Positions 1 through 64,000 are shown, counted from the stretch's first letter. The stretch: DNA of 64,000 bases from Hyalangium minutum (GCF_000737315.1 NZ_JMCB01000006.1:310001-374000), one strand, 5' to 3'. The notes: generated by a model from the letters alone, not told the origin. Numbers and translations: made by a program.

Positions 1-2
1 CG

Positions 3-218
3 CGCATGAAGCCCTTCACCCGCTGCCTGGCGTGCAACGCGCCGCTGGAGGTGGCCGGGAAGGACGAAGTGCTCGACCGCATCCCCGAGGGCGTGGCCGC
101 CACGCACTCGCGCTTCCAGCAGTGCCACGAGTGCAAGCGCGTCTACTGGCCCGGCACGCACCACCAGCGCATGCAAGCCCTGGTGGACAAGCTGCGCGAG
201 CTCGAGCACGAGGCCTGA
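3..218 (+). CDS. Mut7-C RNase-like domain protein, C-terminal fragment (runs off the window start)
   Basis: PFTRCLACN...F..C..CKRVYWPGTHH Zn-ribbon tail typical of Mut7-C. Confidence 0.8.
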   Translation, partial: RMKPFTRCLACNAPLEVAGKDEVLDRIPEGVAATHSRFQQCHECKRVYWPGTHHQRMQALVDKLRELEHEA

Positions 219-225
219 AGGCCGC

Positions 226-1170
226 TCACCGCACCGGCTGCCCCAGCCGCTCCCATCGCACGTGCCAGTCCGGGCCGAGAGAGAAGTGCACGGAGACGGC
301 CACGCCCTTCACGCTGAGCTCAGGCACTCCACCCCAGAAGCGGGAGTCGTAACTGTTCGTGCGGTTGTCCCCGAGCACGAAGAGCTGCCCCACGGGCACG
401 GCACATCCGCCATCCTTCGGCTCCAGGCCCTGGGGGCAGCGTCCGTCCTCCGCGGGGAAGCGGCCCTCATGCGCGAAGGCCAGGTCGTGCCTCACACGGT
501 AGCGGCGCGAACCGAGGACTTCTTCGTACTCCTCGCAGTCTCCTCCCTCCGTGGGCCCCTCGGCCGACTCGCAGGAGCCCACCAACTTCCGCTCCAAGGG
601 CTGCCCGTTGAGGAGGACCACGCCGTTGCGTATCGCCACGGTGTCTCCGCCTCGGGCGACCACGCGCTTCACGAAGTCCTGCTCCGGCTTCTGGGGATCG
701 GGAAAGACGATGATCGAGCCACGCTCAATGGGCTGCCACTGCCAGGGGGTGCGCACCGTGCGATCCGCCACGAACTGATCCCCTTGAAGCAGGGTCGGCT
801 CCATGCTCGAGCCCGGCACCCAGAAGGGCTCGGCAATGAACCTGCGGTTGAGCCTCGCGGCGGCCTGGCCCGAGAGCAGGAACGCCACGGCCAGCACGGC
901 GGCCCGCCCCGTGCTCGGGAGACCTCGGGAGGAAGGGCGTAACAGCGCCGCATCGATGATGGAGCCCAGCTGCAGCACCACGATGAGCACCGCCCCCGCC
1001 ACGCCCGTGAACAGCAGCGAGGCCTGCAACAGGAGCAGCGCGAGAAACCATGCCAGCCCCCGCTGCCACCGGCCCAGCACCCCGTGACCCGCTCCCGCCG
1101 GAGTACATAGCGCCACGAGCACTGCCACCGTCCGGCGCCGCCAGCCCACCTTTCCTTCTTCACCCACCAT
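226..1170 (-). CDS. lepB: Signal peptidase I with N-terminal membrane segments
   Basis: PGSSMEPTL (Ser), DFVKRVVA (Lys), GDNRTNSYDSRFWG. Confidence 0.9.
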   Translation of the reverse strand: MVGEEGKVGWRRRTVAVLVALCTPAGAGHGVLGRWQRGLAWFLALLLLQASLLFTGVAGAVLIVVLQLGSIIDAALLRPSSRGLPSTGRAAVLAVAFLLSGQAAARLNRRFIAEPFWVPGSSMEPTLLQGDQFVADRTVRTPWQWQPIERGSIIVFPDPQKPEQDFVKRVVARGGDTVAIRNGVVLLNGQPLERKLVGSCESAEGPTEGGDCEEYEEVLGSRRYRVRHDLAFAHEGRFPAEDGRCPQGLEPKDGGCAVPVGQLFVLGDNRTNSYDSRFWGGVPELSVKGVAVSVHFSLGPDWHVRWERLGQPVR

Positions 1171-1197
1171 GGCCCAGCTCTCTCACGGCCCGAGTGC

Positions 1198-4002
1198 TCA
1201 GCTCAAGGCCTCACTGCACCGGGGGCACACCTCGCTCTCCTGCTCCACCTCTTCCGCGAACCCGCCGCAGCGCGGGCACTTCGCGCCCCAGGCAGGCAGC
1301 ACCTCGGCCGCCAGCTCCGCGCCGTTCCATGCCTGGGCCAGCGCGAGCGGCCGCGCCTTCGGCCCAGGCTCATCCACCAGCTCCACCTGGCTCACCCGGA
1401 ACAGCGCGGGCAGCTCTTCGATGTGCGCGAGGAGAAAGGCTTTCGCCTCACCGGCCGCCGCGAGCACCACCCGTGCATTCAGAGAGGAGCCGAGCCGCTC
1501 CTCTCGCAGTGTCTCCTCGATGAGAACCCGCACCGCGCTGCGCATGGCCAGGAGCCGCGCGTACCGCTCCGCCAGCTCCGGGTCCATGGGCCCCACGGGC
1601 TGGGGCAGGTCCGTCAGAAAGACACTCTCCGCAGACCGGCCCGGGAGCTGCTGCCAGGCCTCCTCGGCCGTGAAGCTCAGGATGGGCGCCAGCAGCCGCA
1701 GCAGCGAGGAAGCCACCTCGAACAGCACAGTCTGCGCGCTCCGCCGCTCCCGCCCCGAGGCACTCGCCGTGAGGAGCCGATCCTCGATGATGGCGAAGTA
1801 CGTCGCGGACAGCTCCGCCGCGCAGAAGTCCATCACATCCGAGTGCACGCGGTGAAGCGCGTGAGCCTCATAGGCCTCGCGCACGCGCGCCACCATCTCC
1901 GACAGCCGTCCCCGCGCCCACGCATCCAGCGGGAGCAACTGCGAGGCGGGCACGGAGTCCCTCGCGGGCTCGAAGCCGGAGAGGTGGCCCAGCGCGAAGG
2001 CCAGCGTGTGGCGAAGCTTCGCGAGGTCCTGGATCAGCGCCTCACGGATCGCGTCCGACAGCGGCACATCGTTCTGGAGATCGCTGAAGGCCGCCCACAG
2101 CCGCAGCACCTCCGCGCCGTACCGCACCACGAACGTCTTGGCGTCAGCGTCGCGCTCTTGGCTCCTGGACAGCTTCTGGCCATGGGCATCCACCCCGGAG
2201 CCGTGCGTGAAACAAGTCCGGTAGGGAGACGCGTCCCGAGTGCCCACGGACACCACCATCGCCGAGGCGAGCCAGCCGTCGAGCTGCTCACGCTCCGTCA
2301 GGCACAGGTCCGCTGGCAGGCCCTGTCGCGGACCGAGCACCGCCGAGAACATGCACGCCGCATCGAACTGCGGATCCAAGGTATCGGTCTCGCGCCGGAA
2401 CCGGCTCCCGCCACACGAGGCACACCGGAAGTCCGCGCCCAGGAACTCCTCCACCGGCGTGCGGTGCCACACGCTCGCGTCCGCCTTCTCCACCGTCGCT
2501 GCCACGCGCTCCATCAGCTCAGGAGACACCACCGCCTCGCCGCAGCCCTCGCAGTACGCGATGGGCAGGGGGACGCCCCAGCTCTCCTTCCGGCTGATGC
2601 ACCCATCCGCCCGCTTCTCCAACACGTCCCGAAGAGCGCCGCGCCCGCTGTCAGGCCTCCACTGCACCCGGTCTGCTTCCTCCATCGCCCGCTCGCGGAG
2701 CGTCTTCCCGCCCGGCAGCGGCGAATCCAACGCGATGAACCACTGAGCGGAGGCGGCCCGGATGACGGGCTGATGGCAGCTCCGGCAGTGCGGCAGGGAG
2801 TGCTCCACCGTGTCCTTCTTCGCATTCAGCAGGGCACCCCGCTCCGCCAGCAACTCCAGGATGACCGAATCGGCCGCGAGCACCCGCATCCCCTGGAGCG
2901 GCGTGCCCACCGTCTCGTCATAGCGCCCGTTCTGGCCCACGGGGTTGTAGAGCTCCAGACCGAGCTTCGGGTCCACCTCGGCGTCTCCCTGGCCGAGCCC
3001 CGGCGCCACGTGCACCAGCCCCGTGCCCTGCTCCAACGTCGAGGGCCCACCCAGCACCACCTGCCCTGTCCGCTCCAGGAACGGGTGCTGGTAGCGAAGG
3101 CCCGCCAGGTCCTCGCCGCTCGCGTACACGAGGATCTTCCGCAGATCATCGAACGCCACCGTCTCCACATCGCCGCCGGGCAGGCGCGCGTTCTTCATCA
3201 CCAGCTCGTCCGCCTTCACCTCGGCGAGCACCTTGGCCAGCAGGTCCTTGGCCACGCAGAGCACGCGCTGGCCTGCCTCGTAGAAGACGTACTCGAAGTC
3301 CGCATTCACCGAGAGGGCCACGTTGCCCGGCAGTGACCACGGCGCCAGCGTCCAGGTGACGAAGAAGACCTCGCGCCCTTTCAGCGAGGAGAACCGCTCC
3401 GCCACCTCGGGCCCCGCGCGGAAGGCCACGTAGACCGAGGGGCTCAGGCGGGATGCTTCCTCCACCTCATGCTCCCCCAGCACCTTCTGTTCCTCGGGGC
3501 ACCAGAGCAGTGGCTGCTTCCTCCGGGAGAGCAGCCCGCGCCGAGCCAGGGTGGCCAGCTCACGCAGCTCACGCGCCGCGTACGCCGGATCCTGCGTCCG
3601 GTATGGCTTTGCCTCACTCCCAAGCCCCCCGAGACGATGGAGCACGGCCTCCTTCTGTTGGAGGAAATCGTCCTCGGACGGCATGCCATGGGTGTCCCAG
3701 CCGAAGAGGAAGTCACACCGGCGCCCGCTGAGATGGCGGTACTTCCGCACGATGTCCTGGAGCACCACGCTCAGCGCCTGGCCCATGTGCAGCGGGCGGC
3801 GGGCCTCCAACGGCCGAGCCGCCAGCACGAAGGGCTCGGCGCCCGTGCGCTGCTCCCGCATCCGAGCCCCAAGGGAGAGCTCGGACCACCTCGCCAGCAT
3901 CCGAGGCTCCACCCGCTCTGGCTCTCCCTGCGGAGGAAGCTCGGTGCGCGGGAGGTTCAGGGTGCCGCGGTAGTCCTTCGGAGGCGCGCCAACGTCGCTC
4001 AT
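1198..4002 (-). CDS. Isoleucyl-tRNA synthetase-like protein with degenerate catalytic motifs (probable pseudo-synthetase paralog)
   Basis: YRGTLNLPRTELP start, LHMGQA, GWDTHGMP, GTGLVHVAPG, ISRKESWGVP, KLSRS, C-terminal CPRC..CPRC Zn finger. Confidence 0.85.
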   Translation of the reverse strand: MSDVGAPPKDYRGTLNLPRTELPPQGEPERVEPRMLARWSELSLGARMREQRTGAEPFVLAARPLEARRPLHMGQALSVVLQDIVRKYRHLSGRRCDFLFGWDTHGMPSEDDFLQQKEAVLHRLGGLGSEAKPYRTQDPAYAARELRELATLARRGLLSRRKQPLLWCPEEQKVLGEHEVEEASRLSPSVYVAFRAGPEVAERFSSLKGREVFFVTWTLAPWSLPGNVALSVNADFEYVFYEAGQRVLCVAKDLLAKVLAEVKADELVMKNARLPGGDVETVAFDDLRKILVYASGEDLAGLRYQHPFLERTGQVVLGGPSTLEQGTGLVHVAPGLGQGDAEVDPKLGLELYNPVGQNGRYDETVGTPLQGMRVLAADSVILELLAERGALLNAKKDTVEHSLPHCRSCHQPVIRAASAQWFIALDSPLPGGKTLRERAMEEADRVQWRPDSGRGALRDVLEKRADGCISRKESWGVPLPIAYCEGCGEAVVSPELMERVAATVEKADASVWHRTPVEEFLGADFRCASCGGSRFRRETDTLDPQFDAACMFSAVLGPRQGLPADLCLTEREQLDGWLASAMVVSVGTRDASPYRTCFTHGSGVDAHGQKLSRSQERDADAKTFVVRYGAEVLRLWAAFSDLQNDVPLSDAIREALIQDLAKLRHTLAFALGHLSGFEPARDSVPASQLLPLDAWARGRLSEMVARVREAYEAHALHRVHSDVMDFCAAELSATYFAIIEDRLLTASASGRERRSAQTVLFEVASSLLRLLAPILSFTAEEAWQQLPGRSAESVFLTDLPQPVGPMDPELAERYARLLAMRSAVRVLIEETLREERLGSSLNARVVLAAAGEAKAFLLAHIEELPALFRVSQVELVDEPGPKARPLALAQAWNGAELAAEVLPAWGAKCPRCGGFAEEVEQESEVCPRCSEALS

Positions 4003-4079
4003 GAAGGACGGGCCGTAGCACGCCCCTCCAGGCCCATCAATGCGCGCCGGGCCGCAGTGTCAGCCGCGAGCGCCGGGGC

Positions 4080-4766
4080 TCACTGCGGCGCTTCGAGCAG
4101 GTCATCATCCGCGCCGTTGCGGCTCATCACGATGACCGTCAGCCCACCGCCCTCGCGGGGGCGGCTCAGCACTTCCACCGACTCGTTGCCCTTGCGGAAG
4201 ACCCCAGGCTTCGTCTCCGTGTAGCCCTTCTTCGGCATGGCCTCACGGTAGAAGTCCTGCAGTTGCTGCTGCGTGGCCTTCGTGGTGTACGAGAGCGACT
4301 TGCCCGACTCGATGTTGATGGTGACGAGGTTGTCCGCCGCCGGGTACACCGCCACGAAGGCCGAGTCCTCGGGCTTGCGGATCTGCCCCACGTTGGCCGT
4401 GCCCAGCAGCACCTTCGTCGTCTTGCCGTCCGGGTTGGGCCGCATGATGACGGAGTAGGCCAGCAGCCGGTCCACATCCAGCGCGGTCAGCGTAATAGCC
4501 CCGTGCACCACGGTCTGCCCCTTGGGCGGGGGAATGAAGAAGCCGGCCTTCTTGAACTGCTCGGCGAAGTGCTTGAAGAGGGCGTCCGGCTTCCAGCTGG
4601 ACGTCACCGCGTGCAGCTTCATGGGGATGCCGAGCGCCTCCTGCGTTCCCGCCACATCCACGTGGTGGACGATGCCCGGCACATCCCACTCAAAGTCACC
4701 CGCTGCCGACACCGCGGGGGCCAGCGCCCCCACCACCAGCAGCACTCCGGCCAGCGCAGTCCTCAC
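4080..4766 (-). CDS. Secreted hypothetical protein, last gene of the Tad pilin cassette
   Basis: GTG start at 4766 overlaps the upstream TGA (GTGA); signal-peptide-like N-terminus. Confidence 0.7.
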   Translation of the reverse strand: MRTALAGVLLVVGALAPAVSAAGDFEWDVPGIVHHVDVAGTQEALGIPMKLHAVTSSWKPDALFKHFAEQFKKAGFFIPPPKGQTVVHGAITLTALDVDRLLAYSVIMRPNPDGKTTKVLLGTANVGQIRKPEDSAFVAVYPAADNLVTINIESGKSLSYTTKATQQQLQDFYREAMPKKGYTETKPGVFRKGNESVEVLSRPREGGGLTVIVMSRNGADDDLLEAPQ

Positions 4767-5698
4767 GGCGGCGGCACCCCGCCCAGCCACTTCTCCTGCC
4801 GATCCGCGTACGCCGAGTGCCTGCTGCCCGTGCGCACGTTGGTCATCCAGTTCGCGGGGTCCGAGTCTCCGCCCGTCATGCCGGAGTCCGGGCCCTTCAT
4901 GTAGCTGAGCCGGAACCGGCTCTCCAGGTCGTCGCCGGGCCCCCGCTGCACCACGGCCATGGCCATGGCCCTGCCCGCCGCGGGGCCTTCGCCGCCCAGC
5001 TGCCGGTACATCGGGTGGACCAGCTCCTTGAAGCCCGTGTTGGTGCAGCCCTGGAGCGCGCAGTCCTCCTTCTCGTTCGGAGCACCGGACAGGCCCCAGT
5101 CATCCAGCAGAATGGCGATCTTGCCCGACCCGCAGGCCCCGCCGCTGGGCAGACCGATGGCGCACACCGGGATGCCACTGACGTTCGGGTAGTTCTTCTC
5201 CTTGAAGAAGCCGCTGTTGGCCTCATTCACGAACTCTTTGGGGAAGCGATCCAACACCCGGATCTGCGCGGTCGCGCTGCAGCTCATGCCACCCTCGCCG
5301 GCCTGGTACGGCTTGAGCCGGGCCTGGCTGGTGTTGATGCCGCCCACGTTGTCCTGCTGGCACTGCACCTGGAGACCGTCCGCCTCGGTGAACACCAGCC
5401 GGGGCGTGCCCCCGCCTGCCGAGGTACGCCCGTCGAAGTTGCCATAGCGGCTGGTGGCATCTCCCCCCGCGGAGGAGATGGCCGAGGTGCGCTTCGAGTA
5501 GTTGTTGGGGTGCACGTGCATCTGCTTGGCCGTGGTGTCCCAGAGGGCCCCGGCCGCCGCCTCGTGCACCTTGGGCATCAGGTAGCCAATCTCCGCCAGG
5601 TGGATGCCCCACACCAGGATGGAGATGAACACCAGCAGCCCCAGGGCCGTCTCCACCATGGCCTGCCCGCGGCGCGAGCGCATGCCGTGCGTTCTCAT
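4763..5698 (-). CDS. TadE-like minor pilin
   Basis: RRGQAMVETALGLLVF prepilin site plus hydrophobic helix; ATGA overlap with the upstream gene. Confidence 0.8.
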   Translation of the reverse strand: MRTHGMRSRRGQAMVETALGLLVFISILVWGIHLAEIGYLMPKVHEAAAGALWDTTAKQMHVHPNNYSKRTSAISSAGGDATSRYGNFDGRTSAGGGTPRLVFTEADGLQVQCQQDNVGGINTSQARLKPYQAGEGGMSCSATAQIRVLDRFPKEFVNEANSGFFKEKNYPNVSGIPVCAIGLPSGGACGSGKIAILLDDWGLSGAPNEKEDCALQGCTNTGFKELVHPMYRQLGGEGPAAGRAMAMAVVQRGPGDDLESRFRLSYMKGPDSGMTGGDSDPANWMTNVRTGSRHSAYADRQEKWLGGVPPP

Positions 5699-7287
5699 TG
5701 GAAGCCTCGGAAGCCTGCGTTGTACAGCGCCTTGGCCGCGTCACCCGCCCACGGCACCCCGGCTTGCTGCATCGTCGTGGGAATGTCGCCGCCGGGCATC
5801 TTGCCCTGCTGGTCGATGTCCGGCGACACCAGGGTGGCGCGCCAGTAGGGGTTCATCAGATTGGGCGGCTCCTTCCAATCATCCCCCCGGTGGTAGTACG
5901 CCATGCCCGTGGCCAGCGCCGTCTGCTTGGAGATGTCGATGGAGGCCCCGCCCGTGGCCCTCAGGTTGGAGCCCAGCTGCTTGCCCTCACTGCGGGTGCC
6001 CCGGTTGGAGAAGTGCTTGGGCGAGCCCGGCACGAAGGCGAAGTCGAAGTCCAGGAAGACGCTCTTGTCCAACTGGCCGGAGCCGCCGCCGTAGTCCCGC
6101 TGCAGCAGCGCGTACAGCTTGGGCTGTCCGTACGCGTCCGCCTGGTCCTTCACCTTGGCCTCGGTGTAGTCGTAGGTGATGGGCCAGTTGCCGCCCGCGA
6201 TGTCGCCGATGCCCGAGTGGGTTTGTGTGTCAGACGCGTTCGGGCACGTGCCGCGGCTCCACTCGTGCTTGTCCGGGTTGGACTCGAGGTTGGCCAGCAC
6301 GTCGGCGCTCAGGGACAGGGGGGGCACCGGGATGGGGCACCCGCCAAAGCGGCCGAGGTAGAAGAGGTTGCCGTGGTCATCCGAAGTCGCCGCACCCCAG
6401 TTGGCCTCCGCGCCGTGCACAGGGCCTTGAAGCTGATCCGAGCGGGCGGAAGCCCCCTCGCCCCCGAGATAGGCGATGGTCCCATACCCTTGAACGAGCT
6501 GCATGAGCTTGGAGGTCATCAGCATGGTGCCGCCACCGCGGCCCGTGGTGAAGGAGTCGTCACGGGTGCCCATGTAGATTTCATACTGATGGATGCTGGT
6601 GCCGCCGACCAGCCCGTTGCACCAGGCGCCCTGGTTGCAGTCGGAGGCGGCCTCGCGCGTGGCGACCATGTCCGCCGCATCCGGTGCGGTGATGGGCCAG
6701 GGGCTGCCGCCTGCCTGGGCGATCACCTTCTTGGCGATGTTCTGGCCCTGCAGCAACCCCGCCAGCATGTCGGAGTTCGCCTTGAAGTCGCTCTCCAGGA
6801 AGGTCGCCGTCGTGATGTTGTATTCGCGGACCTGGGCCGAGGCGGCCTTGTCCACCCCGTCCCATACGCCCTGGATGCGTTGGGCCTCCTGGCTGAGCTT
6901 CTGCTTCCACAGGCCGAAAGCGATGCCCGCCGGGATCTTCTGAGGGATGGGGCACACGCCGGCGATATAGGCGGCGATGAAGATCGAGGCATCCTGCTGC
7001 AGCGCCGCCAGCGCGTCCCGGTAGATGGAGGTCCAGCTGATATAGGCCTGCGTGGCGGACCGGGCCACCGTCAACGCCCACGCGGTGCGGTGCGCGATGG
7101 CGACCGTGTTGAAGGTGCGGGCGGTGGCCACCGCGTTGCTGTACGCGGCCGCGTCCGCCAGCGTCTGCAGCTCCATGCGCTCACGCACCCGCATACCGAA
7201 CGAGACGGTGAGCAGCACCATCAGCGACAGGAACAGCAGCATGAAGGTGAAAATGATCAGGGTTTGTCCGCGACGGAGCATCGTCAT
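5695..7287 (-). CDS. TadG-like (Tad domain) pilus protein
   Basis: RRGQTLIIFTF..., ELQTLADAAAYS motif. Confidence 0.8.
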   Translation of the reverse strand: MTMLRRGQTLIIFTFMLLFLSLMVLLTVSFGMRVRERMELQTLADAAAYSNAVATARTFNTVAIAHRTAWALTVARSATQAYISWTSIYRDALAALQQDASIFIAAYIAGVCPIPQKIPAGIAFGLWKQKLSQEAQRIQGVWDGVDKAASAQVREYNITTATFLESDFKANSDMLAGLLQGQNIAKKVIAQAGGSPWPITAPDAADMVATREAASDCNQGAWCNGLVGGTSIHQYEIYMGTRDDSFTTGRGGGTMLMTSKLMQLVQGYGTIAYLGGEGASARSDQLQGPVHGAEANWGAATSDDHGNLFYLGRFGGCPIPVPPLSLSADVLANLESNPDKHEWSRGTCPNASDTQTHSGIGDIAGGNWPITYDYTEAKVKDQADAYGQPKLYALLQRDYGGGSGQLDKSVFLDFDFAFVPGSPKHFSNRGTRSEGKQLGSNLRATGGASIDISKQTALATGMAYYHRGDDWKEPPNLMNPYWRATLVSPDIDQQGKMPGGDIPTTMQQAGVPWAGDAAKALYNAGFRGFQ

Positions 7288-7298
7288 CCCTCGGTCTC

Positions 7299-8027
7299 TC
7301 AGGGGGCGCAGTTCTGCTGACTGAAGTATTGCTGCAGCGCAGGGGTCATCATCCGCATCGAGTAGCTGGCGGTGATGGGGAAGATGAACTCATTGGCGCT
7401 GCGCGAGGTGTACTCGCCCAGGATCTGCGCCTCCATGGTGCTGTTGGCGCTGGTGGTCCAGTTCGCGTTCTTCTCCGCGAGAATGAGCGGGTTGGCCGCG
7501 GTGTAGTCCTGGATGGCGAAGTGCGCCCGGAACATCTTGGTCATCACCCAGTTGGCGAAGGGGATGCGCATCGGGTACCAGTAGACGAGCCGGACCTCGA
7601 GCCGCATCGGCGGGGCGAGCCCCTGGTCGAAGTTCAGGTCGTCCGCGTTGACGTTCGTGGGCTGCTCACGGATCAGCCAGATCATGTCCCCGTTGAAGCC
7701 GGGCAGGGGGGCCAGCTTGTTGTTCCGGTGCGCGGAGAAGGCCGCCGCCAGAGCGTCCGGTGTATTGGTGCGCTCCATCGTGGGCAGCAGCGCGGCAATG
7801 GCCGCGTGCATCATCCTCTCGCAGTTGCCGTTGTTCACGCTGCCAGCGCGCGTGGCACGGAAGGCCGCGTACTGCGTCATGATGCGCGCCTGCAGCATCA
7901 TGAAGAGCTGCAGCGTGCCCAGAAAGAGGAAGATGACCAGCGGCAGGGTGAGGGCAGACTCGACCGCCGCCTGACCCGACTCGCCATTGCGAGGCTTTTT
8001 TCCGGAGGAAGCCATTTTGAGCCACAT
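7299..8027 (-). CDS. TadE family minor pilin (start 8027 or 8015)
   Basis: SGQAAVESALTLPLVIFLFLG...YAAFRATRAG. Confidence 0.85.
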   Translation of the reverse strand: MWLKMASSGKKPRNGESGQAAVESALTLPLVIFLFLGTLQLFMMLQARIMTQYAAFRATRAGSVNNGNCERMMHAAIAALLPTMERTNTPDALAAAFSAHRNNKLAPLPGFNGDMIWLIREQPTNVNADDLNFDQGLAPPMRLEVRLVYWYPMRIPFANWVMTKMFRAHFAIQDYTAANPLILAEKNANWTTSANSTMEAQILGEYTSRSANEFIFPITASYSMRMMTPALQQYFSQQNCAP

Positions 8028-8149
8028 GCTGACACCAGTAGGTGTTCGGGGCCTATCCGCCGGTTGGCCGCGATCAGAAAGCTGAGGGTATTGATCGGCC
8101 CACACTCACGGTGCGGGTCTTTCCTTGACGCACCGGGCCGAAGCGAGGC

Positions 8150-8527
8150 TTAGCGGCGGCGGATGCCCTGGCTGCCGTGGATGGGCCCCTGAGAGGCGTT
8201 CGCCTTCTTCTCCTCCTCCTTCTTCTTCTTCTTTTCGGCCGCGGCCTTGGCGTCCTCTTCGCCGCCACAGCCCTTGGCGCACTTCTTATAGACCTTGATG
8301 AAGCGGCTGGAGCAGCCCTCCACGCACTCCTGGAACTGGGCCTGCGCGGCGGTGGTGTCGCCCGGCTTGCCGCAGCGATCGACACAGGACGCGGTCTCGT
8401 TGCTCTGGTTGGCCACACAGCGCCGCTCGCACTCGTTGTGCTCGGCCAGCGCGGGCCCTGCCAACAACCAGGCGCTCAAGGCTGCGGCGGCGTACCACGG
8501 GGTGATGCTTGCACGGGCTCGGGTCAT
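8150..8527 (-). CDS. Small secreted Cys-rich protein
   Basis: Signal peptide ending ALA; four CxxxC motifs; Lys/Glu-rich tail. Confidence 0.65.
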   Translation of the reverse strand: MTRARASITPWYAAAALSAWLLAGPALAEHNECERRCVANQSNETASCVDRCGKPGDTTAAQAQFQECVEGCSSRFIKVYKKCAKGCGGEEDAKAAAEKKKKKEEEKKANASQGPIHGSQGIRRR

Positions 8528-8580
8528 CTTGTGGCTCCTGTTCCGTTTGGGTTCGTCATCTGCAGGGCTGAGGGCGGCGC

Positions 8581-10026
<1,446 letters not shown>

Positions 10027-10104
10027 CCGGCGGCGGAGGATACCAAACCGCCGCGTCAGATCCGCCTGCTTGCTGGCTGCTCGTGCTAGGCTTGCGCGCT
10101 CCTC

Positions 10105-11133
10105 ATGCCTCCCCGCAAGGCGAAGCCGAAGAAAGCGCCGGCCCCGGCCCGTCCCGAGGCCCCGGCGAGTGCCCCCGTGCCACCCACGGAGCGACCGGCT
10201 CGCCGCCGTGCGAAGAAGACCGTGGTCATCCTCTCCCGGAAGCGCTCGCTGTACTCCACGCGACGATTGGTGGAGGCCATCAAGCACCGAGGGCACCGTC
10301 CGCTGGTGCTGGACACGCTGCGATGCAGCATGATTCTGGCCAGGGGAAAGCCGCGGATGATGTACCGCGGAGTCGAGATTCGCGGCGTGGACGTGGTGAT
10401 TCCACGCATTGGCGCTTCCATCACGGCCTACGGGCTGGCGGTGGTGACCCACTTCGACATGATGGGCGTGCCGGTGGTGAACGCGGCGCAGTCCATCTCG
10501 CGCAGCCGGGACAAGCTGCGGTGCCTGCAGTACCTGTCACGCGCGGGATTGGACATTCCACGCACGGTGATGGCGCACGACCGGAGCAACGTCCGCAAGC
10601 TCGTGGAGGAGGTAGGCGGGCTGCCCGTCATCATCAAGCTCATCCGGGGCACGCAGGGAGTCGGGGTGATGATTGCCCACACGCAGCCTGAGGTGCAGAC
10701 CATCGTGGACACCTTCTGGGACCTGGGCCAGGAGATCGTCCTCCAGGAGTTCGTCGCCGAGAGCAAGGGCAAGGACGTACGCGCCCTCGTGGTGGGCGAC
10801 CGGGTGGTGGGGGCGATGCGGCGCCAGGCGAAGAAAGAGGGCGAGTTCCGCTCCAACATCCACCGAGGCGGCGAGGGGCAGCCCATCCAACTTCCGCCGT
10901 CCTATATCGAGGCGGCGGTGACGGCGGCGAGCATCATCGGGCTGGGCATCGCCGGAGTGGACATGCTCGAGGGCCACGAGGGCCCGCGGTTGATGGAAAT
11001 CAACTCCAGCCCGGGCTTCGAGGGCCTGGAGGCAGCCACCCGCCAGGACATCGCCGGGGAGATGATCGACTACGCGCTGGAGTTCGCGGAGAGCAAGCGT
11101 GCAGACAAGCGGACCCACCGCCGGGTGAGTTGA
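10105..11133 (+). CDS. rimK: RimK family ATP-grasp alpha-L-glutamate ligase
   Basis: SRDKLRCLQ, GTQGVGV, QEFV, DVRALVVG, FRSNIHRGG, EINSSPG. Confidence 0.88.
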   Translation: MPPRKAKPKKAPAPARPEAPASAPVPPTERPARRRAKKTVVILSRKRSLYSTRRLVEAIKHRGHRPLVLDTLRCSMILARGKPRMMYRGVEIRGVDVVIPRIGASITAYGLAVVTHFDMMGVPVVNAAQSISRSRDKLRCLQYLSRAGLDIPRTVMAHDRSNVRKLVEEVGGLPVIIKLIRGTQGVGVMIAHTQPEVQTIVDTFWDLGQEIVLQEFVAESKGKDVRALVVGDRVVGAMRRQAKKEGEFRSNIHRGGEGQPIQLPPSYIEAAVTAASIIGLGIAGVDMLEGHEGPRLMEINSSPGFEGLEAATRQDIAGEMIDYALEFAESKRADKRTHRRVS

Positions 11134-11259
11134 GGTGAGAAGAGGTACCGGGCGTACAAGCCCTGTACTTGAGCGGATCCTGCGGGAATGAGCGTCTCTG
11201 CCGGATGTCAGGAGGGGATTGGCAGTTGGGATCGGCCCTTCTAATGTGCGGCCCACCCG

Positions 11260-11934
11260 ATGAGAGCCCTGCTGCCCAAGCCGCTGCAGATTACCGTCTA
11301 CCAGGATGTGCTGTGCGCCTGGTGTTATCTCGCTGACCTCCGCCTGGAGATTCTCCGGAAGGAGTTCGGTGACACCGTGCGCTGGCGAGTGCGCCCCTAC
11401 CCGTTGCGTGTGGTGGACACGCTGCCCACGGAGCGCGAGCTGCGTGGGCTCACCGAAGAGGTGGCACGCGCGCAAGCCGAGCCCGAGCCCGTGGCTCGGC
11501 TGTTGTCCACCGACTTGTGGCGCAGTGGAGATCCTCCGCGCTCGAGCCTGCCGGGACTGGCGGCGCTCGAAGCGGCGCGGCTCCAAGGTCCGCAGGCGCG
11601 CGCGTATCTCGCGCGGGCCATGCAGCGCGCGGCGCTGGAGCAAGGCGTCAACGTGGCGCGCACGGATGTGGTGTTCGAGCTGGCCAGCCGCGTGGGCCTG
11701 GCCATGAACGACTTCTCCGCCGCGTTTCATTCCGAGGAGACGCGGCGCCTCATCCTCGACGAGCACCGGCTGGCCTCCAGCCGCGGCGTGCGGGGCGTGC
11801 CCACCCTCGTCATCGGCGGCCGGTGGATGATCTGCGGCCTGCGCGACATCGCCGAGTACCGCGAGTACATCCTCACGTGCATGGGGAAGCTGGCGGCGCC
11901 GCGCTCGGGCTCCTCCGAGCGGCTGGTTCACTGA
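11260..11934 (+). CDS. DsbA/FrnE-family thioredoxin-fold protein
   Basis: DVLCAWCY (CxxC) and GVPT cis-Pro loop. Confidence 0.85.
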   Translation: MRALLPKPLQITVYQDVLCAWCYLADLRLEILRKEFGDTVRWRVRPYPLRVVDTLPTERELRGLTEEVARAQAEPEPVARLLSTDLWRSGDPPRSSLPGLAALEAARLQGPQARAYLARAMQRAALEQGVNVARTDVVFELASRVGLAMNDFSAAFHSEETRRLILDEHRLASSRGVRGVPTLVIGGRWMICGLRDIAEYREYILTCMGKLAAPRSGSSERLVH

Positions 11935-12092
11935 TCCGCCAGCAGCCCTCCCAGTCATGTAGGCGAAGGAAATACACGAGCCCCGGGGTTCTGCTCCGGG
12001 GGTTGAATTTCCTTCCTGCCTGGCCGTCTGTTCGAATGTCGTCGCACGAACCAAGCGGGCTGGCCCGTCCCCTGGCCCGGGAGAACATTCAC

Positions 12093-13337
12093 ATGCGTCG
12101 CCTCCTCACACTCCTCGCACCGCTGGCACTGATGGCAGGCACCGGCTGCGTCGTCACGCCATCCCACGGCCACATCCGCACCTATTCAACCGTGGCGGTG
12201 ACGCAGTACCGCTTCTACGGGGCGCACCCCATCGCGGGGACCAGCAGCTGGTGCCTCGAGGAGTACGACCACGTCCACGACTACGCGCCGGAGACGCAGT
12301 ACTACTCGTACACGAACAACGTGTACCGCTACAGCGGCCCGACGGTGGTCTGGTACATGGACTACCACCCGATTCCGGCGGGCGGTTACTGCAACTACCA
12401 CGGCCGCCACAACCACGATTACTACCCACGGCAGTATGACGGGTGGACGTACTCGTGGGACCGCAGCCGCGACGTCTACGTCTACAACAACCCGCGCTAC
12501 ACGCACGGCGCGTCGCCGGCGAACGGCAGCTATCAGCAGCCCAGCCGCCCCTCGCAGCCGTACTACCCGCCCACGAACAACAGCGGTGGCACGTACCGTC
12601 CGCCTCCGGCGGGCCAGGGTGGCTGGGGCAACCCGCCCGCGAACCACGGCGGCTACAACAACCCGCCTCCTCCGAACAACAACGGCGGTTCCCGTCCTCC
12701 CCCTGCCGGCCAGGGTGGCTGGGGTAACCCTCCGAACAACGGCGGCGGCAACAACGGTGGCGGCTACGGCAACGGCGGCGGCAACAACGGCGGCGGCAAC
12801 GGCGGTGGCTGGGGCAACAAGCCTCCGAACAATGGCGGCAACACGCCTCCGAGCTACCCGCCCCCGAGCAACGGTGGCGGCAACAACGGTGGCGGCAACA
12901 ACGGTGGTGGCAACAGCGGTGGTGGCAACAGCGGTGGTGGCAACAACGGTGGTGGCAACAACGGTGGTGGCAACAACGGTGGTGGCTACGGCAACGGTGG
13001 CGGCAACGGTGGCGGCAACGGTGGCGGCAACAGCGGCGGTGGCTGGGGCACGCCTCCGGGCCACGGTGGTACGCCTCCGGGTCAGGGCGGCACGCCTCCG
13101 GGCCAGGGTGGCGGCAGCAAGCCTCCGGGTCACCAGGGCAACCCCGGCAGCGGCAATGGCGGCTGGGGCAACGGCAATGGCAACAGCGGCGGCAACGGCG
13201 GTGGCAACGGCGGTGGCAACGGCAACGGCGGTGGCAACGGCGGCAACCGCGGTGGCAGTGGCTGGGGCAACCCGGGCAGTGGCAGCAGCCGCGGCTCGTC
13301 CAGCAGCGGTTCGTCGGGCGGCAGCGTTCGCTGGTAG
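12093..13337 (+). CDS. Lipoprotein with a duplicated His/Cys motif and a long Gly/Asn/Pro low-complexity tail
   Basis: Lipobox MAGTGC; ATG 12093 after GGGAGA; GGNNG repeats. Confidence 0.8.
   Translation: MRRLLTLLAPLALMAGTGCVVTPSHGHIRTYSTVAVTQYRFYGAHPIAGTSSWCLEEYDHVHDYAPETQYYSYTNNVYRYSGPTVVWYMDYHPIPAGGYCNYHGRHNHDYYPRQYDGWTYSWDRSRDVYVYNNPRYTHGASPANGSYQQPSRPSQPYYPPTNNSGGTYRPPPAGQGGWGNPPANHGGYNNPPPPNNNGGSRPPPAGQGGWGNPPNNGGGNNGGGYGNGGGNNGGGNGGGWGNKPPNNGGNTPPSYPPPSNGGGNNGGGNNGGGNSGGGNSGGGNNGGGNNGGGNNGGGYGNGGGNGGGNGGGNSGGGWGTPPGHGGTPPGQGGTPPGQGGGSKPPGHQGNPGSGNGGWGNGNGNSGGNGGGNGGGNGNGGGNGGNRGGSGWGNPGSGSSRGSSSSGSSGGSVRW
12740..13260 (+). repeat. Coding tandem repeats (GGCAACAACGGTGGT-type, 12-15 nt units) encoding GGNNG/GGNG
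   Basis: Visible tandem array, densest at about 12876-13030. Confidence 0.85.
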
Positions 13338-13415
13338 TTAATCGTCCGCAACGGGACGGTCTCCCGCGGGGTGGATTGCCACCCCGCAGGAGCATGGAAA
13401 TCTTGCCGGGCAGTT

Positions 13416-14273
13416 ATGAAGTCCTCGTACCTGCCTGCTTGCTGTGTCCTCCTCGGCGTGAGCCTCGCGGCTTGTGGCTCCGGTGCCCATCCGGATCCCG
13501 GCTCGCGCACCGAGGATGCCCAGATCGTCGATCTGGATAACCTCCTCATCACCGTGCATGGACAGGTGGCGCTGCTACCCGAGGCCGCACGGCTGATGTC
13601 AGCGCAAGGGCAACCGCCTCCCGCGCTCGCTGGACTTCCCATCGTCATCGAGGAGCCCTTGCGCGTCGGGGTGAGTGATCCGAGCGCCAGCTTTGGCTCC
13701 GGTACACTCGACGAGGCAGGAGGCTTCTCCATCCCGGGTGTCCCGGTGAAGGACATCCACCAGAGCCTCGCGGTGCGCGTCTCGGAGCCAAGCTTCGCGC
13801 CCGCCTCGACCATCGTCTTCGACACCGCCTTTACCGGCGCGCGGCCGCGAACGGATGTCATCAACACCCACGTCTGGGCCGTGCCGATGGCGTTCCAGGA
13901 CGCGCTGACCCAAGCGGTGGGCGCGGAGACGCTCCGCGTTCTCACGGAGGGCCGGGCCCAGACGCTGCTGCAGGCGGGCTTCGTCCTCGGCCGGGTGGTG
14001 GATGAAAAGGGCCAACCGGTGGCCGGAGCGCGCGTCTGGCTCGATCGGGGCGAGCTGGCGGATCGGCTCTACTATCCCTCCGACGATCTGGCCCACATGG
14101 GCCAGGAAGGCACCAGCGCCAACGGGCTCTTCCTCTACGTGCACTCGGGCGCGGACGCCGAGACGTTCCGCGTGAGCATCCACGGTACGGAGACGTACGT
14201 GTGGCGCAACGCGGGGGCTACCCCGGGCCATGGGCTCGTGCTCACGCTGTTTCCGGGCACCTACGCCCCGTAG
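13416..14273 (+). CDS. Lipoprotein with carboxypeptidase-regulatory-like (beta-sandwich) domain
   Basis: SLAAC lipobox; GRVVDEKGQPVAGARV. Confidence 0.7.
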   Translation: MKSSYLPACCVLLGVSLAACGSGAHPDPGSRTEDAQIVDLDNLLITVHGQVALLPEAARLMSAQGQPPPALAGLPIVIEEPLRVGVSDPSASFGSGTLDEAGGFSIPGVPVKDIHQSLAVRVSEPSFAPASTIVFDTAFTGARPRTDVINTHVWAVPMAFQDALTQAVGAETLRVLTEGRAQTLLQAGFVLGRVVDEKGQPVAGARVWLDRGELADRLYYPSDDLAHMGQEGTSANGLFLYVHSGADAETFRVSIHGTETYVWRNAGATPGHGLVLTLFPGTYAP

Positions 14274-14399
14274 CGACTCCCCGGCGTATCCCCCGGAGTG
14301 TCGGCTTTCCCACCGCTGCGAGTCGCGAGGGTTGATCCTCCTTCACGCCGGGTGAGACCCTTGGGTGTCAGGGCAATGCGCTCCGGGGGGGGGCCGCGA

Positions 14400-16799
14400 A
14401 TGTCCAATAGATCGCGCACGAGGAGTGCCCAGATCGCCTGGGGCCTCGTCTGGGCGGGGAGTCTGGCCAGTCCACTCACAGGTGCCTTGGGCCTGTTGGG
14501 TTGGGGACTGGACCGCGCCTTCGCGAACTCGGGGCCGCTGGGCCTGATTGATCTGGCACCGCACACGGCGCTCGGGCTCATCCTCGGGGGCATCTCCTTG
14601 GGATTGCTGCGCCCGGAGGAGCCAGGCCTGCTTCGCAGGGCCGTGGGCCGGGCCTGCGCCGTGGGCATGGGCGTCATCGGCGTCGCCATCCTCTTCCAGT
14701 ACTTTGGCCTGGAGTTGGTGCGGTCCGCGCTGACGCAGCCGTGGATTCCCTCGCTGTCGCGGCCACCCTCCGAGACAACGGAGATGACCGCCACCGCCCT
14801 TTGCTTCGTGCTGCTGGGGGGTGGGCTGCTGCTGCTCGGGCGCTCGCAGCCCCATCCCACGTGGCGGATGGAGGTGCTCATCCTCCCCGCGCTGTTCGTC
14901 ACCCTGATGATGATCCACGGGCTGCTCCACGGAGCGCTCGTGTCCGCGAACACGCCGGTGCTCCTGTCCCACACGGGGATGGGGCTGCAGACCACGGTGG
15001 GGCTGCTGCTGCTCGGCGTCGGGGCCCTGTGCTCGCGGCCAGAGCAGGGACTGATGATCCACATCACCCGGTCCACGCTCGGGGGTTACCTCGCGCGCCG
15101 GCTCGTGCCGGTGACGCTGCTGGGCCCGCTGCTGTTCAGCGTCCTGCTCGAGGTGCTCGTCCGGTTCCACCTCCTGGGCCAGCCCTTGAAGACACCGCTG
15201 TTCGCCACGGTGGCGAGCCTTGGCAGCGCAGGGCTCGTGCTCCTGTCTACCTCGCTGTTGGACCGTCTCCACCGGCAGCGCCAGCAAGCGAACGCCGCGC
15301 TCGCGGCCTCCGAGGCACGCTACCGGAACCTGCTGGAGACCGCGCCGGATGCCGTGGTCGCCGTGGATCAGCATGGCCTGGTGCGCTTCGTGAACGCGCA
15401 GGTGGAGCGGGTGTTCGGCTACCGGCGTGAGGAGCTGATCGGCCAGGACGTGGCGGTGTTGCTCCCCGAGCCCTATCGGGAGCAGCACCGCCTCTTCCGC
15501 GAGGCTTACATGCGCAACCCCGTGCTTCGCTCGGTGGGTCAGGCGGTGCCACTGCGGGGCCGGCACAAGGAGGGCTCCGAGTTCCCCGTGGAGGTGAGCC
15601 TCAGCCCCTGCCAGACGCCAGAGGGGTTCACGGTCACCGCCATCATCCGGGACGTGACGGAGCGCGAGCAGCACCTGGCGCGCCTGCAGGACGCGCGCGC
15701 CGAGGCCGAGCGGGAGCGCCAGCTCCTACAGACCGTGGTGGACAGCGCCCCGGTGGGCATCCTCTTCGTGGACCCCGAGACGGACAAGGTGCGGACCAAC
15801 GTCGCGCTCACGGCCATGCTGGGCCGCCCGGCGGAGACCACCGAGGGCCAGGGCCCCTACTACGGGAACTTCCTGCACCCGGACGGGCGAAGCGTGAGCC
15901 TCGATGAGTTCCCCTCCACCCGGGCCCTCACCGGCCAGGCCGTTCCCGCCCAGGAGTTCCTCGTCGTCCGTCCGGATCGGCAGCTGCCGGTGCTGGCCTC
16001 GGCGGCGCCTGTGTTCGGCAGCTCCGAGGCGGTGCGCGGCGTGGTCGTCACCATCCAGGACATCACCGCCCGCCGCGAGCTGGAGCAGCTCCAGCAGGAC
16101 TACGTGGGGCTCATCTCGCATGACCTGCGCAACCCGCTCCAGGTGATTGCCCTGCGCACCCAGCTGCTGCAGCGGCTGCTCCAGGAGCGAGGCCTCACGC
16201 GCGAGGCGGCCCTGACCGGGAGCCTGCTCCAGAACACGCGGCAGATGAACTGGCTGGTCGAGGAGCTGCTGGAGAACTCCATTCTGGAGGCCGGGCAGGT
16301 GGAGCTCCGCCGGGAGCCCACGGACCTGGTCCACTTCCTCGAGGAGGTGCTCGAGCGCGACCTGCCGCCCGATGCCCGCGAGCGATTCCACCTCCAGTGG
16401 ACGAGCGCCATGCCACCCGTACCGGTGGATCCCCAGCGCCTTGAGCGCGTGGTCGTGAACCTGCTCACCAACGCGCTCAAGTACAGCCCAGCGGGCACGC
16501 CCATCGAGCTGCGCCTCCAGCAAACCGGGGAGGCCGTGGAGCTCTCCGTGCAGGACCACGGCCTGGGTCTGCTGCCGGAGGATGCCGTGCGCCTCTTCCA
16601 GAAGTACTACCGGACGAAGGAGGGCCGTCGGGCAAAGGGCGCGGGGCTGGGGCTCTACATCTGCCGGCTGATCGCCGAGGCGCATGGAGGCCGCATCCGT
16701 GTAGAGAGCGAGCCAGGCCAGGGGACCATCTTCACCGTCACCCTCCCCATGACGCTCCCCGCGCAGGAGAACTCCCAGACGCAACAAGGGGCCGCCTGA
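14400..16799 (+). CDS. Membrane PAS-domain sensor histidine kinase (start 14376 or 14400)
   Basis: Several TM helices, two PAS domains, SHDLRNP H-box, NLLTNALKYS, GAGLGL. Confidence 0.9.
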   Translation: MSNRSRTRSAQIAWGLVWAGSLASPLTGALGLLGWGLDRAFANSGPLGLIDLAPHTALGLILGGISLGLLRPEEPGLLRRAVGRACAVGMGVIGVAILFQYFGLELVRSALTQPWIPSLSRPPSETTEMTATALCFVLLGGGLLLLGRSQPHPTWRMEVLILPALFVTLMMIHGLLHGALVSANTPVLLSHTGMGLQTTVGLLLLGVGALCSRPEQGLMIHITRSTLGGYLARRLVPVTLLGPLLFSVLLEVLVRFHLLGQPLKTPLFATVASLGSAGLVLLSTSLLDRLHRQRQQANAALAASEARYRNLLETAPDAVVAVDQHGLVRFVNAQVERVFGYRREELIGQDVAVLLPEPYREQHRLFREAYMRNPVLRSVGQAVPLRGRHKEGSEFPVEVSLSPCQTPEGFTVTAIIRDVTEREQHLARLQDARAEAERERQLLQTVVDSAPVGILFVDPETDKVRTNVALTAMLGRPAETTEGQGPYYGNFLHPDGRSVSLDEFPSTRALTGQAVPAQEFLVVRPDRQLPVLASAAPVFGSSEAVRGVVVTIQDITARRELEQLQQDYVGLISHDLRNPLQVIALRTQLLQRLLQERGLTREAALTGSLLQNTRQMNWLVEELLENSILEAGQVELRREPTDLVHFLEEVLERDLPPDARERFHLQWTSAMPPVPVDPQRLERVVVNLLTNALKYSPAGTPIELRLQQTGEAVELSVQDHGLGLLPEDAVRLFQKYYRTKEGRRAKGAGLGLYICRLIAEAHGGRIRVESEPGQGTIFTVTLPMTLPAQENSQTQQGAA

Positions 16800-16844
16800 G
16801 CGCCTGAGCGGGCCGGAAGGAGCCACGTCGAAACGGCTCAGAAT

Positions 16845-17153
16845 TCAGAGCAACGGCCCCTGACCACGAGCCGTGTGCCACAACGCATGAACTCGAACCA
16901 CGCCCTCGGTCTCATCCACCGTGTAGTAGAGGTGGTAGCGCGTCCGAGGGAGCAGAACCCTCCGCATGCCCGAGAGAGACGTGCGCCGGTAAGGAGCACC
17001 CGCTCCCGGAGAAGCAGCCACCGTTTCGACTGCAGCAGAGAGCTCCTCCATCAACAAGCCGGGAGAAGCTGGGCGATTGCTTCTCCACCACTGCTCGACT
17101 TGCCGAGCTTGCCTCACCGCCTCGGGCGAGAACTCAACGCGGTGGCGTCTCAC
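16845..17153 (-). CDS. Type II toxin, RelE/ParE family
   Basis: 102 aa; VEFSPEA start, MRRVLLPRTRYHLYY, VRVHALWH; GTGA overlap with the antitoxin. Confidence 0.8.
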   Translation of the reverse strand: MRRHRVEFSPEAVRQARQVEQWWRSNRPASPGLLMEELSAAVETVAASPGAGAPYRRTSLSGMRRVLLPRTRYHLYYTVDETEGVVRVHALWHTARGQGPLL

Positions 17154-17380
17154 GGTTCGCGGATCTGCCTCAGCGCCTCGTCAGCCGGGATGCCTTCTTT
17201 GTCCCGAAATTGTTCGGCAGACCGCTCGAGGGCCGCATGCAACCGCGCTCGATCCTCTTCCTGGAGGGAGTCGCTGTCATCCGCCAGCGTGAGCTCAACC
17301 TCCGTGCCTTCGGGAAGGTCTACAGGCTCATCCATGACGAGCCTGCCACTGCGGACACGCGCCTTGAGAGTGAGCCCCAT
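17150..17380 (-). CDS. Putative cognate antitoxin (AF2212/DUF104-like N-terminus, acidic C-terminus)
   Basis: LKARVRSGRLVMDEPVDLPEGTEVEL; directly upstream of and overlapping the toxin. Confidence 0.7.
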   Translation of the reverse strand: MGLTLKARVRSGRLVMDEPVDLPEGTEVELTLADDSDSLQEEDRARLHAALERSAEQFRDKEGIPADEALRQIREP

Positions 17381-17529
17381 CAGGAAAGTATAAGTCTCCC
17401 CTGGGAAAATGGCTCCTGCTCCCATCTCGGGCAGTTGAGCAGCACCAGTCCCTCTCTTCTTGAGAAGGTCTCGCCTCCCCGCCCCTGCAGGGCCCAGGCA
17501 GGCTGGCGCCTACGGAAGGGGTGTTTCGG

Positions 17530-18639
17530 TCAGTGCGGAACGAACCAGCGCGGCAGCCAGTCCGCGCCCTTCGCCGTGGTGAGGCGCGTCTGCCCCGTGC
17601 CGTCCGCGCGCATCAACCACAGGTCCGTGTCCCCTTCCCGCTCCGCCACGAACACCAGGTACTTGCCGTCCGGGCTCCAGGCCGGCGCGTCGTCCCGTGC
17701 CTTTCCATCCGTGAGCGCCACCAGCTCGCCCGTCGCGACGTCGGCCCGCCAGATGCGGCTCTTCGCGTCCGGGAGCCGCTCCACGAACACCACCTTCTGG
17801 CTGTCCGGACTCCATGCCAGCTCGCGCTCCTCCAGCTTCGTCGAGGTCCCCGAGAGCGCTCGCAGCTCCGTCCCATCCGGCCGCACCACGTAGTACCGGT
17901 CCCGGCTCTCGCGGTTGCTGACGAATGAGAGCCACTTCCCATCCGGGCTCCAGCGCGGCTCGCGGTCCTCCCGGTAGAACGCGGTGACGCGGCGCACCTC
18001 CGAGCCGCCCACGGGCATCACGTAAATCTCGGGGTCTCCCTCGCGGCTCGACACGAACGCGATCTCCCGGCCATCCGGGGACACATCCGGCTCGAAGCAG
18101 CCCTCCGGCACATCCGTCAGGCGCTGCTCGGCCGCGCCCGCCTTGGGCTCCAGCCTCACCAGGTCACTGAAGCTCTGCGCGTCCGACTCGGCCACCAGCC
18201 ACTTGCCATCCGGCGACCAGCTCGCATTCCGCGCCCGCGCCCGAGGCGCGTTGAGCGGCACCGGCGCCGAGCCATCCAACGGCTGCAGCCGCAGCTGCTC
18301 CATGTGAAGCCCCTTCACGCTCCACGTGGCGATGACCAGCAGCGCCTTGCCATCCGGGGCCGGCGCCGAGGTGTAGTCATCCTCCTCGGGGCTCTTCGTG
18401 AACTGCGTCTCCTCACCCGTCGGCTTCACCAGCCAGACGTCCTTCTGCACCGCTCGCTCGGAGATGAAGGCGATGACGCCCGGAATGGCCCGCCGCTCCT
18501 GCTCGGACAGCGGGCCGGGGCCCGCGGCTGTCCCACGGCCACATTGGCTCGCGGGACAACCGGCACCCACAAGGGCGAGCGCGGCCCACAGCCGCACCCG
18601 TCCCAGCCAAGGACGACGAGGTTCGAGGCCCTGGCTCAT
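17530..18639 (-). CDS. TolB-like PD40-repeat beta-propeller lipoprotein
   Basis: Repeated P.WSPDGK; LVGAGC lipobox. Confidence 0.85.
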   Translation of the reverse strand: MSQGLEPRRPWLGRVRLWAALALVGAGCPASQCGRGTAAGPGPLSEQERRAIPGVIAFISERAVQKDVWLVKPTGEETQFTKSPEEDDYTSAPAPDGKALLVIATWSVKGLHMEQLRLQPLDGSAPVPLNAPRARARNASWSPDGKWLVAESDAQSFSDLVRLEPKAGAAEQRLTDVPEGCFEPDVSPDGREIAFVSSREGDPEIYVMPVGGSEVRRVTAFYREDREPRWSPDGKWLSFVSNRESRDRYYVVRPDGTELRALSGTSTKLEERELAWSPDSQKVVFVERLPDAKSRIWRADVATGELVALTDGKARDDAPAWSPDGKYLVFVAEREGDTDLWLMRADGTGQTRLTTAKGADWLPRWFVPH

Positions 18640-18649
18640 ACGGCTCCCA

Positions 18650-20260
<1,611 letters not shown>

Positions 20261-20330
20261 GGAAGCTCCTTCCAAGGGGGGAATGGGACAGCGTCGGCTT
20301 CACCCTCGTCCGCGAGGGAGCCGGCGCGCA

Positions 20331-20357
20331 CTGCTTAGCAGAATTCTCGCTAAGCAG
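20331..20357. promoter_or_regulatory. 27-bp near-perfect palindrome upstream of the amidase gene
   Basis: CTGCTTAGC-AGAATTCTC-GCTAAGCAG. Confidence 0.5.
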
Positions 20358-20525
20358 GAATCTCTATAAAGACCCGCAATTAAATGAAATGCGGTTGTCG
20401 CACGGTGTCACAAGCCTTTGAAACATCAGGGAGAGCGGGTCCTCGCCTGGTCCTCCGGTGGCCGAACGTGAGCCGAGCCCCTCAGAGGGGCCGACATTGT
20501 GCGAGGGCTTCGGTATGAGGGGGCC

Positions 20526-21263
20526 ATGCGCCTCTTCGCCATCGGCGACACCCACCTGCCCTCCACCCGGAACAAGGACATGCACCGCTTCGGGTGGGCG
20601 GAGCACCCGCTGCCCCTTCAACGCGCATGGGACGAGAAGGTGCGCCCCGAGGACGTGGTCATCGTCGCGGGAGACATCTCCTGGGCCACGCGGCCTCCCG
20701 AGGTGCTCGAGGACTTGAAGTGGCTGGACGCGCGGCCGGGCCGCAAGGTGCTGGTGCGCGGCAACCATGACTACTGGTGGGGAGACTCTGCGTCGAAGCT
20801 GCGCAAGCTGCTGGAGCCCTTCCAGAGCATTGAGGGCTTCCTGCAGAACAGCGCGGTGGTGATGGGGCCGTGGATCATCGCTGGCTCACGGCTGTGGACG
20901 GCGCCCGAGGCCCCGCCCATGCCCGGCGGAGAGATGGGCGACGAGGCGGTGGACCTGGGCTACGTGGAGCGCGAGACGCGCCGGCTGGCGGCCTCGTTCG
21001 AGGACGCGGTGAAGAAGGAGAAGGCGAGCCCCACGCCGCTCACGCGCGTCGTGGCGGTGCACTTCCCTCCGCTGTACGCGAACGAGAAGCCCACCGCGTT
21101 CAGCGCCCCCATCGAAGCCTTCCACCCCAAGGTCTGTGTGTATGGGCACCTTCACGCGGAGGGAATCGCCGCGGGCTTCACGGGTGAGCGCGCGGGCGTC
21201 CGCTACGTACTGGCGTCTTGTGACGCCGCAAAGTTCTCGCCGGTGCTGCTCGATGAAGCGTGA
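20526..21263 (+). CDS. Calcineurin-like metallophosphoesterase
   Basis: DTH, AGDISW, RGNHDYW, GHLH motifs. Confidence 0.9.
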   Translation: MRLFAIGDTHLPSTRNKDMHRFGWAEHPLPLQRAWDEKVRPEDVVIVAGDISWATRPPEVLEDLKWLDARPGRKVLVRGNHDYWWGDSASKLRKLLEPFQSIEGFLQNSAVVMGPWIIAGSRLWTAPEAPPMPGGEMGDEAVDLGYVERETRRLAASFEDAVKKEKASPTPLTRVVAVHFPPLYANEKPTAFSAPIEAFHPKVCVYGHLHAEGIAAGFTGERAGVRYVLASCDAAKFSPVLLDEA

Positions 21264-21303
21264 CACCGCAAAGTTCTCGTCTGTGTTGCTCGACGAGATG
21301 TGA
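21221..21303 (+). repeat. 40-bp tandem imperfect duplication of the phosphoesterase 3' end
   Basis: 21221-21260 vs 21261-21300, 32/40 identical; both copies followed by TGA. Confidence 0.8.
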
Positions 21304-21383
21304 GCACCGCGCCTGCATTCCTCGGCGTGAGCGGCGGCTCTACAATTCCCCTCGGGCCTCTGGCGTTCGGGAGGCCAAGGGGA

Positions 21384-21971
21384 ATGACAATGCCGGCGAA
21401 TAAGGAAGAGCTCTCGGCTCGCCTCACAGCGGCGCATCCGGGAGACAGTGTCCTGGGGTTGTTCTTCACCACCGTGTTTCAGCTCGTCGAGCAGCATGCG
21501 GGGCTGGCCACGCTCACGAAGCTCCGCAAGGGAGAGCTCGCGAAGGAGTACTCCGAGCTGCGCATGTACCCAGTGCAGGACTTCCTGCATCTCATCTACG
21601 ACGTGGCGGATGTGCTCGAGAGCCGGTTCGGCTCTCCGGCGGCCGTGTTCCGCGCCTGCGGGGAATCGAGCATCAGCCGCTACAACTCCGGGCCGGGGCG
21701 CTTCCTCTTCAACGTGCTCGTGCGAGGAGATCCGCACAAGCTCTGCTCCATGGCGCAGATCGGCTACAGCACCGCCGTCTCCTATGGGCGCCGCGAGTAC
21801 AAGCCCACCAGTCCGAAGTCCGGGGTGCTGCACGCGCAGGGAGACATGATCCCTCCGGCGTACCACGAGGGCATCGTCGCTGGAGCGCTGAAGATGCTCA
21901 ACGTCCAGGGGCGCGCGCGGGCCCGGCCGCAGGGCATCGACCTGGTGGACTACGACATCACCTGGAACTGA
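21384..21971 (+). CDS. DUF2378 (TIGR02265-like) myxobacterial protein
   Basis: DSVLGLFF, YPVQDFL, YSTAVSYGRREY, PPAYHEG motifs. Confidence 0.8.
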   Translation: MTMPANKEELSARLTAAHPGDSVLGLFFTTVFQLVEQHAGLATLTKLRKGELAKEYSELRMYPVQDFLHLIYDVADVLESRFGSPAAVFRACGESSISRYNSGPGRFLFNVLVRGDPHKLCSMAQIGYSTAVSYGRREYKPTSPKSGVLHAQGDMIPPAYHEGIVAGALKMLNVQGRARARPQGIDLVDYDITWN

Positions 21972-22012
21972 GTGTCCCTGCCGGGCAGGCAGCCTTTCGA
22001 GCGGACGATGCC

Positions 22013-22216
22013 TCAGGAGTCGCCGCTGCCGCTCTCCTCGCCCAGCGCCATTGAAGTGATGGAGCCGGAGCCCCCCTCCTCGCCCAGTGCGAGGGTGGTG
22101 ATGGGACGGGGCTTGCCCTTGCCTCCCTCTTCGGGCGGGGGTTTCGGGGGTTTACCGGGCAGCCGCACGGGCAGCGCGTACCGGATGAAAGAGCGGGTTC
22201 GAGGATGACCCGGCAT
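22013..22216 (-). CDS. Graspetide (omega-ester peptide) precursor, plesiocin-type TTxxxxEE cores, 67 aa
   Basis: AGGAGG 4 nt before ATG 22216; cores TTLALGEE and TSMALGEE in a 14-aa repeat; divergent from an ATP-grasp gene. Confidence 0.8.
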   Translation of the reverse strand: MPGHPRTRSFIRYALPVRLPGKPPKPPPEEGGKGKPRPITTLALGEEGGSGSITSMALGEESGSGDS

Positions 22217-22329
22217 GTTGCCTCCTGAAACGAACGTGGGGGGCTGGGTTGCCACCCACCCATCTGTACGGGAAAGGTGAGTCCTGCTTGCCTGGGGTGG
22301 AAGTCTTCAGCCCACGAGGGGGGAACACC

Positions 22330-23280
22330 ATGCGAATCGGCATCTTCGGAGAGGGCTCGGATCCACAGTGCGCCGCGGTGGCGCGGGAGGCGGCGGCGCT
22401 TGGGGCGGACACGCTCTATATCGACAGCCGTGCGCTGGACGAGGGCAAGCCCCTGTCGATGCTGGATGGGAAGACGTCCTACCAAGGCGAGTCCGTGGAC
22501 GACGTGAAGGGCTTCTACGTGCGCTCGGTGCCGTCCCCGTCCGTGCCGGCGATGAAGAAGGACGAGTCGCTGGTGCTTTACGAGGACTGGTTCACCACCT
22601 TCACTCAGACGCGCGAGCGGGCGGCGTACTTCCTGGCGTGGCTGCTGCAACTGTCACACCGGGGCGCCACGTTGGTGAACGGTCCGCACGCGGCCAGCGT
22701 GATGCAGCACAAGCCCTATCAGCTCCACGCGCTGCGCAGCCTGGGGGCAAAGGTACCGCGCACGCTCATCTCGAATGATCCGGCGGCCATCCGTGCGTTC
22801 CACGCGGAGGTGAAGGACGTCATCTACAAGCCGGTGATGGGAGGAGCCGTCACGCGCGCCTTGGACGCCGAGGCGCTGGAGCGGCTCGACGCGGTGACAG
22901 CGTCTCCGGTCATCTTCCAAGAGCGGATTCCCGGGGACGACCTCCGGGTGACGCTGGTGGGGGACGAGATTGTGTCGTGCGTGGCCATCGTGACGCCGGA
23001 GCAGCACCTGGACTTCCGCGACGACCCTGTCTACAGCAGCGGGGAGGCGATGTACCGCGAGGTGGTGCTGCCCGAGCCGGTGCAGCGCTTCTGCCGGGCG
23101 TCGGCGAGGGCGTGCGGCCTGACGCTGGCGGGGATCGACTTGAAGCAGCGGGCGCGGGACTTCGTGTTCCTGGAGCTGAACAGCTCGCCCATCTACATGG
23201 ACGTGGAGCTGAAGGCGGGGCACCGCATCAGCCGGGCCATCGCGCGCCGGGTGGTGGAGGGCGCCCGCGCCGTCCGGTAA
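22330..23280 (+). CDS. ATP-grasp peptide macrocyclase (PsnB-like graspetide synthetase)
   Basis: KPYQL, PRTLISND, YKPVMGG, IFQERIPG, DFR motif, ELNSSP; adjacent TTxxxxEE peptide. Confidence 0.8.
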   Translation: MRIGIFGEGSDPQCAAVAREAAALGADTLYIDSRALDEGKPLSMLDGKTSYQGESVDDVKGFYVRSVPSPSVPAMKKDESLVLYEDWFTTFTQTRERAAYFLAWLLQLSHRGATLVNGPHAASVMQHKPYQLHALRSLGAKVPRTLISNDPAAIRAFHAEVKDVIYKPVMGGAVTRALDAEALERLDAVTASPVIFQERIPGDDLRVTLVGDEIVSCVAIVTPEQHLDFRDDPVYSSGEAMYREVVLPEPVQRFCRASARACGLTLAGIDLKQRARDFVFLELNSSPIYMDVELKAGHRISRAIARRVVEGARAVR

Positions 23281-23304
23281 GGCTCCGCCCTCCGAGGCCC
23301 TGGC

Positions 23305-25275
23305 CTACAGCTCCACCTGCGTGCCCAGCTCCACCACGCGGTTGGGCGGAATGCGGAAGTACGCCGTGGCGCTGCGCGCGTTGCGGCTCATCCACGAGAA
23401 CAGCGCCTCGCGCCACATCGCCATCCCCGGCTTCTTCGAGGGAATCAGCGTCTCCCGCCCCAGGAAGAACGAGGTGCTCATCAGCTGGAACTGCAGCCCC
23501 TTCTCGCGCCCCTTCTTGAGGATGTCCGGGATGCTCGGGTTCTCCATGAACCCATAGCGCGCGATGAGCCGCACGAAGCCCTGCTCGATGGGCTGCACCT
23601 CCACCCGCTCCTCGCTCGACACGTGCGGCACGTCCTCCGACAGGATGGTCAGCAGCACCACCTGCTCGTGCAGCACCTTGTTGTGCTTCAGGTTGTGCAG
23701 CAGCGCCGGCGGCGAGCCCTCCGGGTTGCCCGTCATGAACACCGCCGTGCCCGGCACCCGCACTGGCGCGTGCTCGCCCTGGAAGCTCTCCAACAAGTCC
23801 TTCAGGTCCATGCTGGCCGCGCGCAGCTTCGCCGCCAGAATTTCACGCCCGCGCTTCCACGTCGTCATCAGCGTGAAGAGCACCGCCGCCAGCGCCAGCG
23901 GGAACCAGCCGCCCTCCGGAATCTTCACCGCGTTGGCGCTGAAGAAGAACAGCTCCACGGTCAGGAACACCAGCATGATGGGCAGCGCCACCGCCCGGCC
24001 CACGTGCCAGCGCTCGCGCGCCACCACGTACGCCATGCACGTCGTCATCAGCATGGCCGTGGACACCGCGATGCCGTACGCCCCCGCCAGGTTGCTCGAG
24101 GTCCGGAAGCCCAGCACCAGCAGCACCACGCCGATCAACAGCATCCAGTTGAGCCCTGGCAGGTAGATCTGCCCCTTCTCCTCCGCCGAGGTGTGCACCA
24201 CCTCCATGCGCGGGCAGTAGCCCAGCTGCATCGCCTGCCGCGTGTTCGAGAACGCTCCGGAGATGACCGCCTGCGAGGCAATCGTCGCCGCCCCCGCCGC
24301 CAGCGCCACCAACGGGTAGCGCGCCCACTCGGGCGCGATCAGGAAGAACGGGTTGCGCGACGCGTCGGGGTTCCTCAGCAGCAGCGCCCCCTGCCCCAGG
24401 TAGTTGAGCATCAGCGAGGGCAGCACCAGCGCGAACCACGCCCAGCGGATGGGCGTGCGGCCAAAGTGGCCCATGTCCGTGTAGAGCGACTCGCCTCCCG
24501 TCACCACCAGGAAGACGGCGCCCAGCACCAAGAAGCCGTGCCCGCCGTTGTGCACGAAGAACAACACCCCCTGCACCGGCGACAGCGCCCACAGCACCGA
24601 CGGGTTGTGCACCAGCTCCTTCACCCCCAGCACCGCCAGCACGATGAACCACAGGCACATGAACGGCCCGAACACGTTGCCGATGCCACCCGTGCCGTGC
24701 CGCTGCACCAGGAAGAGTCCCAGGAGGATGATCAGCGTGATGGGCAGCACGTAGGGCTCGAAGATGGGCGTGGCCACGCTCAGGCCTTCCACCGCGCTGA
24801 GCACCGAGATGGCCGGGGTGATGATGCCGTCTCCGTACAGCAACGACGCCCCGAAGATGCCCATCGTCACCAGCAGCGGCCGCGCCCGGGGCGCCTCACC
24901 GGACCTCAGCCGCTGAGCCACCAACGCCATCAGCGCCAGGATGCCGCCCTCGCCCCGGTTGTCCGCCCGCAGCACGAACACCAGGTACTTCACCGACACC
25001 GTGATGATGAGCGACCAGAAGATGAGCGACAGCACCCCCAGCACGTTCTCGTGGGACGGGGCGATGCCGTGCGGTCCCGTGAAACACTCCCTCAGTGCGT
25101 ACAGCGGACTGGTACCAATGTCGCCGTAGACGACGCCAATCGCCCCAATGGCCAGCAGGGCTGTCCGTTTGACGGCGCCGTCCTGCCCTCCGGTGTTCGT
25201 GGGGGGAGCTTCCGTGGTTGCGTTCACGGCTCCCGCTTTAGCCGAACCCTGGCTGGGAGCAACGGGCTCGCGCAT
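23305..25275 (-). CDS. kup: KUP/HAK/KT potassium transporter
   Basis: GVVYGDIGTSPLY, ADNRGEGG, GGESLYTDMGHF; start trimmed to ATG 25275. Confidence 0.95.
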   Translation of the reverse strand: MREPVAPSQGSAKAGAVNATTEAPPTNTGGQDGAVKRTALLAIGAIGVVYGDIGTSPLYALRECFTGPHGIAPSHENVLGVLSLIFWSLIITVSVKYLVFVLRADNRGEGGILALMALVAQRLRSGEAPRARPLLVTMGIFGASLLYGDGIITPAISVLSAVEGLSVATPIFEPYVLPITLIILLGLFLVQRHGTGGIGNVFGPFMCLWFIVLAVLGVKELVHNPSVLWALSPVQGVLFFVHNGGHGFLVLGAVFLVVTGGESLYTDMGHFGRTPIRWAWFALVLPSLMLNYLGQGALLLRNPDASRNPFFLIAPEWARYPLVALAAGAATIASQAVISGAFSNTRQAMQLGYCPRMEVVHTSAEEKGQIYLPGLNWMLLIGVVLLVLGFRTSSNLAGAYGIAVSTAMLMTTCMAYVVARERWHVGRAVALPIMLVFLTVELFFFSANAVKIPEGGWFPLALAAVLFTLMTTWKRGREILAAKLRAASMDLKDLLESFQGEHAPVRVPGTAVFMTGNPEGSPPALLHNLKHNKVLHEQVVLLTILSEDVPHVSSEERVEVQPIEQGFVRLIARYGFMENPSIPDILKKGREKGLQFQLMSTSFFLGRETLIPSKKPGMAMWREALFSWMSRNARSATAYFRIPPNRVVELGTQVEL

Positions 25276-25445
25276 CCCTCCACGCCTCCATTCCAGCCCG
25301 AGCGGAAGGCTCCTACCTGCCACGTGGATGTACGCCCGCACGTAAGGCCATGTGCGTGTGTCAACGGCTGCACTTCCGGCGCGAGACCCCTTGGCGCAAG
25401 ACGCACCTCCCGTGTGCGATCCTGTCCTGGGGGGAGTTCCACAGT

Positions 25446-28400
25446 ATGGCCTCGTTGGGCACCAGCCAGACGCAACACGATCCCGGCACGCCGCTGGGCT
25501 TGGAAGAACGACTGTCGATGCTGGCCGATGCATCGCGGGCCCTGGCGGACGCAAGCCTGGAGCCCCCCGCGGTGCTCGAGCGGCTGTGCGCGCTGGTGGT
25601 GCCCTCGCTGGGCCAGGCGTGCGGCCTGCGCCTGCTGTCCGAGGATGGCCTGTGGCTGCAACCGGTAGGCTCGGCCCACGCGAACCCCTCCGCGCGAGAG
25701 CTCTTCCAGACGCTCGTGTCCGGACCCCAGCGCGCGGACGAAGGGCTGTCCTCTCTCGTCGTCCGCAAGGCCGAGTCCCTGGCGTTGGCGGCACTGCCCC
25801 CGGAGGTGCTGAAGCGCTCCGTGGCGCCTTCGTTCCGAACGGCGGCCGAGCGCTTTCCCTTCAGTGACTTGCTCGTCGTCCCCATGCGCGCGCGAGGGCG
25901 CGTGCTCGGCACCCTGGCCATTGCCCGGGGGCTGGACGTGCGCCCCTTCGATGACACCGAGCGGATGCTCGTGCAGGAGATGGCGGACCGGGCCACGGTG
26001 GCGCTGGAGGCGGCGCGCGCCTACGAGGCGGAGCGCAAGGCCCGGCTCGACGCGGAGGTGGCCGCCAACCGCATCCTGCGCATGCAGCGCGCCACCGCGG
26101 CGCTGTCCGAGGCGGTGACTCCAGCGGACGTGGCCGGCGCGGTGATGCGCGAGGCCATGGATGCGCTGGGGGCGGACCAGGGTGTCGTCACCGTGGCCAG
26201 CGAAGACCCCTCGTGGCTGGAGATCCTCGTCAGCCGCAACCTGCCTCCTCTCTCCCTGGACCGCCTGGCGCGCTTCCCGAGCAGCGCGCCGCTGCCCACC
26301 GCGGAGGCCTACCGCACCCGGCTCCCGCTCTGGATGGAGTCTCCGGACCAGCTCGCGGTGCGCTACCCCTCCTCCTTCCAGCGGCAGGAGCTGCTCGCCC
26401 AGGCCGTGGCCAGCCTCCCGCTGCTGGCGCATGGGCGCGCGCTCGGCGTGCTCTCGGTGGGCTTCCACAGGCCTCGTCCCTTCCCCGAGAGCGAGCGGGC
26501 CTTCTTGAAGGACCTGGCGGGACAGGCAGCCCAGGCGCTGGAGCGAGCCCGGCTCTACACCGCCGAGCAGCAAGCGCGCACCACCGCTCAGCGTGCCGCG
26601 GAGCGCACCACCCGCCTCCAGGTCGTCACCTCCGAGTTCTCCCTGGCGCTCACGGCCACGCGCGTGGCGGAGATCGTCGTGGACCATGGCGTGGCGGCGG
26701 TGGGGGCGCGCAGCGGTGGGCTGTGGCTCATCGAGCCGGAGGGCACCCACGCGCGGCTGGTCCGCACCGTGGGCTACCCGCAGGAGATGGTGGAGCGCTT
26801 CCAGCGGCTCCCGCTGAACCTGAGCGCGCCCCTGATGGAGGCGCTGCGCGAGGGCCGGCCGGTGTGGCTGGAGACGCCCGAGGCCGCCACCCACCGCGAT
26901 CCAGGACTCTCGCAGCGGCAAGGCGCCACCCCGCCCCCCGTCACGCCGTCCATGGCATGCCTGCCGCTGCGCTCCGAGGGACGCACGCTGGGGGCCCTGG
27001 TGCTGAACTTCACCGAGCCCCGCCGCTTCGACTCGGAGGAGCGCGCCTTCCTGGAGCTGCTGGTGCACCCCGCCGCGGAGGCCCTGGCCCGGGCGCGGTT
27101 GCAGGAACAGCAGCAGGCGGCCCAGGCGGCGTTGCGCGAGGCGCACCAGACGCTCTCCGCCGTCATCCAGGCCTCTCCGGCCGCCATCGTGTTGATGGAT
27201 CCGGATGGCACGGTGCGCATGTGGAGCGCCGCCGCCGAGCGCATCTTCGGATGGACGGAGCAGGAGGCCCTCGGGCGCCCGCTGGTGGCGGTGCCCCCGG
27301 ACAAGCAGGCCGAGTTCCGCGACAACCTGGCCCGGGTGGCCCGAGGCGAGCCGCTCATGGGCGTGGAGACCCAGCGCCAGTGCAAGGATGGAACGCGCAT
27401 CGACGTGGCGCTGTGGGCCTCGGCGGTGCGCCACACCAGCGGCCAGATGCAGTGCGTCTACGTCATCACCGACATCACCGAGCGCAAGCGCGCGGAGGAC
27501 GCCCAGCGCTTCCTGGCGCGGGCCGGGAGTGAGCTGGCCAGCAGCCTCGATGACGAGGCGACGCTGGAGCGCGTGGCGCACCTGGCCGTGCCCTCGTGGG
27601 CGGACAGCTGCACCATTCACCTGCTGGAGGAAGACGAGCTGCGGTGCGTGGCCGCCGCGCACACGGGTTCTGGGCCCGAGGCCTCGCTGTCAGAGCCGGA
27701 GGCGGACGCCGTGGCCCGCATCCTCGCCTCAGGCCAGCCCGAGCTGCGCCGCGAGTCCACACCGAAGCCCTGTACCTCCCTGCGCGTGCCGCTGGTGGTG
27801 CGAGGCCAAGCACTGGGGGTGCTGTCGCTCACCACCACCCGGCGGCTCTATGACGCACGAGACCTGGCCCTGGCACAGGAGCTGGCGCGGCAGGCGGCGC
27901 TGGCCATCGACAACGCCCGGCTCTACCGCGAGGCGCAGCACGCGGTGCGGCTGCGCGAGGAGTTCCTCTCCATCGCCAGCCACGAGCTGAAGACGCCCAT
28001 CAGCGCGCTCCAGCTCCAGGTACAGATTCTCCTGTCCACGCTCGACCGCTCGCCCTCGGGCCCTTCGCCGGAGCGGCTGCGCCGCAGCCTGGACACGGTG
28101 GACCGGCAGGTCCGGCGGCAGACGCAGCTCATCAATGATTTGCTGGATGTCTCGCGCATCTCGGCCGGGCGGCTGCAGCTGCGCCCCGAGCCCATGGAGC
28201 TGTCCTCGCTGGCGCGCGAGGTGGCCGAGCGCTTCGAGCCCGAGCTGGCGCGCGCGGGCTCGTCCCTCCAGCTCCAGCTCTCCTCGGAGGTGGCGGGGCA
28301 GTGGGACCGGCTGCGGCTGGATCAGGTGGTGACGAACCTGCTGTCCAACGCGGTGAAGTACGGCCGGGGCAACCCCATCCAGCTCGTTACCTCAGTGGAG

Positions 28401-28637
28401 GACTCCCACGTGCGGCTGTCGGTGAAGGACGGCGGCATCGGCATCGCGGAGGAGGACCTGAAGCGCCTCTTCAACCGCTTCGAGCGCGCGGTGTCCGAGC
28501 GCAACTACGGCGGCTTCGGACTCGGGCTGTGGATTGCCCGGCAGATCATCGAGGCGATGGGCGGGCGCATCCAGGTGGAGAGCCAACTGGGCGTTGGCTC
28601 GACCTTCACCGTGGAGCTCCCCCGCCCGCCGGCTTGA
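25446..28637 (+). CDS. Cytoplasmic multi-GAF/PAS sensor histidine kinase
   Basis: Repeated GAF domains, PAS, ASHELKTP, NLLSNAVKY, GFGLGL. Confidence 0.92.
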   Translation: MASLGTSQTQHDPGTPLGLEERLSMLADASRALADASLEPPAVLERLCALVVPSLGQACGLRLLSEDGLWLQPVGSAHANPSARELFQTLVSGPQRADEGLSSLVVRKAESLALAALPPEVLKRSVAPSFRTAAERFPFSDLLVVPMRARGRVLGTLAIARGLDVRPFDDTERMLVQEMADRATVALEAARAYEAERKARLDAEVAANRILRMQRATAALSEAVTPADVAGAVMREAMDALGADQGVVTVASEDPSWLEILVSRNLPPLSLDRLARFPSSAPLPTAEAYRTRLPLWMESPDQLAVRYPSSFQRQELLAQAVASLPLLAHGRALGVLSVGFHRPRPFPESERAFLKDLAGQAAQALERARLYTAEQQARTTAQRAAERTTRLQVVTSEFSLALTATRVAEIVVDHGVAAVGARSGGLWLIEPEGTHARLVRTVGYPQEMVERFQRLPLNLSAPLMEALREGRPVWLETPEAATHRDPGLSQRQGATPPPVTPSMACLPLRSEGRTLGALVLNFTEPRRFDSEERAFLELLVHPAAEALARARLQEQQQAAQAALREAHQTLSAVIQASPAAIVLMDPDGTVRMWSAAAERIFGWTEQEALGRPLVAVPPDKQAEFRDNLARVARGEPLMGVETQRQCKDGTRIDVALWASAVRHTSGQMQCVYVITDITERKRAEDAQRFLARAGSELASSLDDEATLERVAHLAVPSWADSCTIHLLEEDELRCVAAAHTGSGPEASLSEPEADAVARILASGQPELRRESTPKPCTSLRVPLVVRGQALGVLSLTTTRRLYDARDLALAQELARQAALAIDNARLYREAQHAVRLREEFLSIASHELKTPISALQLQVQILLSTLDRSPSGPSPERLRRSLDTVDRQVRRQTQLINDLLDVSRISAGRLQLRPEPMELSSLAREVAERFEPELARAGSSLQLQLSSEVAGQWDRLRLDQVVTNLLSNAVKYGRGNPIQLVTSVEDSHVRLSVKDGGIGIAEEDLKRLFNRFERAVSERNYGGFGLGLWIARQIIEAMGGRIQVESQLGVGSTFTVELPRPPA

Positions 28638-28650
28638 GGCCGCGGGCGGC

Positions 28651-29190
28651 TCAGCCCAGGGAGAACAGGAGGATGGTCGCCTGCTCTGCAGGGGAGAGCT
28701 GCTGGAACACCTCGGGGATGGAGACCTCGGTGTCGCGCTGGAAGGCGCGGTCACAGCTGCGCCGGCCGATGTACGTCCCCTCGTTGTTCTTCAGCCTGTA
28801 GGTGCAGTCGTTGATGTACACGGTGAGCTCCGAGGGGCTGTAGGTCAGCTGCACGGGGCGCCCGGCGAAGCCGCCCTCGGCCTTGACGGCCTCGCCCTCG
28901 ACCTTGATCTTGAGGTTGACCGCACCCTGGCCAATGTTGCCCTTGGCCTCGTTCTCCGTGAACTTGATGTCCGCCGTGGACTCACCGACGCGGCCCCGCA
29001 GCTCCTTGGGCGAGTGGTGCAGCTGGAAGCCCAGGGAGAAGACATCCTTCCCCGTGAGCTTCACATTATAAGAAGCCTGCGGCAGGCGTACGGAGATGAC
29101 CGGGTCACTCTCCTTCGGTTCTGCCAGGGCCGCTCCCCCTGCGAGCAACCCAAGTCCCAACATCACACGAACGAAGCGCGGAGTTTTCAT
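28651..29190 (-). CDS. Secreted hypothetical protein
   Basis: Signal peptide ending ALA; coding-strand codon bias. Confidence 0.7.
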   Translation of the reverse strand: MKTPRFVRVMLGLGLLAGGAALAEPKESDPVISVRLPQASYNVKLTGKDVFSLGFQLHHSPKELRGRVGESTADIKFTENEAKGNIGQGAVNLKIKVEGEAVKAEGGFAGRPVQLTYSPSELTVYINDCTYRLKNNEGTYIGRRSCDRAFQRDTEVSIPEVFQQLSPAEQATILLFSLG

Positions 29191-29273
29191 GGTGGGGGAA
29201 AGATAGTCACCCCGTGGCTGGGACTCCATCGCCTCTGCATCTCAGTTGCATTGCGCAACCAAAAGTTGACGGC

Positions 29274-31265
29274 TTACTTCGTGCCTGGGGTACCGGCGGC
29301 CGGGGCCGCGCCGAGGTGCTTTTCCAGGAAGAGGATGGCGGTCATCAGCGCGTAGTCCCGGTTGGGCTTCTTCTGGAAGCCGTGCCCCTCGTCGAGCGCG
29401 AGCATGTACCAGACGTCCGCCCCCTTGGCGCGCACGGCCTTGACGATCTGCTCCGCCTCCGACTGCGGCACGCGCGGGTCGTTCCTTCCCTGCTGCACGT
29501 AGAGCGCGGCGCGGATCCGGTCCACCGCGTTCAGCGGGGAGATGCGCTCCTGCACCTTGCGCACCTCGGGGTCTCGCTCGTCGCCGTACTCGGCGCGGCG
29601 CAAGTCTCTGCGATAGGCCTGGGTGTTCTGGAGGAAGGTGCCAAGGTGCGAGATGCCCACGACATCCACCACGGCCTTGATGCGCTCCGGGAAGAAGGCC
29701 GCGGTGGCCAGCACCATGTAGCCGCCATACGAGCCGCCGTAGACGCCCACCCGTGAAGCGTCCAGGTCCTTCTGCGCGGCGATGAAGTCCAGCGTCGCGC
29801 CGATGTCCGCGAGGCTCTGCTCGCGCTTCACGCCGTCATCCATGGCCCGGTACGTCTTGCCGTAGCCCTCCGAGCCTCGGACGTTGGGCAGCAGCACCGC
29901 CATCTTCATCTCGGTGGCCAGGAACTGAGCCAAGGGGCTGAACATGGGCTGGCTCTGGCCCTCGGGGCCTCCGTGGAAGATGACCAGCACGGGCACCTTT
30001 CCGCTCGCGCCGCGCGGCCGGTAGAGGAAGGCCGGCACCTTCACGCCTCCGGTGGAGGGGTAGCGCACCAGCTCGGGCTCCACGAAGGTGTCCGTGTTCA
30101 GCCCGCCCACCTCCGAGCGCGTCCACCGCGTGGTCTTCTTCGTGCGCAGGTCCAGCTGCCACACGTCCGCGGGCGAGCGGGCCGTCGCCATCGAGAAGAA
30201 CACCGTGTCCGAGCGCTTGCCGGGGAACGCCAGTGACGTCATCACGCCCTGCGGGAGGTTCACAGCCGAGAGCGCGTTCGTGCGCGTGTCCAGCACGTAG
30301 AGCCGGCTGGAGCCATCCTGGTTGATGCTCACCGCGAGCTGGCGGCCATCCGGCGAGAGCTCGAGCTTGTCCACGTTCCAGGGGATGGACTTCGTCAGCG
30401 ATGGGGGCGCGGCGGTGTAGGGCGCCTTGGCGAGCTCCAGCCGGTACAGCTCCGAGAAGTCACTGTAGCGATCGGTGACGAGGTAGACGCCCTGCCCGTC
30501 CGCAGTGAAGAGGGCGTCCACGATTCCACCCGGGCTCTCCTTGGGGGTGAGCTGGCGGCGCTCGCCCGTCTTCAGATCCACCACGTGCAGATCCGAGTCG
30601 GCCACGGAGCGGAACTGCTGGATGAGCAGCTTCGTGCCATCCCGAGAGAAGTCCACGGGGTACCAGGTGCCCTCGAGCTCGGTGAGGCGGCGGGCCTGAC
30701 GCGGGTTGTCCGTGGGCGCCACATACACATCCGTGTCCTTCCCGTTGCGGCTCGTGTTGCTATAGGCCAGCCACTTGCCATCCTCCGAGAGCCGGAGCGC
30801 CTCGTGGCGGCTCTTGCCGTCGGTGAGCAACTCCGAGCGGCCCGTGCCTCGGTCCCACCGGAAGACCTGGAAGAACTCACCGCCGCCCACGTCCTGCAGA
30901 TAGAAGAGGATGTTCGGAGCGCCAGGAAGGAACTGGGCCTGGGAGATGGGCTCGGAGGTGAAGGTGAGCTGGGTGCGCGCGCCCATGGGCATTTCCACGA
31001 GGTGGAGCTGATTCACCTCGGCGAAGCGCGTGGAGATGAGCACCTGCTGGCCGTCTCCCGACACGTCCAGGAGCTGCGCGGCGCGGGACTCCAGGTACTG
31101 ATGGATGCGGCTCTCCAGCTCGGGAGGAACCGCGGGGACACCGCTGATCAGCACGTTGGGCTGGCCCGGGAGCGGCGTCACCCCAGGCACCGTGGAGGGC
31201 GCGGCGGCGGGCGGGGCCTGCGTGGCGAGCAGGGACACGAGGAGCGGGAGGGTTCCAAGGTTCAT
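29274..31265 (-). CDS. S9 family (prolyl oligopeptidase-like) serine peptidase
   Basis: Propeller repeats; HGGP, GGSYGG, D..VP, EGHGF. Confidence 0.93.
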   Translation of the reverse strand: MNLGTLPLLVSLLATQAPPAAAPSTVPGVTPLPGQPNVLISGVPAVPPELESRIHQYLESRAAQLLDVSGDGQQVLISTRFAEVNQLHLVEMPMGARTQLTFTSEPISQAQFLPGAPNILFYLQDVGGGEFFQVFRWDRGTGRSELLTDGKSRHEALRLSEDGKWLAYSNTSRNGKDTDVYVAPTDNPRQARRLTELEGTWYPVDFSRDGTKLLIQQFRSVADSDLHVVDLKTGERRQLTPKESPGGIVDALFTADGQGVYLVTDRYSDFSELYRLELAKAPYTAAPPSLTKSIPWNVDKLELSPDGRQLAVSINQDGSSRLYVLDTRTNALSAVNLPQGVMTSLAFPGKRSDTVFFSMATARSPADVWQLDLRTKKTTRWTRSEVGGLNTDTFVEPELVRYPSTGGVKVPAFLYRPRGASGKVPVLVIFHGGPEGQSQPMFSPLAQFLATEMKMAVLLPNVRGSEGYGKTYRAMDDGVKREQSLADIGATLDFIAAQKDLDASRVGVYGGSYGGYMVLATAAFFPERIKAVVDVVGISHLGTFLQNTQAYRRDLRRAEYGDERDPEVRKVQERISPLNAVDRIRAALYVQQGRNDPRVPQSEAEQIVKAVRAKGADVWYMLALDEGHGFQKKPNRDYALMTAILFLEKHLGAAPAAGTPGTK

Positions 31266-31302
31266 GGCCCCGGGACCCTACCAGCGATGACGGGGCCGAG
31301 GC

Positions 31303-32103
31303 TCAGAACTGCGGAGGTTTGGGCGGGCTCACCCACCACTCCACGACAGCGTCCAGCATTCGCCACAACCCGCCTCCCACGCCCTGGAAGCCCGGCGGTT
31401 GAGGCTGAGCCGAGCTCTGGAGCTGGTTGAGCGCCGAGGCCGGAGCGAACGTCCCCCAGCACTGGGTGCACGCCCACACGCGCACCGGCTTGCCCTGCCA
31501 GGAGATGGGCTGCATCACGTTGCGGCAGACGGGACACCCGGCGTGCGCGGGAACGCCCTCGGGGACTTCGGGGCCGGGCTCGAAGGTCCCCTTCGCGTGC
31601 GAGAGAATGAACGTCAGCGCTCCGCGCGGCAGGAAGATGCCGCCGCACTGAGGGCATCGGTGGTAGCCCTGACCCTGGCGATCCTCCGGGCGCATCGGCG
31701 TATCGCACGCGGGACAGCGGCCCTTGAGGCCTACCGCGGGCACGGGGCGCGTCCCCTTCTGCACGGGCGTGGCGGGTGCCTGCTGGGGTGTGCTCAGGGC
31801 CTCGAAGGCCGCCTGCGGCACCCAGAAGCCTCCACAGCGTGCGCACGCAGCAGGAGAGGATCCTTGGAACTTCTGCTCCATCAAGCTCCCCCCGCACCGG
31901 CAGCATGGCCCGATGCGGTGGTCCGTGGAGGGACGTTCGAGTGGGGACTCTCGCCTCGTCAGACGCGAGGACAGGCGCGACGTGAGGACCTCGTGCAGCT
32001 CTCCACGATCGAACCACACCCCCAGGCACCGGGGGCACTCATCGAGTTCGATGTGACCGACACGCAGGCTGTCGAGTGGGATGTTGCAAGCAGGGCACCG
32101 CAT
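31303..32103 (-). CDS. Protein with four zf-TFIIB-like Zn ribbons
   Basis: CP.C...CP.C.G.W/F units repeated four times. Confidence 0.8.
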   Translation of the reverse strand: MRCPACNIPLDSLRVGHIELDECPRCLGVWFDRGELHEVLTSRLSSRLTRRESPLERPSTDHRIGPCCRCGGSLMEQKFQGSSPAACARCGGFWVPQAAFEALSTPQQAPATPVQKGTRPVPAVGLKGRCPACDTPMRPEDRQGQGYHRCPQCGGIFLPRGALTFILSHAKGTFEPGPEVPEGVPAHAGCPVCRNVMQPISWQGKPVRVWACTQCWGTFAPASALNQLQSSAQPQPPGFQGVGGGLWRMLDAVVEWWVSPPKPPQF

Positions 32104-32277
32104 GGCGCGCAGCCTAGACCAGCCCCTGCTCGTAGGTGGCATGTCCTCGGCGTTGCCGGTGGACTGTCAACGGTGTGGACAGTGCCGCCACTCTGGGGCT
32201 GCAAGTGCCTGAAATGAGGCCCGTTGTCCGCTGGCAAGGCGCTCGCAGTGACTCCAGCTCGAAAGGAGCCGGAGGCC

Positions 32278-33219
32278 ATGGACGATGCGAAACGCAGCGA
32301 GGTGTGGGGCGAGACGCGGCTGAACGGGAGCAAGGTGCTCCGCTGGGCGCTGATCCACACGGGCGCGCTGGTGGGCGGCGCGGTCTTCTTCTCGTGGAGC
32401 GCGGTGGGAGTGGCTGCGGCGCTCGTGGCGGTGACGATGTGCCTGGGTGTCTCGGTGGGCTTCCACCGAGGCCTCATCCACCGCGCCTTCCAGACGTCTC
32501 GCGCGATGGAGACGGTGCTCGCGGGGGTGGGCACGCTCGCGGGCCTGGGCGGCATCCTCGGCATGAGCCGCGTGCACCACATGCGCGACTACCACCAGAA
32601 CCAGCCGGCCTGTCCTCCCTACTTCGGCTACGAGGGCGGCTTCTTCCGGGCCATGGCCTACGCGCTCTTCTTCGACTACCTCGCGCCGGATCCTTCCGTG
32701 TACCCGCCGGTGGATCCGCGCGTCGCCGAGCGCCCGTTCTTCCACGCGCTGGAGCGCGCGGGGTTGTGGCTCCAGGTGCCGCTGGCGCTCGGGCTGTTCG
32801 CGGTGGGTGGCCCCGCCTTCGTCGCGTGGGGCATCTTCGTGCGGCTGGCCCTCACGCAGGATGGCTTCTGGGCCATCCACTGCGTGAGCCACGTCTCGGG
32901 CGAGCAGCCCTATGAGATGGCGGGTGCGGCCGAGCAGGGGCGCAACACGGGCTGGCTCGCACTGCTGAGCATGGGCGAGTCGTGGCACAACACGCACCAC
33001 GCGTACCCGAGCTCCGCGCAGATGGGCGTGGGCTGGCGCGAGCCGGACCCTGGGTTCTGGGCCGTGCGCGCACTGGAGTGGCTGGGGCTCGTGTGGGACG
33101 TGCAGACGGTGGCGACGCTCCCGCTGCGCAAGGGTGCGAGGCACACGCAGGCTCCGCGCCCACGACAGGCGCGCCGCGCTCCTGTGCACCGCCGTGCACA
33201 CCCCGCCACGGCGCGCTGA
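32278..33219 (+). CDS. Acyl-CoA/fatty-acid desaturase-like membrane protein
   Basis: HRGLIHR and GESWHNTHHAYP His boxes; variant middle box SRVHH. Confidence 0.82.
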   Translation: MDDAKRSEVWGETRLNGSKVLRWALIHTGALVGGAVFFSWSAVGVAAALVAVTMCLGVSVGFHRGLIHRAFQTSRAMETVLAGVGTLAGLGGILGMSRVHHMRDYHQNQPACPPYFGYEGGFFRAMAYALFFDYLAPDPSVYPPVDPRVAERPFFHALERAGLWLQVPLALGLFAVGGPAFVAWGIFVRLALTQDGFWAIHCVSHVSGEQPYEMAGAAEQGRNTGWLALLSMGESWHNTHHAYPSSAQMGVGWREPDPGFWAVRALEWLGLVWDVQTVATLPLRKGARHTQAPRPRQARRAPVHRRAHPATAR

Positions 33220-33250
33220 GTCACGCCGCAGGCCCGTTCGGGCTCAGGGC

Positions 33251-33266
33251 TGGTCCACGGGTTGCA
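33251..33266 (+). promoter_or_regulatory. Possible sigma54 -24/-12 promoter
   Basis: TGGTCCACGGGTTGCA, GG-N10-GC spacing, 33 nt before ATG 33300. Confidence 0.4.
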
Positions 33267-33299
33267 ATCCGAACCCGCTCCAGAGTTCTCTGAGCCCCC

Positions 33300-34286
33300 A
33301 TGCGCGCCCTGCTCCTCCTGACGTGCCTCCTCGCCACCGTGGCGGGAGCCCAGACCGAACCCTCCGGCTCCTCGCCGGATGAGCCAGCGTGGGCCCGTCC
33401 TCCTCCGAGCACCGGACCCGCCGAGTCCGCGGGCTCCCGGGCCCAGCGCTACAGCCGCTACTCCGCTGGACCCGCGGGCCCCACCATCGCGGTCGCCGAG
33501 GTCCTCGTGGGCATCGCGGGCGGAGCCATCCTGGGCAACTCCTTCGATGCCAAGGGCCGGACCAACAACCTCTATACCGGCGCGATGCTCGGAGGGCTCA
33601 CGCTGGGGACCGGCGGCATCCTCTACCAGTACTTCTTCCCCGTGCAGCGCCGCGAGTCGCTGCTGGCCACCACCGCCTCGCTGGCCGGGCTCGCGGGAGG
33701 CATCGCCTACGCGAACAACCAGAACCTGGGAGACCGGGACCGCGCGCTCCTGGCGATACTCACCTCACAGATGGGCATGTTCTCCTCGCTCCTGCTCACC
33801 CGGGGCGGCGAGGACCTGAGCGGCGCGGACTATGGCCTCATCTGCCTCACCTCCGCCTATGCCACGGCTTTCGCCGGTCTCATCGAGTTCATCCACAACG
33901 CGGAGACGAGCGGCGGGTACAACTTCGCGCCCATGCTCATGGCACCCGCGATCGGCATGGCCCTCGGCGGGCTGCTCGCCATCCCCGTGGAGCTCAACAG
34001 CCTCGCCTTCGCCATCCTCTGGCCGGTCCCGCTCGCCATCGGCGGCATGGCGTTCGGCCTGGCCGCGCCGCTCTCGGGCAATGCCACGACAGGGCGCGTC
34101 GGGCTCATCGCCCTGAGCGGCAGCCTCGTCATCTCCTCCATGGTGCTGGCCCTCACCTCCTCGCCACCGGAGTGGGAGCGGACCTCCGAGAGCACCGTGA
34201 AGGTGGCCCCCGTGCCGGTGGTGCTGGCCGCGGGCCGGGGCAACACGGGGCTCGCCGCGGGCCCTGGCCTGTGGATCCAGTTCTGA
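33300..34286 (+). CDS. Exported multi-helix membrane protein, paralog 1
   Basis: Signal peptide, RYSRYSAGP motif, Gly-rich hydrophobic helices, C-terminal Phe. Confidence 0.75.
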   Translation: MRALLLLTCLLATVAGAQTEPSGSSPDEPAWARPPPSTGPAESAGSRAQRYSRYSAGPAGPTIAVAEVLVGIAGGAILGNSFDAKGRTNNLYTGAMLGGLTLGTGGILYQYFFPVQRRESLLATTASLAGLAGGIAYANNQNLGDRDRALLAILTSQMGMFSSLLLTRGGEDLSGADYGLICLTSAYATAFAGLIEFIHNAETSGGYNFAPMLMAPAIGMALGGLLAIPVELNSLAFAILWPVPLAIGGMAFGLAAPLSGNATTGRVGLIALSGSLVISSMVLALTSSPPEWERTSESTVKVAPVPVVLAAGRGNTGLAAGPGLWIQF

Positions 34287-34411
34287 CCCTCCGTGCCAAG
34301 ACTCTTGCGGGACAATGGAAAACAGGAAAGATGCAGTGCAGGCCGGCTGACCGGGGGCCTTCGAGGAGCACCCCGGCTGCAACCCGACATCCCCTCGAGG
34401 AGCCCATCGCC

Positions 34412-35470
34412 ATGCGGTCCATCGCCCTTCTGCTGAGCCTCACCGCGGCCGTGGCCAGCGCCCAACAGCCCGACGCCCCCACGGCTCCACCGCTGCCGCC
34501 TCCCAGCGCCCCCATGGCCGCCCCCACTGAGCCACCGCTGCCGCCTCCTCCCCCGCCGCCAGCCACGACGGTGCCGCCGGCCGCCACGGGGCCCTCGGAG
34601 ACTCCGGGCGAGCGAGTGGTGCGCTACAGCCGCTTCTCCGCCGGTCCGGGTGGCTCGCTGGTCGCCTTCACCGAGGTCATGAGCGGCATCGTCAGCGGCG
34701 CCATGCTCGGCAACAGCTTCGACACCAACGACAGCGACAAGTCGAACAGCGCCTACACGGGCGCGGTGGTGGGCGGCCTCACCCTGGGCACCATCGCCAC
34801 GATGTACCAGTACTACGTCCCCGTGGAGCGCAATGAGTCGCTCCTGGTCGCCGGCGCGGCCACCTCGGGCTTCGTCGCGGGCCTGGCGATCTCGGCCAGC
34901 GAGGACATGTCCTCCAGGAACGCCGCGTGGCTGAGCCTCGCCACCACGCAGCTGGGCATCGTCAGCGTGCTCGCGCTCACCAAGGGCGGAGCCGATGTGA
35001 GCACCGGGGACGCGTCGCTCGTGGGCATGGTGTCCCTGTACGCACTGACGCTCACGGGGCTCACCCAGGGCATCATCGACGGGTCCTCCAGCAGGGACGT
35101 GAACTACACGCCCACCTTCATCGCTCCGGCGCTGGGCATGGCGCTGGGCGGCCTGCTCGCCATCCCGCTGGAGATCGAGGCTTCGCGCGTCATCAAGCTC
35201 ACGATGGTACCGCTCGGGGTGGGCGCCTCGATGCTCTTCCTGGGCTCTCTCCTCGCCGAGGGCACCACCGTGCCCCTCACCGCGCTGGCCGGCATCGTCA
35301 CCTCGTTCGCCCTCACCTTCCTCCTCACTTCGGATCCGGGCATGCCCACGGAGCGGTACAGCATGCGCCGCTCCGACGGCTTCCAGGCCGTGCCCGTGCC
35401 CGTGGTGATGGCGGCGGGCCCGGACAACAAGTCCGTCGCCGGTGGGGCGGGCCTCTTCGTGCGCTTCTGA
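34412..35470 (+). CDS. Exported multi-helix membrane protein, paralog 2
   Basis: Signal peptide, Pro-rich linker, RYSRFSAGP, same C-terminal VPVPVV..AG...F. Confidence 0.75.
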   Translation: MRSIALLLSLTAAVASAQQPDAPTAPPLPPPSAPMAAPTEPPLPPPPPPPATTVPPAATGPSETPGERVVRYSRFSAGPGGSLVAFTEVMSGIVSGAMLGNSFDTNDSDKSNSAYTGAVVGGLTLGTIATMYQYYVPVERNESLLVAGAATSGFVAGLAISASEDMSSRNAAWLSLATTQLGIVSVLALTKGGADVSTGDASLVGMVSLYALTLTGLTQGIIDGSSSRDVNYTPTFIAPALGMALGGLLAIPLEIEASRVIKLTMVPLGVGASMLFLGSLLAEGTTVPLTALAGIVTSFALTFLLTSDPGMPTERYSMRRSDGFQAVPVPVVMAAGPDNKSVAGGAGLFVRF

Positions 35471-35497
35471 GCCAGCCCTGGCCTCCGTGCCTCGCCC

Positions 35498-36418
35498 TCA
35501 GAGGAGAGGCTGCGGAGACAGCGGCTCCGTCGCGGCAGCGGCCCACAGCGGCCACGCGTTCTGGGGGCGGCTCTCCCGAATGAAGGCCACCGCCTCCGAG
35601 ACGACGGCCGGCGTATAAAGGATGCGGTGGTGCCCCAGTCCCTGGGTGCGCACCAGCGCCGCTCCTGGCCATGCGCGGGCGATGGCCTCGCCCGACTCCA
35701 GCCGCACCTCCGCATCGCCCGCGTCGTGGAAGATGCGAACCGGCGTCTTCAGCGCGGGCGCGAAGGACGGCACCACGAAGTCCTCCAGCTTCCCCACGCG
35801 CGCCTCGATGCGCTCCACCGTCCGCGCCAGCGCGCCCTGAGGCAGCCCCAGCCACTTCGCGAAGAAGGCCACTGCCTTGCGAGGATCCGACGGCGGCGCC
35901 ACGAGCACAGCCCGCTCCACGGACAGCCCATCCCGGATTGCCACGGCGCTGGCCGCCGCCCCGAGCGAGTGCGCCACCAGTGCGTGAGGTCCTCCCGTCG
36001 CACGCGCCACCGCCCGGATGACCCGCGCCAGCTCCGGCAGCGACGAGAACTTCCCGGACGACAGCCCGTGCCCCGGCGCATCGAACGTCACCACCGAGAA
36101 CCCCGCGGCCACCAGCGGCGCCACGAAGGCGGTGAGCTGGCCGCCATACCCGCTCCACCCGTGCACCAGGAGCACGCGAGGGCCCTCGCCCCAGCTCCAC
36201 ACCGCGACTTGCTCACCGCACAGCTCCAGGAAGCGCTGCTGCCCTGGCTCCAGCACCGCGCGCGCCGTGCGCGAGGGCTGGGTCCGCCGCGGCGTGAAGA
36301 AGAGCCGCTCCGCCCACTGGCTCGTCCGCTCCGGGGCCACCGTACCGAGCGTCCGGACCGTGGTCCGCAGCGCCCACCGCGTCATTTCCGTCCGAACGTT
36401 CGTGCTATTTTTCGCCAT
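35498..36418 (-). CDS. Alpha/beta hydrolase
   Basis: LVHGWSG, AHSLG, D..V, LGHHRIL; AGGAG RBS. Confidence 0.9.
   Translation of the reverse strand: MAKNSTNVRTEMTRWALRTTVRTLGTVAPERTSQWAERLFFTPRRTQPSRTARAVLEPGQQRFLELCGEQVAVWSWGEGPRVLLVHGWSGYGGQLTAFVAPLVAAGFSVVTFDAPGHGLSSGKFSSLPELARVIRAVARATGGPHALVAHSLGAAASAVAIRDGLSVERAVLVAPPSDPRKAVAFFAKWLGLPQGALARTVERIEARVGKLEDFVVPSFAPALKTPVRIFHDAGDAEVRLESGEAIARAWPGAALVRTQGLGHHRILYTPAVVSEAVAFIRESRPQNAWPLWAAAATEPLSPQPLL
36393..36406. promoter_or_regulatory. Second TetR-operator-like site, inside the first codons of the hydrolase
   Basis: CGAACGTTCGTGCT, 11/14 identical to 37071-37084. Confidence 0.45.
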
Positions 36419-36457
36419 GACAAGCTCCTGGGAGAGGCAGGGGAAGAGCGTGGCCGC

Positions 36458-37057
36458 TCAGGCCGTGGGGGTGCGGTAGAGGCTCAGCAGCGACTCGAAG
36501 GAGCGGCGGGCGCGCTCCTCGGCCTTGGGGTCGCGCATCAGGCGCGAGGCGTGGTGGCACGCGAGCATCACCCCGTACAGGTCCGAGGCGAACTGCTCCA
36601 CATCCGCATCCTTGCGGAAGTGGCCCTCGTTGATGGCCGTGCGGGCTGTCTGTGCGATGCAGTCCATCCAGTCCTTCTGGCTCTGCACCAGCGTGTCGCG
36701 CGCGGGGCCCGGGGTGTCATCCAGCTCGGCGGCGGCGGCCACGAAGATGCAGCCGCCCTCATTGGCGGCGCTGCGGGACCAGTCCAGCCAGCGCTCGAAG
36801 AGGGCGCGGATGCGAGGCTCCCCGCGAGGCCGTGCCAGCGCCGGGCGGATGACCACCTCCGTGAAGAGGGCGGTGGCCGCCTCCAGCACCTCCACCTCCA
36901 GCGAGGACTTCGAGCGGAAGTGCGCGAACAGCCCGCTCTTGGAGAGCTGCAGCTCCTCCGCCAGCCCGCCGATCGTCAGCCCCTGCAGGCCCACACGGCT
37001 GGCCAAGCGCACCGCGCGCTCGAGAATGGCCTGACGTGTGAGCTCACCTTTTCGCAT
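36458..37057 (-). CDS. TetR/AcrR family regulator
   Basis: TRQAIL...LTIGGLAEELQLSKSGLFAHF HTH. Confidence 0.93.
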   Translation of the reverse strand: MRKGELTRQAILERAVRLASRVGLQGLTIGGLAEELQLSKSGLFAHFRSKSSLEVEVLEAATALFTEVVIRPALARPRGEPRIRALFERWLDWSRSAANEGGCIFVAAAAELDDTPGPARDTLVQSQKDWMDCIAQTARTAINEGHFRKDADVEQFASDLYGVMLACHHASRLMRDPKAEERARRSFESLLSLYRTPTA

Positions 37058-37070
37058 CGTGGGAAAGAAT

Positions 37071-37084
37071 AGAACGGTCGTTCT
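37071..37084. promoter_or_regulatory. Palindromic TetR operator candidate
   Basis: AGAACG-GT-CGTTCT, 13 nt upstream of the tetR ATG. Confidence 0.6.
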
Positions 37085-37104
37085 TTTTCCGCAAGCCCGC
37101 GGCG

Positions 37105-37545
37105 TCAGCCCTCGGTGTTGCGGAGGAAGTCGGCAGTCTGGCCGAAGCGCTCCTCGAGGAAGCGGCGCACGTTGCCGGTGAGGCCGCGCGCGTCCATGGC
37201 CTTGTGCATGCAGCGCAGCCACGCGTCGCGCATGCCCGAGTCCACGGGGACGTGGCCGTGGCGCATGCGCAGGCGCGGGTGGCCGTGGCGCTCGATGTAG
37301 TGCTGCGGCCCGCCCAGCCAGCCGATGAGGAAGAGGCCGAAGCGCTCACGGGTACCCCGGCTCACCTTGCCGTCCGGCTCCAGCACGTGCAGGCGGGCGA
37401 GTGCCGGCTCGGTGGCGTCCATGGCGTCATAGAAGGCCGCTGCGAGCGCCTTCACCGCCTCCTCGCCCCCGAGCCGCATGAAGGGGGTGTCCTCCAGCGA
37501 GGGGATCCATTCGTCCGTGGTGGGAGTCTTGAGCTGAGTGGACAT
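37105..37545 (-). CDS. Group II truncated hemoglobin
   Basis: LGGEE, AFYD, GWLGGP..Y, GHPRLRMRH. Confidence 0.9.
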   Translation of the reverse strand: MSTQLKTPTTDEWIPSLEDTPFMRLGGEEAVKALAAAFYDAMDATEPALARLHVLEPDGKVSRGTRERFGLFLIGWLGGPQHYIERHGHPRLRMRHGHVPVDSGMRDAWLRCMHKAMDARGLTGNVRRFLEERFGQTADFLRNTEG

Positions 37546-37582
37546 GGCTGTGTTCAACGCGAGGGAAGCCCGCGCCATTCTC

Positions 37583-38461
37583 TCATGCGGCCCAGCGCTT
37601 GGGGCGGGACTTCAGGGTCGTCACGCCGAGCTTGTCACAGAAGGCCTCGAAGGGCTTCCGAGGGACCCCCGCCCACTCCAGCGCCTTGAGGGACTCCTTC
37701 AGCGGCGCGTCCGTCACCAGCGTGGCGAGCTTCCTATAAAGGAGGGCATCCTCACGGTGCTCGCGCAGCGTGGCGGCCAGCTTGTCCGCGCCGCGCGGGC
37801 GCACGGTCCACTTCGAGGCATCGGCGGGGATGGCCTCCAGGTGGCCATAGGCGGAGAGCAGCGAGGAGGCGCCCTTCTCTCCAAAGCCGGGCAGGCCGGG
37901 GATGCCATCCGCGTCATCGCCCATCAGCGCGAGCAGATCCGGCACGCTCGCGGGAGGGACGCCAAGCTTCGCGCGGACGCCGTCCTCATCCAGCTCCTTC
38001 TCCTGGCGCCGGTCTACCTGCACCACCTTCTTGCCGCGCACGCACTGGCCCAGGTCCTTGTCCGGGGTGAGCAGCCGCACCTGCTCCACCTCGCTGGCCC
38101 AGCGCGCGGCGGCGGTGGCCAGGGCGTCATCGGCCTCGTGGTCCTTCATGGACCAGACGGTGACGCCGAGCGCGCGCACCGCCTCCTCGACGAGATCGAA
38201 CTGCGCGTGCAGCTCGGGAGGGACACCTTCGTCGGACTTGTAGCCCGCGAAGAGCGCGTTGCGGAACGAGCGGATGGGATTGTCGAAAGCCACGGCGAGG
38301 TGAGTCACCGCCTCCTTCGAGTCATGCAGCAGCGCGAGCAGAGAGGACATGACGCCCACGGTGGCCTTCACATCCTGGCCGCCTGGCGCGGAGTGTCCCG
38401 GACGCGGAGAGAAGTGGGCCCGGTACAGCTCATAGGTACCGTCAACGAGGTGCAGACGCAT
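37583..38461 (-). CDS. Stand-alone 5'-3' exonuclease / flap endonuclease
   Basis: LVDG, VAFD, EADD, DKDL, GDDADGIPG helix-hairpin-helix. Confidence 0.92.
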   Translation of the reverse strand: MRLHLVDGTYELYRAHFSPRPGHSAPGGQDVKATVGVMSSLLALLHDSKEAVTHLAVAFDNPIRSFRNALFAGYKSDEGVPPELHAQFDLVEEAVRALGVTVWSMKDHEADDALATAAARWASEVEQVRLLTPDKDLGQCVRGKKVVQVDRRQEKELDEDGVRAKLGVPPASVPDLLALMGDDADGIPGLPGFGEKGASSLLSAYGHLEAIPADASKWTVRPRGADKLAATLREHREDALLYRKLATLVTDAPLKESLKALEWAGVPRKPFEAFCDKLGVTTLKSRPKRWAA

Positions 38462-38480
38462 GGGGAGCCGTGTCTAACAC

Positions 38481-38900
38481 CTATTGGCGAATCGCGAGAA
38501 TGCGCCACGTCTTCGCATCAATGGCGTAGGAGGCACCGGTATCGAGAGCAATGGGCCCCTCACACGCCTCGGGGCGTAGCCAGATCTGAACGAAGACCAG
38601 ACCTTCGGGTCCCGGCGCGGCGATCATGTCATACGACTCGCGTTTGGAGAGGCATACCTCGCGAGGCGTTGCGTCCTTGGGAGGCTGGAGGTCCCATGGC
38701 CGGAAGTCCTCCATGGCGAGCTGCATGGCCACGAACAGGGGGCCTGTGACGGTCACGTTCCCTTCGATGTCGAGAGGCTCCGCCGGGAACGTGACACCTG
38801 CAGCTTCTTGCGGCGGGGCATGGACGGGACGCGGAGGGCGCCGGAAGAGCGCGCAGGCGGGGAGCAGGGCGCAGAGCACCCACAGCAGTGAACGCTTCAT
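38481..38900 (-). CDS. Small lipoprotein, partner of the upstream JAB-like lipoprotein
   Basis: LLPAC lipobox. Confidence 0.7.
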   Translation of the reverse strand: MKRSLLWVLCALLPACALFRRPPRPVHAPPQEAAGVTFPAEPLDIEGNVTVTGPLFVAMQLAMEDFRPWDLQPPKDATPREVCLSKRESYDMIAAPGPEGLVFVQIWLRPEACEGPIALDTGASYAIDAKTWRILAIRQ

Positions 38901-38952
38901 GGAGTTCCTCGAGAGCGGCGAGGGCCGAGGCCACTGGCCGCGTCGGAGCGGT

Positions 38953-39591
38953 TCAATCGTTGACAAGGGTGACCCGTCCGCTGGCTTTGTTTTCAGGCTG
39001 GATGTGACCGATGAGCTTCCAGCTCTTTCCGCGGCGCTCGTACAGCTCACCTGGGCGATCCTCCTTCAGGTAGGGGATCAGCTTCTGGAGGTGACAGGCC
39101 TTGTCGAACTGGATGCGAATGGAAAACACCTGGGTCGCCCCGAGCCGGTCAGACCTGCTCTCGAGCATGGAGGAGGGGGACCACGGATGGCCGTGGTAGT
39201 CCGCAAGGGTCTCCGAGCGGCCTCGCGCATCCTCCACCTGCCGTGGCACGTAGCAGCTCTTCTCACGCGAGACGCGGCCAATGTGGGGATCCCCGAGGGG
39301 AGAGGGGTGGCTCGCGTAGTACTTGCCGTCTCCCAGGGAGTAGATGAGGCCGCAGTACTCCCGTCCGTGATCACCAAACCGGGCGCCAGGCAGCTCCATG
39401 ACAGCGGGACAGAGCTGATCGATCACCTCATCGGGATCCGCCGAAGGTGTGATGGCCTCCCACGGCCCGCGAACCCAGACCTGGCCCTCCTTGAACCCAT
39501 AATTCGCAGGCTCCCCGGGAGTCGCCGGGCTGCTGGCACATCCCAGCCAGCCCCAAGCCACCAGCAGTAGCGCGCTTCTGGCCCACCTCAT
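38953..39591 (-). CDS. Lipoprotein with JAB/MPN (DUF4329-like) metalloprotease motif
   Basis: WLGC lipobox; REYCGLIY; YHGHP...SRSD. Confidence 0.65.
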   Translation of the reverse strand: MRWARSALLLVAWGWLGCASSPATPGEPANYGFKEGQVWVRGPWEAITPSADPDEVIDQLCPAVMELPGARFGDHGREYCGLIYSLGDGKYYASHPSPLGDPHIGRVSREKSCYVPRQVEDARGRSETLADYHGHPWSPSSMLESRSDRLGATQVFSIRIQFDKACHLQKLIPYLKEDRPGELYERRGKSWKLIGHIQPENKASGRVTLVND

Positions 39592-39910
39592 GCGAACTCC
39601 CTGAAATTCCCGCCTAAACCGCTTTTACCACCTTAATCAGAAATTCCGGTTCCACGCAATGCTTAACCACTTGCCAGGTAGGGCCTGAGTCCGCCCCCTC
39701 CTGCCTCTAGAAGCAGACCCGGTGAGTTGCGAGCCATCCTACCTGCGGGGTTGGACTCCGCCAGCAGGAACCAACCCGGGCACTTCGGAACCTCCTCGTG
39801 TGGGGGACAAGCGGCCTCGCGCGAGGCGGGTTGCCGGCCTGCCCGTTCATCCCCACCTCAGCGCGAGGCAGTGGGCGGTGGCGTCCGTCCCACGGGTTCG
39901 GAGGTGGACG

Positions 39911-40273
39911 ATGCGCAAGACGCTCCTGGCCGCAGCCCTGGCAGTGCTGGGCTCCGCGTGCGCCGCGAAGCGGGTGACGGCGGAACCTCCCACGGAGCGG
40001 CTGGCGGAGTCTCAGGCCACCATCCGCGCCGCGGAGCAGGTGGGCGCGGGGCGAGTGCCCGAGGCCGCCACGTACCTGGGCTTCGCGCAGCAGCAGTTGT
40101 CGGCGGCTCAGCAGCTGATCAGTGAGGGCCGGTACGGCGCGGCGGATCTCCAGCTCCGGCAGGCAGCGGCGGACGCGGAGCTCGCGCTGGCGCTGGCCCG
40201 CGCGGTGCCGCTGGAGAACGAGGCCCGGCGGATGTTGGAGCAGGTGGAGGCGCTGCGGCGCAGCCCGCGGTAG
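39911..40273 (+). CDS. DUF4398 lipoprotein
   Basis: LGSAC lipobox; IRAAEQVGA, ADAELA motifs. Confidence 0.8.
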   Translation: MRKTLLAAALAVLGSACAAKRVTAEPPTERLAESQATIRAAEQVGAGRVPEAATYLGFAQQQLSAAQQLISEGRYGAADLQLRQAAADAELALALARAVPLENEARRMLEQVEALRRSPR

Positions 40274-40293
40274 GCCCGGAGAGGAGACCCGTC

Positions 40294-41427
40294 ATGCACC
40301 GGTGGAAGCAGCGCGTGTGGAGCTGGGCGGGAATCACCGCCCTGGTGAGCGGGTGTGCCGCGCACGTCCCGCCCCCTCGCGAATTGATCGACGCCCGTCA
40401 GGCGTACCAGCACGCCTCGACCAGCCCCTCGGTGCAGCAGGAGCACCCGCAGGCGCTGCGGGAGGCCTGGCAAGCGCTCGTGGAGGCCGAGCGAGAGTAC
40501 GACCGGAAGAACACCTCGCCGGCGGCGCGCTCCCTGGCGTACGTGGCGCTGCGCAAGGCCCAGCTCGCGGAGGCGCAGGCGAGCATCTCGGTGGCCGAGC
40601 GTCAGCGGGCGCTGGCCGCCCAGAGCCTGGCCCAAGTGCAGGAGGCCGAGCGGCGCCGCGCGGAGGCAGAGCTGCGCTCGGCGCAGCAGCAGCTCCAGGA
40701 GGCCCAGCGCCTGAGGGATGAGGCCGCTCGGCTGGCCGATGCCCGGCGGCTCGAGGCGGAGGCCGTGCAGTTGCAGGCAGAGGCTCGGCGGCAGCAGGAG
40801 CGCGCGGAGCGCTTGAACCTGGAGGAGCAGCAGCGGCAGCAGCTGGCCCAGACGCAGGCTCAGGTGGAGACGGAGCGCCGCGCGCGTGAGGAGGCGGAGC
40901 GCCGGGCCACCGAGCAGCTCGAGGCGGAGCGCCGGGCCCGCGCGGAAGCCGAGCGCCACGCCACCGAGGCCCTCGCCCGCCTGGAGCGCGAGGGAGAAGT
41001 CGGAGTCCGCGAGGATGCACGAGGCACGGTGCTGACGCTCTCGGGGAGCGTGCTCTTCGCCTCGGGCGAGTCGGAGCTGCTGCCCTCCGCGCGCAGCCGG
41101 CTCAGCGAGGTGGCAGACGCGCTGAAGCAGTCGGACAACGCCATCACCATCGAGGGCCACACGGACTCGCTGGGTCCGGAAGCGTATAACGAGGAGCTCT
41201 CGCTGCGGCGCGCGGAGCAGGTGCGCGGGTTCCTGCTGTCCCGAGGCGTTCCTCCCGAGCGTGTCTCCGTGCGTGGGCTGGGCGAGTACCGCCCCGTGGC
41301 CAGCAACTCCACGCCGGAGGGCCGCGCGAACAACCGCCGTGTGGAGATCGTCCTCCAGCGCCTGCCCTCGCAGGACAGCGGGCGCACGGGTGTGGGTGGC
41401 AGCGGCACCCAGGACGAGCCCCACTGA
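40294..41427 (+). CDS. OmpA-family lipoprotein with DUF4398 and coiled coil
   Basis: IEGHTDS, LSLRRA, NRRVEI. Confidence 0.9.
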   Translation: MHRWKQRVWSWAGITALVSGCAAHVPPPRELIDARQAYQHASTSPSVQQEHPQALREAWQALVEAEREYDRKNTSPAARSLAYVALRKAQLAEAQASISVAERQRALAAQSLAQVQEAERRRAEAELRSAQQQLQEAQRLRDEAARLADARRLEAEAVQLQAEARRQQERAERLNLEEQQRQQLAQTQAQVETERRAREEAERRATEQLEAERRARAEAERHATEALARLEREGEVGVREDARGTVLTLSGSVLFASGESELLPSARSRLSEVADALKQSDNAITIEGHTDSLGPEAYNEELSLRRAEQVRGFLLSRGVPPERVSVRGLGEYRPVASNSTPEGRANNRRVEIVLQRLPSQDSGRTGVGGSGTQDEPH

Positions 41428-41485
41428 GCACCGCAACGGAAAGTCGGCTCCCAGGAGCGGGCGCGGTACGATGCGCCCGTCCGCC

Positions 41486-42082
41486 ATGTCGTCCGACCCC
41501 TCCCCCGTCCTCCTGACCACAGAACGGCTGCACCTGGCGATGCTGGCGCCTGATGCCGCGGGGCGCGTGCTGGCGTACCACCAGGTGAACGAGGAACACC
41601 TCGGCCTGGTGTCACCAGCGCGGCCGCCCACGTTCTTCACGCTCATGTACTGGCGGACGCGGCTGGCGCAGGACCGCGAGGACTTCCAGCATGACGTGGG
41701 GCTGCGGCTGTTCCTGCTGCCCAAGGACCAACCGCTCACCGCCGCGCCGGTGATTGGCACGGTGAGCTTCACCAACATCCGCCGGGGCCCCCTGCAGGCA
41801 TGCGAGCTGGGGTACGGGATGGACTTCCGCTACCAAGGCAAGGGGCTGATGACGGAGGCGCTCCGGGTGGCGTGCGGCTACGCCTTCAGCGCCATGGGGC
41901 TGCACCGCATCCAGGCCAACCACCTGCCGGAGAACCTGCGCAGCGCCGCGGTGCTGCGAAAGCTGGGCTTCACGGTAGAGGGCTACGCGCGGGACTACCT
42001 GCTGCTCAACGGCCACTGGCGCGACCACATCCTCACGGCGCTCGTGGCTCCCCGGGAGCCTCCAGACCCCGTGGGCCTCTGA
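41486..42082 (+). CDS. RimJ/RimL-like GNAT N-acetyltransferase (start 41471 or 41486)
   Basis: ELGYG, YQGKGLMTEAL, NLRSAAVLRKLGF..EG, WRDH. Confidence 0.88.
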   Translation: MSSDPSPVLLTTERLHLAMLAPDAAGRVLAYHQVNEEHLGLVSPARPPTFFTLMYWRTRLAQDREDFQHDVGLRLFLLPKDQPLTAAPVIGTVSFTNIRRGPLQACELGYGMDFRYQGKGLMTEALRVACGYAFSAMGLHRIQANHLPENLRSAAVLRKLGFTVEGYARDYLLLNGHWRDHILTALVAPREPPDPVGL

Positions 42083-42297
42083 GTCGGAAGCTCACGCCCG
42101 CTCGCCGTCCTGGCCTACCTGACAGGGCGTCACCCGGCTCCCAACCTAAGCGGGGGCGGGGGAAGAATTGTCACCATTCGGATACACTTCGGGGTGAGCA
42201 TCTCCTCCCTCTCGAAAAAAGCCCCGGTTTCCCCCACCGGACAGTAGATCTGAAAAGTTCCGGCCCGGATAAGCTTGGGCATACTTCCGCGCATCCC

Positions 42298-44841
42298 ATG
42301 TCCCCCCCGCGAGAATCTTCCGCTGGAGCGTCGGCCGCCAGGGCCTCCCTGGAGGAACAGCTGGAGTCCACGCAGCGGCTGCTGCATGCGCTCGCGCAGG
42401 TCCACGCGGACTACATCACCCACGGAGATCATCGCGCCCTGTTCGAGCGCCTGCTGTCGCTCATGGTGGAGCTGTCGCGGAGCGGGCGCGGCTTCATCGC
42501 GGAGCTGCGGAGCTCGCTCGAGGAGACCGCCTCGCTGCAGCTCCTCGCTGCCCAGGGCTGGAAGACGCTGCCTCTGAAAGACCTCGAGGCGCACGTGGCG
42601 CACGTGCTCCGCTCAGGTGCGGCCCAGCGGATTCCTGATCCGGGCTCCACCGTGGAGTCCCCCCCGGAGCTCCTGGCGCTGCCCTTCATGCTCCAGGACA
42701 AGGTGGTGGGGGTGGTGGGCTTGGGCCCGCGGATGGACGGCGATGACACGTGCCTGGTGGACTTCCTGCAGCCCGTGCTCACCACCTGCGGAACCCTGCT
42801 CCACGCACAGCGGGAGACCGAGCGGCGCCACCTGAACGAGCAGGCCCTGCTGGCCCAACAGGCGCAGCTGCGGAAGCTGGCCCTGGTGGCCGCCCGCACG
42901 GACAACGCGGTGATCATCACCGACGCCCGGGGCGACATCGAGTGGGTGAACGAGGGCTTCACCCGCATCACCGGCTACACGCTGCAGGAGGTCCTGGGCC
43001 AGAAGCCCGGCACGCTGCTGCAGGGGCCCGGCACGAATCCGAAGGACATCGAGGCCATGCGCCGGTCCCTCAGCCGAGCCGAGGGCATCACCGTCGAGCT
43101 GCTCAACTACGGCAAGTCGGGCAAGCCCTACTGGAACCTCATCGAGATCCAGCCGGTGCACGACGAGCAGGGCACGCTCGTGCAGTTCGTGGCCATCGAG
43201 AGTGACGTCACCGCCCGGCGCCAGCTCGAGCAGCAGGCCGCCGAGAGCACGGAGCTGCTCCGGCTCGCGATGGAGAGCACTGCGGACGGGATCTGGGACT
43301 GGGATCTCCCCAGCGGCATCCTCAAGACCAACGCCCGCTGGATGACCATGCTGGGCTATGAGCCCGCCCCACAGACCACCCTCGAGTTCTGGAGCACCCA
43401 GCTCTGCCACCCCGAGGACCTGCCCGAGGTCAACCAGCGCCTGAATGCGCACATCGAGGGGCGCACCCCGATGTTCGAGTACGAGCACCGCCTGCGGCAC
43501 AAGGACGGCCACTATCTGTGGATCCTCGGCCGCGCCAAGGTGATAGCTCGGGATGCCCAGGGAAAGGCGCTGCGCATCGTCGGCACCAACGTGGACGTCA
43601 CCTCGCGCAAGCGCGCGGAGGAGCAGCTGCAGGCCTTCATCCAGGCCATCCCGGACATGCTCTTCAGGGTGCGCAGGGACGGGGTCTGCCTGGCCTTCAA
43701 GGAGTCGCTCATCGAGCCCCCTTGGAGGCGGCCCGAAGAGTTCATCGGCAAGAACCTGTTTCGGATGCTGCCGAAGCCGGTGGTGGCGTCGCTCCAGGCC
43801 GCGCTCGAGCGCGTCTGCCAGGACAGCTCCCTGGAGATCTTCGAGTACTCCCTGGAGCAGGCCTTCGGCATCCAACAGTTCGAGGCCCGCGTGGTGCCCA
43901 TTGGCCCGGATGAGGGCATGTGCATCGTGCGGAACATCACCGTGCGAAAGGCGCTGGAGGATCAGCGCCGCCGCCAGCGCGAGGAGCTGGAGGAGCGGGT
44001 GCGTCAGGCCACACGCGAGCTGGAGTCTCGCCAGGCCCAGCTCATCCAGTCCGAGAAGCTGGCCTCGCTCGGGCAGATGGCCGCCAGCATCGCCCACGAG
44101 ATCAACAACCCCGTGGGCTTCGTCTCCAGCAACATCTCCACCCTGGGCGTCTACACCTCCGTGCTCCGCCGGCTCATCGAGCTCTACCAGCAGGTGGAGG
44201 AGCACCTGGGCTCAGACATCCCCGACGCCGCGGCCTCGCCGCTGGAGGAGATCCGCGCCCTGCGCCGGCAGGAGCGCCTGGAGGAAATCCTCCAGGACAC
44301 GGACGAGCTGCTGTCCGAGTCTCGGGAGGGCATGATCCGCATCCGCGAGTTCATCCAGGACCTCAAGACGTTCGTGCGCGAAGAGGCGGGCACTGCGCAG
44401 CAGGCGGACCTCAACAAGCTGCTCCAGGTGACGCTGCGGATGCTGCGCCATGAGCTGAAGTACAAGACCCAGGTGCGCCTGGACTTCGGGCCGCTGCCGC
44501 TCGTGCGCTGCTACCCCACCCAGCTCAACCAGGTCTTCGTGAACCTGCTGGTCAACGCCGTGCAGGCCATCGAGCAGCGGGGGGAGATCCACATCACCAC
44601 CCGGCGCGAGGGCAACGACGTGGTGATACGCATCAAGGACAGCGGGCGCGGCATGTCGCCGGAGACCAAGGCCCGGCTCTTCACGCCCTTCTTCACGACC
44701 AAGCCAGCCGGCGAAGGCACCGGCCTGGGCCTGTCCATCTGCTACGCCATCATCAACCGCCACAAGGGCCGCATCGAGGTGGACAGCGAGCTCGGGAGGG
44801 GCACCACCTTCTCGGTGCACGTGCCCCTCGTCGAGGCCTGA
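42298..44841 (+). CDS. GAF/multi-PAS NtrB-type sensor histidine kinase
   Basis: PAS/PAC repeats, AHEINNP, PFFTTKP.GEGTGLGL. Confidence 0.92.
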   Translation: MSPPRESSAGASAARASLEEQLESTQRLLHALAQVHADYITHGDHRALFERLLSLMVELSRSGRGFIAELRSSLEETASLQLLAAQGWKTLPLKDLEAHVAHVLRSGAAQRIPDPGSTVESPPELLALPFMLQDKVVGVVGLGPRMDGDDTCLVDFLQPVLTTCGTLLHAQRETERRHLNEQALLAQQAQLRKLALVAARTDNAVIITDARGDIEWVNEGFTRITGYTLQEVLGQKPGTLLQGPGTNPKDIEAMRRSLSRAEGITVELLNYGKSGKPYWNLIEIQPVHDEQGTLVQFVAIESDVTARRQLEQQAAESTELLRLAMESTADGIWDWDLPSGILKTNARWMTMLGYEPAPQTTLEFWSTQLCHPEDLPEVNQRLNAHIEGRTPMFEYEHRLRHKDGHYLWILGRAKVIARDAQGKALRIVGTNVDVTSRKRAEEQLQAFIQAIPDMLFRVRRDGVCLAFKESLIEPPWRRPEEFIGKNLFRMLPKPVVASLQAALERVCQDSSLEIFEYSLEQAFGIQQFEARVVPIGPDEGMCIVRNITVRKALEDQRRRQREELEERVRQATRELESRQAQLIQSEKLASLGQMAASIAHEINNPVGFVSSNISTLGVYTSVLRRLIELYQQVEEHLGSDIPDAAASPLEEIRALRRQERLEEILQDTDELLSESREGMIRIREFIQDLKTFVREEAGTAQQADLNKLLQVTLRMLRHELKYKTQVRLDFGPLPLVRCYPTQLNQVFVNLLVNAVQAIEQRGEIHITTRREGNDVVIRIKDSGRGMSPETKARLFTPFFTTKPAGEGTGLGLSICYAIINRHKGRIEVDSELGRGTTFSVHVPLVEA

Positions 44842-44853
44842 GGCGCCAGGGCC

Positions 44854-45348
44854 CTACTTGCGGCCCGCGAGCAGGTCCTCTCGCAGGCGCGTGAGCACCT
44901 TGCCCAAGAGGTTCTGCCCCCGCCACTGCGCGGGGTTCTGGATCCGTGGATCCTCTTCCGAGAGCCCCACGCCCCAGATGCGATCCGTGGGGCTGGCCTC
45001 CACCAACTCCGTGCCCGCCGTGGCCAGCAGCTTCTCGAGCAGCTCCGCGTTCTGCGTGAACTTGGCCTGGTTGCCCTCGTACACGATGCGCTCGCGCTCC
45101 TGGTTCCAGCGCTTCTCGTCGAAGCCACGCACCTTGCGGCCCAGGGCCTTCTGCGTCTTGGGAGACGAAGACGCCAGGATGCGCTCCGCCACCTCCAGGT
45201 CTCCGAACAGCTCCGCCTTGCCGTACATCATGTACTGCTCAGCGCAGGCGAAGCGCTTGCCGTTCACCTCGAACTCAGCCGGGTGCCACTGAGAGAACGG
45301 GGACTTCGATTGCCAGAAGAACGTGAACCTGCGCTGCTCGACCGTCAT
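44854..45348 (-). CDS. NADAR (YbiA-like) family protein
   Basis: PFSQW, CAEQYMMYGKA, KALGRKV, AKFTQN, VEASPTDRIWGVG, GQNLLG. Confidence 0.92.
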   Translation of the reverse strand: MTVEQRRFTFFWQSKSPFSQWHPAEFEVNGKRFACAEQYMMYGKAELFGDLEVAERILASSSPKTQKALGRKVRGFDEKRWNQERERIVYEGNQAKFTQNAELLEKLLATAGTELVEASPTDRIWGVGLSEEDPRIQNPAQWRGQNLLGKVLTRLREDLLAGRK

Positions 45349-45426
45349 GGCGTCTCCCTGGGTTGGTGTAAAAAGCACACCAACGACGCGGAATGCAAGA
45401 AGCCCTGACAACAGCGGGCTCCCCGT

Positions 45427-48400
45427 TCAACGCGGTGGTTCGAGCGCGAGGACGCTCGGCACCTGCTCGGGCGCCGAGAGCTTCAGCAGGCCGTAGCCGA
45501 TGCCCGCCAGCCCCATGAGCAGTCCGGGGCTCTCGCTGCCTCGGGGCAGGCCGCAGCGCCAGCCACCCTCCCGGCCCTGACGGAGGACGATGGCCGCGCG
45601 TTGAAGTGCGGCCTGGGTCCAGCGCGGCTCTCCCAGCACCGTGCCTGCCAGGTGCAGCACCTCGAGGGCTCCCAGGTCTCCGTGACAGAGGCAGTGGCTG
45701 CCTCCGAAGCCCGAACGGAACGTCGTCTCGAGCGCCGTGGAGAGTTCCTCGCGGACCTCTGGGCTGTCCAAGTGCCGCAGCGAGAGGAGCCTCCCGAACG
45801 CGATGCCCGGCGCGCCGTGGCACCACATCACCATCGACTTTGTATCCGTGACGCCGGGAGCCCGCAGGTCCTTCCAGTTGTGGCGCTCCGGTGCGTAAAG
45901 CGACCGGTCGTAGGCGAGCCCCCGGAGCGCGAGCTCCCTGTAGCGCGCATCGCCCGTGGCCTCGGCCAGATCCAGCAGGGCCCAGGAGATGCCCGTCGCG
46001 CCATGGGAGAAACCTCCCAGCGGCAGGGGCCCCGCCTCGCCCTTCCAGGCAACCATTCCTTCCGAGATCGGCTCCGCAGTGGCCACGAGCCTCTCACCAC
46101 AGTGACGCGCCACCTCCAGCAACCTCGGGTCCTTCGTTCGCCGGTAGATGCCGAGCAGGGACAGCGCGAGCCCCGCCGATCCGCTCAGCAGATCCAGCCG
46201 CGTGTCGGCGTCGATGAGCGCGTCCAGGGGTGGCAGACCGGCGAGGAGCTCGTCCATCAACGCGGGCTCGCTCCAGAGCGCCGCCAGGTGGCCGAGCACG
46301 TACACCGCCGAGCCGTAGCCCACGAAGACGCCCACGCCCGAGGCACTCTCCCGCCCCGGCTTGCGCCAGTCCTCCCGCACTGGCTCCAGGGCCGCGCGTG
46401 CTAGCTCCTTGAAGTCAGCTCGCCCCGTCTGCTTCGCGAGGTACGCGAAGAACAGCGCCATGCCGCTCAGCCCCTCGTAGAGGTCCGTGCCACTGGGCGA
46501 GAGGCTCCAGCGCCACTGCTGGAGATCCTCCAGGTTCAGGCCGATCCAGCAGGCATCCCGTGTCCCTCGGATGGCCTGCGCCGCGAGTTCCTCTCCGATG
46601 GAGACCGCAGCGGCCAGACACTCCTCGGGCGTCGCGGGAGGCAGGGCATTCTCTGCCTCCGAGGCTGTGGTGCCTCTCACCGGACCGCGGCTCTTGTCCA
46701 GCGAGACCATCGCCTTGCGGATGAAGGACACCTGCAGCGCGCGGTCCCGCGCGCCCATCTGATCGAGCCGGCGCAGCACCTCGCCCAGGCTGTCCTGCGT
46801 GAAGTAGTTCGGGATGCACTCGCCGGTGCTGCTCCACAGGTGGCGCTCTCCCGGGCGGGCGAAGAAGAAGGGGATGTCTCCCAAGCGGAGGTCCGCGTGC
46901 TCGTAGGGAGTGAGCCGTCGCAGCACGGGCACGTGGGCCGCCTCCGCCCACAGGTGATCGAGCACCCGGTCGCGCTCCAGGCCATCACGCAGGAAGTCCG
47001 GGTGGTGGCTCTCCTGAAGCAGCATGGCGTAGCGCTGCGTGGGCCGAGCGATGTAACGGACCTCCACCTGCGAGAAGGCACGCAGGCGCGGCGCCAGCGC
47101 GTCACGCTGGCTCGACAGCAAGGCGTAGGTCTCCTCGAAGCCCTGGACGAGCTCCTCGGTGAACTCGCTGGGGTCCACCGGCGCCTCGCCCAGTTTGGGA
47201 CGGTTGTTCGAGCCCTCCACCAGTCCCTGGCGGCGGACCACCCGCATCGTGTCGCTCCCCAGGTTCTCCACCGTGGGCATGGCCTGCGGCGTGAGCTGCC
47301 CGGCCTCTCCCCCGAGACCACTGATGTCGAGCCCCGCCTTCCCGTCCCGGCCGAAGAGGAAGATGGGCAGCATGCCCACAGCGACGATGGACTGATCCAG
47401 CAGCTTCCAGGCTCGCGTCCGGGCCCTCTCCGGCATGTCGGCCGGCGGCCGGTGGTGGAAGAGCGCCTCGAGATCCACCAGCACCGGCGTCTCGCCCGAG
47501 GCGATCAGGTTCTCGAAGTGGAAGTCCACGGCGGACATCAGGTGCAGCAGGGCCAGGAGACTCCCCTGCCTCCAGTAGAAGCGCTGGAGCGCCTCGCGCG
47601 AGCCGCAGCCGGTGGCCTGCACGAACTCGACCCAGCCATGGCTCCGCCGGTCCTCGACGGTGAGCACGCGGTGAGGGTGGCGCAGCCCCTGCTCGTTGAG
47701 CCCCTGGAGGAGCTGCTGGAAGTGCACGTCCACCTCCAGGGACTTCGGCTTGTAGACGAGCTTCAGCCCTGAGTTGAACCCCAGCAGGAAGACCCCCCGG
47801 CCTCGCCGGTGCAGGTCCGAGATACCGCCCTGCAGCACCACGAGCGTGCCGAGCCCCTGGCCCGGCAAGAACCGCTGCTCCAGCAGCACACGGTCCTCGG
47901 CGAGGTGCCCGAGCATCTCCAGGCTGCTCTCCAGCCAGCGCTCCAGGGCGGTGACCATCAGCCGGGCGAGCACCGGGTACTCTTCCAGCAGCGCGGCACG
48001 TGTCGCGGGGTCTCGGAGCAGGACCGTGGAGAAGTGGTGGAACCGTTCCTGCGGCGTGCTCCCGGGCAGCCGCTCCATGACGCGGGCCACATTGAGCTCC
48101 AGGATGAGGACGCGCGAGGCGAGTTCATGCAGCCGGATGGCCAGCGCCTCCAGCAGCGTGGCCTCGACACGAGGGCTGATGAGTGGCTCTTGTGACGGGT
48201 GACGCACGCCCAGCGCCGTGAGGCCCTCGTGGAGCCGGGCCGCACCGAGCTGAAGGAACGGATGGAGCAGGCCGGAGAACGACAGTCCGGGCTTGTCTGG
48301 GTCAGCGGGCGCGGAGAGTGATGAAGGGAGCGGCATGGCCTTGTGCCGCTCCTCAAGGAGCTCCTCGAGGAGCTTCTCCCAGGACGGGCCGATGGGAGTG

Positions 48401-48645
48401 CCCGCCTCGCTCTCCGCGCGCGCCAGGACCTGAAGAAAGCCCTCCCGATCCAACCCCACGCTCCTCAGGCGCTCCTCGAGCGTCCGGTCATCGGCGGACA
48501 TGACCTGGCGCCAGGCGCTCGCGCGGCGCTCGGCCTGATGCAGGGAGGCCTCACCCCCTGAGAGCGAGGCGTCTTGCTTCGACCGCGCCCGCTCGTGGAG
48601 AAACGCCGCCTTCTTCCAGGGGGAAACAGGTGAGAGCGCGTGCAT
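45427..48645 (-). CDS. lanM: Class II lanthipeptide synthetase
   Basis: YKPKSL, DFHFENLI, DLEALFH dehydratase motifs; WCHGAPG and CLCHGD cyclase Zn ligands. Confidence 0.95.
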   Translation of the reverse strand: MHALSPVSPWKKAAFLHERARSKQDASLSGGEASLHQAERRASAWRQVMSADDRTLEERLRSVGLDREGFLQVLARAESEAGTPIGPSWEKLLEELLEERHKAMPLPSSLSAPADPDKPGLSFSGLLHPFLQLGAARLHEGLTALGVRHPSQEPLISPRVEATLLEALAIRLHELASRVLILELNVARVMERLPGSTPQERFHHFSTVLLRDPATRAALLEEYPVLARLMVTALERWLESSLEMLGHLAEDRVLLEQRFLPGQGLGTLVVLQGGISDLHRRGRGVFLLGFNSGLKLVYKPKSLEVDVHFQQLLQGLNEQGLRHPHRVLTVEDRRSHGWVEFVQATGCGSREALQRFYWRQGSLLALLHLMSAVDFHFENLIASGETPVLVDLEALFHHRPPADMPERARTRAWKLLDQSIVAVGMLPIFLFGRDGKAGLDISGLGGEAGQLTPQAMPTVENLGSDTMRVVRRQGLVEGSNNRPKLGEAPVDPSEFTEELVQGFEETYALLSSQRDALAPRLRAFSQVEVRYIARPTQRYAMLLQESHHPDFLRDGLERDRVLDHLWAEAAHVPVLRRLTPYEHADLRLGDIPFFFARPGERHLWSSTGECIPNYFTQDSLGEVLRRLDQMGARDRALQVSFIRKAMVSLDKSRGPVRGTTASEAENALPPATPEECLAAAVSIGEELAAQAIRGTRDACWIGLNLEDLQQWRWSLSPSGTDLYEGLSGMALFFAYLAKQTGRADFKELARAALEPVREDWRKPGRESASGVGVFVGYGSAVYVLGHLAALWSEPALMDELLAGLPPLDALIDADTRLDLLSGSAGLALSLLGIYRRTKDPRLLEVARHCGERLVATAEPISEGMVAWKGEAGPLPLGGFSHGATGISWALLDLAEATGDARYRELALRGLAYDRSLYAPERHNWKDLRAPGVTDTKSMVMWCHGAPGIAFGRLLSLRHLDSPEVREELSTALETTFRSGFGGSHCLCHGDLGALEVLHLAGTVLGEPRWTQAALQRAAIVLRQGREGGWRCGLPRGSESPGLLMGLAGIGYGLLKLSAPEQVPSVLALEPPR

Positions 48646-48705
48646 GCGTGCCTCGTCGGAGCCGGAGGGAGAGAGAAGCTTCGATCAGCAGGAGGTGGGG
48701 AGCGC

Positions 48706-48954
48706 TCAGAACGCCTCGACGACGGGACAGACGATGATCCCGCAGGTGGCCCGGACAGGTCCGGTGCAGCCCGTGTTGGCGCCGATCGTCTTGCCGGTCC
48801 GGAGCCCACCGGTGATCTCGTGCAGCGCCTCCTCGTCGAGCTCGGTCAGCGGCTTGCCCGAGGGGCTGTCCGGGAGAGCAGCACGTTCCTGAGCGGAGAG
48901 ACGGGCACGGAACTCCGGGTCCTTCCAGGCCCGGACGATCAGATCGGTCTTCAT
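48706..48954 (-). CDS. lanA: Lanthipeptide precursor 1 (mersacidin/lichenicidin-type leader)
   Basis: IVRAWKDPEFR leader, EITGG site; 32-aa core with 5 Thr and 3 Cys. Confidence 0.9.
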   Translation of the reverse strand: MKTDLIVRAWKDPEFRARLSAQERAALPDSPSGKPLTELDEEALHEITGGLRTGKTIGANTGCTGPVRATCGIIVCPVVEAF

Positions 48955-49088
48955 GAGGATCTCCTGGGGGTGCGTCCGCGCCATCGCTGGAACGGACATC
49001 TGGAAGGAGTCCCAGGAGTCTTTTTGTGACGGCTTCCGAGGTGGGCCCCGCTCACGCGCTTCGAGGGCGCCCACCTGCGTGCCGGAAA

Positions 49089-49388
49089 TCAGAAGGTCCT
49101 GGTGAGGGTGACCGGGTTCACGGTGACCAGGTCCAGCTGGTTGAGGGTGAGCTGCCTGGTCGTCGTCCACGTCCTCGTGGTGGTGCCGCCCGTGTACGGC
49201 GAGCAGATGCACCCGTCGAAGTCGTAGTTGAGGACACCGCCGCCGACGGCGTCGTCGAGGTCTCGCTCGTTCAGCTCGGTGAAGGCCGGGCCAGCGGGGC
49301 ACTCGGGCAGCGACGACCGCTCTTCTGTGCTGAGGCTCGCGCGGAACTCGGGGTCCTTCCAGGCCCGGATGATGGTCTCTCGCTTCAT
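49089..49388 (-). CDS. lanA: Lanthipeptide precursor 2 (Thr-rich core)
   Basis: IIRAWKDPEFR, DAVGG; core with 2 Cys, 1 Ser, 13 Thr. Confidence 0.88.
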   Translation of the reverse strand: MKRETIIRAWKDPEFRASLSTEERSSLPECPAGPAFTELNERDLDDAVGGGVLNYDFDGCICSPYTGGTTTRTWTTTRQLTLNQLDLVTVNPVTLTRTF

Positions 49389-49548
49389 GTGCCTGCTCCT
49401 TGCATTGCCCATGAGTGGGCAACCAGAGAGAGTGGGCACCTGGCTGCTTGTGACGGAACTTCCGCACGTCCTCGGCGGAGACGTCACAACCCGGGCGGCG
49501 GCGCTCTACCTGTGTGCCCCATAACGGGGCTTGCAAGGAGAAGCCGCC

Positions 49549-49824
49549 ATGATGAAGGACCTGATCATTCGTGCCTGGAAGGACCCCGAGTTCCGCGCCC
49601 AGCTCTCGGCGGAGGAACGCGCGGCCGTACCCGAGTGCCCGGCGGGCAAGCCACTCACGGACCTCGATGAAGGCAGCCTCTCAGCGGTGGTGGGCGGCTT
49701 CATCGGTCCGGATCAGGATCTCAGCGACTTCAACCCCCGCATCACTCCCTACATCCGCGTCAGCACCCCCGTCCGGTTGGATCAGGTGGCCGCGATCCAG
49801 CACGTCGCGGTGCTGCGCTACTGA
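49549..49824 (+). CDS. lanA: Lanthipeptide-like precursor 3, divergent, Cys-free core
   Basis: AAGGAG RBS; IIRAWKDPEFR, AVVGG; core with 2 Ser, 2 Thr, no Cys. Confidence 0.82.
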   Translation: MMKDLIIRAWKDPEFRAQLSAEERAAVPECPAGKPLTDLDEGSLSAVVGGFIGPDQDLSDFNPRITPYIRVSTPVRLDQVAAIQHVAVLRY

Positions 49825-49887
49825 CGCGCGAGGTTGCCAAGGCCTCAGGCTCTCACTCGTGGGAGCCTGAGGTCCTCGAGCGGTACC

Positions 49888-50880
49888 TCAGAGCTTGGAC
49901 AACAAGCCCGGCAGCACGAAGATGCCGTCATTGCCCGGGTGGCTCCCGCTGTCGATCGAGATGTACAGATCGTTCCCGTTGATGGCCAGGCCCTCGCAGT
50001 CGAGCCACGGCAGCTCGTAGGCCCACGCCTGCGTGAGCGCGTTCGCCGCAGTGGTATTGGATGCCGTGCTGATCGTGAGCTTCTGGAGATAGTCCTTGGC
50101 CGTTACCTGGCTGTTCCCCTCGCCGTCATACAAGGCATAGAGCACGCGCGAGGACCCATCGAAGAACAGGTCCGAGATGAGCGGCTTGGAACCACTGGTG
50201 GCCGAGGGGTTGGGCACCTGCAAGGGGTTGCTGGCGGACGTGCCCAGGTTCAGCGGGTTGACGTTCGCGGAGTTGCCGCCGCCCTGGGGCAGATCGTACA
50301 CGTAGACCCGGCCCGCCAGCGCCTGCACGGCCACGAAGAAGATGCCGCCGTAGTGGGGGGCCGCCCCGCCCGTCCAGTTCGACGGGTAGGAGCCGAAGGG
50401 CACCAGCGTCATCCCTTCCATGCCGCTGTTGGTCGCCGAGCCGAAGTCGATCCCGTTCAGCGTCCACGTGCTTCCCGTGAAGTCTCCCGCGGGCTTCGAA
50501 CTGGAGGTCCGGTCCTGATCGAAGCGCTTCACCACGGGAGACGTCTTGCTGCTGCCTTCACTGCGGTCTCCCTCCACGCCAATCATCAGGTTGCCATTGG
50601 CGAACGTCACCGACTCGTAGTCGTAGGCCTTGTCGTCCTCGTCAGGGGTCGGGTTGATCAGCCAGTTGAGCGTCCCGGTGGGGCTGCCGCTGGAGGGCAG
50701 CTGCGCCTTGGCGACGATGCCGTTGTCGCTCACCATGAACAGCCACTTGCTGCCGCCATCCGAGTAGATCGTCAGCCCACTGGGCTCGGCTTTGTACGTC
50801 TTCCCAGACTTCGTGTAGCTGGGGTTGCCGAGATAGATGGGGGTCACGCCCTTCCAGGGCGCCAGCGTGGGGGTCGACAT
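49888..50880 (-). CDS. Beta-propeller-like protein (SdiA-regulated/phytase-like repeats), no clear signal peptide
   Basis: EPSGL, YESVT, MEGMT, CEGLA repeats. Confidence 0.6.
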   Translation of the reverse strand: MSTPTLAPWKGVTPIYLGNPSYTKSGKTYKAEPSGLTIYSDGGSKWLFMVSDNGIVAKAQLPSSGSPTGTLNWLINPTPDEDDKAYDYESVTFANGNLMIGVEGDRSEGSSKTSPVVKRFDQDRTSSSKPAGDFTGSTWTLNGIDFGSATNSGMEGMTLVPFGSYPSNWTGGAAPHYGGIFFVAVQALAGRVYVYDLPQGGGNSANVNPLNLGTSASNPLQVPNPSATSGSKPLISDLFFDGSSRVLYALYDGEGNSQVTAKDYLQKLTISTASNTTAANALTQAWAYELPWLDCEGLAINGNDLYISIDSGSHPGNDGIFVLPGLLSKL

Positions 50881-50951
50881 CGCGTGTCCTCGCCAGCGCG
50901 GGGGAGATGGCGGGGTTGAGGGGCCATCGAGCGCTGGTGCCCGCCAGCCTG

Positions 50952-50967
50952 AGCAACCGCTGTGCCA
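50952..50967 (-). promoter_or_regulatory. Sigma54 -24/-12 promoter for the 49888-50880 gene
   Basis: Minus strand TGGCACAGCGGTTGCT matches TGGCAC-N5-TTGC exactly. Confidence 0.65.
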
Positions 50968-51030
50968 CCGCTGTCATCCCCTCGGCGTCCGAGGGACAGC
51001 CCTCGGAAGCCCCGCTCCCGACAAGGGCAA

Positions 51031-51054
51031 CCCCCGGGAAACGCTTCCCGGGGG
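51031..51054 (-). terminator. GC-rich hairpin downstream of the vWA gene
   Basis: CCCCCGGGAA-ACGC-TTCCCGGGGG, perfect 10-bp stem. Confidence 0.55.
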
Positions 51055-51095
51055 AACACACCTGCGTCAACAACCGACGCACTCGGCTCGCCGCG

Positions 51096-52496
51096 CTACT
51101 GCAGGAAGACGCAGGAGGCGGCCTGCGCCTGCACGTTGTTCACGGCGGCCTGCAGCGCCTGCTTGAGCGCCGCGGGAGTATACGCCGTGGCGTAGGTGCC
51201 GTTGCCCACCGCCGCCGTGTTCTTCAGCAGGTTGCTGTTGATGCCATAGCCCACCGTGTGGATGCTCAGGCGCTGAAAGCCGCTGGTGTCGAAGTTCCCC
51301 ACCACGACCGGCGAGGACATCTGCAGGTCCCAGGTGGAGAGCACCTTCGCCACGTCATCCAGGTAGAAGTTGGCGTTGTCATCCGCGTAGTTGGTGGGGT
51401 CCGTGCCCTTGTCCCGCTGCCCCCCCAGGCCGCACGGCTCCGAGTCCGGGCAGTAGACAGGCCCACCATTGATGGTCCTCAGCCGGTTGGCCATCGCCGA
51501 GGTCTGGGTGTCGTTGGTGGGGTCTCCATCGCTGATGAGGATGACCGCGTTGTGCTGGCACCCCCAGCAGACGCTGCGGCTCTGCATGGTCAGCGGGTCG
51601 TTCTTGAAGGCCGAAGGGTAGGAGTAGTTGGACCCGAACCCGAGGTAGCTCTGGTACACGTCGTTGCCCGACGTGAAGTAGTACCCGACGTTGAGCAGCG
51701 AGCGCGCCAGCGGCGTCCCCGTGGTGAACGTCAGCCCGTTGATGGCGTTGATGGAGCTGCCACGCGCGGTGTCGAACGCGAACGGGCTGGCCAGGGACTG
51801 ATCACATGCCACCTGCTGGCGCTGCCCCATGACGCTGTAGGGCGCGGTATTGGAGAAGTAGCTGAAGCCCACGCGCGCGTTCTGCACGTTGGCGAGCGCA
51901 TGCTTGATCGCGGACTTGACCGCCACGTACTTGGGCGGATTGAAGTTGAGGAAGCGGCCCCAGAAAATGAAGTCGGGATTCTCGAGGGGCGGGGTGTTCC
52001 GGCCATCCGCCCAGGGCAACTTGTAGTAGCCCTTCGTCGTCAGGCAGCTCTGACACCGGTTGTACTCGGCGGCTCCCGTGGTGCTCCAGTTGTCTACCTG
52101 CGACTGACAGGCCTCCACCGCGCTGTTCCACTGCGGAGCCGGGTTGGTCTGCTCTCCCCAGTACATGTAGCCGTAGAACTTGCTGTCCTGGAAGAGGTTG
52201 GGAAAGCCCCAGTCCGAGCCCCACCCCGTCCCTGTGTCCGGCACCGGGTACGCCACGGCAGGGTTCCAGCCGTTACCGGCCTGCATCGCATCCAGCCGGG
52301 CGTTCTGGCACCCGTTCACAGTGATGTTGAAGAAGGTGGCGTGATCGCCATCACTGATCTGGGGCAGTTCCCGCATCGAGCCCGAGGTGTCGATGAGGAA
52401 GTGGATGTTCGGCGGTGCGACCTGCTGCGCGGAAGCAGTACTCGCCGCACCGAGCATGACCAGTCCGGCGCACAGACGAGAGGCAAGGGAGTGCAT
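51096..52496 (-). CDS. Secreted vWA-domain protein resembling the N-terminal half of myxobacterial PilY1
   Basis: Signal peptide; FLIDTSGSM MIDAS, TPLA, ILISDG, FYLDDVAK, HTVGYG. Confidence 0.72.
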   Translation of the reverse strand: MHSLASRLCAGLVMLGAASTASAQQVAPPNIHFLIDTSGSMRELPQISDGDHATFFNITVNGCQNARLDAMQAGNGWNPAVAYPVPDTGTGWGSDWGFPNLFQDSKFYGYMYWGEQTNPAPQWNSAVEACQSQVDNWSTTGAAEYNRCQSCLTTKGYYKLPWADGRNTPPLENPDFIFWGRFLNFNPPKYVAVKSAIKHALANVQNARVGFSYFSNTAPYSVMGQRQQVACDQSLASPFAFDTARGSSINAINGLTFTTGTPLARSLLNVGYYFTSGNDVYQSYLGFGSNYSYPSAFKNDPLTMQSRSVCWGCQHNAVILISDGDPTNDTQTSAMANRLRTINGGPVYCPDSEPCGLGGQRDKGTDPTNYADDNANFYLDDVAKVLSTWDLQMSSPVVVGNFDTSGFQRLSIHTVGYGINSNLLKNTAAVGNGTYATAYTPAALKQALQAAVNNVQAQAASCVFLQ

Positions 52497-52585
52497 GGAG
52501 GCTCCTCGAAAGGGAGCCGTCTTCTAAACAGCATTTACCTGTTTGTCCATGAATCCTATGTGAACAGTTTTCACCACTTCAGCGC

Positions 52586-53341
52586 TCAGACTGTGCCGCG
52601 CTTCGTCATGTCGAAGAGGGCTCGGGCCTGCGGGCCCAGGAAGCCGTCGAAGTGCGGCGCACGTTGGGCAATCTCGAAGTAGGCGTAGGGCCACGGGCGC
52701 GTGCCGCCTGCCGCGAGCGTCACGGGCACCGTCGCCGCGTGCGTCGCCGTCTGCCGCAGCGCGGTACCCGGAGCGCCCTCAATGTCCGCCTTCATGGGCA
52801 CGCCTGCCTCGCGCATCTTCCGCTGCCACACCTCCACGTCATCCACCGAGCCCGTGAAGTGGTTCACCTTCCGCCCGAAGGCCAGCAGCCACGCGCCGTA
52901 CTGAGACTCCTTCTCCAGCTCCAGCAGCGAGGACTCCTGCGGCGCTGGCGGCGCGGAGAACCACTCGGCCAGTGCCTCCACGGGCTCGGGCGCTGGCGGA
53001 GCCTCGGGCAGCGTGGAGAGCAGTTGCTGAGCGCGCGCGGAGAGCCGCTCGGCCCTCAGCTCGGAGATGAAGACGCGCGGCAGCCCGTCCGGGTGGGCCA
53101 TGTAGATGGCCTCCAGATGCGTGTCCGGGAAGGAGTACTCGCCCGCGCGCTTCCAGCCGAAGCGCTCGAAGACGCGCTCGAACGTCGCGATGCCTCCACC
53201 GGGCCGCGCCAGCGTGCGCAGCGCCACGTGGTCATTGCGGAAGATCCCTCCGGACAGCTGCACGAAGGTCCGTGCGTACGGCACTTCGGCGGCGTAGCGA
53301 TCCCACAGCAAGCCCAACAGGCGCATGGCGGTAGAGCTCAT
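52586..53341 (-). CDS. DUF1338 family protein (VOC-fold; 2-oxoadipate dioxygenase/decarboxylase-like)
   Basis: NDHVALRT, RVFISEL, ESQYGAW, NHFT, LRQTAT, YFEIAQR. Confidence 0.8.
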   Translation of the reverse strand: MSSTAMRLLGLLWDRYAAEVPYARTFVQLSGGIFRNDHVALRTLARPGGGIATFERVFERFGWKRAGEYSFPDTHLEAIYMAHPDGLPRVFISELRAERLSARAQQLLSTLPEAPPAPEPVEALAEWFSAPPAPQESSLLELEKESQYGAWLLAFGRKVNHFTGSVDDVEVWQRKMREAGVPMKADIEGAPGTALRQTATHAATVPVTLAAGGTRPWPYAYFEIAQRAPHFDGFLGPQARALFDMTKRGTV

Positions 53342-53389
53342 GCCCGCACTTCATATCCGCCCCCTTCGCCGGAGACCATGCCCCCCTGT

Positions 53390-53854
53390 TCACTTCCGGT
53401 GAAAACGCACCACCGTCACCTCCAGGCCGCCCGCCCCGGCCTCCAGCGCCGAGCGCATCACCTCGAGCGCCCGCGCCTCGTTGAAGCCGCCGCTGCCCGC
53501 GCCGATGACGGGGAATGCCACCGAGCGGAAACCGTGCTCCCTCGCCCTCGCGAGCGCGTTCGTCACCGAGTCCCGGATGGACTGCTCCGATGCGCGCCAC
53601 AGCAGGTTGATGCCGGCCACGTGGATGATGCCCTGGTACGGCAGCCGCCCCGCGGAGGTGACCACCGCCGTGCCCAGCGGCATGGGCCCCACGCGCCGCA
53701 GCTCGCGGAACGGCTGGTAGCCCGCGCGGCGCTTGATGGCACCCGACACGCCCTGCGGCAGCAGCAGCCACCACGGGAGGATGTTCCGGTTCCACGCGTT
53801 GACGATGGCGTCCACGCGCTGGTCCAGCAGATCTCCCTCGACGACTCGCACCAT
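53390..53854 (-). CDS. Macro domain protein
   Basis: GDLL, DAIVNAWN, GVSGAI, IIHVAG, SVAFPVIGAGSGG. Confidence 0.9.
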   Translation of the reverse strand: MVRVVEGDLLDQRVDAIVNAWNRNILPWWLLLPQGVSGAIKRRAGYQPFRELRRVGPMPLGTAVVTSAGRLPYQGIIHVAGINLLWRASEQSIRDSVTNALARAREHGFRSVAFPVIGAGSGGFNEARALEVMRSALEAGAGGLEVTVVRFHRK

Positions 53855-53942
53855 CCCGCGCCTCCAGGCTCAACGCCCACTTCCTTATATAGGCCCAATG
53901 GATGCTGGCGTCCGGCCCCTCCGCGCATTACCCCTGCGCGCC

Positions 53943-54659
53943 ATGACGACGACCAAGGTGGCTGCAGTGTTCGGAGTAGGGCCGGGACTGGGCGCTGCGG
54001 TGGCCCGGCGCTTCGCTCGGGAAGGCTACGCGGTGGCGCTGCTTGCACGCGGAGAGTCCTCCCTGCGCGAAGTCCACGCGGAGATTTCCCAGAGCGGCGG
54101 GAGCGCGGGCGTGTTCCCCGCGGATGCGGGTGACGCGGGCTCCGTCTCCGCCGCGTTCTCCCGGGTGCGCGCGGAGCTGGGCCCTCCGGAGGTGCTCGTC
54201 TACAACGCGGGCGCCTTCCACATGGGCGGCATCCTGGAGCTCGACCCCGCCGCCTTCGAGTCCGCGTGGCGGGTGAACTGCCTCGGAGGCTTCCTCTGCG
54301 CCCGCGAGGTGCTCCCCTCCATGCTCGAGCGCGGACGCGGCACCCTGCTCTTCACCGGCGCCACGGCCTCGCTGCGCGGAGGCGCCCGCTTCGCGGGGCT
54401 CGCCGTGGGCAAGTTCGGGCTGCGCGCCCTGGCCCAATCCCTCGCGCGCGAGTTCGGGCCTCGCGGCATCCACGCGGCCCACGTCATCATCGATGGGCAG
54501 ATCGACACCGCTCGGGTGCGCAGCATGGCGCCGGGCCGGGATGCCTCCACCCTGCTCGACCCGGACGCCATCGCGGAGACGTACTGGCAGCTCCACCAGC
54601 AGCACCCCACCGCGTGGACCCAAGAGCTGGATTTGCGCCCCGCGCCCGAGAAGTTCTAG
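53943..54659 (+). CDS. SDR family oxidoreductase
   Basis: GVGPGLG, NAG, TGATAS, KFGLRAL. Confidence 0.9.
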   Translation: MTTTKVAAVFGVGPGLGAAVARRFAREGYAVALLARGESSLREVHAEISQSGGSAGVFPADAGDAGSVSAAFSRVRAELGPPEVLVYNAGAFHMGGILELDPAAFESAWRVNCLGGFLCAREVLPSMLERGRGTLLFTGATASLRGGARFAGLAVGKFGLRALAQSLAREFGPRGIHAAHVIIDGQIDTARVRSMAPGRDASTLLDPDAIAETYWQLHQQHPTAWTQELDLRPAPEKF

Positions 54660-54696
54660 CGCGCCCAGGCCCCAGCACCGCGTGCGGAGAAAAGAA

Positions 54697-54757
54697 ACGG
54701 CGGCGCGCGCTCCGAGCACCTTGGAGGGGTTGCTTGTTCGGAAGCACGCGCCGCCGT
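54697..54757. repeat. About 60-nt imperfect inverted repeat downstream of the SDR gene
   Basis: ACGGCGGCGCG (54697-54707) pairs with CGCGCCGCCGT (54747-54757), with a bulged inner stem. Confidence 0.5.
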
Positions 54758-54945
54758 GAACCGCGGCCTGCTGTTCGACACCTGTGAGATACGGCGCCGG
54801 AGCACCGTCATTTCAGGCACGCACTGTGAACAACCCCTCTGACATTGGGTATTCCACCCACAGGTAACCACCTGAAATCTGGACAATTCCTCCCCTCCAG
54901 CCGTGTGCGCGGTGAACCTACCCGTGGGCTTGTGAGAGAGAGCCA

Positions 54946-55278
54946 GTGCGGATTCTGATCAAGCGCTCGGAGGATTTCTTGCGCGGCAGGCGACGACCGA
55001 CGGTGACGGATTACAAGCGGGCGGCGGAGGGCCACGAGCGGGACGGCATGGTCTTCAAGGCCGTCTCGCTCTGGAAGCACGTGCTGAAGCTCGAGCCCAA
55101 TCAGACGGAGATCCACGAACGGCTGGCCAGCCTCTACGAGCGCATGGACTTGCGCCCCGAGGCGCGCGAGCACCTCGAGTCCGTGGCCGAGCACTACGTG
55201 ATTCTCCAGAACGCGGACGCGCTGGTGCGCACGCTCGAGCGCATTCAGGTGCTCGACTCTCGCAACCGAGCAGGCTGA
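54946..55278 (+). CDS. Small TPR-like protein
   Basis: KAVSLWKHVLKLEP...IHERLASLY TPR pattern. Confidence 0.6.
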   Translation: MRILIKRSEDFLRGRRRPTVTDYKRAAEGHERDGMVFKAVSLWKHVLKLEPNQTEIHERLASLYERMDLRPEAREHLESVAEHYVILQNADALVRTLERIQVLDSRNRAG

Positions 55279-55289
55279 AGTCACTCGGG

Positions 55290-55318
55290 CTCGCCCAGAC
55301 TCCCGGGCGAGTCTTTGT
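55290..55318 (+). terminator. Intrinsic terminator
   Basis: CTCGCCC/GGGCGAG stem followed by TCTTTGT. Confidence 0.55.
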
Positions 55319-55355
55319 TGACGATAAGTCATTGACTCTTTGCGTCAGCACGTGT

Positions 55356-55371
55356 TACCGACCGGTCGGTA
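55356..55371. promoter_or_regulatory. AibR operator candidate
   Basis: Perfect 16-bp palindrome TACCGACCGGTCGGTA upstream of the TetR gene; TTGACT at 55332; ACCGACCGG repeated at 55392-55400. Confidence 0.7.
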
Positions 55372-55413
55372 GGCTGACGGCATGGACCGCAACCGACCGG
55401 AAGGAGGACGGAC

Positions 55414-56091
55414 GTGACACCTGGTGGGCGAAGGCCGGACGACGGCGATCGGTACAAGGCCATTCTGGAGACGGCGGCTCGGCTCATCTGCGAGCGCGGC
55501 TACGAGGGCACCTCCATGCAGGAGATTGCCGCCGCGTGCCGGCTGACGAAGGCGGGGCTCTACCACTACATCCAGAACAAGGAGCAGCTGCTCTTCGCCA
55601 TCATGAGCTACGGCATGGACCTCTTCGAGGGCCAGGTGCTCGCGAAGGTGAGGGACATCGCCGACCCGGTGGAGCGGCTGCGCTCGTGCATGCGGCGCAA
55701 CATCGAGCTGGTGACGCACGGGGCGGCCAAGGAGGTCATCATCATCCTCCACGAGCACGCCACGCTGACCGGCGAGGCCCGCGAGTACATCGACCAGCGC
55801 AAGAAGCAGTACGTGCGCTTCATCGAGAGCGCGTTCTCCGAGGCGGTGAAGCAGGGACAGATGCGCCCGCTGGACCCCACCATCGTGGCGTTCTCGTTCC
55901 TGGGCATGGTGCTGTGGGTCTACAAGTGGTTCAAGCCGGACGGGCGGCTGACGGCGGAGCAGATCATCAACGGCATGGTGGATCTGTTCTTCGCGGGCCT
56001 GGCGGCTCCGGGCGCCGCGGGCTCCAGCTCCGCGACGGTGCTCTCGCTGGTGCCGGGGGTGCCCACCGCCGCGGGCAGTGAGAAGCCGTGA
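55414..56091 (+). CDS. aibR: TetR family regulator of the alternative isovaleryl-CoA operon
   Basis: TetR HTH; first gene before the CoA-transferase-like pair, dehydrogenase and mvaS. Confidence 0.85.
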   Translation: MTPGGRRPDDGDRYKAILETAARLICERGYEGTSMQEIAAACRLTKAGLYHYIQNKEQLLFAIMSYGMDLFEGQVLAKVRDIADPVERLRSCMRRNIELVTHGAAKEVIIILHEHATLTGEAREYIDQRKKQYVRFIESAFSEAVKQGQMRPLDPTIVAFSFLGMVLWVYKWFKPDGRLTAEQIINGMVDLFFAGLAAPGAAGSSSATVLSLVPGVPTAAGSEKP

Positions 56092-56888
56092 GCGCGGGAC
56101 GCTGGCGCCCTCTGTCCGAGGCGGTGGCCTCCATCCCGGAGGGCTCGTGGCTGGCCACCGGGGGCTTCATGCTCGGGCGCGCGCCCATGGCGCTGGTGCT
56201 CGAGCTGATTGCCCAGGGGAAGCGAGGCCTGCAGCTCATCTCGCTGCCCAACCCGCTGCCCGCCGAGTTCCTGGTGGCCGGTGGGTGTCTGGCCCGGGTG
56301 GAGCTGCCCTTCGGCGCGCTGCACCTGGAGGGCCGCGTGCGTCCCATGCCGTGCCTCAAGCGCGCCATCGAGCAGGGCACCCTGGCGTGGCGCGAGCATG
56401 ACGGGTACCGAATCGTGCAGCGGCTGAGGGCCGCGTCCATGGGCGTGCCGTTCCTCCCCGCGCCGGACGCGGACGTGTCCGAGCTGGCCGAGGCCGAGCC
56501 CCTGCGCACCGTGGTGGATCCGTTCTCTGGCCAGACCGTGCCCGTGGAGCCCGCCTTCTACCCGGACGTGGCGCTGGTGCATGCGCGCGCGGCCGATGAG
56601 CGCGGCAACCTCTTCATCGAGGATCCGACGACGGATCTGCTCGTGGCGGGCGCGGCGCGCCGGGTGGTCGCCACCGCCGAGGAGCGCGTGCCCCGCCTCT
56701 CTCGCGTCACCGTGCCCGGGTTCCAGGTGCACAGCGTCTCGCTGGCTCCGGGCGGCGCGCTCCCCTCGGGCTGCGCGGGGCTGTACCCGCACGATGACGG
56801 GATGCTCGCGCGCTACCTCTCGATGGCCGAGACGGGCCGCGAGGCGGAGTTCCTGCGCTCGCTGCTGGATGAACGGAGGGCGGCATGA
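56088..56888 (+). CDS. aibA: 3-methylglutaconyl-CoA decarboxylase subunit A (CoA-transferase-like)
   Basis: CoA-transferase alpha motifs (GGFM, LRAASMG, DVALVHA..ADERGN); operon order. Confidence 0.82.
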   Translation: MSAGRWRPLSEAVASIPEGSWLATGGFMLGRAPMALVLELIAQGKRGLQLISLPNPLPAEFLVAGGCLARVELPFGALHLEGRVRPMPCLKRAIEQGTLAWREHDGYRIVQRLRAASMGVPFLPAPDADVSELAEAEPLRTVVDPFSGQTVPVEPAFYPDVALVHARAADERGNLFIEDPTTDLLVAGAARRVVATAEERVPRLSRVTVPGFQVHSVSLAPGGALPSGCAGLYPHDDGMLARYLSMAETGREAEFLRSLLDERRAA

Positions 56889-57625
56889 GCGTTCGTGCCG
56901 AGGCCACTCCCGCGGAGGCGGTCGTCGCGCTGCTCGCGCGGGAGATTGAGGATGGGGCCGTGGTGGCCACGGGTGTGGCCTCGCCGCTGGCCATCCTCGC
57001 CATCGCCGTGGCGCGCGCCACGCATGCGCCGAGCCTGACGTACCTGGCCTGCGTGGGCTCGCTGGATCCCGAGCTGCCCGAGCTGTTCCCCTCCGCCGAG
57101 GACCTGGGCTACCTCAATGGCCGCTCGGCGGAGATCACCATCCCGGACCTGTTCGACCACGCCCGGCGCGGCCGCGTGGACACCGTCTTCTTCGGCGCCG
57201 CCGAGGTGGACCCGCACGGGCGGACGAACATGACCGCCTCGGGTGGCCTGGAGAAGCCCCGCAGCAAGTTCCCCGGAGTGGCAGGCGCGGCCTCGCTGCG
57301 GCAGTGGGTGCGCCGGCCGGTGCTGGTGGTGCCTCGCCAGTCCCGCCGCAACCTCGTGCCCTCCGTGCAGGTGGTCACCACCCAGGATCCGCGCCGCTCG
57401 GTGCGGCTCATCTCGGACCTGGGCGTCTTCGAGCTCGGTGCCAAGGGCGCGCGGCTGCTGGCCCGCCACCCGTGGGTGGAGCTCGACACGCTGCTGGAGC
57501 GCACCGGCTTCGACTTGTCCCTGGAGTCGCCGCTTCCCACCACACCGCTCCCGGACGCCTCCACGCTGGCGGCGATCCGGGCCACGGACCCTCGCAACCT
57601 CCGCGATCAGCTCGTGGGGGCCTGA
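56885..57625 (+). CDS. aibB: 3-methylglutaconyl-CoA decarboxylase subunit B
   Basis: FFGAAEVD..G..N, PGVAGA, LISDLGVF; ATGA overlap. Confidence 0.82.
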   Translation: MSVRAEATPAEAVVALLAREIEDGAVVATGVASPLAILAIAVARATHAPSLTYLACVGSLDPELPELFPSAEDLGYLNGRSAEITIPDLFDHARRGRVDTVFFGAAEVDPHGRTNMTASGGLEKPRSKFPGVAGAASLRQWVRRPVLVVPRQSRRNLVPSVQVVTTQDPRRSVRLISDLGVFELGAKGARLLARHPWVELDTLLERTGFDLSLESPLPTTPLPDASTLAAIRATDPRNLRDQLVGA

Positions 57626-57657
57626 ATCCACCGCCAGCCCGGGAGTCACCGCATCCT

Positions 57658-58698
57658 ATGAAGGCCGTCGTTCTTCGTGAGTTTGGCGCATCCCACAACC
57701 TGCTGCTTGAGAGCGTCCCCGTGCCCAAGCCAGGCCGGGGCGAGGTGCTCGTCCAGGTCCACGCCTGCGGCGTCTGCTACCACGACGTCATCAACCGCCG
57801 GGGCAACCTGCCGCGCACCCACGTCCCCGCCATCCTCGGCCACGAGGCCGCAGGTGAAGTCGTCGAAGTCGGCCCCGACACGCCTGGCTGGAAGGTGGGC
57901 GACCGGGTGGCCACGCTCCAGCGGCTCTCGTGCGGCGAGTGCGCCCTCTGCAAGAGCGGCCGCAACAGCCTGTGCAAGAAGGACAACCGCTTCTTCGGCG
58001 AGGAGCTGCCCGGCGGCTATGCGCAGTACCTCGTGGCGCCGGTGGCCGGGCTGGGCCGGGTGCCCGCGGGCATCTCCTGGGCCGAGGCCGCCACGGTCTG
58101 CTGCACCACCGGCACCGCCGTGCACACGGTGCGGACGCGCGGGCGCGTGCGCGCGGGCGAGACGGTGCTCATCACCGGCGCCAGCGGCGGCGTGGGGCTG
58201 TCCTCCGTCCAGCTGGCCCGCGCGGACGGAGCGCGCGTCATCGCTGTCACCTCGGGTGAGGCCAAGGCCGAGGCCCTGCACGCGGCCGGCGCCCACGAGG
58301 TGATTGTCTCCCGCGGGCTGGACTTCTCCTCCGAGGTGCGCAAGCGCACCGGTGGCGAGGGCGTCAACGTGGCCATCGAGATCGTCGGCAGCGTCACCTT
58401 CGACCAGACGCTCAAGTCCCTGGCCCCGGGCGGCCGCCTGGTGGTGGTGGGCAACCTGGAGACGGGCACGGTGAACCTCAACCCGGGCCTCGTCATCGTC
58501 AAGGAGCTGGAGATCCTCGGCGCCTACGCCACCACCCGCGAGGAGCTGGATGAGGCCCTGCAGCTCACGGCCTCGGGCACGGTGCGTCAATTCGTGTCGG
58601 AGTCTGTACCCCTGGCGGAGGCTGGGCGGGCACACTTCCGGCTGGAGAACCGGGAGATCGCCGGACGCCTCGTGTTGATTCCTCCCGCGCTACAATGA
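57658..58698 (+). CDS. aibC: MDR-family Zn-type oxidoreductase (dimethylacrylyl-CoA reductase)
   Basis: CGVCYHD, GHEAAG, CGECALC..C, TGASGGVG. Confidence 0.85.
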   Translation: MKAVVLREFGASHNLLLESVPVPKPGRGEVLVQVHACGVCYHDVINRRGNLPRTHVPAILGHEAAGEVVEVGPDTPGWKVGDRVATLQRLSCGECALCKSGRNSLCKKDNRFFGEELPGGYAQYLVAPVAGLGRVPAGISWAEAATVCCTTGTAVHTVRTRGRVRAGETVLITGASGGVGLSSVQLARADGARVIAVTSGEAKAEALHAAGAHEVIVSRGLDFSSEVRKRTGGEGVNVAIEIVGSVTFDQTLKSLAPGGRLVVVGNLETGTVNLNPGLVIVKELEILGAYATTREELDEALQLTASGTVRQFVSESVPLAEAGRAHFRLENREIAGRLVLIPPALQ

Positions 58699-58754
58699 TC
58701 ATCGGGCGCACCGCCGTCATGAAAGCGCCCTCCTCACAGGACTCAAGAACCCCC

Positions 58755-60017
58755 ATGAAGAAACTCGTCGGAATCGAAGCGCTGGCCATCGCAGTTCCCC
58801 GCCGCTACGTGGACATCGAGGACCTGGCGAGAGCCCGCGGTGTGGATCCCGCCAAGTACACCTCGGGGCTCGGCGCTCGGGAGATGGCCGTGGCGGATCC
58901 GGGCGAGGACTCGGTGGCGCTGGCGGCCACGGCCACAGCCCAGTTGCTGCGCTCCAACAACGTGGATCCGTCCCGCATCGGCATGCTGGTGGTGGGCACG
59001 GAGACGGGCGTGGACCACTCCAAGCCGGTGGCCTCCCACGTCCAGGGGCTCCTGAAGCTGCCTCGGGCGATGCGCGTCTTCGACACCCAGCACGCCTGCT
59101 ACGGCGGCACCGCGGGCATCATGGCGGCGACGGAGTGGATCGCCTCGGGTGCGGCGGCTGGACGCTCGGCGGTGGTGGTGTGCTCGGACATCGCCCGCTA
59201 CGGGCTGAACACCGCGGGCGAGCCCACCCAGGGCGCGGGCTCCGTGGCGCTGCTCATCTCCGAGCAGCCGGACCTGCTCGCCATCGATGTGGGGCTCAAC
59301 GGCTCGTGCAGCATGGACGTGTATGACTTCTGGCGTCCGCTGGGCCGCCGGGAGGCCGTGGTGGACGGGCACTACTCCATCCAGTGCTACCTGGATGCGC
59401 TCTCGGGCGCGTACCGCGGCTGGCGCGAGCGCGCGCTGGCGCACGAGGTGGTGCGCTGGGGCCCGTCGCTGCCGGGCGATCAGCTCTCGCGCATCCTCTA
59501 CCACGTGCCGTTCTGCAAGATGGCGCGCAAGGCCCATACGCAGCTGCGGCTGTGTGACTTGGAGGACGCGCCCAACGCGCCCGCCTCCACCGCCGAGGCC
59601 CGAGAGGAGCAGGCCAAGTCCGCCGCCAGCTACGAGGCGCAGGTGGCCTCCTCGCTGGGGCTCAACGCGCGCATCGGCAACGTGTACACCGCGTCGCTGT
59701 ACCTGGCGCTGGCGGGGCTGCTGCAAGGCGAGGGCGAGAAGCTGGCCGGGCAGCGCATCGGCCTGATGTCCTACGGCAGCGGCTGCGCGGCGGAGTTCTT
59801 CTCCGGCGTGGTGGGCGAGAAGGCCGCGAAGCGCATGGCGCAGGCGGGCATCGAGTCGGTGATGGCCGGCCGCGAGCGCGTCTCCATCGCCGAGTACGAG
59901 CGCATCATGAACCTGCCCTACGAGGCGCCCGATCAGATCGCTCCGGCTCCGGGGGCGTTCCGCCTCGCGGAGATCAAGGACCACAAGCGCCGCTACGTCG
60001 AGGGCGCGGCGAGCTGA
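58755..60017 (+). CDS. mvaS: HMG-CoA synthase
   Basis: GTETGVDHSKP, HACYGGT, GEPTQGAG, YHVPF, GNVYTASL, SYGSG. Confidence 0.95.
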   Translation: MKKLVGIEALAIAVPRRYVDIEDLARARGVDPAKYTSGLGAREMAVADPGEDSVALAATATAQLLRSNNVDPSRIGMLVVGTETGVDHSKPVASHVQGLLKLPRAMRVFDTQHACYGGTAGIMAATEWIASGAAAGRSAVVVCSDIARYGLNTAGEPTQGAGSVALLISEQPDLLAIDVGLNGSCSMDVYDFWRPLGRREAVVDGHYSIQCYLDALSGAYRGWRERALAHEVVRWGPSLPGDQLSRILYHVPFCKMARKAHTQLRLCDLEDAPNAPASTAEAREEQAKSAASYEAQVASSLGLNARIGNVYTASLYLALAGLLQGEGEKLAGQRIGLMSYGSGCAAEFFSGVVGEKAAKRMAQAGIESVMAGRERVSIAEYERIMNLPYEAPDQIAPAPGAFRLAEIKDHKRRYVEGAAS

Positions 60018-60078
60018 TCCCGGCTCCTTCGCGGCGCGTCAATACGCCCCGAGGGAGCAGAGCTGTCATGCAGGTGGC

Positions 60079-60099
60079 GGAGCGCCTCGCGGGCGCTCC
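60079..60099 (+). terminator. Hairpin downstream of mvaS
   Basis: GGAGCGCC-TCGCG-GGCGCTCC; no U-tract. Confidence 0.35.
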
Positions 60100-60132
60100 A
60101 GCGTGGCAGCGCCTCTGTGTACGCTTTCGTCC

Positions 60133-63100
60133 ATGCCACCGCCCATGGACGAGAGAGCCTTCATCGCGCGCGTCGAGGCCGCGGAGCCGGAGCTGTTCGC
60201 TGCCCTCCTGGCGCGCCCGAGCCGGGACGAGGAACGCGCGCTCCGGGCCTACTTCGGAGATGCCCGCTTCGAGCGGCTCCACACCCTGGCGATCCGCCGC
60301 ACGGGCTCGGCGCGGGGCGCGCGAGGGCCTCGGGGCAACGTGGTGGTGATGCCCGGCATCATGGGCAGCGAGCTGGCCGAGTATGCGGGCAGCGGCGCGA
60401 ACCGCATCTGGGTCAACCCGCTGTGCCTGGTGGCCGGACAGGTGCGGCACCTGCGCCTGGATGACGAGGGCCGCCCCGAGTTCGATGTCCGGGCCTCGGG
60501 CATCCTCAAGCTCTTCTATGGAGAGCTCATCCTGTCGCTCTCGGAGAACTGGAACGTGCAGACGTTCTGGTTCGACTGGCGCCGGGACTTGAGGGACTCG
60601 GCGGCCGCGCTCGAGGAGCAGATGCGGGCGTGGTTCCCCGAGGACGCGCCGGTGCACTTCGTCTGCCACTCCATGGGCGGGCTGGTGGCACGCACGTTCA
60701 TCCACTCCTATCCGCAGCGCTGGCGCTCCATGTGGGACCGCGATGCGCACCGCCCGGGAGCTCTGGGCGGCCGGCTCGTCATGCTGGGCACGCCGAACCA
60801 CGGCTCGTTCGCGGCGCTCCAGGTCATCACGGGCTTGGAGCCGCTGGTGCGCTGGCTGGCGCGGCTGGACTTGAAGGACTCGCTCTCGGAGCTGCTCGCC
60901 ACCCTCAACACCTTCGTGGGCACCTTCCAGATGCTGCCCTCGCCTCGGGTGCTCAAGGAGCTGGAGCCGCTCTTCCACGCCGATAGCTACGGGGACCTGC
61001 GCATCCCCCAGTCGCGCCTGGACGAGGCCCGGGCCCACATCGAGCGCCTGGCGAACGTGGTGGACCCGGAGCGGATGATCTACGTGGCTGGTTACAACAG
61101 GCCCACGTACCACGGGCTCACGCGCGTGGATCAGCTGCGCTCCGCCAGCGCGTACACGGTGACTCGGGCAGGGGATGGGCGAGTGCCGCACGTGCTCGGG
61201 CTGCTGGAGGGAGTGCCCACCTGGTACGTGGAGTGTGCCCACGCGGCACTCACCCGGGATGGGCGGGTATTCAGCGCGCTGGAGGATCTGCTCGCCACCG
61301 GCACCACTTCGCAGCTCTCACAGACCAGTCCCGTGCCGATGCGCGGCATGAAGAAGGACGACCCGAGCGCGCGCCGCGAGCTGGAGGCGCAGCAGGCGGA
61401 GCAGGACCTGGAGATGGAGAACCTGGTGCAGCAGTTCCAGGCCCGGACCACGCGAGGCTCCGCTCCGCCCTACCTGACGCGGGACGAGGTCCGGATGCAG
61501 GACCTGCTCGCGGGCGCGATGCTCGGCGCCGCGGAGGCCATCCTCCCCGAGCCCCGGCCCGTGGGCCCGGCGCCGCGCAAGGTGAAGGTGGAGCTGCGCA
61601 TCGCCCGGGAGTTCCTCCAGTCCTTCGACGGTGGGGGTACGGTGGATGCCATCTCCGTGGGCCACTACCTGGGCGTCGTTCCCCAGCGGGCGGAGCGGGC
61701 GCTGGATGAGGCGATCAGCCGCGCGCTGCTGGAGCGCCAGGGCCGCAAGGGCGAGGAGCTCCAGGAGCCGGACCTGTTGCTCACGCAATACTCGGAGCGC
61801 GGCGTGCTCCGGGGCGACCTGGGCCAGCCCTTCTTCGTGGATGACCCGCGCTCGCCTGGCCGGCTCATCGTGCTGGCGGGCATGGGCGTACCGGGCCGCT
61901 TCGGCATGCCCGAGCTGACCGTCACCGTGCGCGAGCTGTTCTGGTCGCTCAGCCGCATGGGCAAGAAGCACCTGTCCACGGTGCTGATTGGCACGGGCGA
62001 GGGCAACCTCTCGGTGGAGGACGCGGCTCGAGCGTGGGTGCGCGGCATGCAGCAGGTGGCCTCCGGCCTGCAGACCGAGATGCTCCAGCGCATCACCTTC
62101 GTGGAGGTGGACGCGGCCAAGGCGCGGGCGCTCCAGCAGGCGCTGGCGAACGAGGCGGCCCGGCTGCGCTCGGATCCGCGTCTGGAGCTCGACTTCGAGC
62201 CCCTGTCACCCGCGGAGCTGCGCCGCACCCTGAAGTTCCCGAAGGAGCGCATCGCTGGCCCGCGCGCCGAGCGCAACCCCATCCCCACGCGCGTGACGCT
62301 GGCGCTGGAGCACAAGCGCTACCGCTTCGGCGCCATCACCGAGGGCGCGGCCATCCCCGAGCGGGAGGTGCCCATCGATCCGCTGCTGGTGATGCAGGCC
62401 AACGACGAGCTGGCCGCGGAGTGGAAGCCAACCAAGCAGCTCTACCATGGGCAGTTCCTGGAGCGGCTGCTCGTGCCCGCGGAGCTGCGCGCGGAGTTCT
62501 ACCGGCACCGGGAGAGCCCGGTGGTGCTGATGCTGGACGCCTCCACGGCGCGCGTGCACTGGGAGGCGCTCGCCCAGTCAGACGCGGAGATTCCCGCGCA
62601 GGAGCTCTCGGACAATGTGGAGGCCTCGCTCGAGCTCTTCCTGGGGACGAGCCGTGGGCTGACGCGCCAGCTTCGGACCACGTTCGCACCGCCACCCGAA
62701 CCCCCGCCGCCGCCGCGCAAGGTGCTACGGGTGCTGGTGGTGGCAGACCCCGCCGAGGACAACCACCTGCCGGGCGCCGAGCAGGAGGGGCTGGAGGTGG
62801 CTGACCTCTTCGAGGCCTTCAACCGCGTCTACGCGCAGGGGCCCAACCGGGTGGAGGTGGTGAAGCTGTTCGGGCCGCATGACGCGACACGGACCAACGT
62901 GCTGCGCCACCTTCTGATGAAGACGGAGCCCTACGACGTGCTCCACTACGCGGGCCACTGCATCTACGACGAGGCGGACAAGGCCGCTTCGGGCTGGCTC
63001 TTCAGCCGGGGCGAGCGCCTCACGGCCAACGAGCTGCGGCGCCTGGATCGGATTCCACCCTTCGTCTTCTCCAACGCGTGCGAGTCCGGAAAGACGCCAG

Positions 63101-63498
63101 ACCGCTCGGAGCTGCGCTCGGTGGAGCTGGCACCCAACTTCGCCGAGTCCTTCTTCGCTCGCGGGGTGTCGAACTTCGTGTGCACGGCCTGGCCGGTGGA
63201 TGACTTCGCGGCACGCCAGTTCGCGCTCACGCTCTACGGGGGGCTGCTGGGCCTGCGGCGCCAGGAGGACCACTACGTGAAGGGCCCGATGCTGCCCATG
63301 CACGCAGCCATGATGGCGGCACGGCGGGCCATCGCGACCACCTCCTCCGGGACACGGACGTGGGGCGCATACCAGCACTACGGAAGCCCCTTCCTCCGCC
63401 TCTTCGAGCCCTCCGCCTTCCGGGAGCCCTCACCCACCCCACCCGCTCGCGCGAAGAAGTCCACCCCAGCCCGGCGGAAGCACCCAGCACGGCGGTGA
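60133..63498 (+). CDS. Multidomain protein: alpha/beta lipase/acyltransferase-like + central domain + CHAT caspase-like protease
   Basis: PGIMGS, CHSMGG, LGTPNHGS, GDGRVP; LHYAGH...FSNACES; FVCTAWPVDD. Confidence 0.85.
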   Translation: MPPPMDERAFIARVEAAEPELFAALLARPSRDEERALRAYFGDARFERLHTLAIRRTGSARGARGPRGNVVVMPGIMGSELAEYAGSGANRIWVNPLCLVAGQVRHLRLDDEGRPEFDVRASGILKLFYGELILSLSENWNVQTFWFDWRRDLRDSAAALEEQMRAWFPEDAPVHFVCHSMGGLVARTFIHSYPQRWRSMWDRDAHRPGALGGRLVMLGTPNHGSFAALQVITGLEPLVRWLARLDLKDSLSELLATLNTFVGTFQMLPSPRVLKELEPLFHADSYGDLRIPQSRLDEARAHIERLANVVDPERMIYVAGYNRPTYHGLTRVDQLRSASAYTVTRAGDGRVPHVLGLLEGVPTWYVECAHAALTRDGRVFSALEDLLATGTTSQLSQTSPVPMRGMKKDDPSARRELEAQQAEQDLEMENLVQQFQARTTRGSAPPYLTRDEVRMQDLLAGAMLGAAEAILPEPRPVGPAPRKVKVELRIAREFLQSFDGGGTVDAISVGHYLGVVPQRAERALDEAISRALLERQGRKGEELQEPDLLLTQYSERGVLRGDLGQPFFVDDPRSPGRLIVLAGMGVPGRFGMPELTVTVRELFWSLSRMGKKHLSTVLIGTGEGNLSVEDAARAWVRGMQQVASGLQTEMLQRITFVEVDAAKARALQQALANEAARLRSDPRLELDFEPLSPAELRRTLKFPKERIAGPRAERNPIPTRVTLALEHKRYRFGAITEGAAIPEREVPIDPLLVMQANDELAAEWKPTKQLYHGQFLERLLVPAELRAEFYRHRESPVVLMLDASTARVHWEALAQSDAEIPAQELSDNVEASLELFLGTSRGLTRQLRTTFAPPPEPPPPPRKVLRVLVVADPAEDNHLPGAEQEGLEVADLFEAFNRVYAQGPNRVEVVKLFGPHDATRTNVLRHLLMKTEPYDVLHYAGHCIYDEADKAASGWLFSRGERLTANELRRLDRIPPFVFSNACESGKTPDRSELRSVELAPNFAESFFARGVSNFVCTAWPVDDFAARQFALTLYGGLLGLRRQEDHYVKGPMLPMHAAMMAARRAIATTSSGTRTWGAYQHYGSPFLRLFEPSAFREPSPTPPARAKKSTPARRKHPARR

Positions 63499-63625
63499 GG
63501 AGGGGGTGCCCGGCACCACGCTGGCCAGCGCCGTGCTCGCAGGAGGGTTCCTCCTGGGCACGGCGGTGGTCCTGGTGCTCGCGCTGCGCGGGGTCACCTT
63601 CGAGCGGCTGCTGCGCTGACGCCTC

Positions 63626-64000
63626 TCACTTCCCCGGCGGCAGGGGCAGGTACATCCCGAAGTTGGTGGTGTCCCGGTAGCCCATGCGCAGGTACACGGG
63701 GTGGCCCGCGTCGGTGGCGTGGAGCACCGTGCGATCGATACCCCAGTCCTTCTTGGCCATCTCCAGGCCGTAGCGCATGACGGCCTCGGCGTAGCCGCGC
63801 CGCCGGTACTCCGCGAGCGTGGCCACGAAGCCCACGTAGGCAACGCCGTCGACGTTGGTGACGGACGTCACCGAGACCGCCCTGCCCTCCACGTAGCCCA
63901 CGTAGCCACGGCACTCGTTCGCGAAGATGGCGGGTTGAACGACCGCCTCTCGCGCGTCCTCCAGCGGCGAGCCGTAGGCGTAGGCGTTGATGTCCGCCAT
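63626..64000 (-). CDS. GNAT acetyltransferase, C-terminal part (runs off the window end)
   Basis: VATLAEYRRRGYA, LHATDAG..VY.RMGY. Confidence 0.85.
   Translation of the reverse strand: MADINAYAYGSPLEDAREAVVQPAIFANECRGYVGYVEGRAVSVTSVTNVDGVAYVGFVATLAEYRRRGYAEAVMRYGLEMAKKDWGIDRTVLHATDAGHPVYLRMGYRDTTNFGMYLPLPPGK

Follow-up and report, generated by a model that had tools for sequence, protein, structure and literature searches.

A Degenerate Isoleucyl-tRNA Synthetase at the Native ileS Locus of Hyalangium minutum Is a Candidate Pseudo-Synthetase

A 64-kb window of the genome of Hyalangium minutum DSM 14724 (64,000 nucleotides, the whole stretch of DNA that was analyzed) contains a gene for a 934-amino-acid protein, here called P0001, that derives from a type 1 isoleucyl-tRNA synthetase (IleRS1). 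We consider it probable, at odds of roughly six in ten, that P0001 is the displaced ancestral IleRS1, kept as a folded, non-catalytic pseudo-synthetase. Another IleRS, acquired or having diverged elsewhere in the genome, would have assumed the charging function in the ancestor shared by the clade; P0001 would no longer charge tRNA-Ile; and the old gene would persist for a role that needs the fold and not the chemistry, most likely the docking of an RNA (tRNA-Ile or a related one) or of a protein partner by way of the CP1 body and the C-terminal domains. What leads us to this view is that residues invariant for charging are gone and yet the gene has been held intact, so that P0001 probably has a non-enzymatic job.

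The gene had been described, in a sequence-only reading of the window, as an IleRS paralog, a description that gene order overturns. It lies at the site that canonical ileS occupies in H. versicolor, H. rubrum, and a Hyalangium metagenome-assembled genome (MAG), and P0001, canonical ileS, and all of the degenerate relatives considered below share the order DsbA–RimK–sigma54 activator–Tad cassette–[gene]–Mut7C…lspA–lspA–lgt. As judged by synteny, the gene is the ancestral ileS (IleRS1) still at its native chromosomal position and not a duplicate; its product is 62%–65% identical to those of the Hyalangium ileS genes. Its neighbors are as first described, with Tad-like genes upstream and lepB downstream, all on one strand. 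The H. minutum sequence read comprised the window and 8.8 kb lying beyond its start. A tblastn search of the 64-kb window with canonical IleRS returned the P0001 locus as its sole match, and none of the 120 best matches or of the members of the 30 clusters examined was an IleRS named as belonging to H. minutum.

The frame starts with ATG, contains no internal stop, and is collinear over its full length with IleRS1 (matches to PDB entries 8c9e and 1ffy, E ~1e-140), and Pfam recognizes tRNA-synt_1, Anticodon_1, and zf-FPG_IleRS domains (Table 1). P0001 has the same fold, domain order, and zinc-binding cysteines as canonical IleRS1 (1QU2/1FFY, P. megaterium 8C9E, and the ileS products of H. versicolor and H. 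rubrum). Superposition of an AlphaFold2 model (mean pLDDT 87.8, a confidence that leans on the canonical homologs in the alignment) on S. aureus IleRS1 (1QU2) gave a TM score of 0.84 (0.83–0.84 over the canonical IleRS1 structures compared), and the IleRS1 fold is therefore predicted to be retained. The element of approximately 44 nt just upstream of the start codon is conserved in canonical and degenerate genes alike and contains no Shine-Dalgarno sequence. It may represent a promoter or a leaderless start; a consensus scan of the element for a sigma-70 promoter gave no match.

Table 1. Features of the P0001 gene, in window coordinates
Feature	Position	Strand	Basis or remarks
P0001, IleRS1-derived ORF, degenerate positional ortholog of ileS	1198..4002	(-)	934 aa; homology and synteny
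HIGH position, HMGQ, aa 72–75	3778..3789	(-)	Alignment
Junction of 90-nt in-frame deletion, aa 110/111	3670..3675	(-)	Alignment
Editing T-rich peptide, WTLAPWSLPGN, aa 217–227	3322..3354	(-)	T242-equivalent gone; T241- and N250-equivalents present
CP1 (editing-domain) body, aa 229–330, including Myxococcaceae-specific hairpin insert (aa 263–290)	3013..3318	(-)	Secondary structure of the model
HVAPGLGQGD, aa 331–340	2983..3012	(-)	H331 and D340 present; His of GHG replaced by Leu
TEREQLDGWL in place of EGSDQHRGWF, aa 569–578	2269..2298	(-)	Q573 and W577 present
KMSKS position, KLSRS, aa 610–614	2161..2175	(-)	Second Lys gone; alignment
Helical anticodon-binding domain, aa 641–830	1513..2082	(-)	R742 present; N665, R668, and Y669 altered
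C-terminal zinc-binding domain	1216..1278	(-)	C909, C912, C926, and C929 present; Trp913 replaced by Gly
Upstream element, ~44 nt, …ATTGATGGGCCTGGAGGGGCGTGCTACGGCCCGTCCTTC-ATG	4003..4046	(-)	Alignment of canonical and degenerate genes

Alignment with canonical relatives bore out the view that the synthetic-site signatures are eroded within an intact frame. HAGH has become HMGQ, KMSKS has become KLSRS with Arg in place of the second Lys, DVWFDSA has become DPQFDAA, and EGSDQHRGWF has become TEREQLDGWL. The short segment beyond WDTHGMPSE is a clean in-frame deletion of 30 codons, and the Cys pairs, as had been noticed, are all present (C406/409, C484/487, C527/530, and C909/912/926/929). Two of the earlier assignments needed correction. 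GPPYANG is indeed altered, but it reads RPLEARR, the reported ARPLEAR being one residue off. Likewise, WTTTPW has become WTLAPW and GHGQED has become GLGQGD as claimed, but the residues that we equate with the editing His and Asp of E. coli IleRS are still present, so the His lost from GHG is another one.

To put a number on the erosion, we used a reference set of 106 canonical relatives, among which 328 sites are at least 97% identical. P0001 keeps 227 of these sites and has changed 101, as compared with 327 kept by canonical Hyalangium sequences, and the 30-codon deletion removes another 13 canonical-invariant residues. By this alignment-based measure, the loss of invariant sites is far more than chance gives. 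Among the signatures of the Ile/adenylate pocket only WDTHG, Q573, and W577 remain; the Asp of WD and P64 are also present. Compared with canonical IleRS1, P0001 is missing PPYANG, EGSDQHRGWF, the second Lys of KMSKS, the Thr equivalent to T242, and a 30-codon piece of the catalytic fold.

P0001 belongs to a degenerate family of about 22 sequence clusters at the ileS locus, from H. minutum and uncultured relatives, which form one neighbor-joining clade with nine shared derived residues and, by that evidence, are of single origin. The clusters fall into four groups, over which erosion increases stepwise (C<B<D<A), and their branches are lengthened 1.6- to 3-fold. Orthologs differ freely at the HIGH, PPYANG, DVWFDS, and EGSDQHRGWF positions, and the motifs of groups A, B, C, and D are unlike one another: at the HIGH site we find HMGQ, HAGH, HAEL, HVGH, HMGR, QASD, and others, the fourth position being His in nine cases, Arg in five, Gln in four, and otherwise Pro, Leu, or Asp. 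Motif comparison revealed no newly shared motif across all four groups; WTLAPW and APGLGQGD are conserved within groups A and B. Group D (745–793 aa) lacks the zinc domain and the KMSKS loop, and P0050 (629 aa) and P0070 (594 aa) are missing about 300 aa of the core. Zinc cysteines are retained in 100% of family members wherever the region is present. A further apparent variant, an N-terminally truncated P0121, proved to be a gene-calling artefact; its full frame is intact.

Are the catalytic motifs dead, as the sequence-only reading had concluded? HMGQ and K-L-S alone cannot show inactivity, because otherwise intact IleRS1 representatives carry HxGQ or HxGT (for example, HLGQ) and KLSKS, KISKS, or AMSKS. 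What is diagnostic is that KMSKS has lost its second Lys. This residue is present in 106 of 106 canonical sequences and in none of the 22 family members, which have R, Q, or L in its place or a deletion there, and nearly all of the motif-variant but otherwise intact representatives retain xxxKS (exceptions, such as P0192 with RLSE-, have other motif changes). These findings weigh on the idea that P0001 is a still-working IleRS, possibly the only one of the genome, with an unusual active site that was remodeled, for example, for inhibitor resistance. We regard this idea as very improbable. The variants in apparently intact enzymes and the retained WD Asp, Q573, W577, and P64 are in its favor, as are the nearly canonical level of constraint seen in recent pairs (see below) and the fact that a second ileS in H. 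minutum is itself inferred. Set against these are not only the missing Lys and the 30 deleted codons but also the differences in motif positions among orthologs, which are incompatible with a conserved active site, and the persistence of the ORF in relatives that are missing the entire second Rossmann half. Moreover, changes to HXGH are not tolerated in IleRS1 (PMC10485003).

Profile scores point in the same direction. P0001 scored 509.9 bits with TIGR00392, under the curated equivalog cut-off of 621.4, whereas canonical relatives scored 869–874; the corresponding values were 708 for group C, 688 for group B, 549 for group D, and 473 for P0002. We rejected the possibility that P0001 is an IleRS2 or a mupirocin-resistant enzyme of the MupA/MupB kind on the basis of its low scores with those models (193 and 184 bits versus a cut-off of 1900) and its type 1 zinc domain at the C-terminus. 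A link to the NCBIfam family ileS_w_GNAT was set aside as well, since canonical relatives match that model equally well and the score is uninformative.

The intact frame had been attributed to selection, and substitution patterns in the family agree. NG86 estimates of dN/dS (omega) were 0.41, 0.49, and 0.67 for deeper pairs and 0.27–0.30 for very recent pairs, with bootstrap upper limits of 0.40–0.83, all below 1; a neutral simulation gave 1.1–1.5 and canonical ileS gave 0.23. At t = 0.13, each lineage should have acquired three to six new stops; at least ten independent sequences contain none. Every one of at least 12 internal indels is a multiple of three, and in the whole family only the C-terminal truncation of group D breaks the frame. 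A neutral pseudogene is therefore rejected by omega values well under neutral, the absence of stops, the in-frame indels, and the retained zinc cysteines; dN/dS across orthologs is below 1, and decay riddled with frameshifts is not seen. As estimated from these ratios, purifying selection on the degenerate gene is relaxed approximately 2- to 3-fold relative to that on a working IleRS.

The weakening is spread roughly evenly over the domains (omega is up 2- to 3-fold in each), which counts against a pseudo-synthetase and favors an alternative, namely, that P0001 is a slowly dying relic left after replacement, on which residual selection acts to avoid a toxic, misfolded, or dominant-negative product while the gene is still expressed, or to maintain transcription and translation of genes downstream, with deletion as its eventual fate. 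Graded erosion on long branches is in keeping with such a relic, and so are the large, unlike deletions in close relatives (P0070, P0050, and group D), the lack of a newly shared motif, the presence of five different residues at the T242 position, and the finding of similar degenerate IleRS1-like proteins across many unrelated lineages, suggesting that erosion of this kind is what generally follows displacement. Nonetheless, we judge a relic unlikely. The most recent pairs, long past inactivation, still show omega values of 0.27–0.30; no stop or frameshift has arisen in at least ten lineages; start and stop codons, the upstream element, and every zinc ligand are conserved; and constraint is focused on one surface-forming segment that is identical in groups A–D. 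Toxicity, for its part, could be escaped by silencing or deletion, yet the ORF has lasted over a dS of approximately 0.3–0.6. The lineage-specific domain losses and the progressive erosion also fit ongoing reduction or decay.

The segment in question is the CP1 body. In nine degenerate pairs, the ratio of pN over aa 229–330 to pN elsewhere in the gene was 0.12–0.42 (p = 1e-4 to 1e-7), as compared with 0.93–1.5 in canonical pairs. Within the degenerate clade, no part of the protein is under more constraint than the CP1 body, and aa 751–800 of the anticodon-binding domain are also highly conserved. As measured by substitution rates, then, the strongest constraint no longer falls on the catalytic motifs but on the CP1 body, along with a portion of the C-terminal, tRNA-binding half. 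We considered whether the conservation could be due to an RNA or DNA element within the CP1 segment and rejected this: the segment has no Rfam match and contains no tRNA, and its synonymous sites vary (pS 0.10–0.28). The shift of constraint onto the body of the editing domain points to a second role of CP1, one that may already have been present in the working enzyme.

Could that role be enzymatic? P0001 might be a trans-acting enzyme in which the synthetic site is dead, the editing domain deacylates with altered specificity, and the remainder serves as a tRNA-docking scaffold, so that proofreading or regulated deacylation is supplied to the replacing IleRS. In E. coli IleRS, T242 is important for hydrolysis. 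Using what we take to be the E. coli residue numbers (T241, T242, N250, H333, and D342, with H333 and D342 corresponding to H331 and D340 of P0001), an assignment with which the His-to-Asp spacing of nine agrees, we found the equivalents of T241, N250, H333, and D342 in 22 of 22, 21 of 22, 18 of 20, and 18 of 18 family sequences, respectively. This retention, the constraint on the CP1 body, the conservation within groups of altered pocket residues (WTLAPW and APGLGQGD in A and B), and the complete tRNA-binding architecture of groups A–C are what an editing enzyme has in its favor. The T242-equivalent Thr is gone from all 22 sequences, however, with L, A, P, R, or S in its place (the T243 equivalent survives in three of 22), P0070 has lost the D342 region, group D is without the zinc domain, Trp913 on the wobble side is lost, and the equivalence of the residues presumes the E. 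coli numbering. On balance we consider such an enzyme improbable.

As to what a non-catalytic P0001 might bind, two of the roles proposed earlier fared differently. The free variation of the Ile-AMP pocket motifs from one ortholog to the next makes it unlikely that P0001 serves as an inhibitor decoy for IleRS. Binding of tRNA-Ile gains from the presence of R742 and suffers from the loss of N665, Y669, and W913, which are invariant in canonical enzymes; specificity for tRNA-Ile is therefore doubtful. N665 and Y669 align with anticodon-reading residues of the ARD1 domain of IleRS2.

Several pseudo-synthetases are known, including HisZ, the HisRS-like domain of GCN2, SLIMP, and a non-charging second LeuRS of Sulfolobus islandicus. 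They work by binding a tRNA or a partner enzyme and not by charging, and they are paralogs or fused domains that exist beside a working synthetase. Like HisZ, GCN2, and SLIMP, P0001 would be a synthetase fold under selection after the loss of aminoacylation residues; unlike them, it is class Ia and IleRS-derived, and it is the original gene in the original locus. Our literature searches turned up nothing on an IleRS pseudo-enzyme, on IleRS duplication in myxobacteria, or on IleRS2 in Myxococcota, and no description of an IleRS-derived non-catalytic synthetase or of an original gene left in place.

Bacteria normally hold only one type of IleRS; certain Bacillaceae have both ileS1 and ileS2, both enzymes being active and ileS1 mandatory (Zanki et al. 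2022 [10.1101/2022.02.09.479832]; Brkic et al. 2023 [PMC10485003]). These species resemble H. minutum in having two IleRS genes per genome, as we infer for the latter, but their ileS1 product is active whereas P0001 has evidently lost the chemistry of IleRS1. A mutant of P. megaterium IleRS1 with a swapped HIGH motif (8C9F) is among the best structural matches to P0001 and demonstrates that the fold survives a disabled motif. That protein was engineered in a single motif; P0001 is a natural case of multi-motif loss under selection.

Degenerate IleRS1-like proteins are also found elsewhere: P0188/P0313, from an uncultured Myxococcota lineage, and P0190, P0202, P0226, P0227, P0232, P0236, P0237, P0249, P0250, P0290, P0295, and P0304. 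Like P0001, they are long proteins with a changed T-rich peptide and with neither HIGH nor KMSKS, and P0188 shares with P0001 the change of CPRCW to CPRCG. They are only 28%–41% identical to P0001 and 25%–47% identical among themselves, which argues that they represent independent events. We raise, tentatively and with some doubt, the broader idea that displaced IleRS1s have been repeatedly recycled into non-catalytic proteins built around CP1 and the tRNA-binding domains, with the Hyalangium one docking tRNA-Ile, for example, as a sensor, a sequestrator, or a trans-acting deacylase that serves the replacing enzyme. If so, this would be the first IleRS-derived family of pseudo-synthetases, with a stepwise series (C, B, D, A) and parallels in other phyla.

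An essential synthetase gene that has been displaced is usually assumed to be lost rapidly. P0001 would show the fate of such a gene following displacement, and its family provides natural intermediate stages of active-site erosion along with a shift in constraint that can be measured. The host is a cultivable type strain (DSM 14724), and the idea is therefore directly testable. The mild forms also have a practical consequence. Groups B and C score above the cut-off of TIGR00392 and are annotated automatically as isoleucine–tRNA ligase, and ileS is a phylogenomic marker gene, so that relics of this kind can mislead both annotation and marker-gene trees. Separately, a long ORF (1423–3336, plus strand) runs antisense within the P0001 gene; the 70% G+C content is its most likely cause.

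The IleRS1-like gene of H. minutum is the positional ortholog of the canonical (motif-intact) ileS of sister Hyalangium, and not, as the sequence-only reading had it, a paralog. The gene is flanked by a Tad-like cassette on one side and by Mut7-C on the other, with FAM210, two lspA genes and lgt following downstream, and the same position is held by canonical ileS in H. versicolor, H. rubrum and a Hyalangium sp. MAG. The contig is JMCB01000006.1 of NCBI assembly GCA_000737315.1, which is that of the type strain, H. minutum DSM 14724T (PMC5441343). No other IleRS-like sequence was found within the 64-kb window, and no second H. minutum IleRS appeared among the matches listed or the cluster members; the matches that bear an organism name, as many do not, included no canonical copy of the Myxococcaceae type. 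Bacteria normally have ileS1 or ileS2, not both, and the two have been found together only in Bacillaceae in surveys (Zanki et al. 10.1101/2022.02.09.479832; Brkic et al. PMC10485003). The essential activity would be supplied by another IleRS.

The predicted protein matches type-1 IleRS from end to end (PDB 8c9e and 1ffy, E ~1e-140) and contains the Pfam domains tRNA-synt_1, Anticodon_1 and zf-FPG_IleRS. Its AlphaFold model has a mean pLDDT of 87.8, a confidence that leans on the canonical homologs in the alignment, and a TM score of 0.84 against S. aureus IleRS1 (1QU2). Alignments bore out all of the motif changes listed earlier; the segment said to be shortened is a clean 90-nt (30-codon) gap directly after WDTHGMPSE, and the cysteine clusters are indeed retained, all ten zinc-ligand cysteines being present wherever their region exists in the family. 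At 328 alignment positions that are at least 97% identical in 106 canonical relatives (drawn from the 120 best database hits and cluster members), the H. minutum protein keeps 227 residues and has changed 101, with 13 more gone by deletion; in the canonical proteins of Hyalangium and Myxococcus, 327 are retained. Against the NCBIfam equivalog TIGR00392 (cut-off 621.4 bits) it scores 509.9 bits and its canonical relatives about 870.

Some 22 clusters of sequences, originating in MAGs, metagenomes and read-archive assemblies, show this erosion as well, and every locus of the family that was fetched lies at the same ileS position. Group C (P0005, P0016 and P0078, 'Hyalangium sp.') reads HVGH and KMSRS and scores 708 bits with TIGR00392; group B (P0003, P0004 and P0007) reads HAGH and RLSRS and scores 688 bits; and group D (P0047 and others, 745–793 aa) is without the zinc domain, has the KMSKS loop deleted or unrecognisable and scores 549 bits. 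Group A (H. minutum, P0002, P0121, P0122, P0050 and P0070; 510 and 473 bits) is the most eroded, and two of its members, P0050 (629 aa) and P0070 (594 aa), have large internal deletions. In a neighbor-joining tree the four groups form a single clade within canonical Hyalangium, with long-branch attraction possible, their distances to outgroups being 0.40–0.71 as compared with 0.22–0.25 for canonical Hyalangium. At nine canonically invariant sites at least three of the four groups have the same derived residue. Mut7-C is 87–98% identical across these genomes (dS 0.09–0.56), and such similarity of flanking genes marks the organisms as close relatives. A stretch of ~44 nt immediately preceding the ATG is conserved in the alignment of canonical and degenerate genes alike; a sigma-70 scan recognised no promoter in this element. 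The extra lepB paralog (signal peptidase I, Peptidase_S26), 27 nt downstream of the ORF, occurs only in some group A genomes (L001, L005, L091 and L094); since it is absent from the contig of the 96%-identical P0122, from groups B–D and from the canonical species, we regard it as an insertion and not as a conserved partner.

Not all of the altered motifs are informative on their own. A global search of 1.84 billion representative proteins found HxGQ/HxGT and KLSKS/KISKS/AMSKS in otherwise intact IleRS1s, so the HMGQ and K-L-S of H. minutum prove nothing by themselves. The case for an eroded active site stands instead on the second lysine of KMSKS, which in the same search was very rarely missing from intact enzymes. 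None of 22 family members keeps it (Arg in nine, Gln in four, Leu in one, deleted in eight), as against 106 of 106 canonical proteins. The T242-equivalent threonine is likewise kept in 0 of 22 (L, A, P, R or S instead) and in 106 of 106, and the fourth position of HIGH is H in nine members, R in five, Q in four and otherwise P, L or D (canonical His, 100 of 106). The family has on this evidence lost essential residues of the synthetic site and one editing residue. Given these counts, and given that the remaining pocket motifs are not alike between groups, a conserved active site across the family is excluded. As to the inhibitor decoy that had been suggested, one for adenylate-mimicking inhibitors is unlikely for the reason that the pocket is not conserved. 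The proposed loss of the editing site holds only in part: the histidine of 'GHG' is gone, but it is not the H333-equivalent, and H331 and D340, which we take to correspond to H333 and D342 of E. coli IleRS, are kept. The survival of four key residues for editing makes a trans-deacylase based on CP1 possible, but the universal loss of the T242-equivalent in the family weakens this reading.

The reading frame is nevertheless maintained, under purifying selection. Nei–Gojobori dN/dS values (bootstrap intervals in parentheses) for H. minutum were 0.41 (0.32–0.51) against P0002, 0.49 (0.40–0.60) against group B, 0.30 (0.20–0.44) against P0122 (96% identical) and 0.29 (0.20–0.42) against P0121 (94% identical); P0002 against group B gave 0.67 (0.56–0.83), and P0121 against P0122, 0.27 (0.18–0.40). 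The canonical ileS of H. versicolor and H. rubrum gave 0.23 (0.18–0.28), and the flanking DsbA, RimK, sigma-54 activator and Mut7-C genes 0.04–0.23. Neutral simulation from the H. minutum gene's own sequence, composition and transition bias yielded 1.1–1.5 with the same estimator, and at the H. minutum–P0002 divergence 3–6 new in-frame stops per lineage would be expected, at most 4% of replicates staying open. No in-frame stop was found in at least 10 independent degenerate sequences, and every internal indel in groups A–D and the deletion variants has a length divisible by three (3, 18, 24, 33, 42, 45, 54, 57, 60, 123, 141 and 774 nt). The intact frame had been ascribed to selection, with values near 1 and frequent frameshifts named as the contrary outcome; the ratios observed, 0.27–0.67, lie below the simulated neutral range, and the frame is broken only by the C-terminal truncation of group D. 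From these comparisons the gene is not decaying neutrally.

The constraint has, moreover, moved onto the body of the editing domain, CP1. The KMSKS region hardly varies between paired canonical Hyalangium sequences (pN 0–0.02), in which CP1 residues ~200–300 are among the fastest-evolving (pN 0.12–0.15). In degenerate pairs pN was 0–0.03 for CP1 residues 201–350 (H. minutum against P0002) and up to 0.26 for the KMSKS region (H. minutum against group B). The ratio of pN in residues 229–330 to that in the rest of the gene was 0.12–0.42 in nine degenerate pairs (Fisher p 1e-4 to 1e-7) and 0.93–1.5 in three canonical pairs. In absolute terms the CP1 body is still under roughly its ancestral constraint, the remainder of the gene having been relaxed. 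The segment contains a Myxococcaceae-specific insert, a β-hairpin in the model, and the stretch VLCVAKDLLAKVLAEVKADELVMKNARLPGGDVETVAFDDLRKILVYASGE is near-identical across groups A–D. It is the protein that is constrained, since synonymous differences are still seen in this segment, and neither a tRNA nor an Rfam family was found in the CP1 region.

On the best-supported reading, the gene is an ancestral IleRS1 that was displaced and whose product is kept as a folded protein without catalysis. The pseudo-synthetase proposed earlier survives in its eroded site, purifying selection and intact frame, though not as a paralog. Its retained role would be binding, via CP1 and the C-terminal half. 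In favor of tRNA binding, the zinc domain is present in groups A–C and 20 of 21 sequences retain R742, whose counterpart in IleRS2 is the ARD1 arginine on which the reading of A35 and U36 critically depends (10.64898/2026.02.03.703510). The loss of N665, Y669 and Trp913, and of the zinc domain in group D, counts against specificity for tRNA-Ile. A serious rival is that the gene is a plain relic, a view supported by erosion that is progressive, by relatives that have lost domains and by a rise in omega that is roughly uniform.

Among the 148 best representatives from the global search were about 13 more long IleRS1 homologs without HIGH and KMSKS and with the T-rich peptide altered (P0188, P0190, P0202, P0226, P0227, P0232, P0236, P0237, P0249, P0250, P0290, P0295 and P0304). 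These are independent and come from many unrelated lineages, with mutual identities of only 25–47% and compositions from GC-rich-like to AT-rich-like. P0188 and P0313 represent another uncultured lineage and a second case within Myxococcota; the nearest intact relative of P0188 is 52% identical, and P0188 itself shares the CPRCW to CPRCG change. Degenerate IleRS1 relics or pseudo-enzymes thus seem to arise repeatedly. We found no description of such proteins in the literature.

Several other features were observed in and near the window (see table). The ORF antisense to the IleRS1-like gene is in all likelihood an artefact that stems from 70% G+C, and its presence makes ORF length alone weak evidence in this genome. 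A recombination breakpoint lies inside the IleRS1-like gene: the P0122 contig (L090) encodes protein identical to that of H. minutum over codons 1–324 and in the upstream TadE and p306, the other upstream cassette genes being 97–99% identical, and after codon 325 there are 40 residue differences (Mut7-C pS 0.08). The Tad-like cassette is hypervariable in genomes otherwise near-identical (L001 against L002, L005 and L089): between the group B genome and H. minutum, protein identity is 27–55%, as against 94–98% in the flanks, and dN/dS is ~0.6–1.0, a pattern suggestive of allelic replacement or of diversifying selection. H. rubrum has a second copy after ileS. The Beta-lactamase2 insertion is missing from H. 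minutum, and the two-gene insertion is missing from H. versicolor; the first gene of the latter encodes an AAA_15/AAA_21 ATPase similar to the PtuA/AriA proteins of two defence systems, Septu and PARIS (PADLOC E 4e-31), and the second (276 aa) had no match. The CHAT-domain protein had no PADLOC match. The LanM-type synthetase (DUF4135 and LANC_like, E 1e-121 and 9e-69) probably marks a lanthipeptide gene cluster, and the three large sensor histidine kinases lie within 30 kb.

Features of the window and of the compared loci (L001, window gene region plus 8.8 kb beyond the window start; L007, H. rubrum; L092, canonical Hyalangium sp. MAG; L093, group C genome)
Feature	Sequence	Position	Strand	Remarks
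lepB paralog	window	226-1170	-	
IleRS1-like ORF (P0001)	window	1198-4002	-	934 codons, uninterrupted
Antisense ORF	window	1423-3336	+	637 aa
Recombination breakpoint	window	~3030		codon ~325
Tad-like cassette	window	4080-8527	-	TadE, Tad, three small ORFs; L001 5476-9923
Second Tad-like cassette	L007	13021-16360		
Beta-lactamase2 gene, class A beta-lactamase-like	L092	8833-9999		directly upstream of ileS
Beta-lactamase2 gene, class A beta-lactamase-like	L093	1940-3109		directly upstream of ileS
Two-gene insertion	L001	17365-19232		~3.4-5.2 kb beyond window start
PAS/GAF sensor histidine kinase	window	14298-16799	+	
Kup-type K+ transporter	window	23305-25794	-	
PAS/GAF sensor histidine kinase	window	25350-28637	+	
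S9 peptidase	window	29274-31265	-	
PAS/GAF sensor histidine kinase	window	41800-44841	+	
LanM-type class II lanthipeptide synthetase	window	45427-48645	-	1072 aa
CHAT-domain protein	window	60103-63498	+	1131 aa

Follow-up and report, generated by a model that had tools for sequence, protein, structure and literature searches.

The 64,000-nt stretch of Hyalangium minutum DNA that was analysed (the window; GC content, 69%) very probably contains a self-contained two-gene locus for a Group 2 (plesiocin-type) graspetide, consisting of a small precursor gene and a gene for a PsnB-like ATP-grasp ligase. The locus was assigned to Group 2, in agreement with the initial annotation, because PsnB was the top match of the ligase by both sequence and fold, the functional residues were kept, a profile of the precursor family matched PsnA2, and the adjacency of the two genes was conserved. 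Purifying selection on the precursor was also observed.

The coordinates of the features are listed in Table 1. The minus-strand ORF of the precursor was translated to MPGHPRTRSFIRYALPVRLPGKPPKPPPEEGGKGKPRPITTLALGEEGGSGSITSMALGEESGSGDS, in which a leader, a Pro/Lys-rich spacer and two cores are recognised, and the ribosome-binding site in front of it was mostly kept in an alignment of Hyalangium-clade intergenic regions (CCTCC in 7 of 8 sequences). A direct repeat of 41 nt lies inside the precursor gene (22022-22062 versus 22064-22104, 76% identical, 42-nt spacing), and the two genes are arranged head-to-head with a 113-bp gap (22217-22329). The 67-aa precursor, its AGGAGG sequence, the 42-nt repeat, the head-to-head ATP-grasp gene and the DFR motif of its product, all of which had been described previously, were thus confirmed by sequence reading. 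ATG at 22330 was taken as the ligase start, giving the N-terminus MRIGIFGE that is common to all orthologs; a TTG codon at 22249 was rejected for the same reason.

Table 1. Positions of the features in the window and the basis of each assignment
Feature	Position	Strand	Basis or remark
Genuine RimK elsewhere in the window	10105-11133		Rimk_N present; PF08443, 179.6 bits
Graspetide precursor gene, 67 aa + stop	22013..22216	-	ORF and translation; 21 homologs with invariant motif positions; family profile matches PsnA2(14-38), PDB 7DRM, E 0.004; pN/pS 0.43-0.60 (versus four orthologous loci)
Core 2, T54-S55-M-A-L-G-E60-E61, Ser at position 2; predicted esters inner S55-E60, outer T54-E61	22034..22057	-	Within the 42-nt repeat
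Core 1, T40-T41-L-A-L-G-E46-E47; predicted esters inner T41-E46, outer T40-E47	22076..22099	-	T40, T41, A43, G45, E46 and E47 invariant
GGKGKPRP junction, leader/spacer to first core	22103..22126	-	Counterpart of GGKGGP in PsnA2; aligned to PsnA2 'GGKGG--P'
Leader motif F10-I-R-Y-A-L-P16, variant of PsnA2 LFIEDL	22169..22189	-	F10, I11, Y13, L15 and P16 invariant in 22 sequences
AGGAGG ribosome-binding site, 4 nt 5' of the precursor ATG	22221..22226	-	Direct reading (CCTCCT on the plus strand)
Conserved block TACG..GAAGGTGnnnCCTGCTTGC, presumed shared promoter/operator	22267..22291	.	Invariant columns, 8-locus alignment
ATP-grasp graspetide macrocyclase, PsnB-like, 316 aa	22330..23280	+	PDB phmmer, NCBIfam and AF2 fold matches
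DFR loop, D228-F229-R230 (PsnB D233-F234-R235)	23011..23019	+	Residue mapping; kept in 119-120 of 121 clade members
S9 prolyl-oligopeptidase-family gene, ~6 kb from the locus	29274-31265		Nothing ties this gene to the locus

Each of the 8 Hyalangium-clade loci carried the intergenic block TACG..GAAGGTGnnnCCTGCTTGC at a distance of 40-60 nt upstream of the ligase ATG, and the other loci all lacked it. The block gave no match to a sigma-70 consensus, and a scan of positions 21900-23400 for sigma-70 promoters and intrinsic terminators found none. A sigma-54 reading (-24/-12, by eye on both strands) was rejected since the GG...GC spacing misfits, and the block was therefore given no promoter type.

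The ligase was compared with family models, structures and known enzymes. Pfam returned the generic RimK, ATP-grasp_3 and GSH-S_ATP domains only, and the best NCBIfam match was the graspetide maturase model TIGR04187 (6e-32; score, 111, which is below the curated cut-off), followed by MvdC and MvdD (65-68 bits versus cut-offs of 425-475). The top match in a phmmer search of PDB was PsnB (7DRM; E 5.7e-41), with PruB (1e-17), MdnC (2.4e-11), AMdnB, CdnC and MdnB next, and then RimK (2.4e-5). By BLASTP the ligase was 34% identical to PsnB (P0142, PPSIR1_03893; E 3e-47). An AlphaFold2 (AF2) model was built from a 39-sequence alignment (pLDDT, 88; pTM, 0.85), and its best 15 Foldseek matches in PDB were all PsnB chains (TM, 0.85), followed by MdnC, AMdnB, CdnC, PruB, MdnB and RimK/LysX.

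The residues to which functions have been assigned in PsnB were mapped onto the window ligase. In PsnB, the first ring-forming Glu is bound by R213, a catalytically critical residue, and the second by R101, which is reported to be conserved in Group 2a only; R72 contacts the core backbone, and the DFR loop (233-235) binds the nucleotide and is essential (bioRxiv 10.1101/2021.03.09.434688). R213, R101 and R72 correspond to R206, R95 and R65 of the window ligase. The leader is recognised through LFIEDL, Phe15 of which enters a pocket of Y171, I193, L196, V201 and F203, forms a cation-pi contact with R192, and is accompanied by a pair between R181 and leader Asp18 (bioRxiv 10.1101/2021.03.09.434688). 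The pocket residues correspond to Y166, L186, V189, V194 and F196, and both Arg residues are retained (R185 for R192, R176 for R181). Among 121 ligases of the window clade and 120 of the PsnB clade, the positions of R72, R213, V201, F203 and DFR were invariant or nearly so, and those of the Phe15 pocket remained hydrophobic. In the window clade, the equivalents of R72, R101, R213 and DFR233-235 were kept in at least 119 of the 121 ligases, and the R192 position was only about 50% conserved. Arg was found at the R101 position in 121/121 window-clade and 105/120 PsnB-clade ligases; by the definition given in the PsnB paper, in which this Arg is the criterion, the residues of the window ligase would place it in Group 2a.

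In a neighbor-joining tree rooted on the genuine RimK of the window, the window clade and the PsnB clade were two clean sister clades. The PsnB clade comprises Nannocystales, some Gammaproteobacteria and a Pyxidicoccus paralog, and the window clade is restricted to Archangiaceae/Myxococcaceae (Hyalangium, Stigmatella, Archangium, Vitiosangium and Myxococcaceae MAGs). The closest orthologs are from Hyalangium (88-90% identity) and from further Archangiaceae/Myxococcaceae. Public annotations of orthologs read 'glutathione synthase/RimK-type ligase' and 'hypothetical protein'.

The precursor was aligned with 21 database homologs of 46-93% identity (22 sequences), all of which shared F10, I11, Y13, L15, P16, K33, G34, T40, T41, A43, G45, E46 and E47. 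In the junction, G31, G32, K35, P36 and P38 were each conserved in at least 90% of the sequences, next to the invariant K33 and G34. The precursor ORF is a conserved gene under purifying selection (pN/pS, Table 1). Six-frame translation of the window gave one pair of T[TS]xxxxEE motifs no more than 30 aa apart (expected, 0.01 from first-order Markov shuffles), and the motif conservation is stronger evidence than this count. Neither Pfam nor NCBIfam gave a match to the precursor, a single-sequence PDB search returned chance PsaK matches only, and no PSD-type (microviridin) core was found in it. The profile of the 22 precursors did match the PsnA2(14-38) chain of 7DRM, and the alignment paired eeqgGKGkPrPiTTLAlGEE with KVTGGKGG--PYTTLAIGEE of PsnA2.

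The precursor profile was then searched against 1.84 billion cluster representatives, at least 500 of which were matched at E<=1e-3 and 65 at <=1e-10. Among the best 150 of these at least 500 representatives, the core number ranged from 1 to 19 (median, ~6), with one core in 6 and two cores in 6; the third residue of the core was mostly L, M, Q, Y, F or K; and TS replaced TT in 24 of 891 cores. The same 150 had leaders grading from FIRYELP, FIQYELP and FVDYELP, in some cases with ...LExVxGG after them, into LFIEDLP. The locus had been described as minimal, a term that does not hold, since the Archangium and Vitiosangium orthologs are single-core; other relatives have 5-14 cores. Ser at core position 2, previously regarded as unusual, likewise recurs in the clade, for example as TSMAVGEE and TSLAVGEE in Archangium.

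Conservation of the gene pair was examined in one genome per species, which gave 27 ligase loci of 62-90% identity, 26 of them informative (L027 is without upstream DNA). The Group 2 proposal was to be abandoned if ligase orthologs generally lacked an adjacent TTxxxxEE ORF; a divergent FIxYxLP/TTxxxGEE precursor was found directly upstream of the ligase in 25 of the 26 loci, and the proposal was not refuted. The remaining locus (L018) is a second pair, paralogous to the syntenic pair (L016) of the same MAG, and its divergent ORF has a variant core with ~14 repeats of the RTxAxPEE type. Leaders of the form FI[KRQ][FY]xLP were present in most loci, and the core number followed the clade: 1 in Archangium and Vitiosangium, 1 or 2 in Hyalangium-like loci, and 5-14 in Pyxidicoccus and several Myxococcaceae MAGs.

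The chromosomal surroundings of the precursor-ligase pair were of at least three unrelated kinds. The pair is flanked by metallophosphoesterase and DUF2378 genes on one side and by kup and a GAF/PAS kinase gene on the other in Hyalangium-like loci, and by ruvC and ruvA on one side and a gene for a DksA/TraR-type protein on the other in Archangium, and the flanking genes of multi-core loci vary. Since the flanks differ between clades, only the precursor and the ligase travel together, and ORF clustering of the 27 loci with Pfam searches of the flanks found no third partner, protease or transporter, common across clades. Window genes next to the pair encode an Amidase_2/Golvesin_C protein, a metallophosphoesterase, DUF2378, Kup, a GAF/PAS histidine kinase and the S9 peptidase, whose proximity reflects general Hyalangium-clade synteny only; DUF2378/TIGR02265 is a Myxococcus-specific family. 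The earlier statement that the window holds neither a transporter nor a protease was borne out for an adjacent transporter: no transporter component adjoins the pair, unlike in P. pacifica, and no ABC or PCAT transporter was found by Pfam among the 35 larger window ORFs, a scan to which ~10 smaller predicted ORFs do not belong. Its second half failed, as peptidases are present, the S9 enzyme being one example.

A rival explanation, in which the ATP-grasp gene encodes a RimK/GshB-type housekeeping ligase with another substrate and the small ORF is open merely by chance in GC-rich DNA, would fit the generic Pfam domains of the ligase, the lack of Pfam and NCBIfam matches for the precursor and the RimK-type wording of public ortholog annotation. 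This explanation is effectively refuted by the motif-specific invariance of the ORF with pN/pS below 1, by the adjoining precursor in 25/26 loci of differing contexts, and by the ligase itself, which scored 47.7 bits with the RimK family model TIGR00768 (cut-off, 143.4) versus 111 with the graspetide maturase model, the genuine RimK being encoded elsewhere in the window. Identity as a RimK family alpha-L-glutamate ligase was accordingly rejected, TIGR00768 being far under its cut-off and no Rimk_N domain being matched by Pfam in the ligase, and so was a microviridin (Group 1) identity, given the MvdC and MvdD scores far under their cut-offs and the lack of a PSD-type core. An undescribed type of graspetide, with a Pro/Lys-rich leader recognised in a mode unlike that of PsnB, was the interpretation favoured in the initial annotation, and we consider it very unlikely. 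It draws on a leader motif that is FIRYALP instead of LFIEDL, a distance of 30 residues from Phe10 to the first core Thr versus 16 in PsnA2, an invariant Tyr/Phe in place of leader Asp18 (the partner of PsnB R181), the approximately half-conserved R192 position, which in PsnB serves the cation-pi contact with Phe15, and the identity of only 34% to PsnB. Exact LFIEDL is indeed absent; however, the F, I and L are retained in S-F-I-R-Y-A-L-P, with a single residue inserted. Both leaders have F-I followed further on by L(P), and intermediates among relatives (FIQYELP...GG, LFIEDLP) connect the two forms. The pocket (Y/F171, L193, V/I/L196, V201 and F203 in PsnB numbering) is conserved, and the window enzyme retains R176 and R185. 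The leader is therefore better described as a one-residue-longer variant of (L)FIEDL(P), F10 probably being the equivalent of PsnA2 Phe15, and, with the Phe pocket conserved, a new recognition mode is unlikely. Nor is the family undescribed, STAUR_8142 of Stigmatella having already been catalogued as graspetide precursor cluster2725 (Makarova et al. 2022).

Within the Group 2 assignment, the number of esters may be smaller than the two cores suggest. Core 1 could be the sole true substrate and core 2 (TSMALGEE) a decaying or partly modified duplicate, giving two or three esters instead of four; we regard this as possible, with the odds clearly against it. The core 1 positions are invariant, and core 2 is variable or decayed in several relatives, being lost, frameshifted or mutated in many close ones (P0011-P0017, L007, L016, and TTMSLREE in Stigmatella), and the Archangium orthologs include single-core forms. 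PsnB, moreover, is reported to be efficient on native TTxxxxEE only, Thr-to-Ala data being given (bioRxiv 10.1101/2021.03.09.434688), and core 2 with its Ser may therefore be only partly modified. On the other hand, core 2 of the window retains all other motif positions (T, A, G, EE), and several Archangium orthologs have a TS core and no other (TSMAVGEE, TSMALGEE, TSLAVGEE), which argues that Ser is accepted in the clade.

For the Group 2 locus with both cores in use, the following course of maturation is proposed. The 67-aa peptide would be the substrate of the ligase, with Phe10 of FIRYALP docking in the hydrophobic leader pocket, and the Pro/Lys-rich spacer and GGKGKPRP junction would present the cores TTLALGEE and TSMALGEE to an active site closed by ATP and the DFR loop. 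Glu side chains would be phosphorylated with ATP and held by Arg206 and Arg95; Glu46 would be activated in this way first, for attack by Thr41, and Glu47 next, for attack by Thr40; core 2 would be treated likewise, with S55/T54 and E60/E61. Two nested omega-ester rings per core are predicted, the inner ring closing first (T41-E46, S55-E60) and the outer ring thereafter (T40-E47, T54-E61), so that the product would consist of two hairpin-like bicyclic units with up to four water losses. The model for this order is PsnA2, in which the rings are T32-E37 and T31-E38 (bioRxiv 10.1101/2021.03.09.434688), and both the inner-before-outer order and the roles of the Arg residues would carry over from PsnA2/PsnB by analogy. 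Plesiocin is a serine-protease inhibitor (PMC13097080); by the same analogy, the mature product is most likely a serine-protease inhibitor, and the loop residues Leu42 and Met56 are most likely its specificity determinants.

The nearest characterised system is PsnA2/PsnB of Plesiocystis pacifica SIR-1 (Group 2/2a; PDB 7DRM-7DRP), whose host, like that of the window, belongs to Myxococcota. Its 77-aa precursor (MSNDKKNNELKELFIEDLGQVTGGCRRPHPTPVGEGPATTLALGEEEPTTLSLQAEE...) is encoded immediately upstream of psnB in the same direction, a gene for a BSH_RND/HlyD-like adaptor follows psnB, and its first core, TTLALGEE, is identical to core 1 of the window. The two systems share the ligase fold (TM 0.85), R72, R101, R213, DFR and the Phe pocket, and the PsnA2-type precursor architecture of F-I-x-x-(x)-L(P), GGKG, P-x and repeated TTxAxGEE. 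They differ in that the window ligase is 34% identical to PsnB and lies in the sister clade; the leader motif FIRYALP is one residue longer, with an invariant aromatic residue at the position of PsnA2 Asp18; the Pro/Lys-rich spacer exceeds that of PsnA2 by 14 residues; the precursor has two cores (one with Ser) versus four; and no HlyD/BSH_RND adaptor gene stands beside the pair. The window genes are divergent, as they always are in informative orthologous loci, whereas those of P. pacifica are co-directional, and the divergent layout was rightly noted earlier as unusual relative to this prototype.

A direct ortholog of the window precursor is STAUR_8142 of Stigmatella aurantiaca DW4/3-1 (MPRHPKGPSFIQYELPVRLGGRPPAPVEQGGKEKPRPVTTLAVGEEGGGPPPGLITTMSLREEGGTHGG), which was catalogued bioinformatically as a member of graspetide precursor cluster2725 in Additional file 13 of Makarova et al. 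2022 (Biol Direct 17:7). It resembles the window peptide in length class, leader, junction and two-core layout; its second core, TTMSLREE, unlike core 2 of the window, carries Arg at the conserved Gly position. Group 2 members that have been produced heterologously, and that were compared by description, include RcpA/RcpB and RapA of Rheinheimera and Gra-5, which have TTxxxxEE-type cores like the window precursor. RcpA is modified by one ATP-grasp enzyme with 4-5 water losses (PMC11626197), and Gra-5 is a Group 2 member without one donor/acceptor set (PMC9576775). Unlike the window locus, these systems belong to gammaproteobacterial hosts, are encoded in multi-RiPP loci and have the extra non-canonical motifs TTxxxED and VTxxxxED. 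The enzymes MdnB/MdnC (Group 1), CdnC and PruB are alike in superfamily, leader-guided ester chemistry, the D(F/W)R loop and the R72/R213 equivalents, and are more distant from the window ligase (E 1e-17 to 1e-6; TM 0.72-0.80; 18-25% identity). Their systems have other core motifs (TxKxPSDx(D/E)(D/E) in microviridins) and a cage-like topology, and microviridins take two enzymes.

The window locus is an uncharacterised member of an established class, the Group 2 graspetides, and not a new kind, and no new class of chemistry or biology is opened by it. Its differences from the prototype are genuine: a sister-clade ligase, the FIxYxLP leader, the Pro/Lys spacer, the divergent gene order and the absence of an adaptor gene. 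No experimental work on the window clade was found in the literature within reach of the search (Lee et al. 2020, JACS, Ramesh et al. 2021, ACS Chem Biol, and the 2021 RiPP review lay beyond it), and no literature pairing 'graspetide' with Hyalangium, Archangium or Stigmatella was found. A further reading, which we hold to be doubtful, is that an exporter-less and protease-less two-gene module among housekeeping genes (DUF2378/kup in Hyalangium, ruvCA/DksA-TraR gene in Archangium), with a core number of 1 to at least 14, represents a distinct lifestyle for plesiocin-type peptides in Archangiaceae/Myxococcaceae. The leader-attached product might then be active inside the producer, or be freed on developmental or predatory lysis, and might restrain own or prey proteases instead of being exported like a conventional natural product. 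An altered geometry of docking would then account for the changes in the leader (invariant Tyr for Asp18, long Pro/Lys spacer).

The practical value of the Group 2 assignment is mainly that orthologs, at present labelled 'RimK/glutathione synthase-like' and 'hypothetical protein', can be annotated correctly. The sister clade of PsnB is large and specific to myxobacteria, with over 120 ligase clusters at >=62% identity and a precursor family of at least 500 cluster representatives; if confirmed, the window locus would give this clade its first characterised member. The compact two-core substrate with its natural Ser core would allow tests of the substrate tolerance of Group 2 macrocyclases, and repeat number could be related to protease inhibition across natural precursors that range from a single core to 14 or more.

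The second core of the graspetide precursor (core 2, TSMALGEE) was missing, truncated or frame-shifted away in many relatives within the Hyalangium clade (loci L001, L007 and L016, and the homologous database proteins P0011-P0017), and core 1 (TTLALGEE) was intact in these same relatives. At L001, which is located on a 4.8 Mb contig, an additional frameshift separated the leader from the core; this frameshift may be an assembly indel. In the precursor, conserved Pro residues were found immediately before core 1 (KPRP-I-TT).

The divergent intergenic region of the graspetide pair was found to contain a conserved block (TACG..GAAGGTGnnnCCTGCTTGC), which was invariant in 8 of the 8 Hyalangium-clade loci (L001-L007 and L016; position about 5940-5981 in these loci) and, on comparison of the orthologous loci, was not found in the Archangium or multi-core clades. 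The block is probably a promoter or operator; its sequence did not fit the consensus for sigma-70 or that for sigma-54. Comparison of the flanks of the orthologous loci revealed no co-conservation of the neighboring S9 peptidase with the graspetide pair beyond general synteny. The genuine RimK encoded in the window is a useful internal contrast for the graspetide ligase; the CHAT protein and the TadE/TadG-like pair are without relation to the graspetide finding.

Features in the window and at loci L018 and L028
Feature	Position	Strand	Remarks
TadE/TadG-like pilus-assembly gene pair	5698-8105	-	
Sigma-54 FHA-domain activator	8584-10452		adjoins TadE/TadG-like pair
Genuine RimK	10105-11133	+	carries Rimk_N and RimK domains; PF08443 score 179.6 bits
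PD40 beta-propeller protein	17530-18639	-	~3.4 kb beyond graspetide precursor gene
Conserved intergenic block	22267-22291		~25 nt
S9 prolyl-oligopeptidase-family peptidase	29274-31265	-	~6 kb from graspetide ligase
Class II lanthipeptide synthetase LanM	45427-48645	-	DUF4135 + LANC_like
LanM-locus precursor-like ORF	48706-48954	-	Cys/Thr-rich core
LanM-locus precursor-like ORF	49089-49388	-	
LanM-locus precursor-like ORF	~49549-49824	+	
CHAT-domain (caspase-like) protein	60103-63495	+	1131 aa
Paralogous ligase	L018:4889-6085	-	MAG Zod_Metabat.575
BSH_RND/HlyD-like membrane-fusion protein	L028:6958-7926	+	P. pacifica

A second, separate RiPP locus, of the lanthipeptide type, was observed in the window (45427-49824), and each of its three precursor-like ORFs has a RAWKDPEFR-type leader and a GG motif.

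At the P. pacifica psnB locus (L028), the gene for the membrane-fusion protein is located directly 3' of psnB, and the adjoining 77-aa precursor carries one TTLALGEE core and three TTLSLQAEE (TTx5EE) repeats. Besides the syntenic pair L016, Zod_Metabat.575 possesses a second, paralogous ligase at L018 (64% identity), whose partner is a long precursor in which the unit (M/V)(R/Q/Y/H)T-x-A-x-P-EE recurs about 14 times. There is a single Thr per repeat, and the conserved Gly is replaced by Pro; the repeat may represent a variant of the Group 2 motif with one ring per core.
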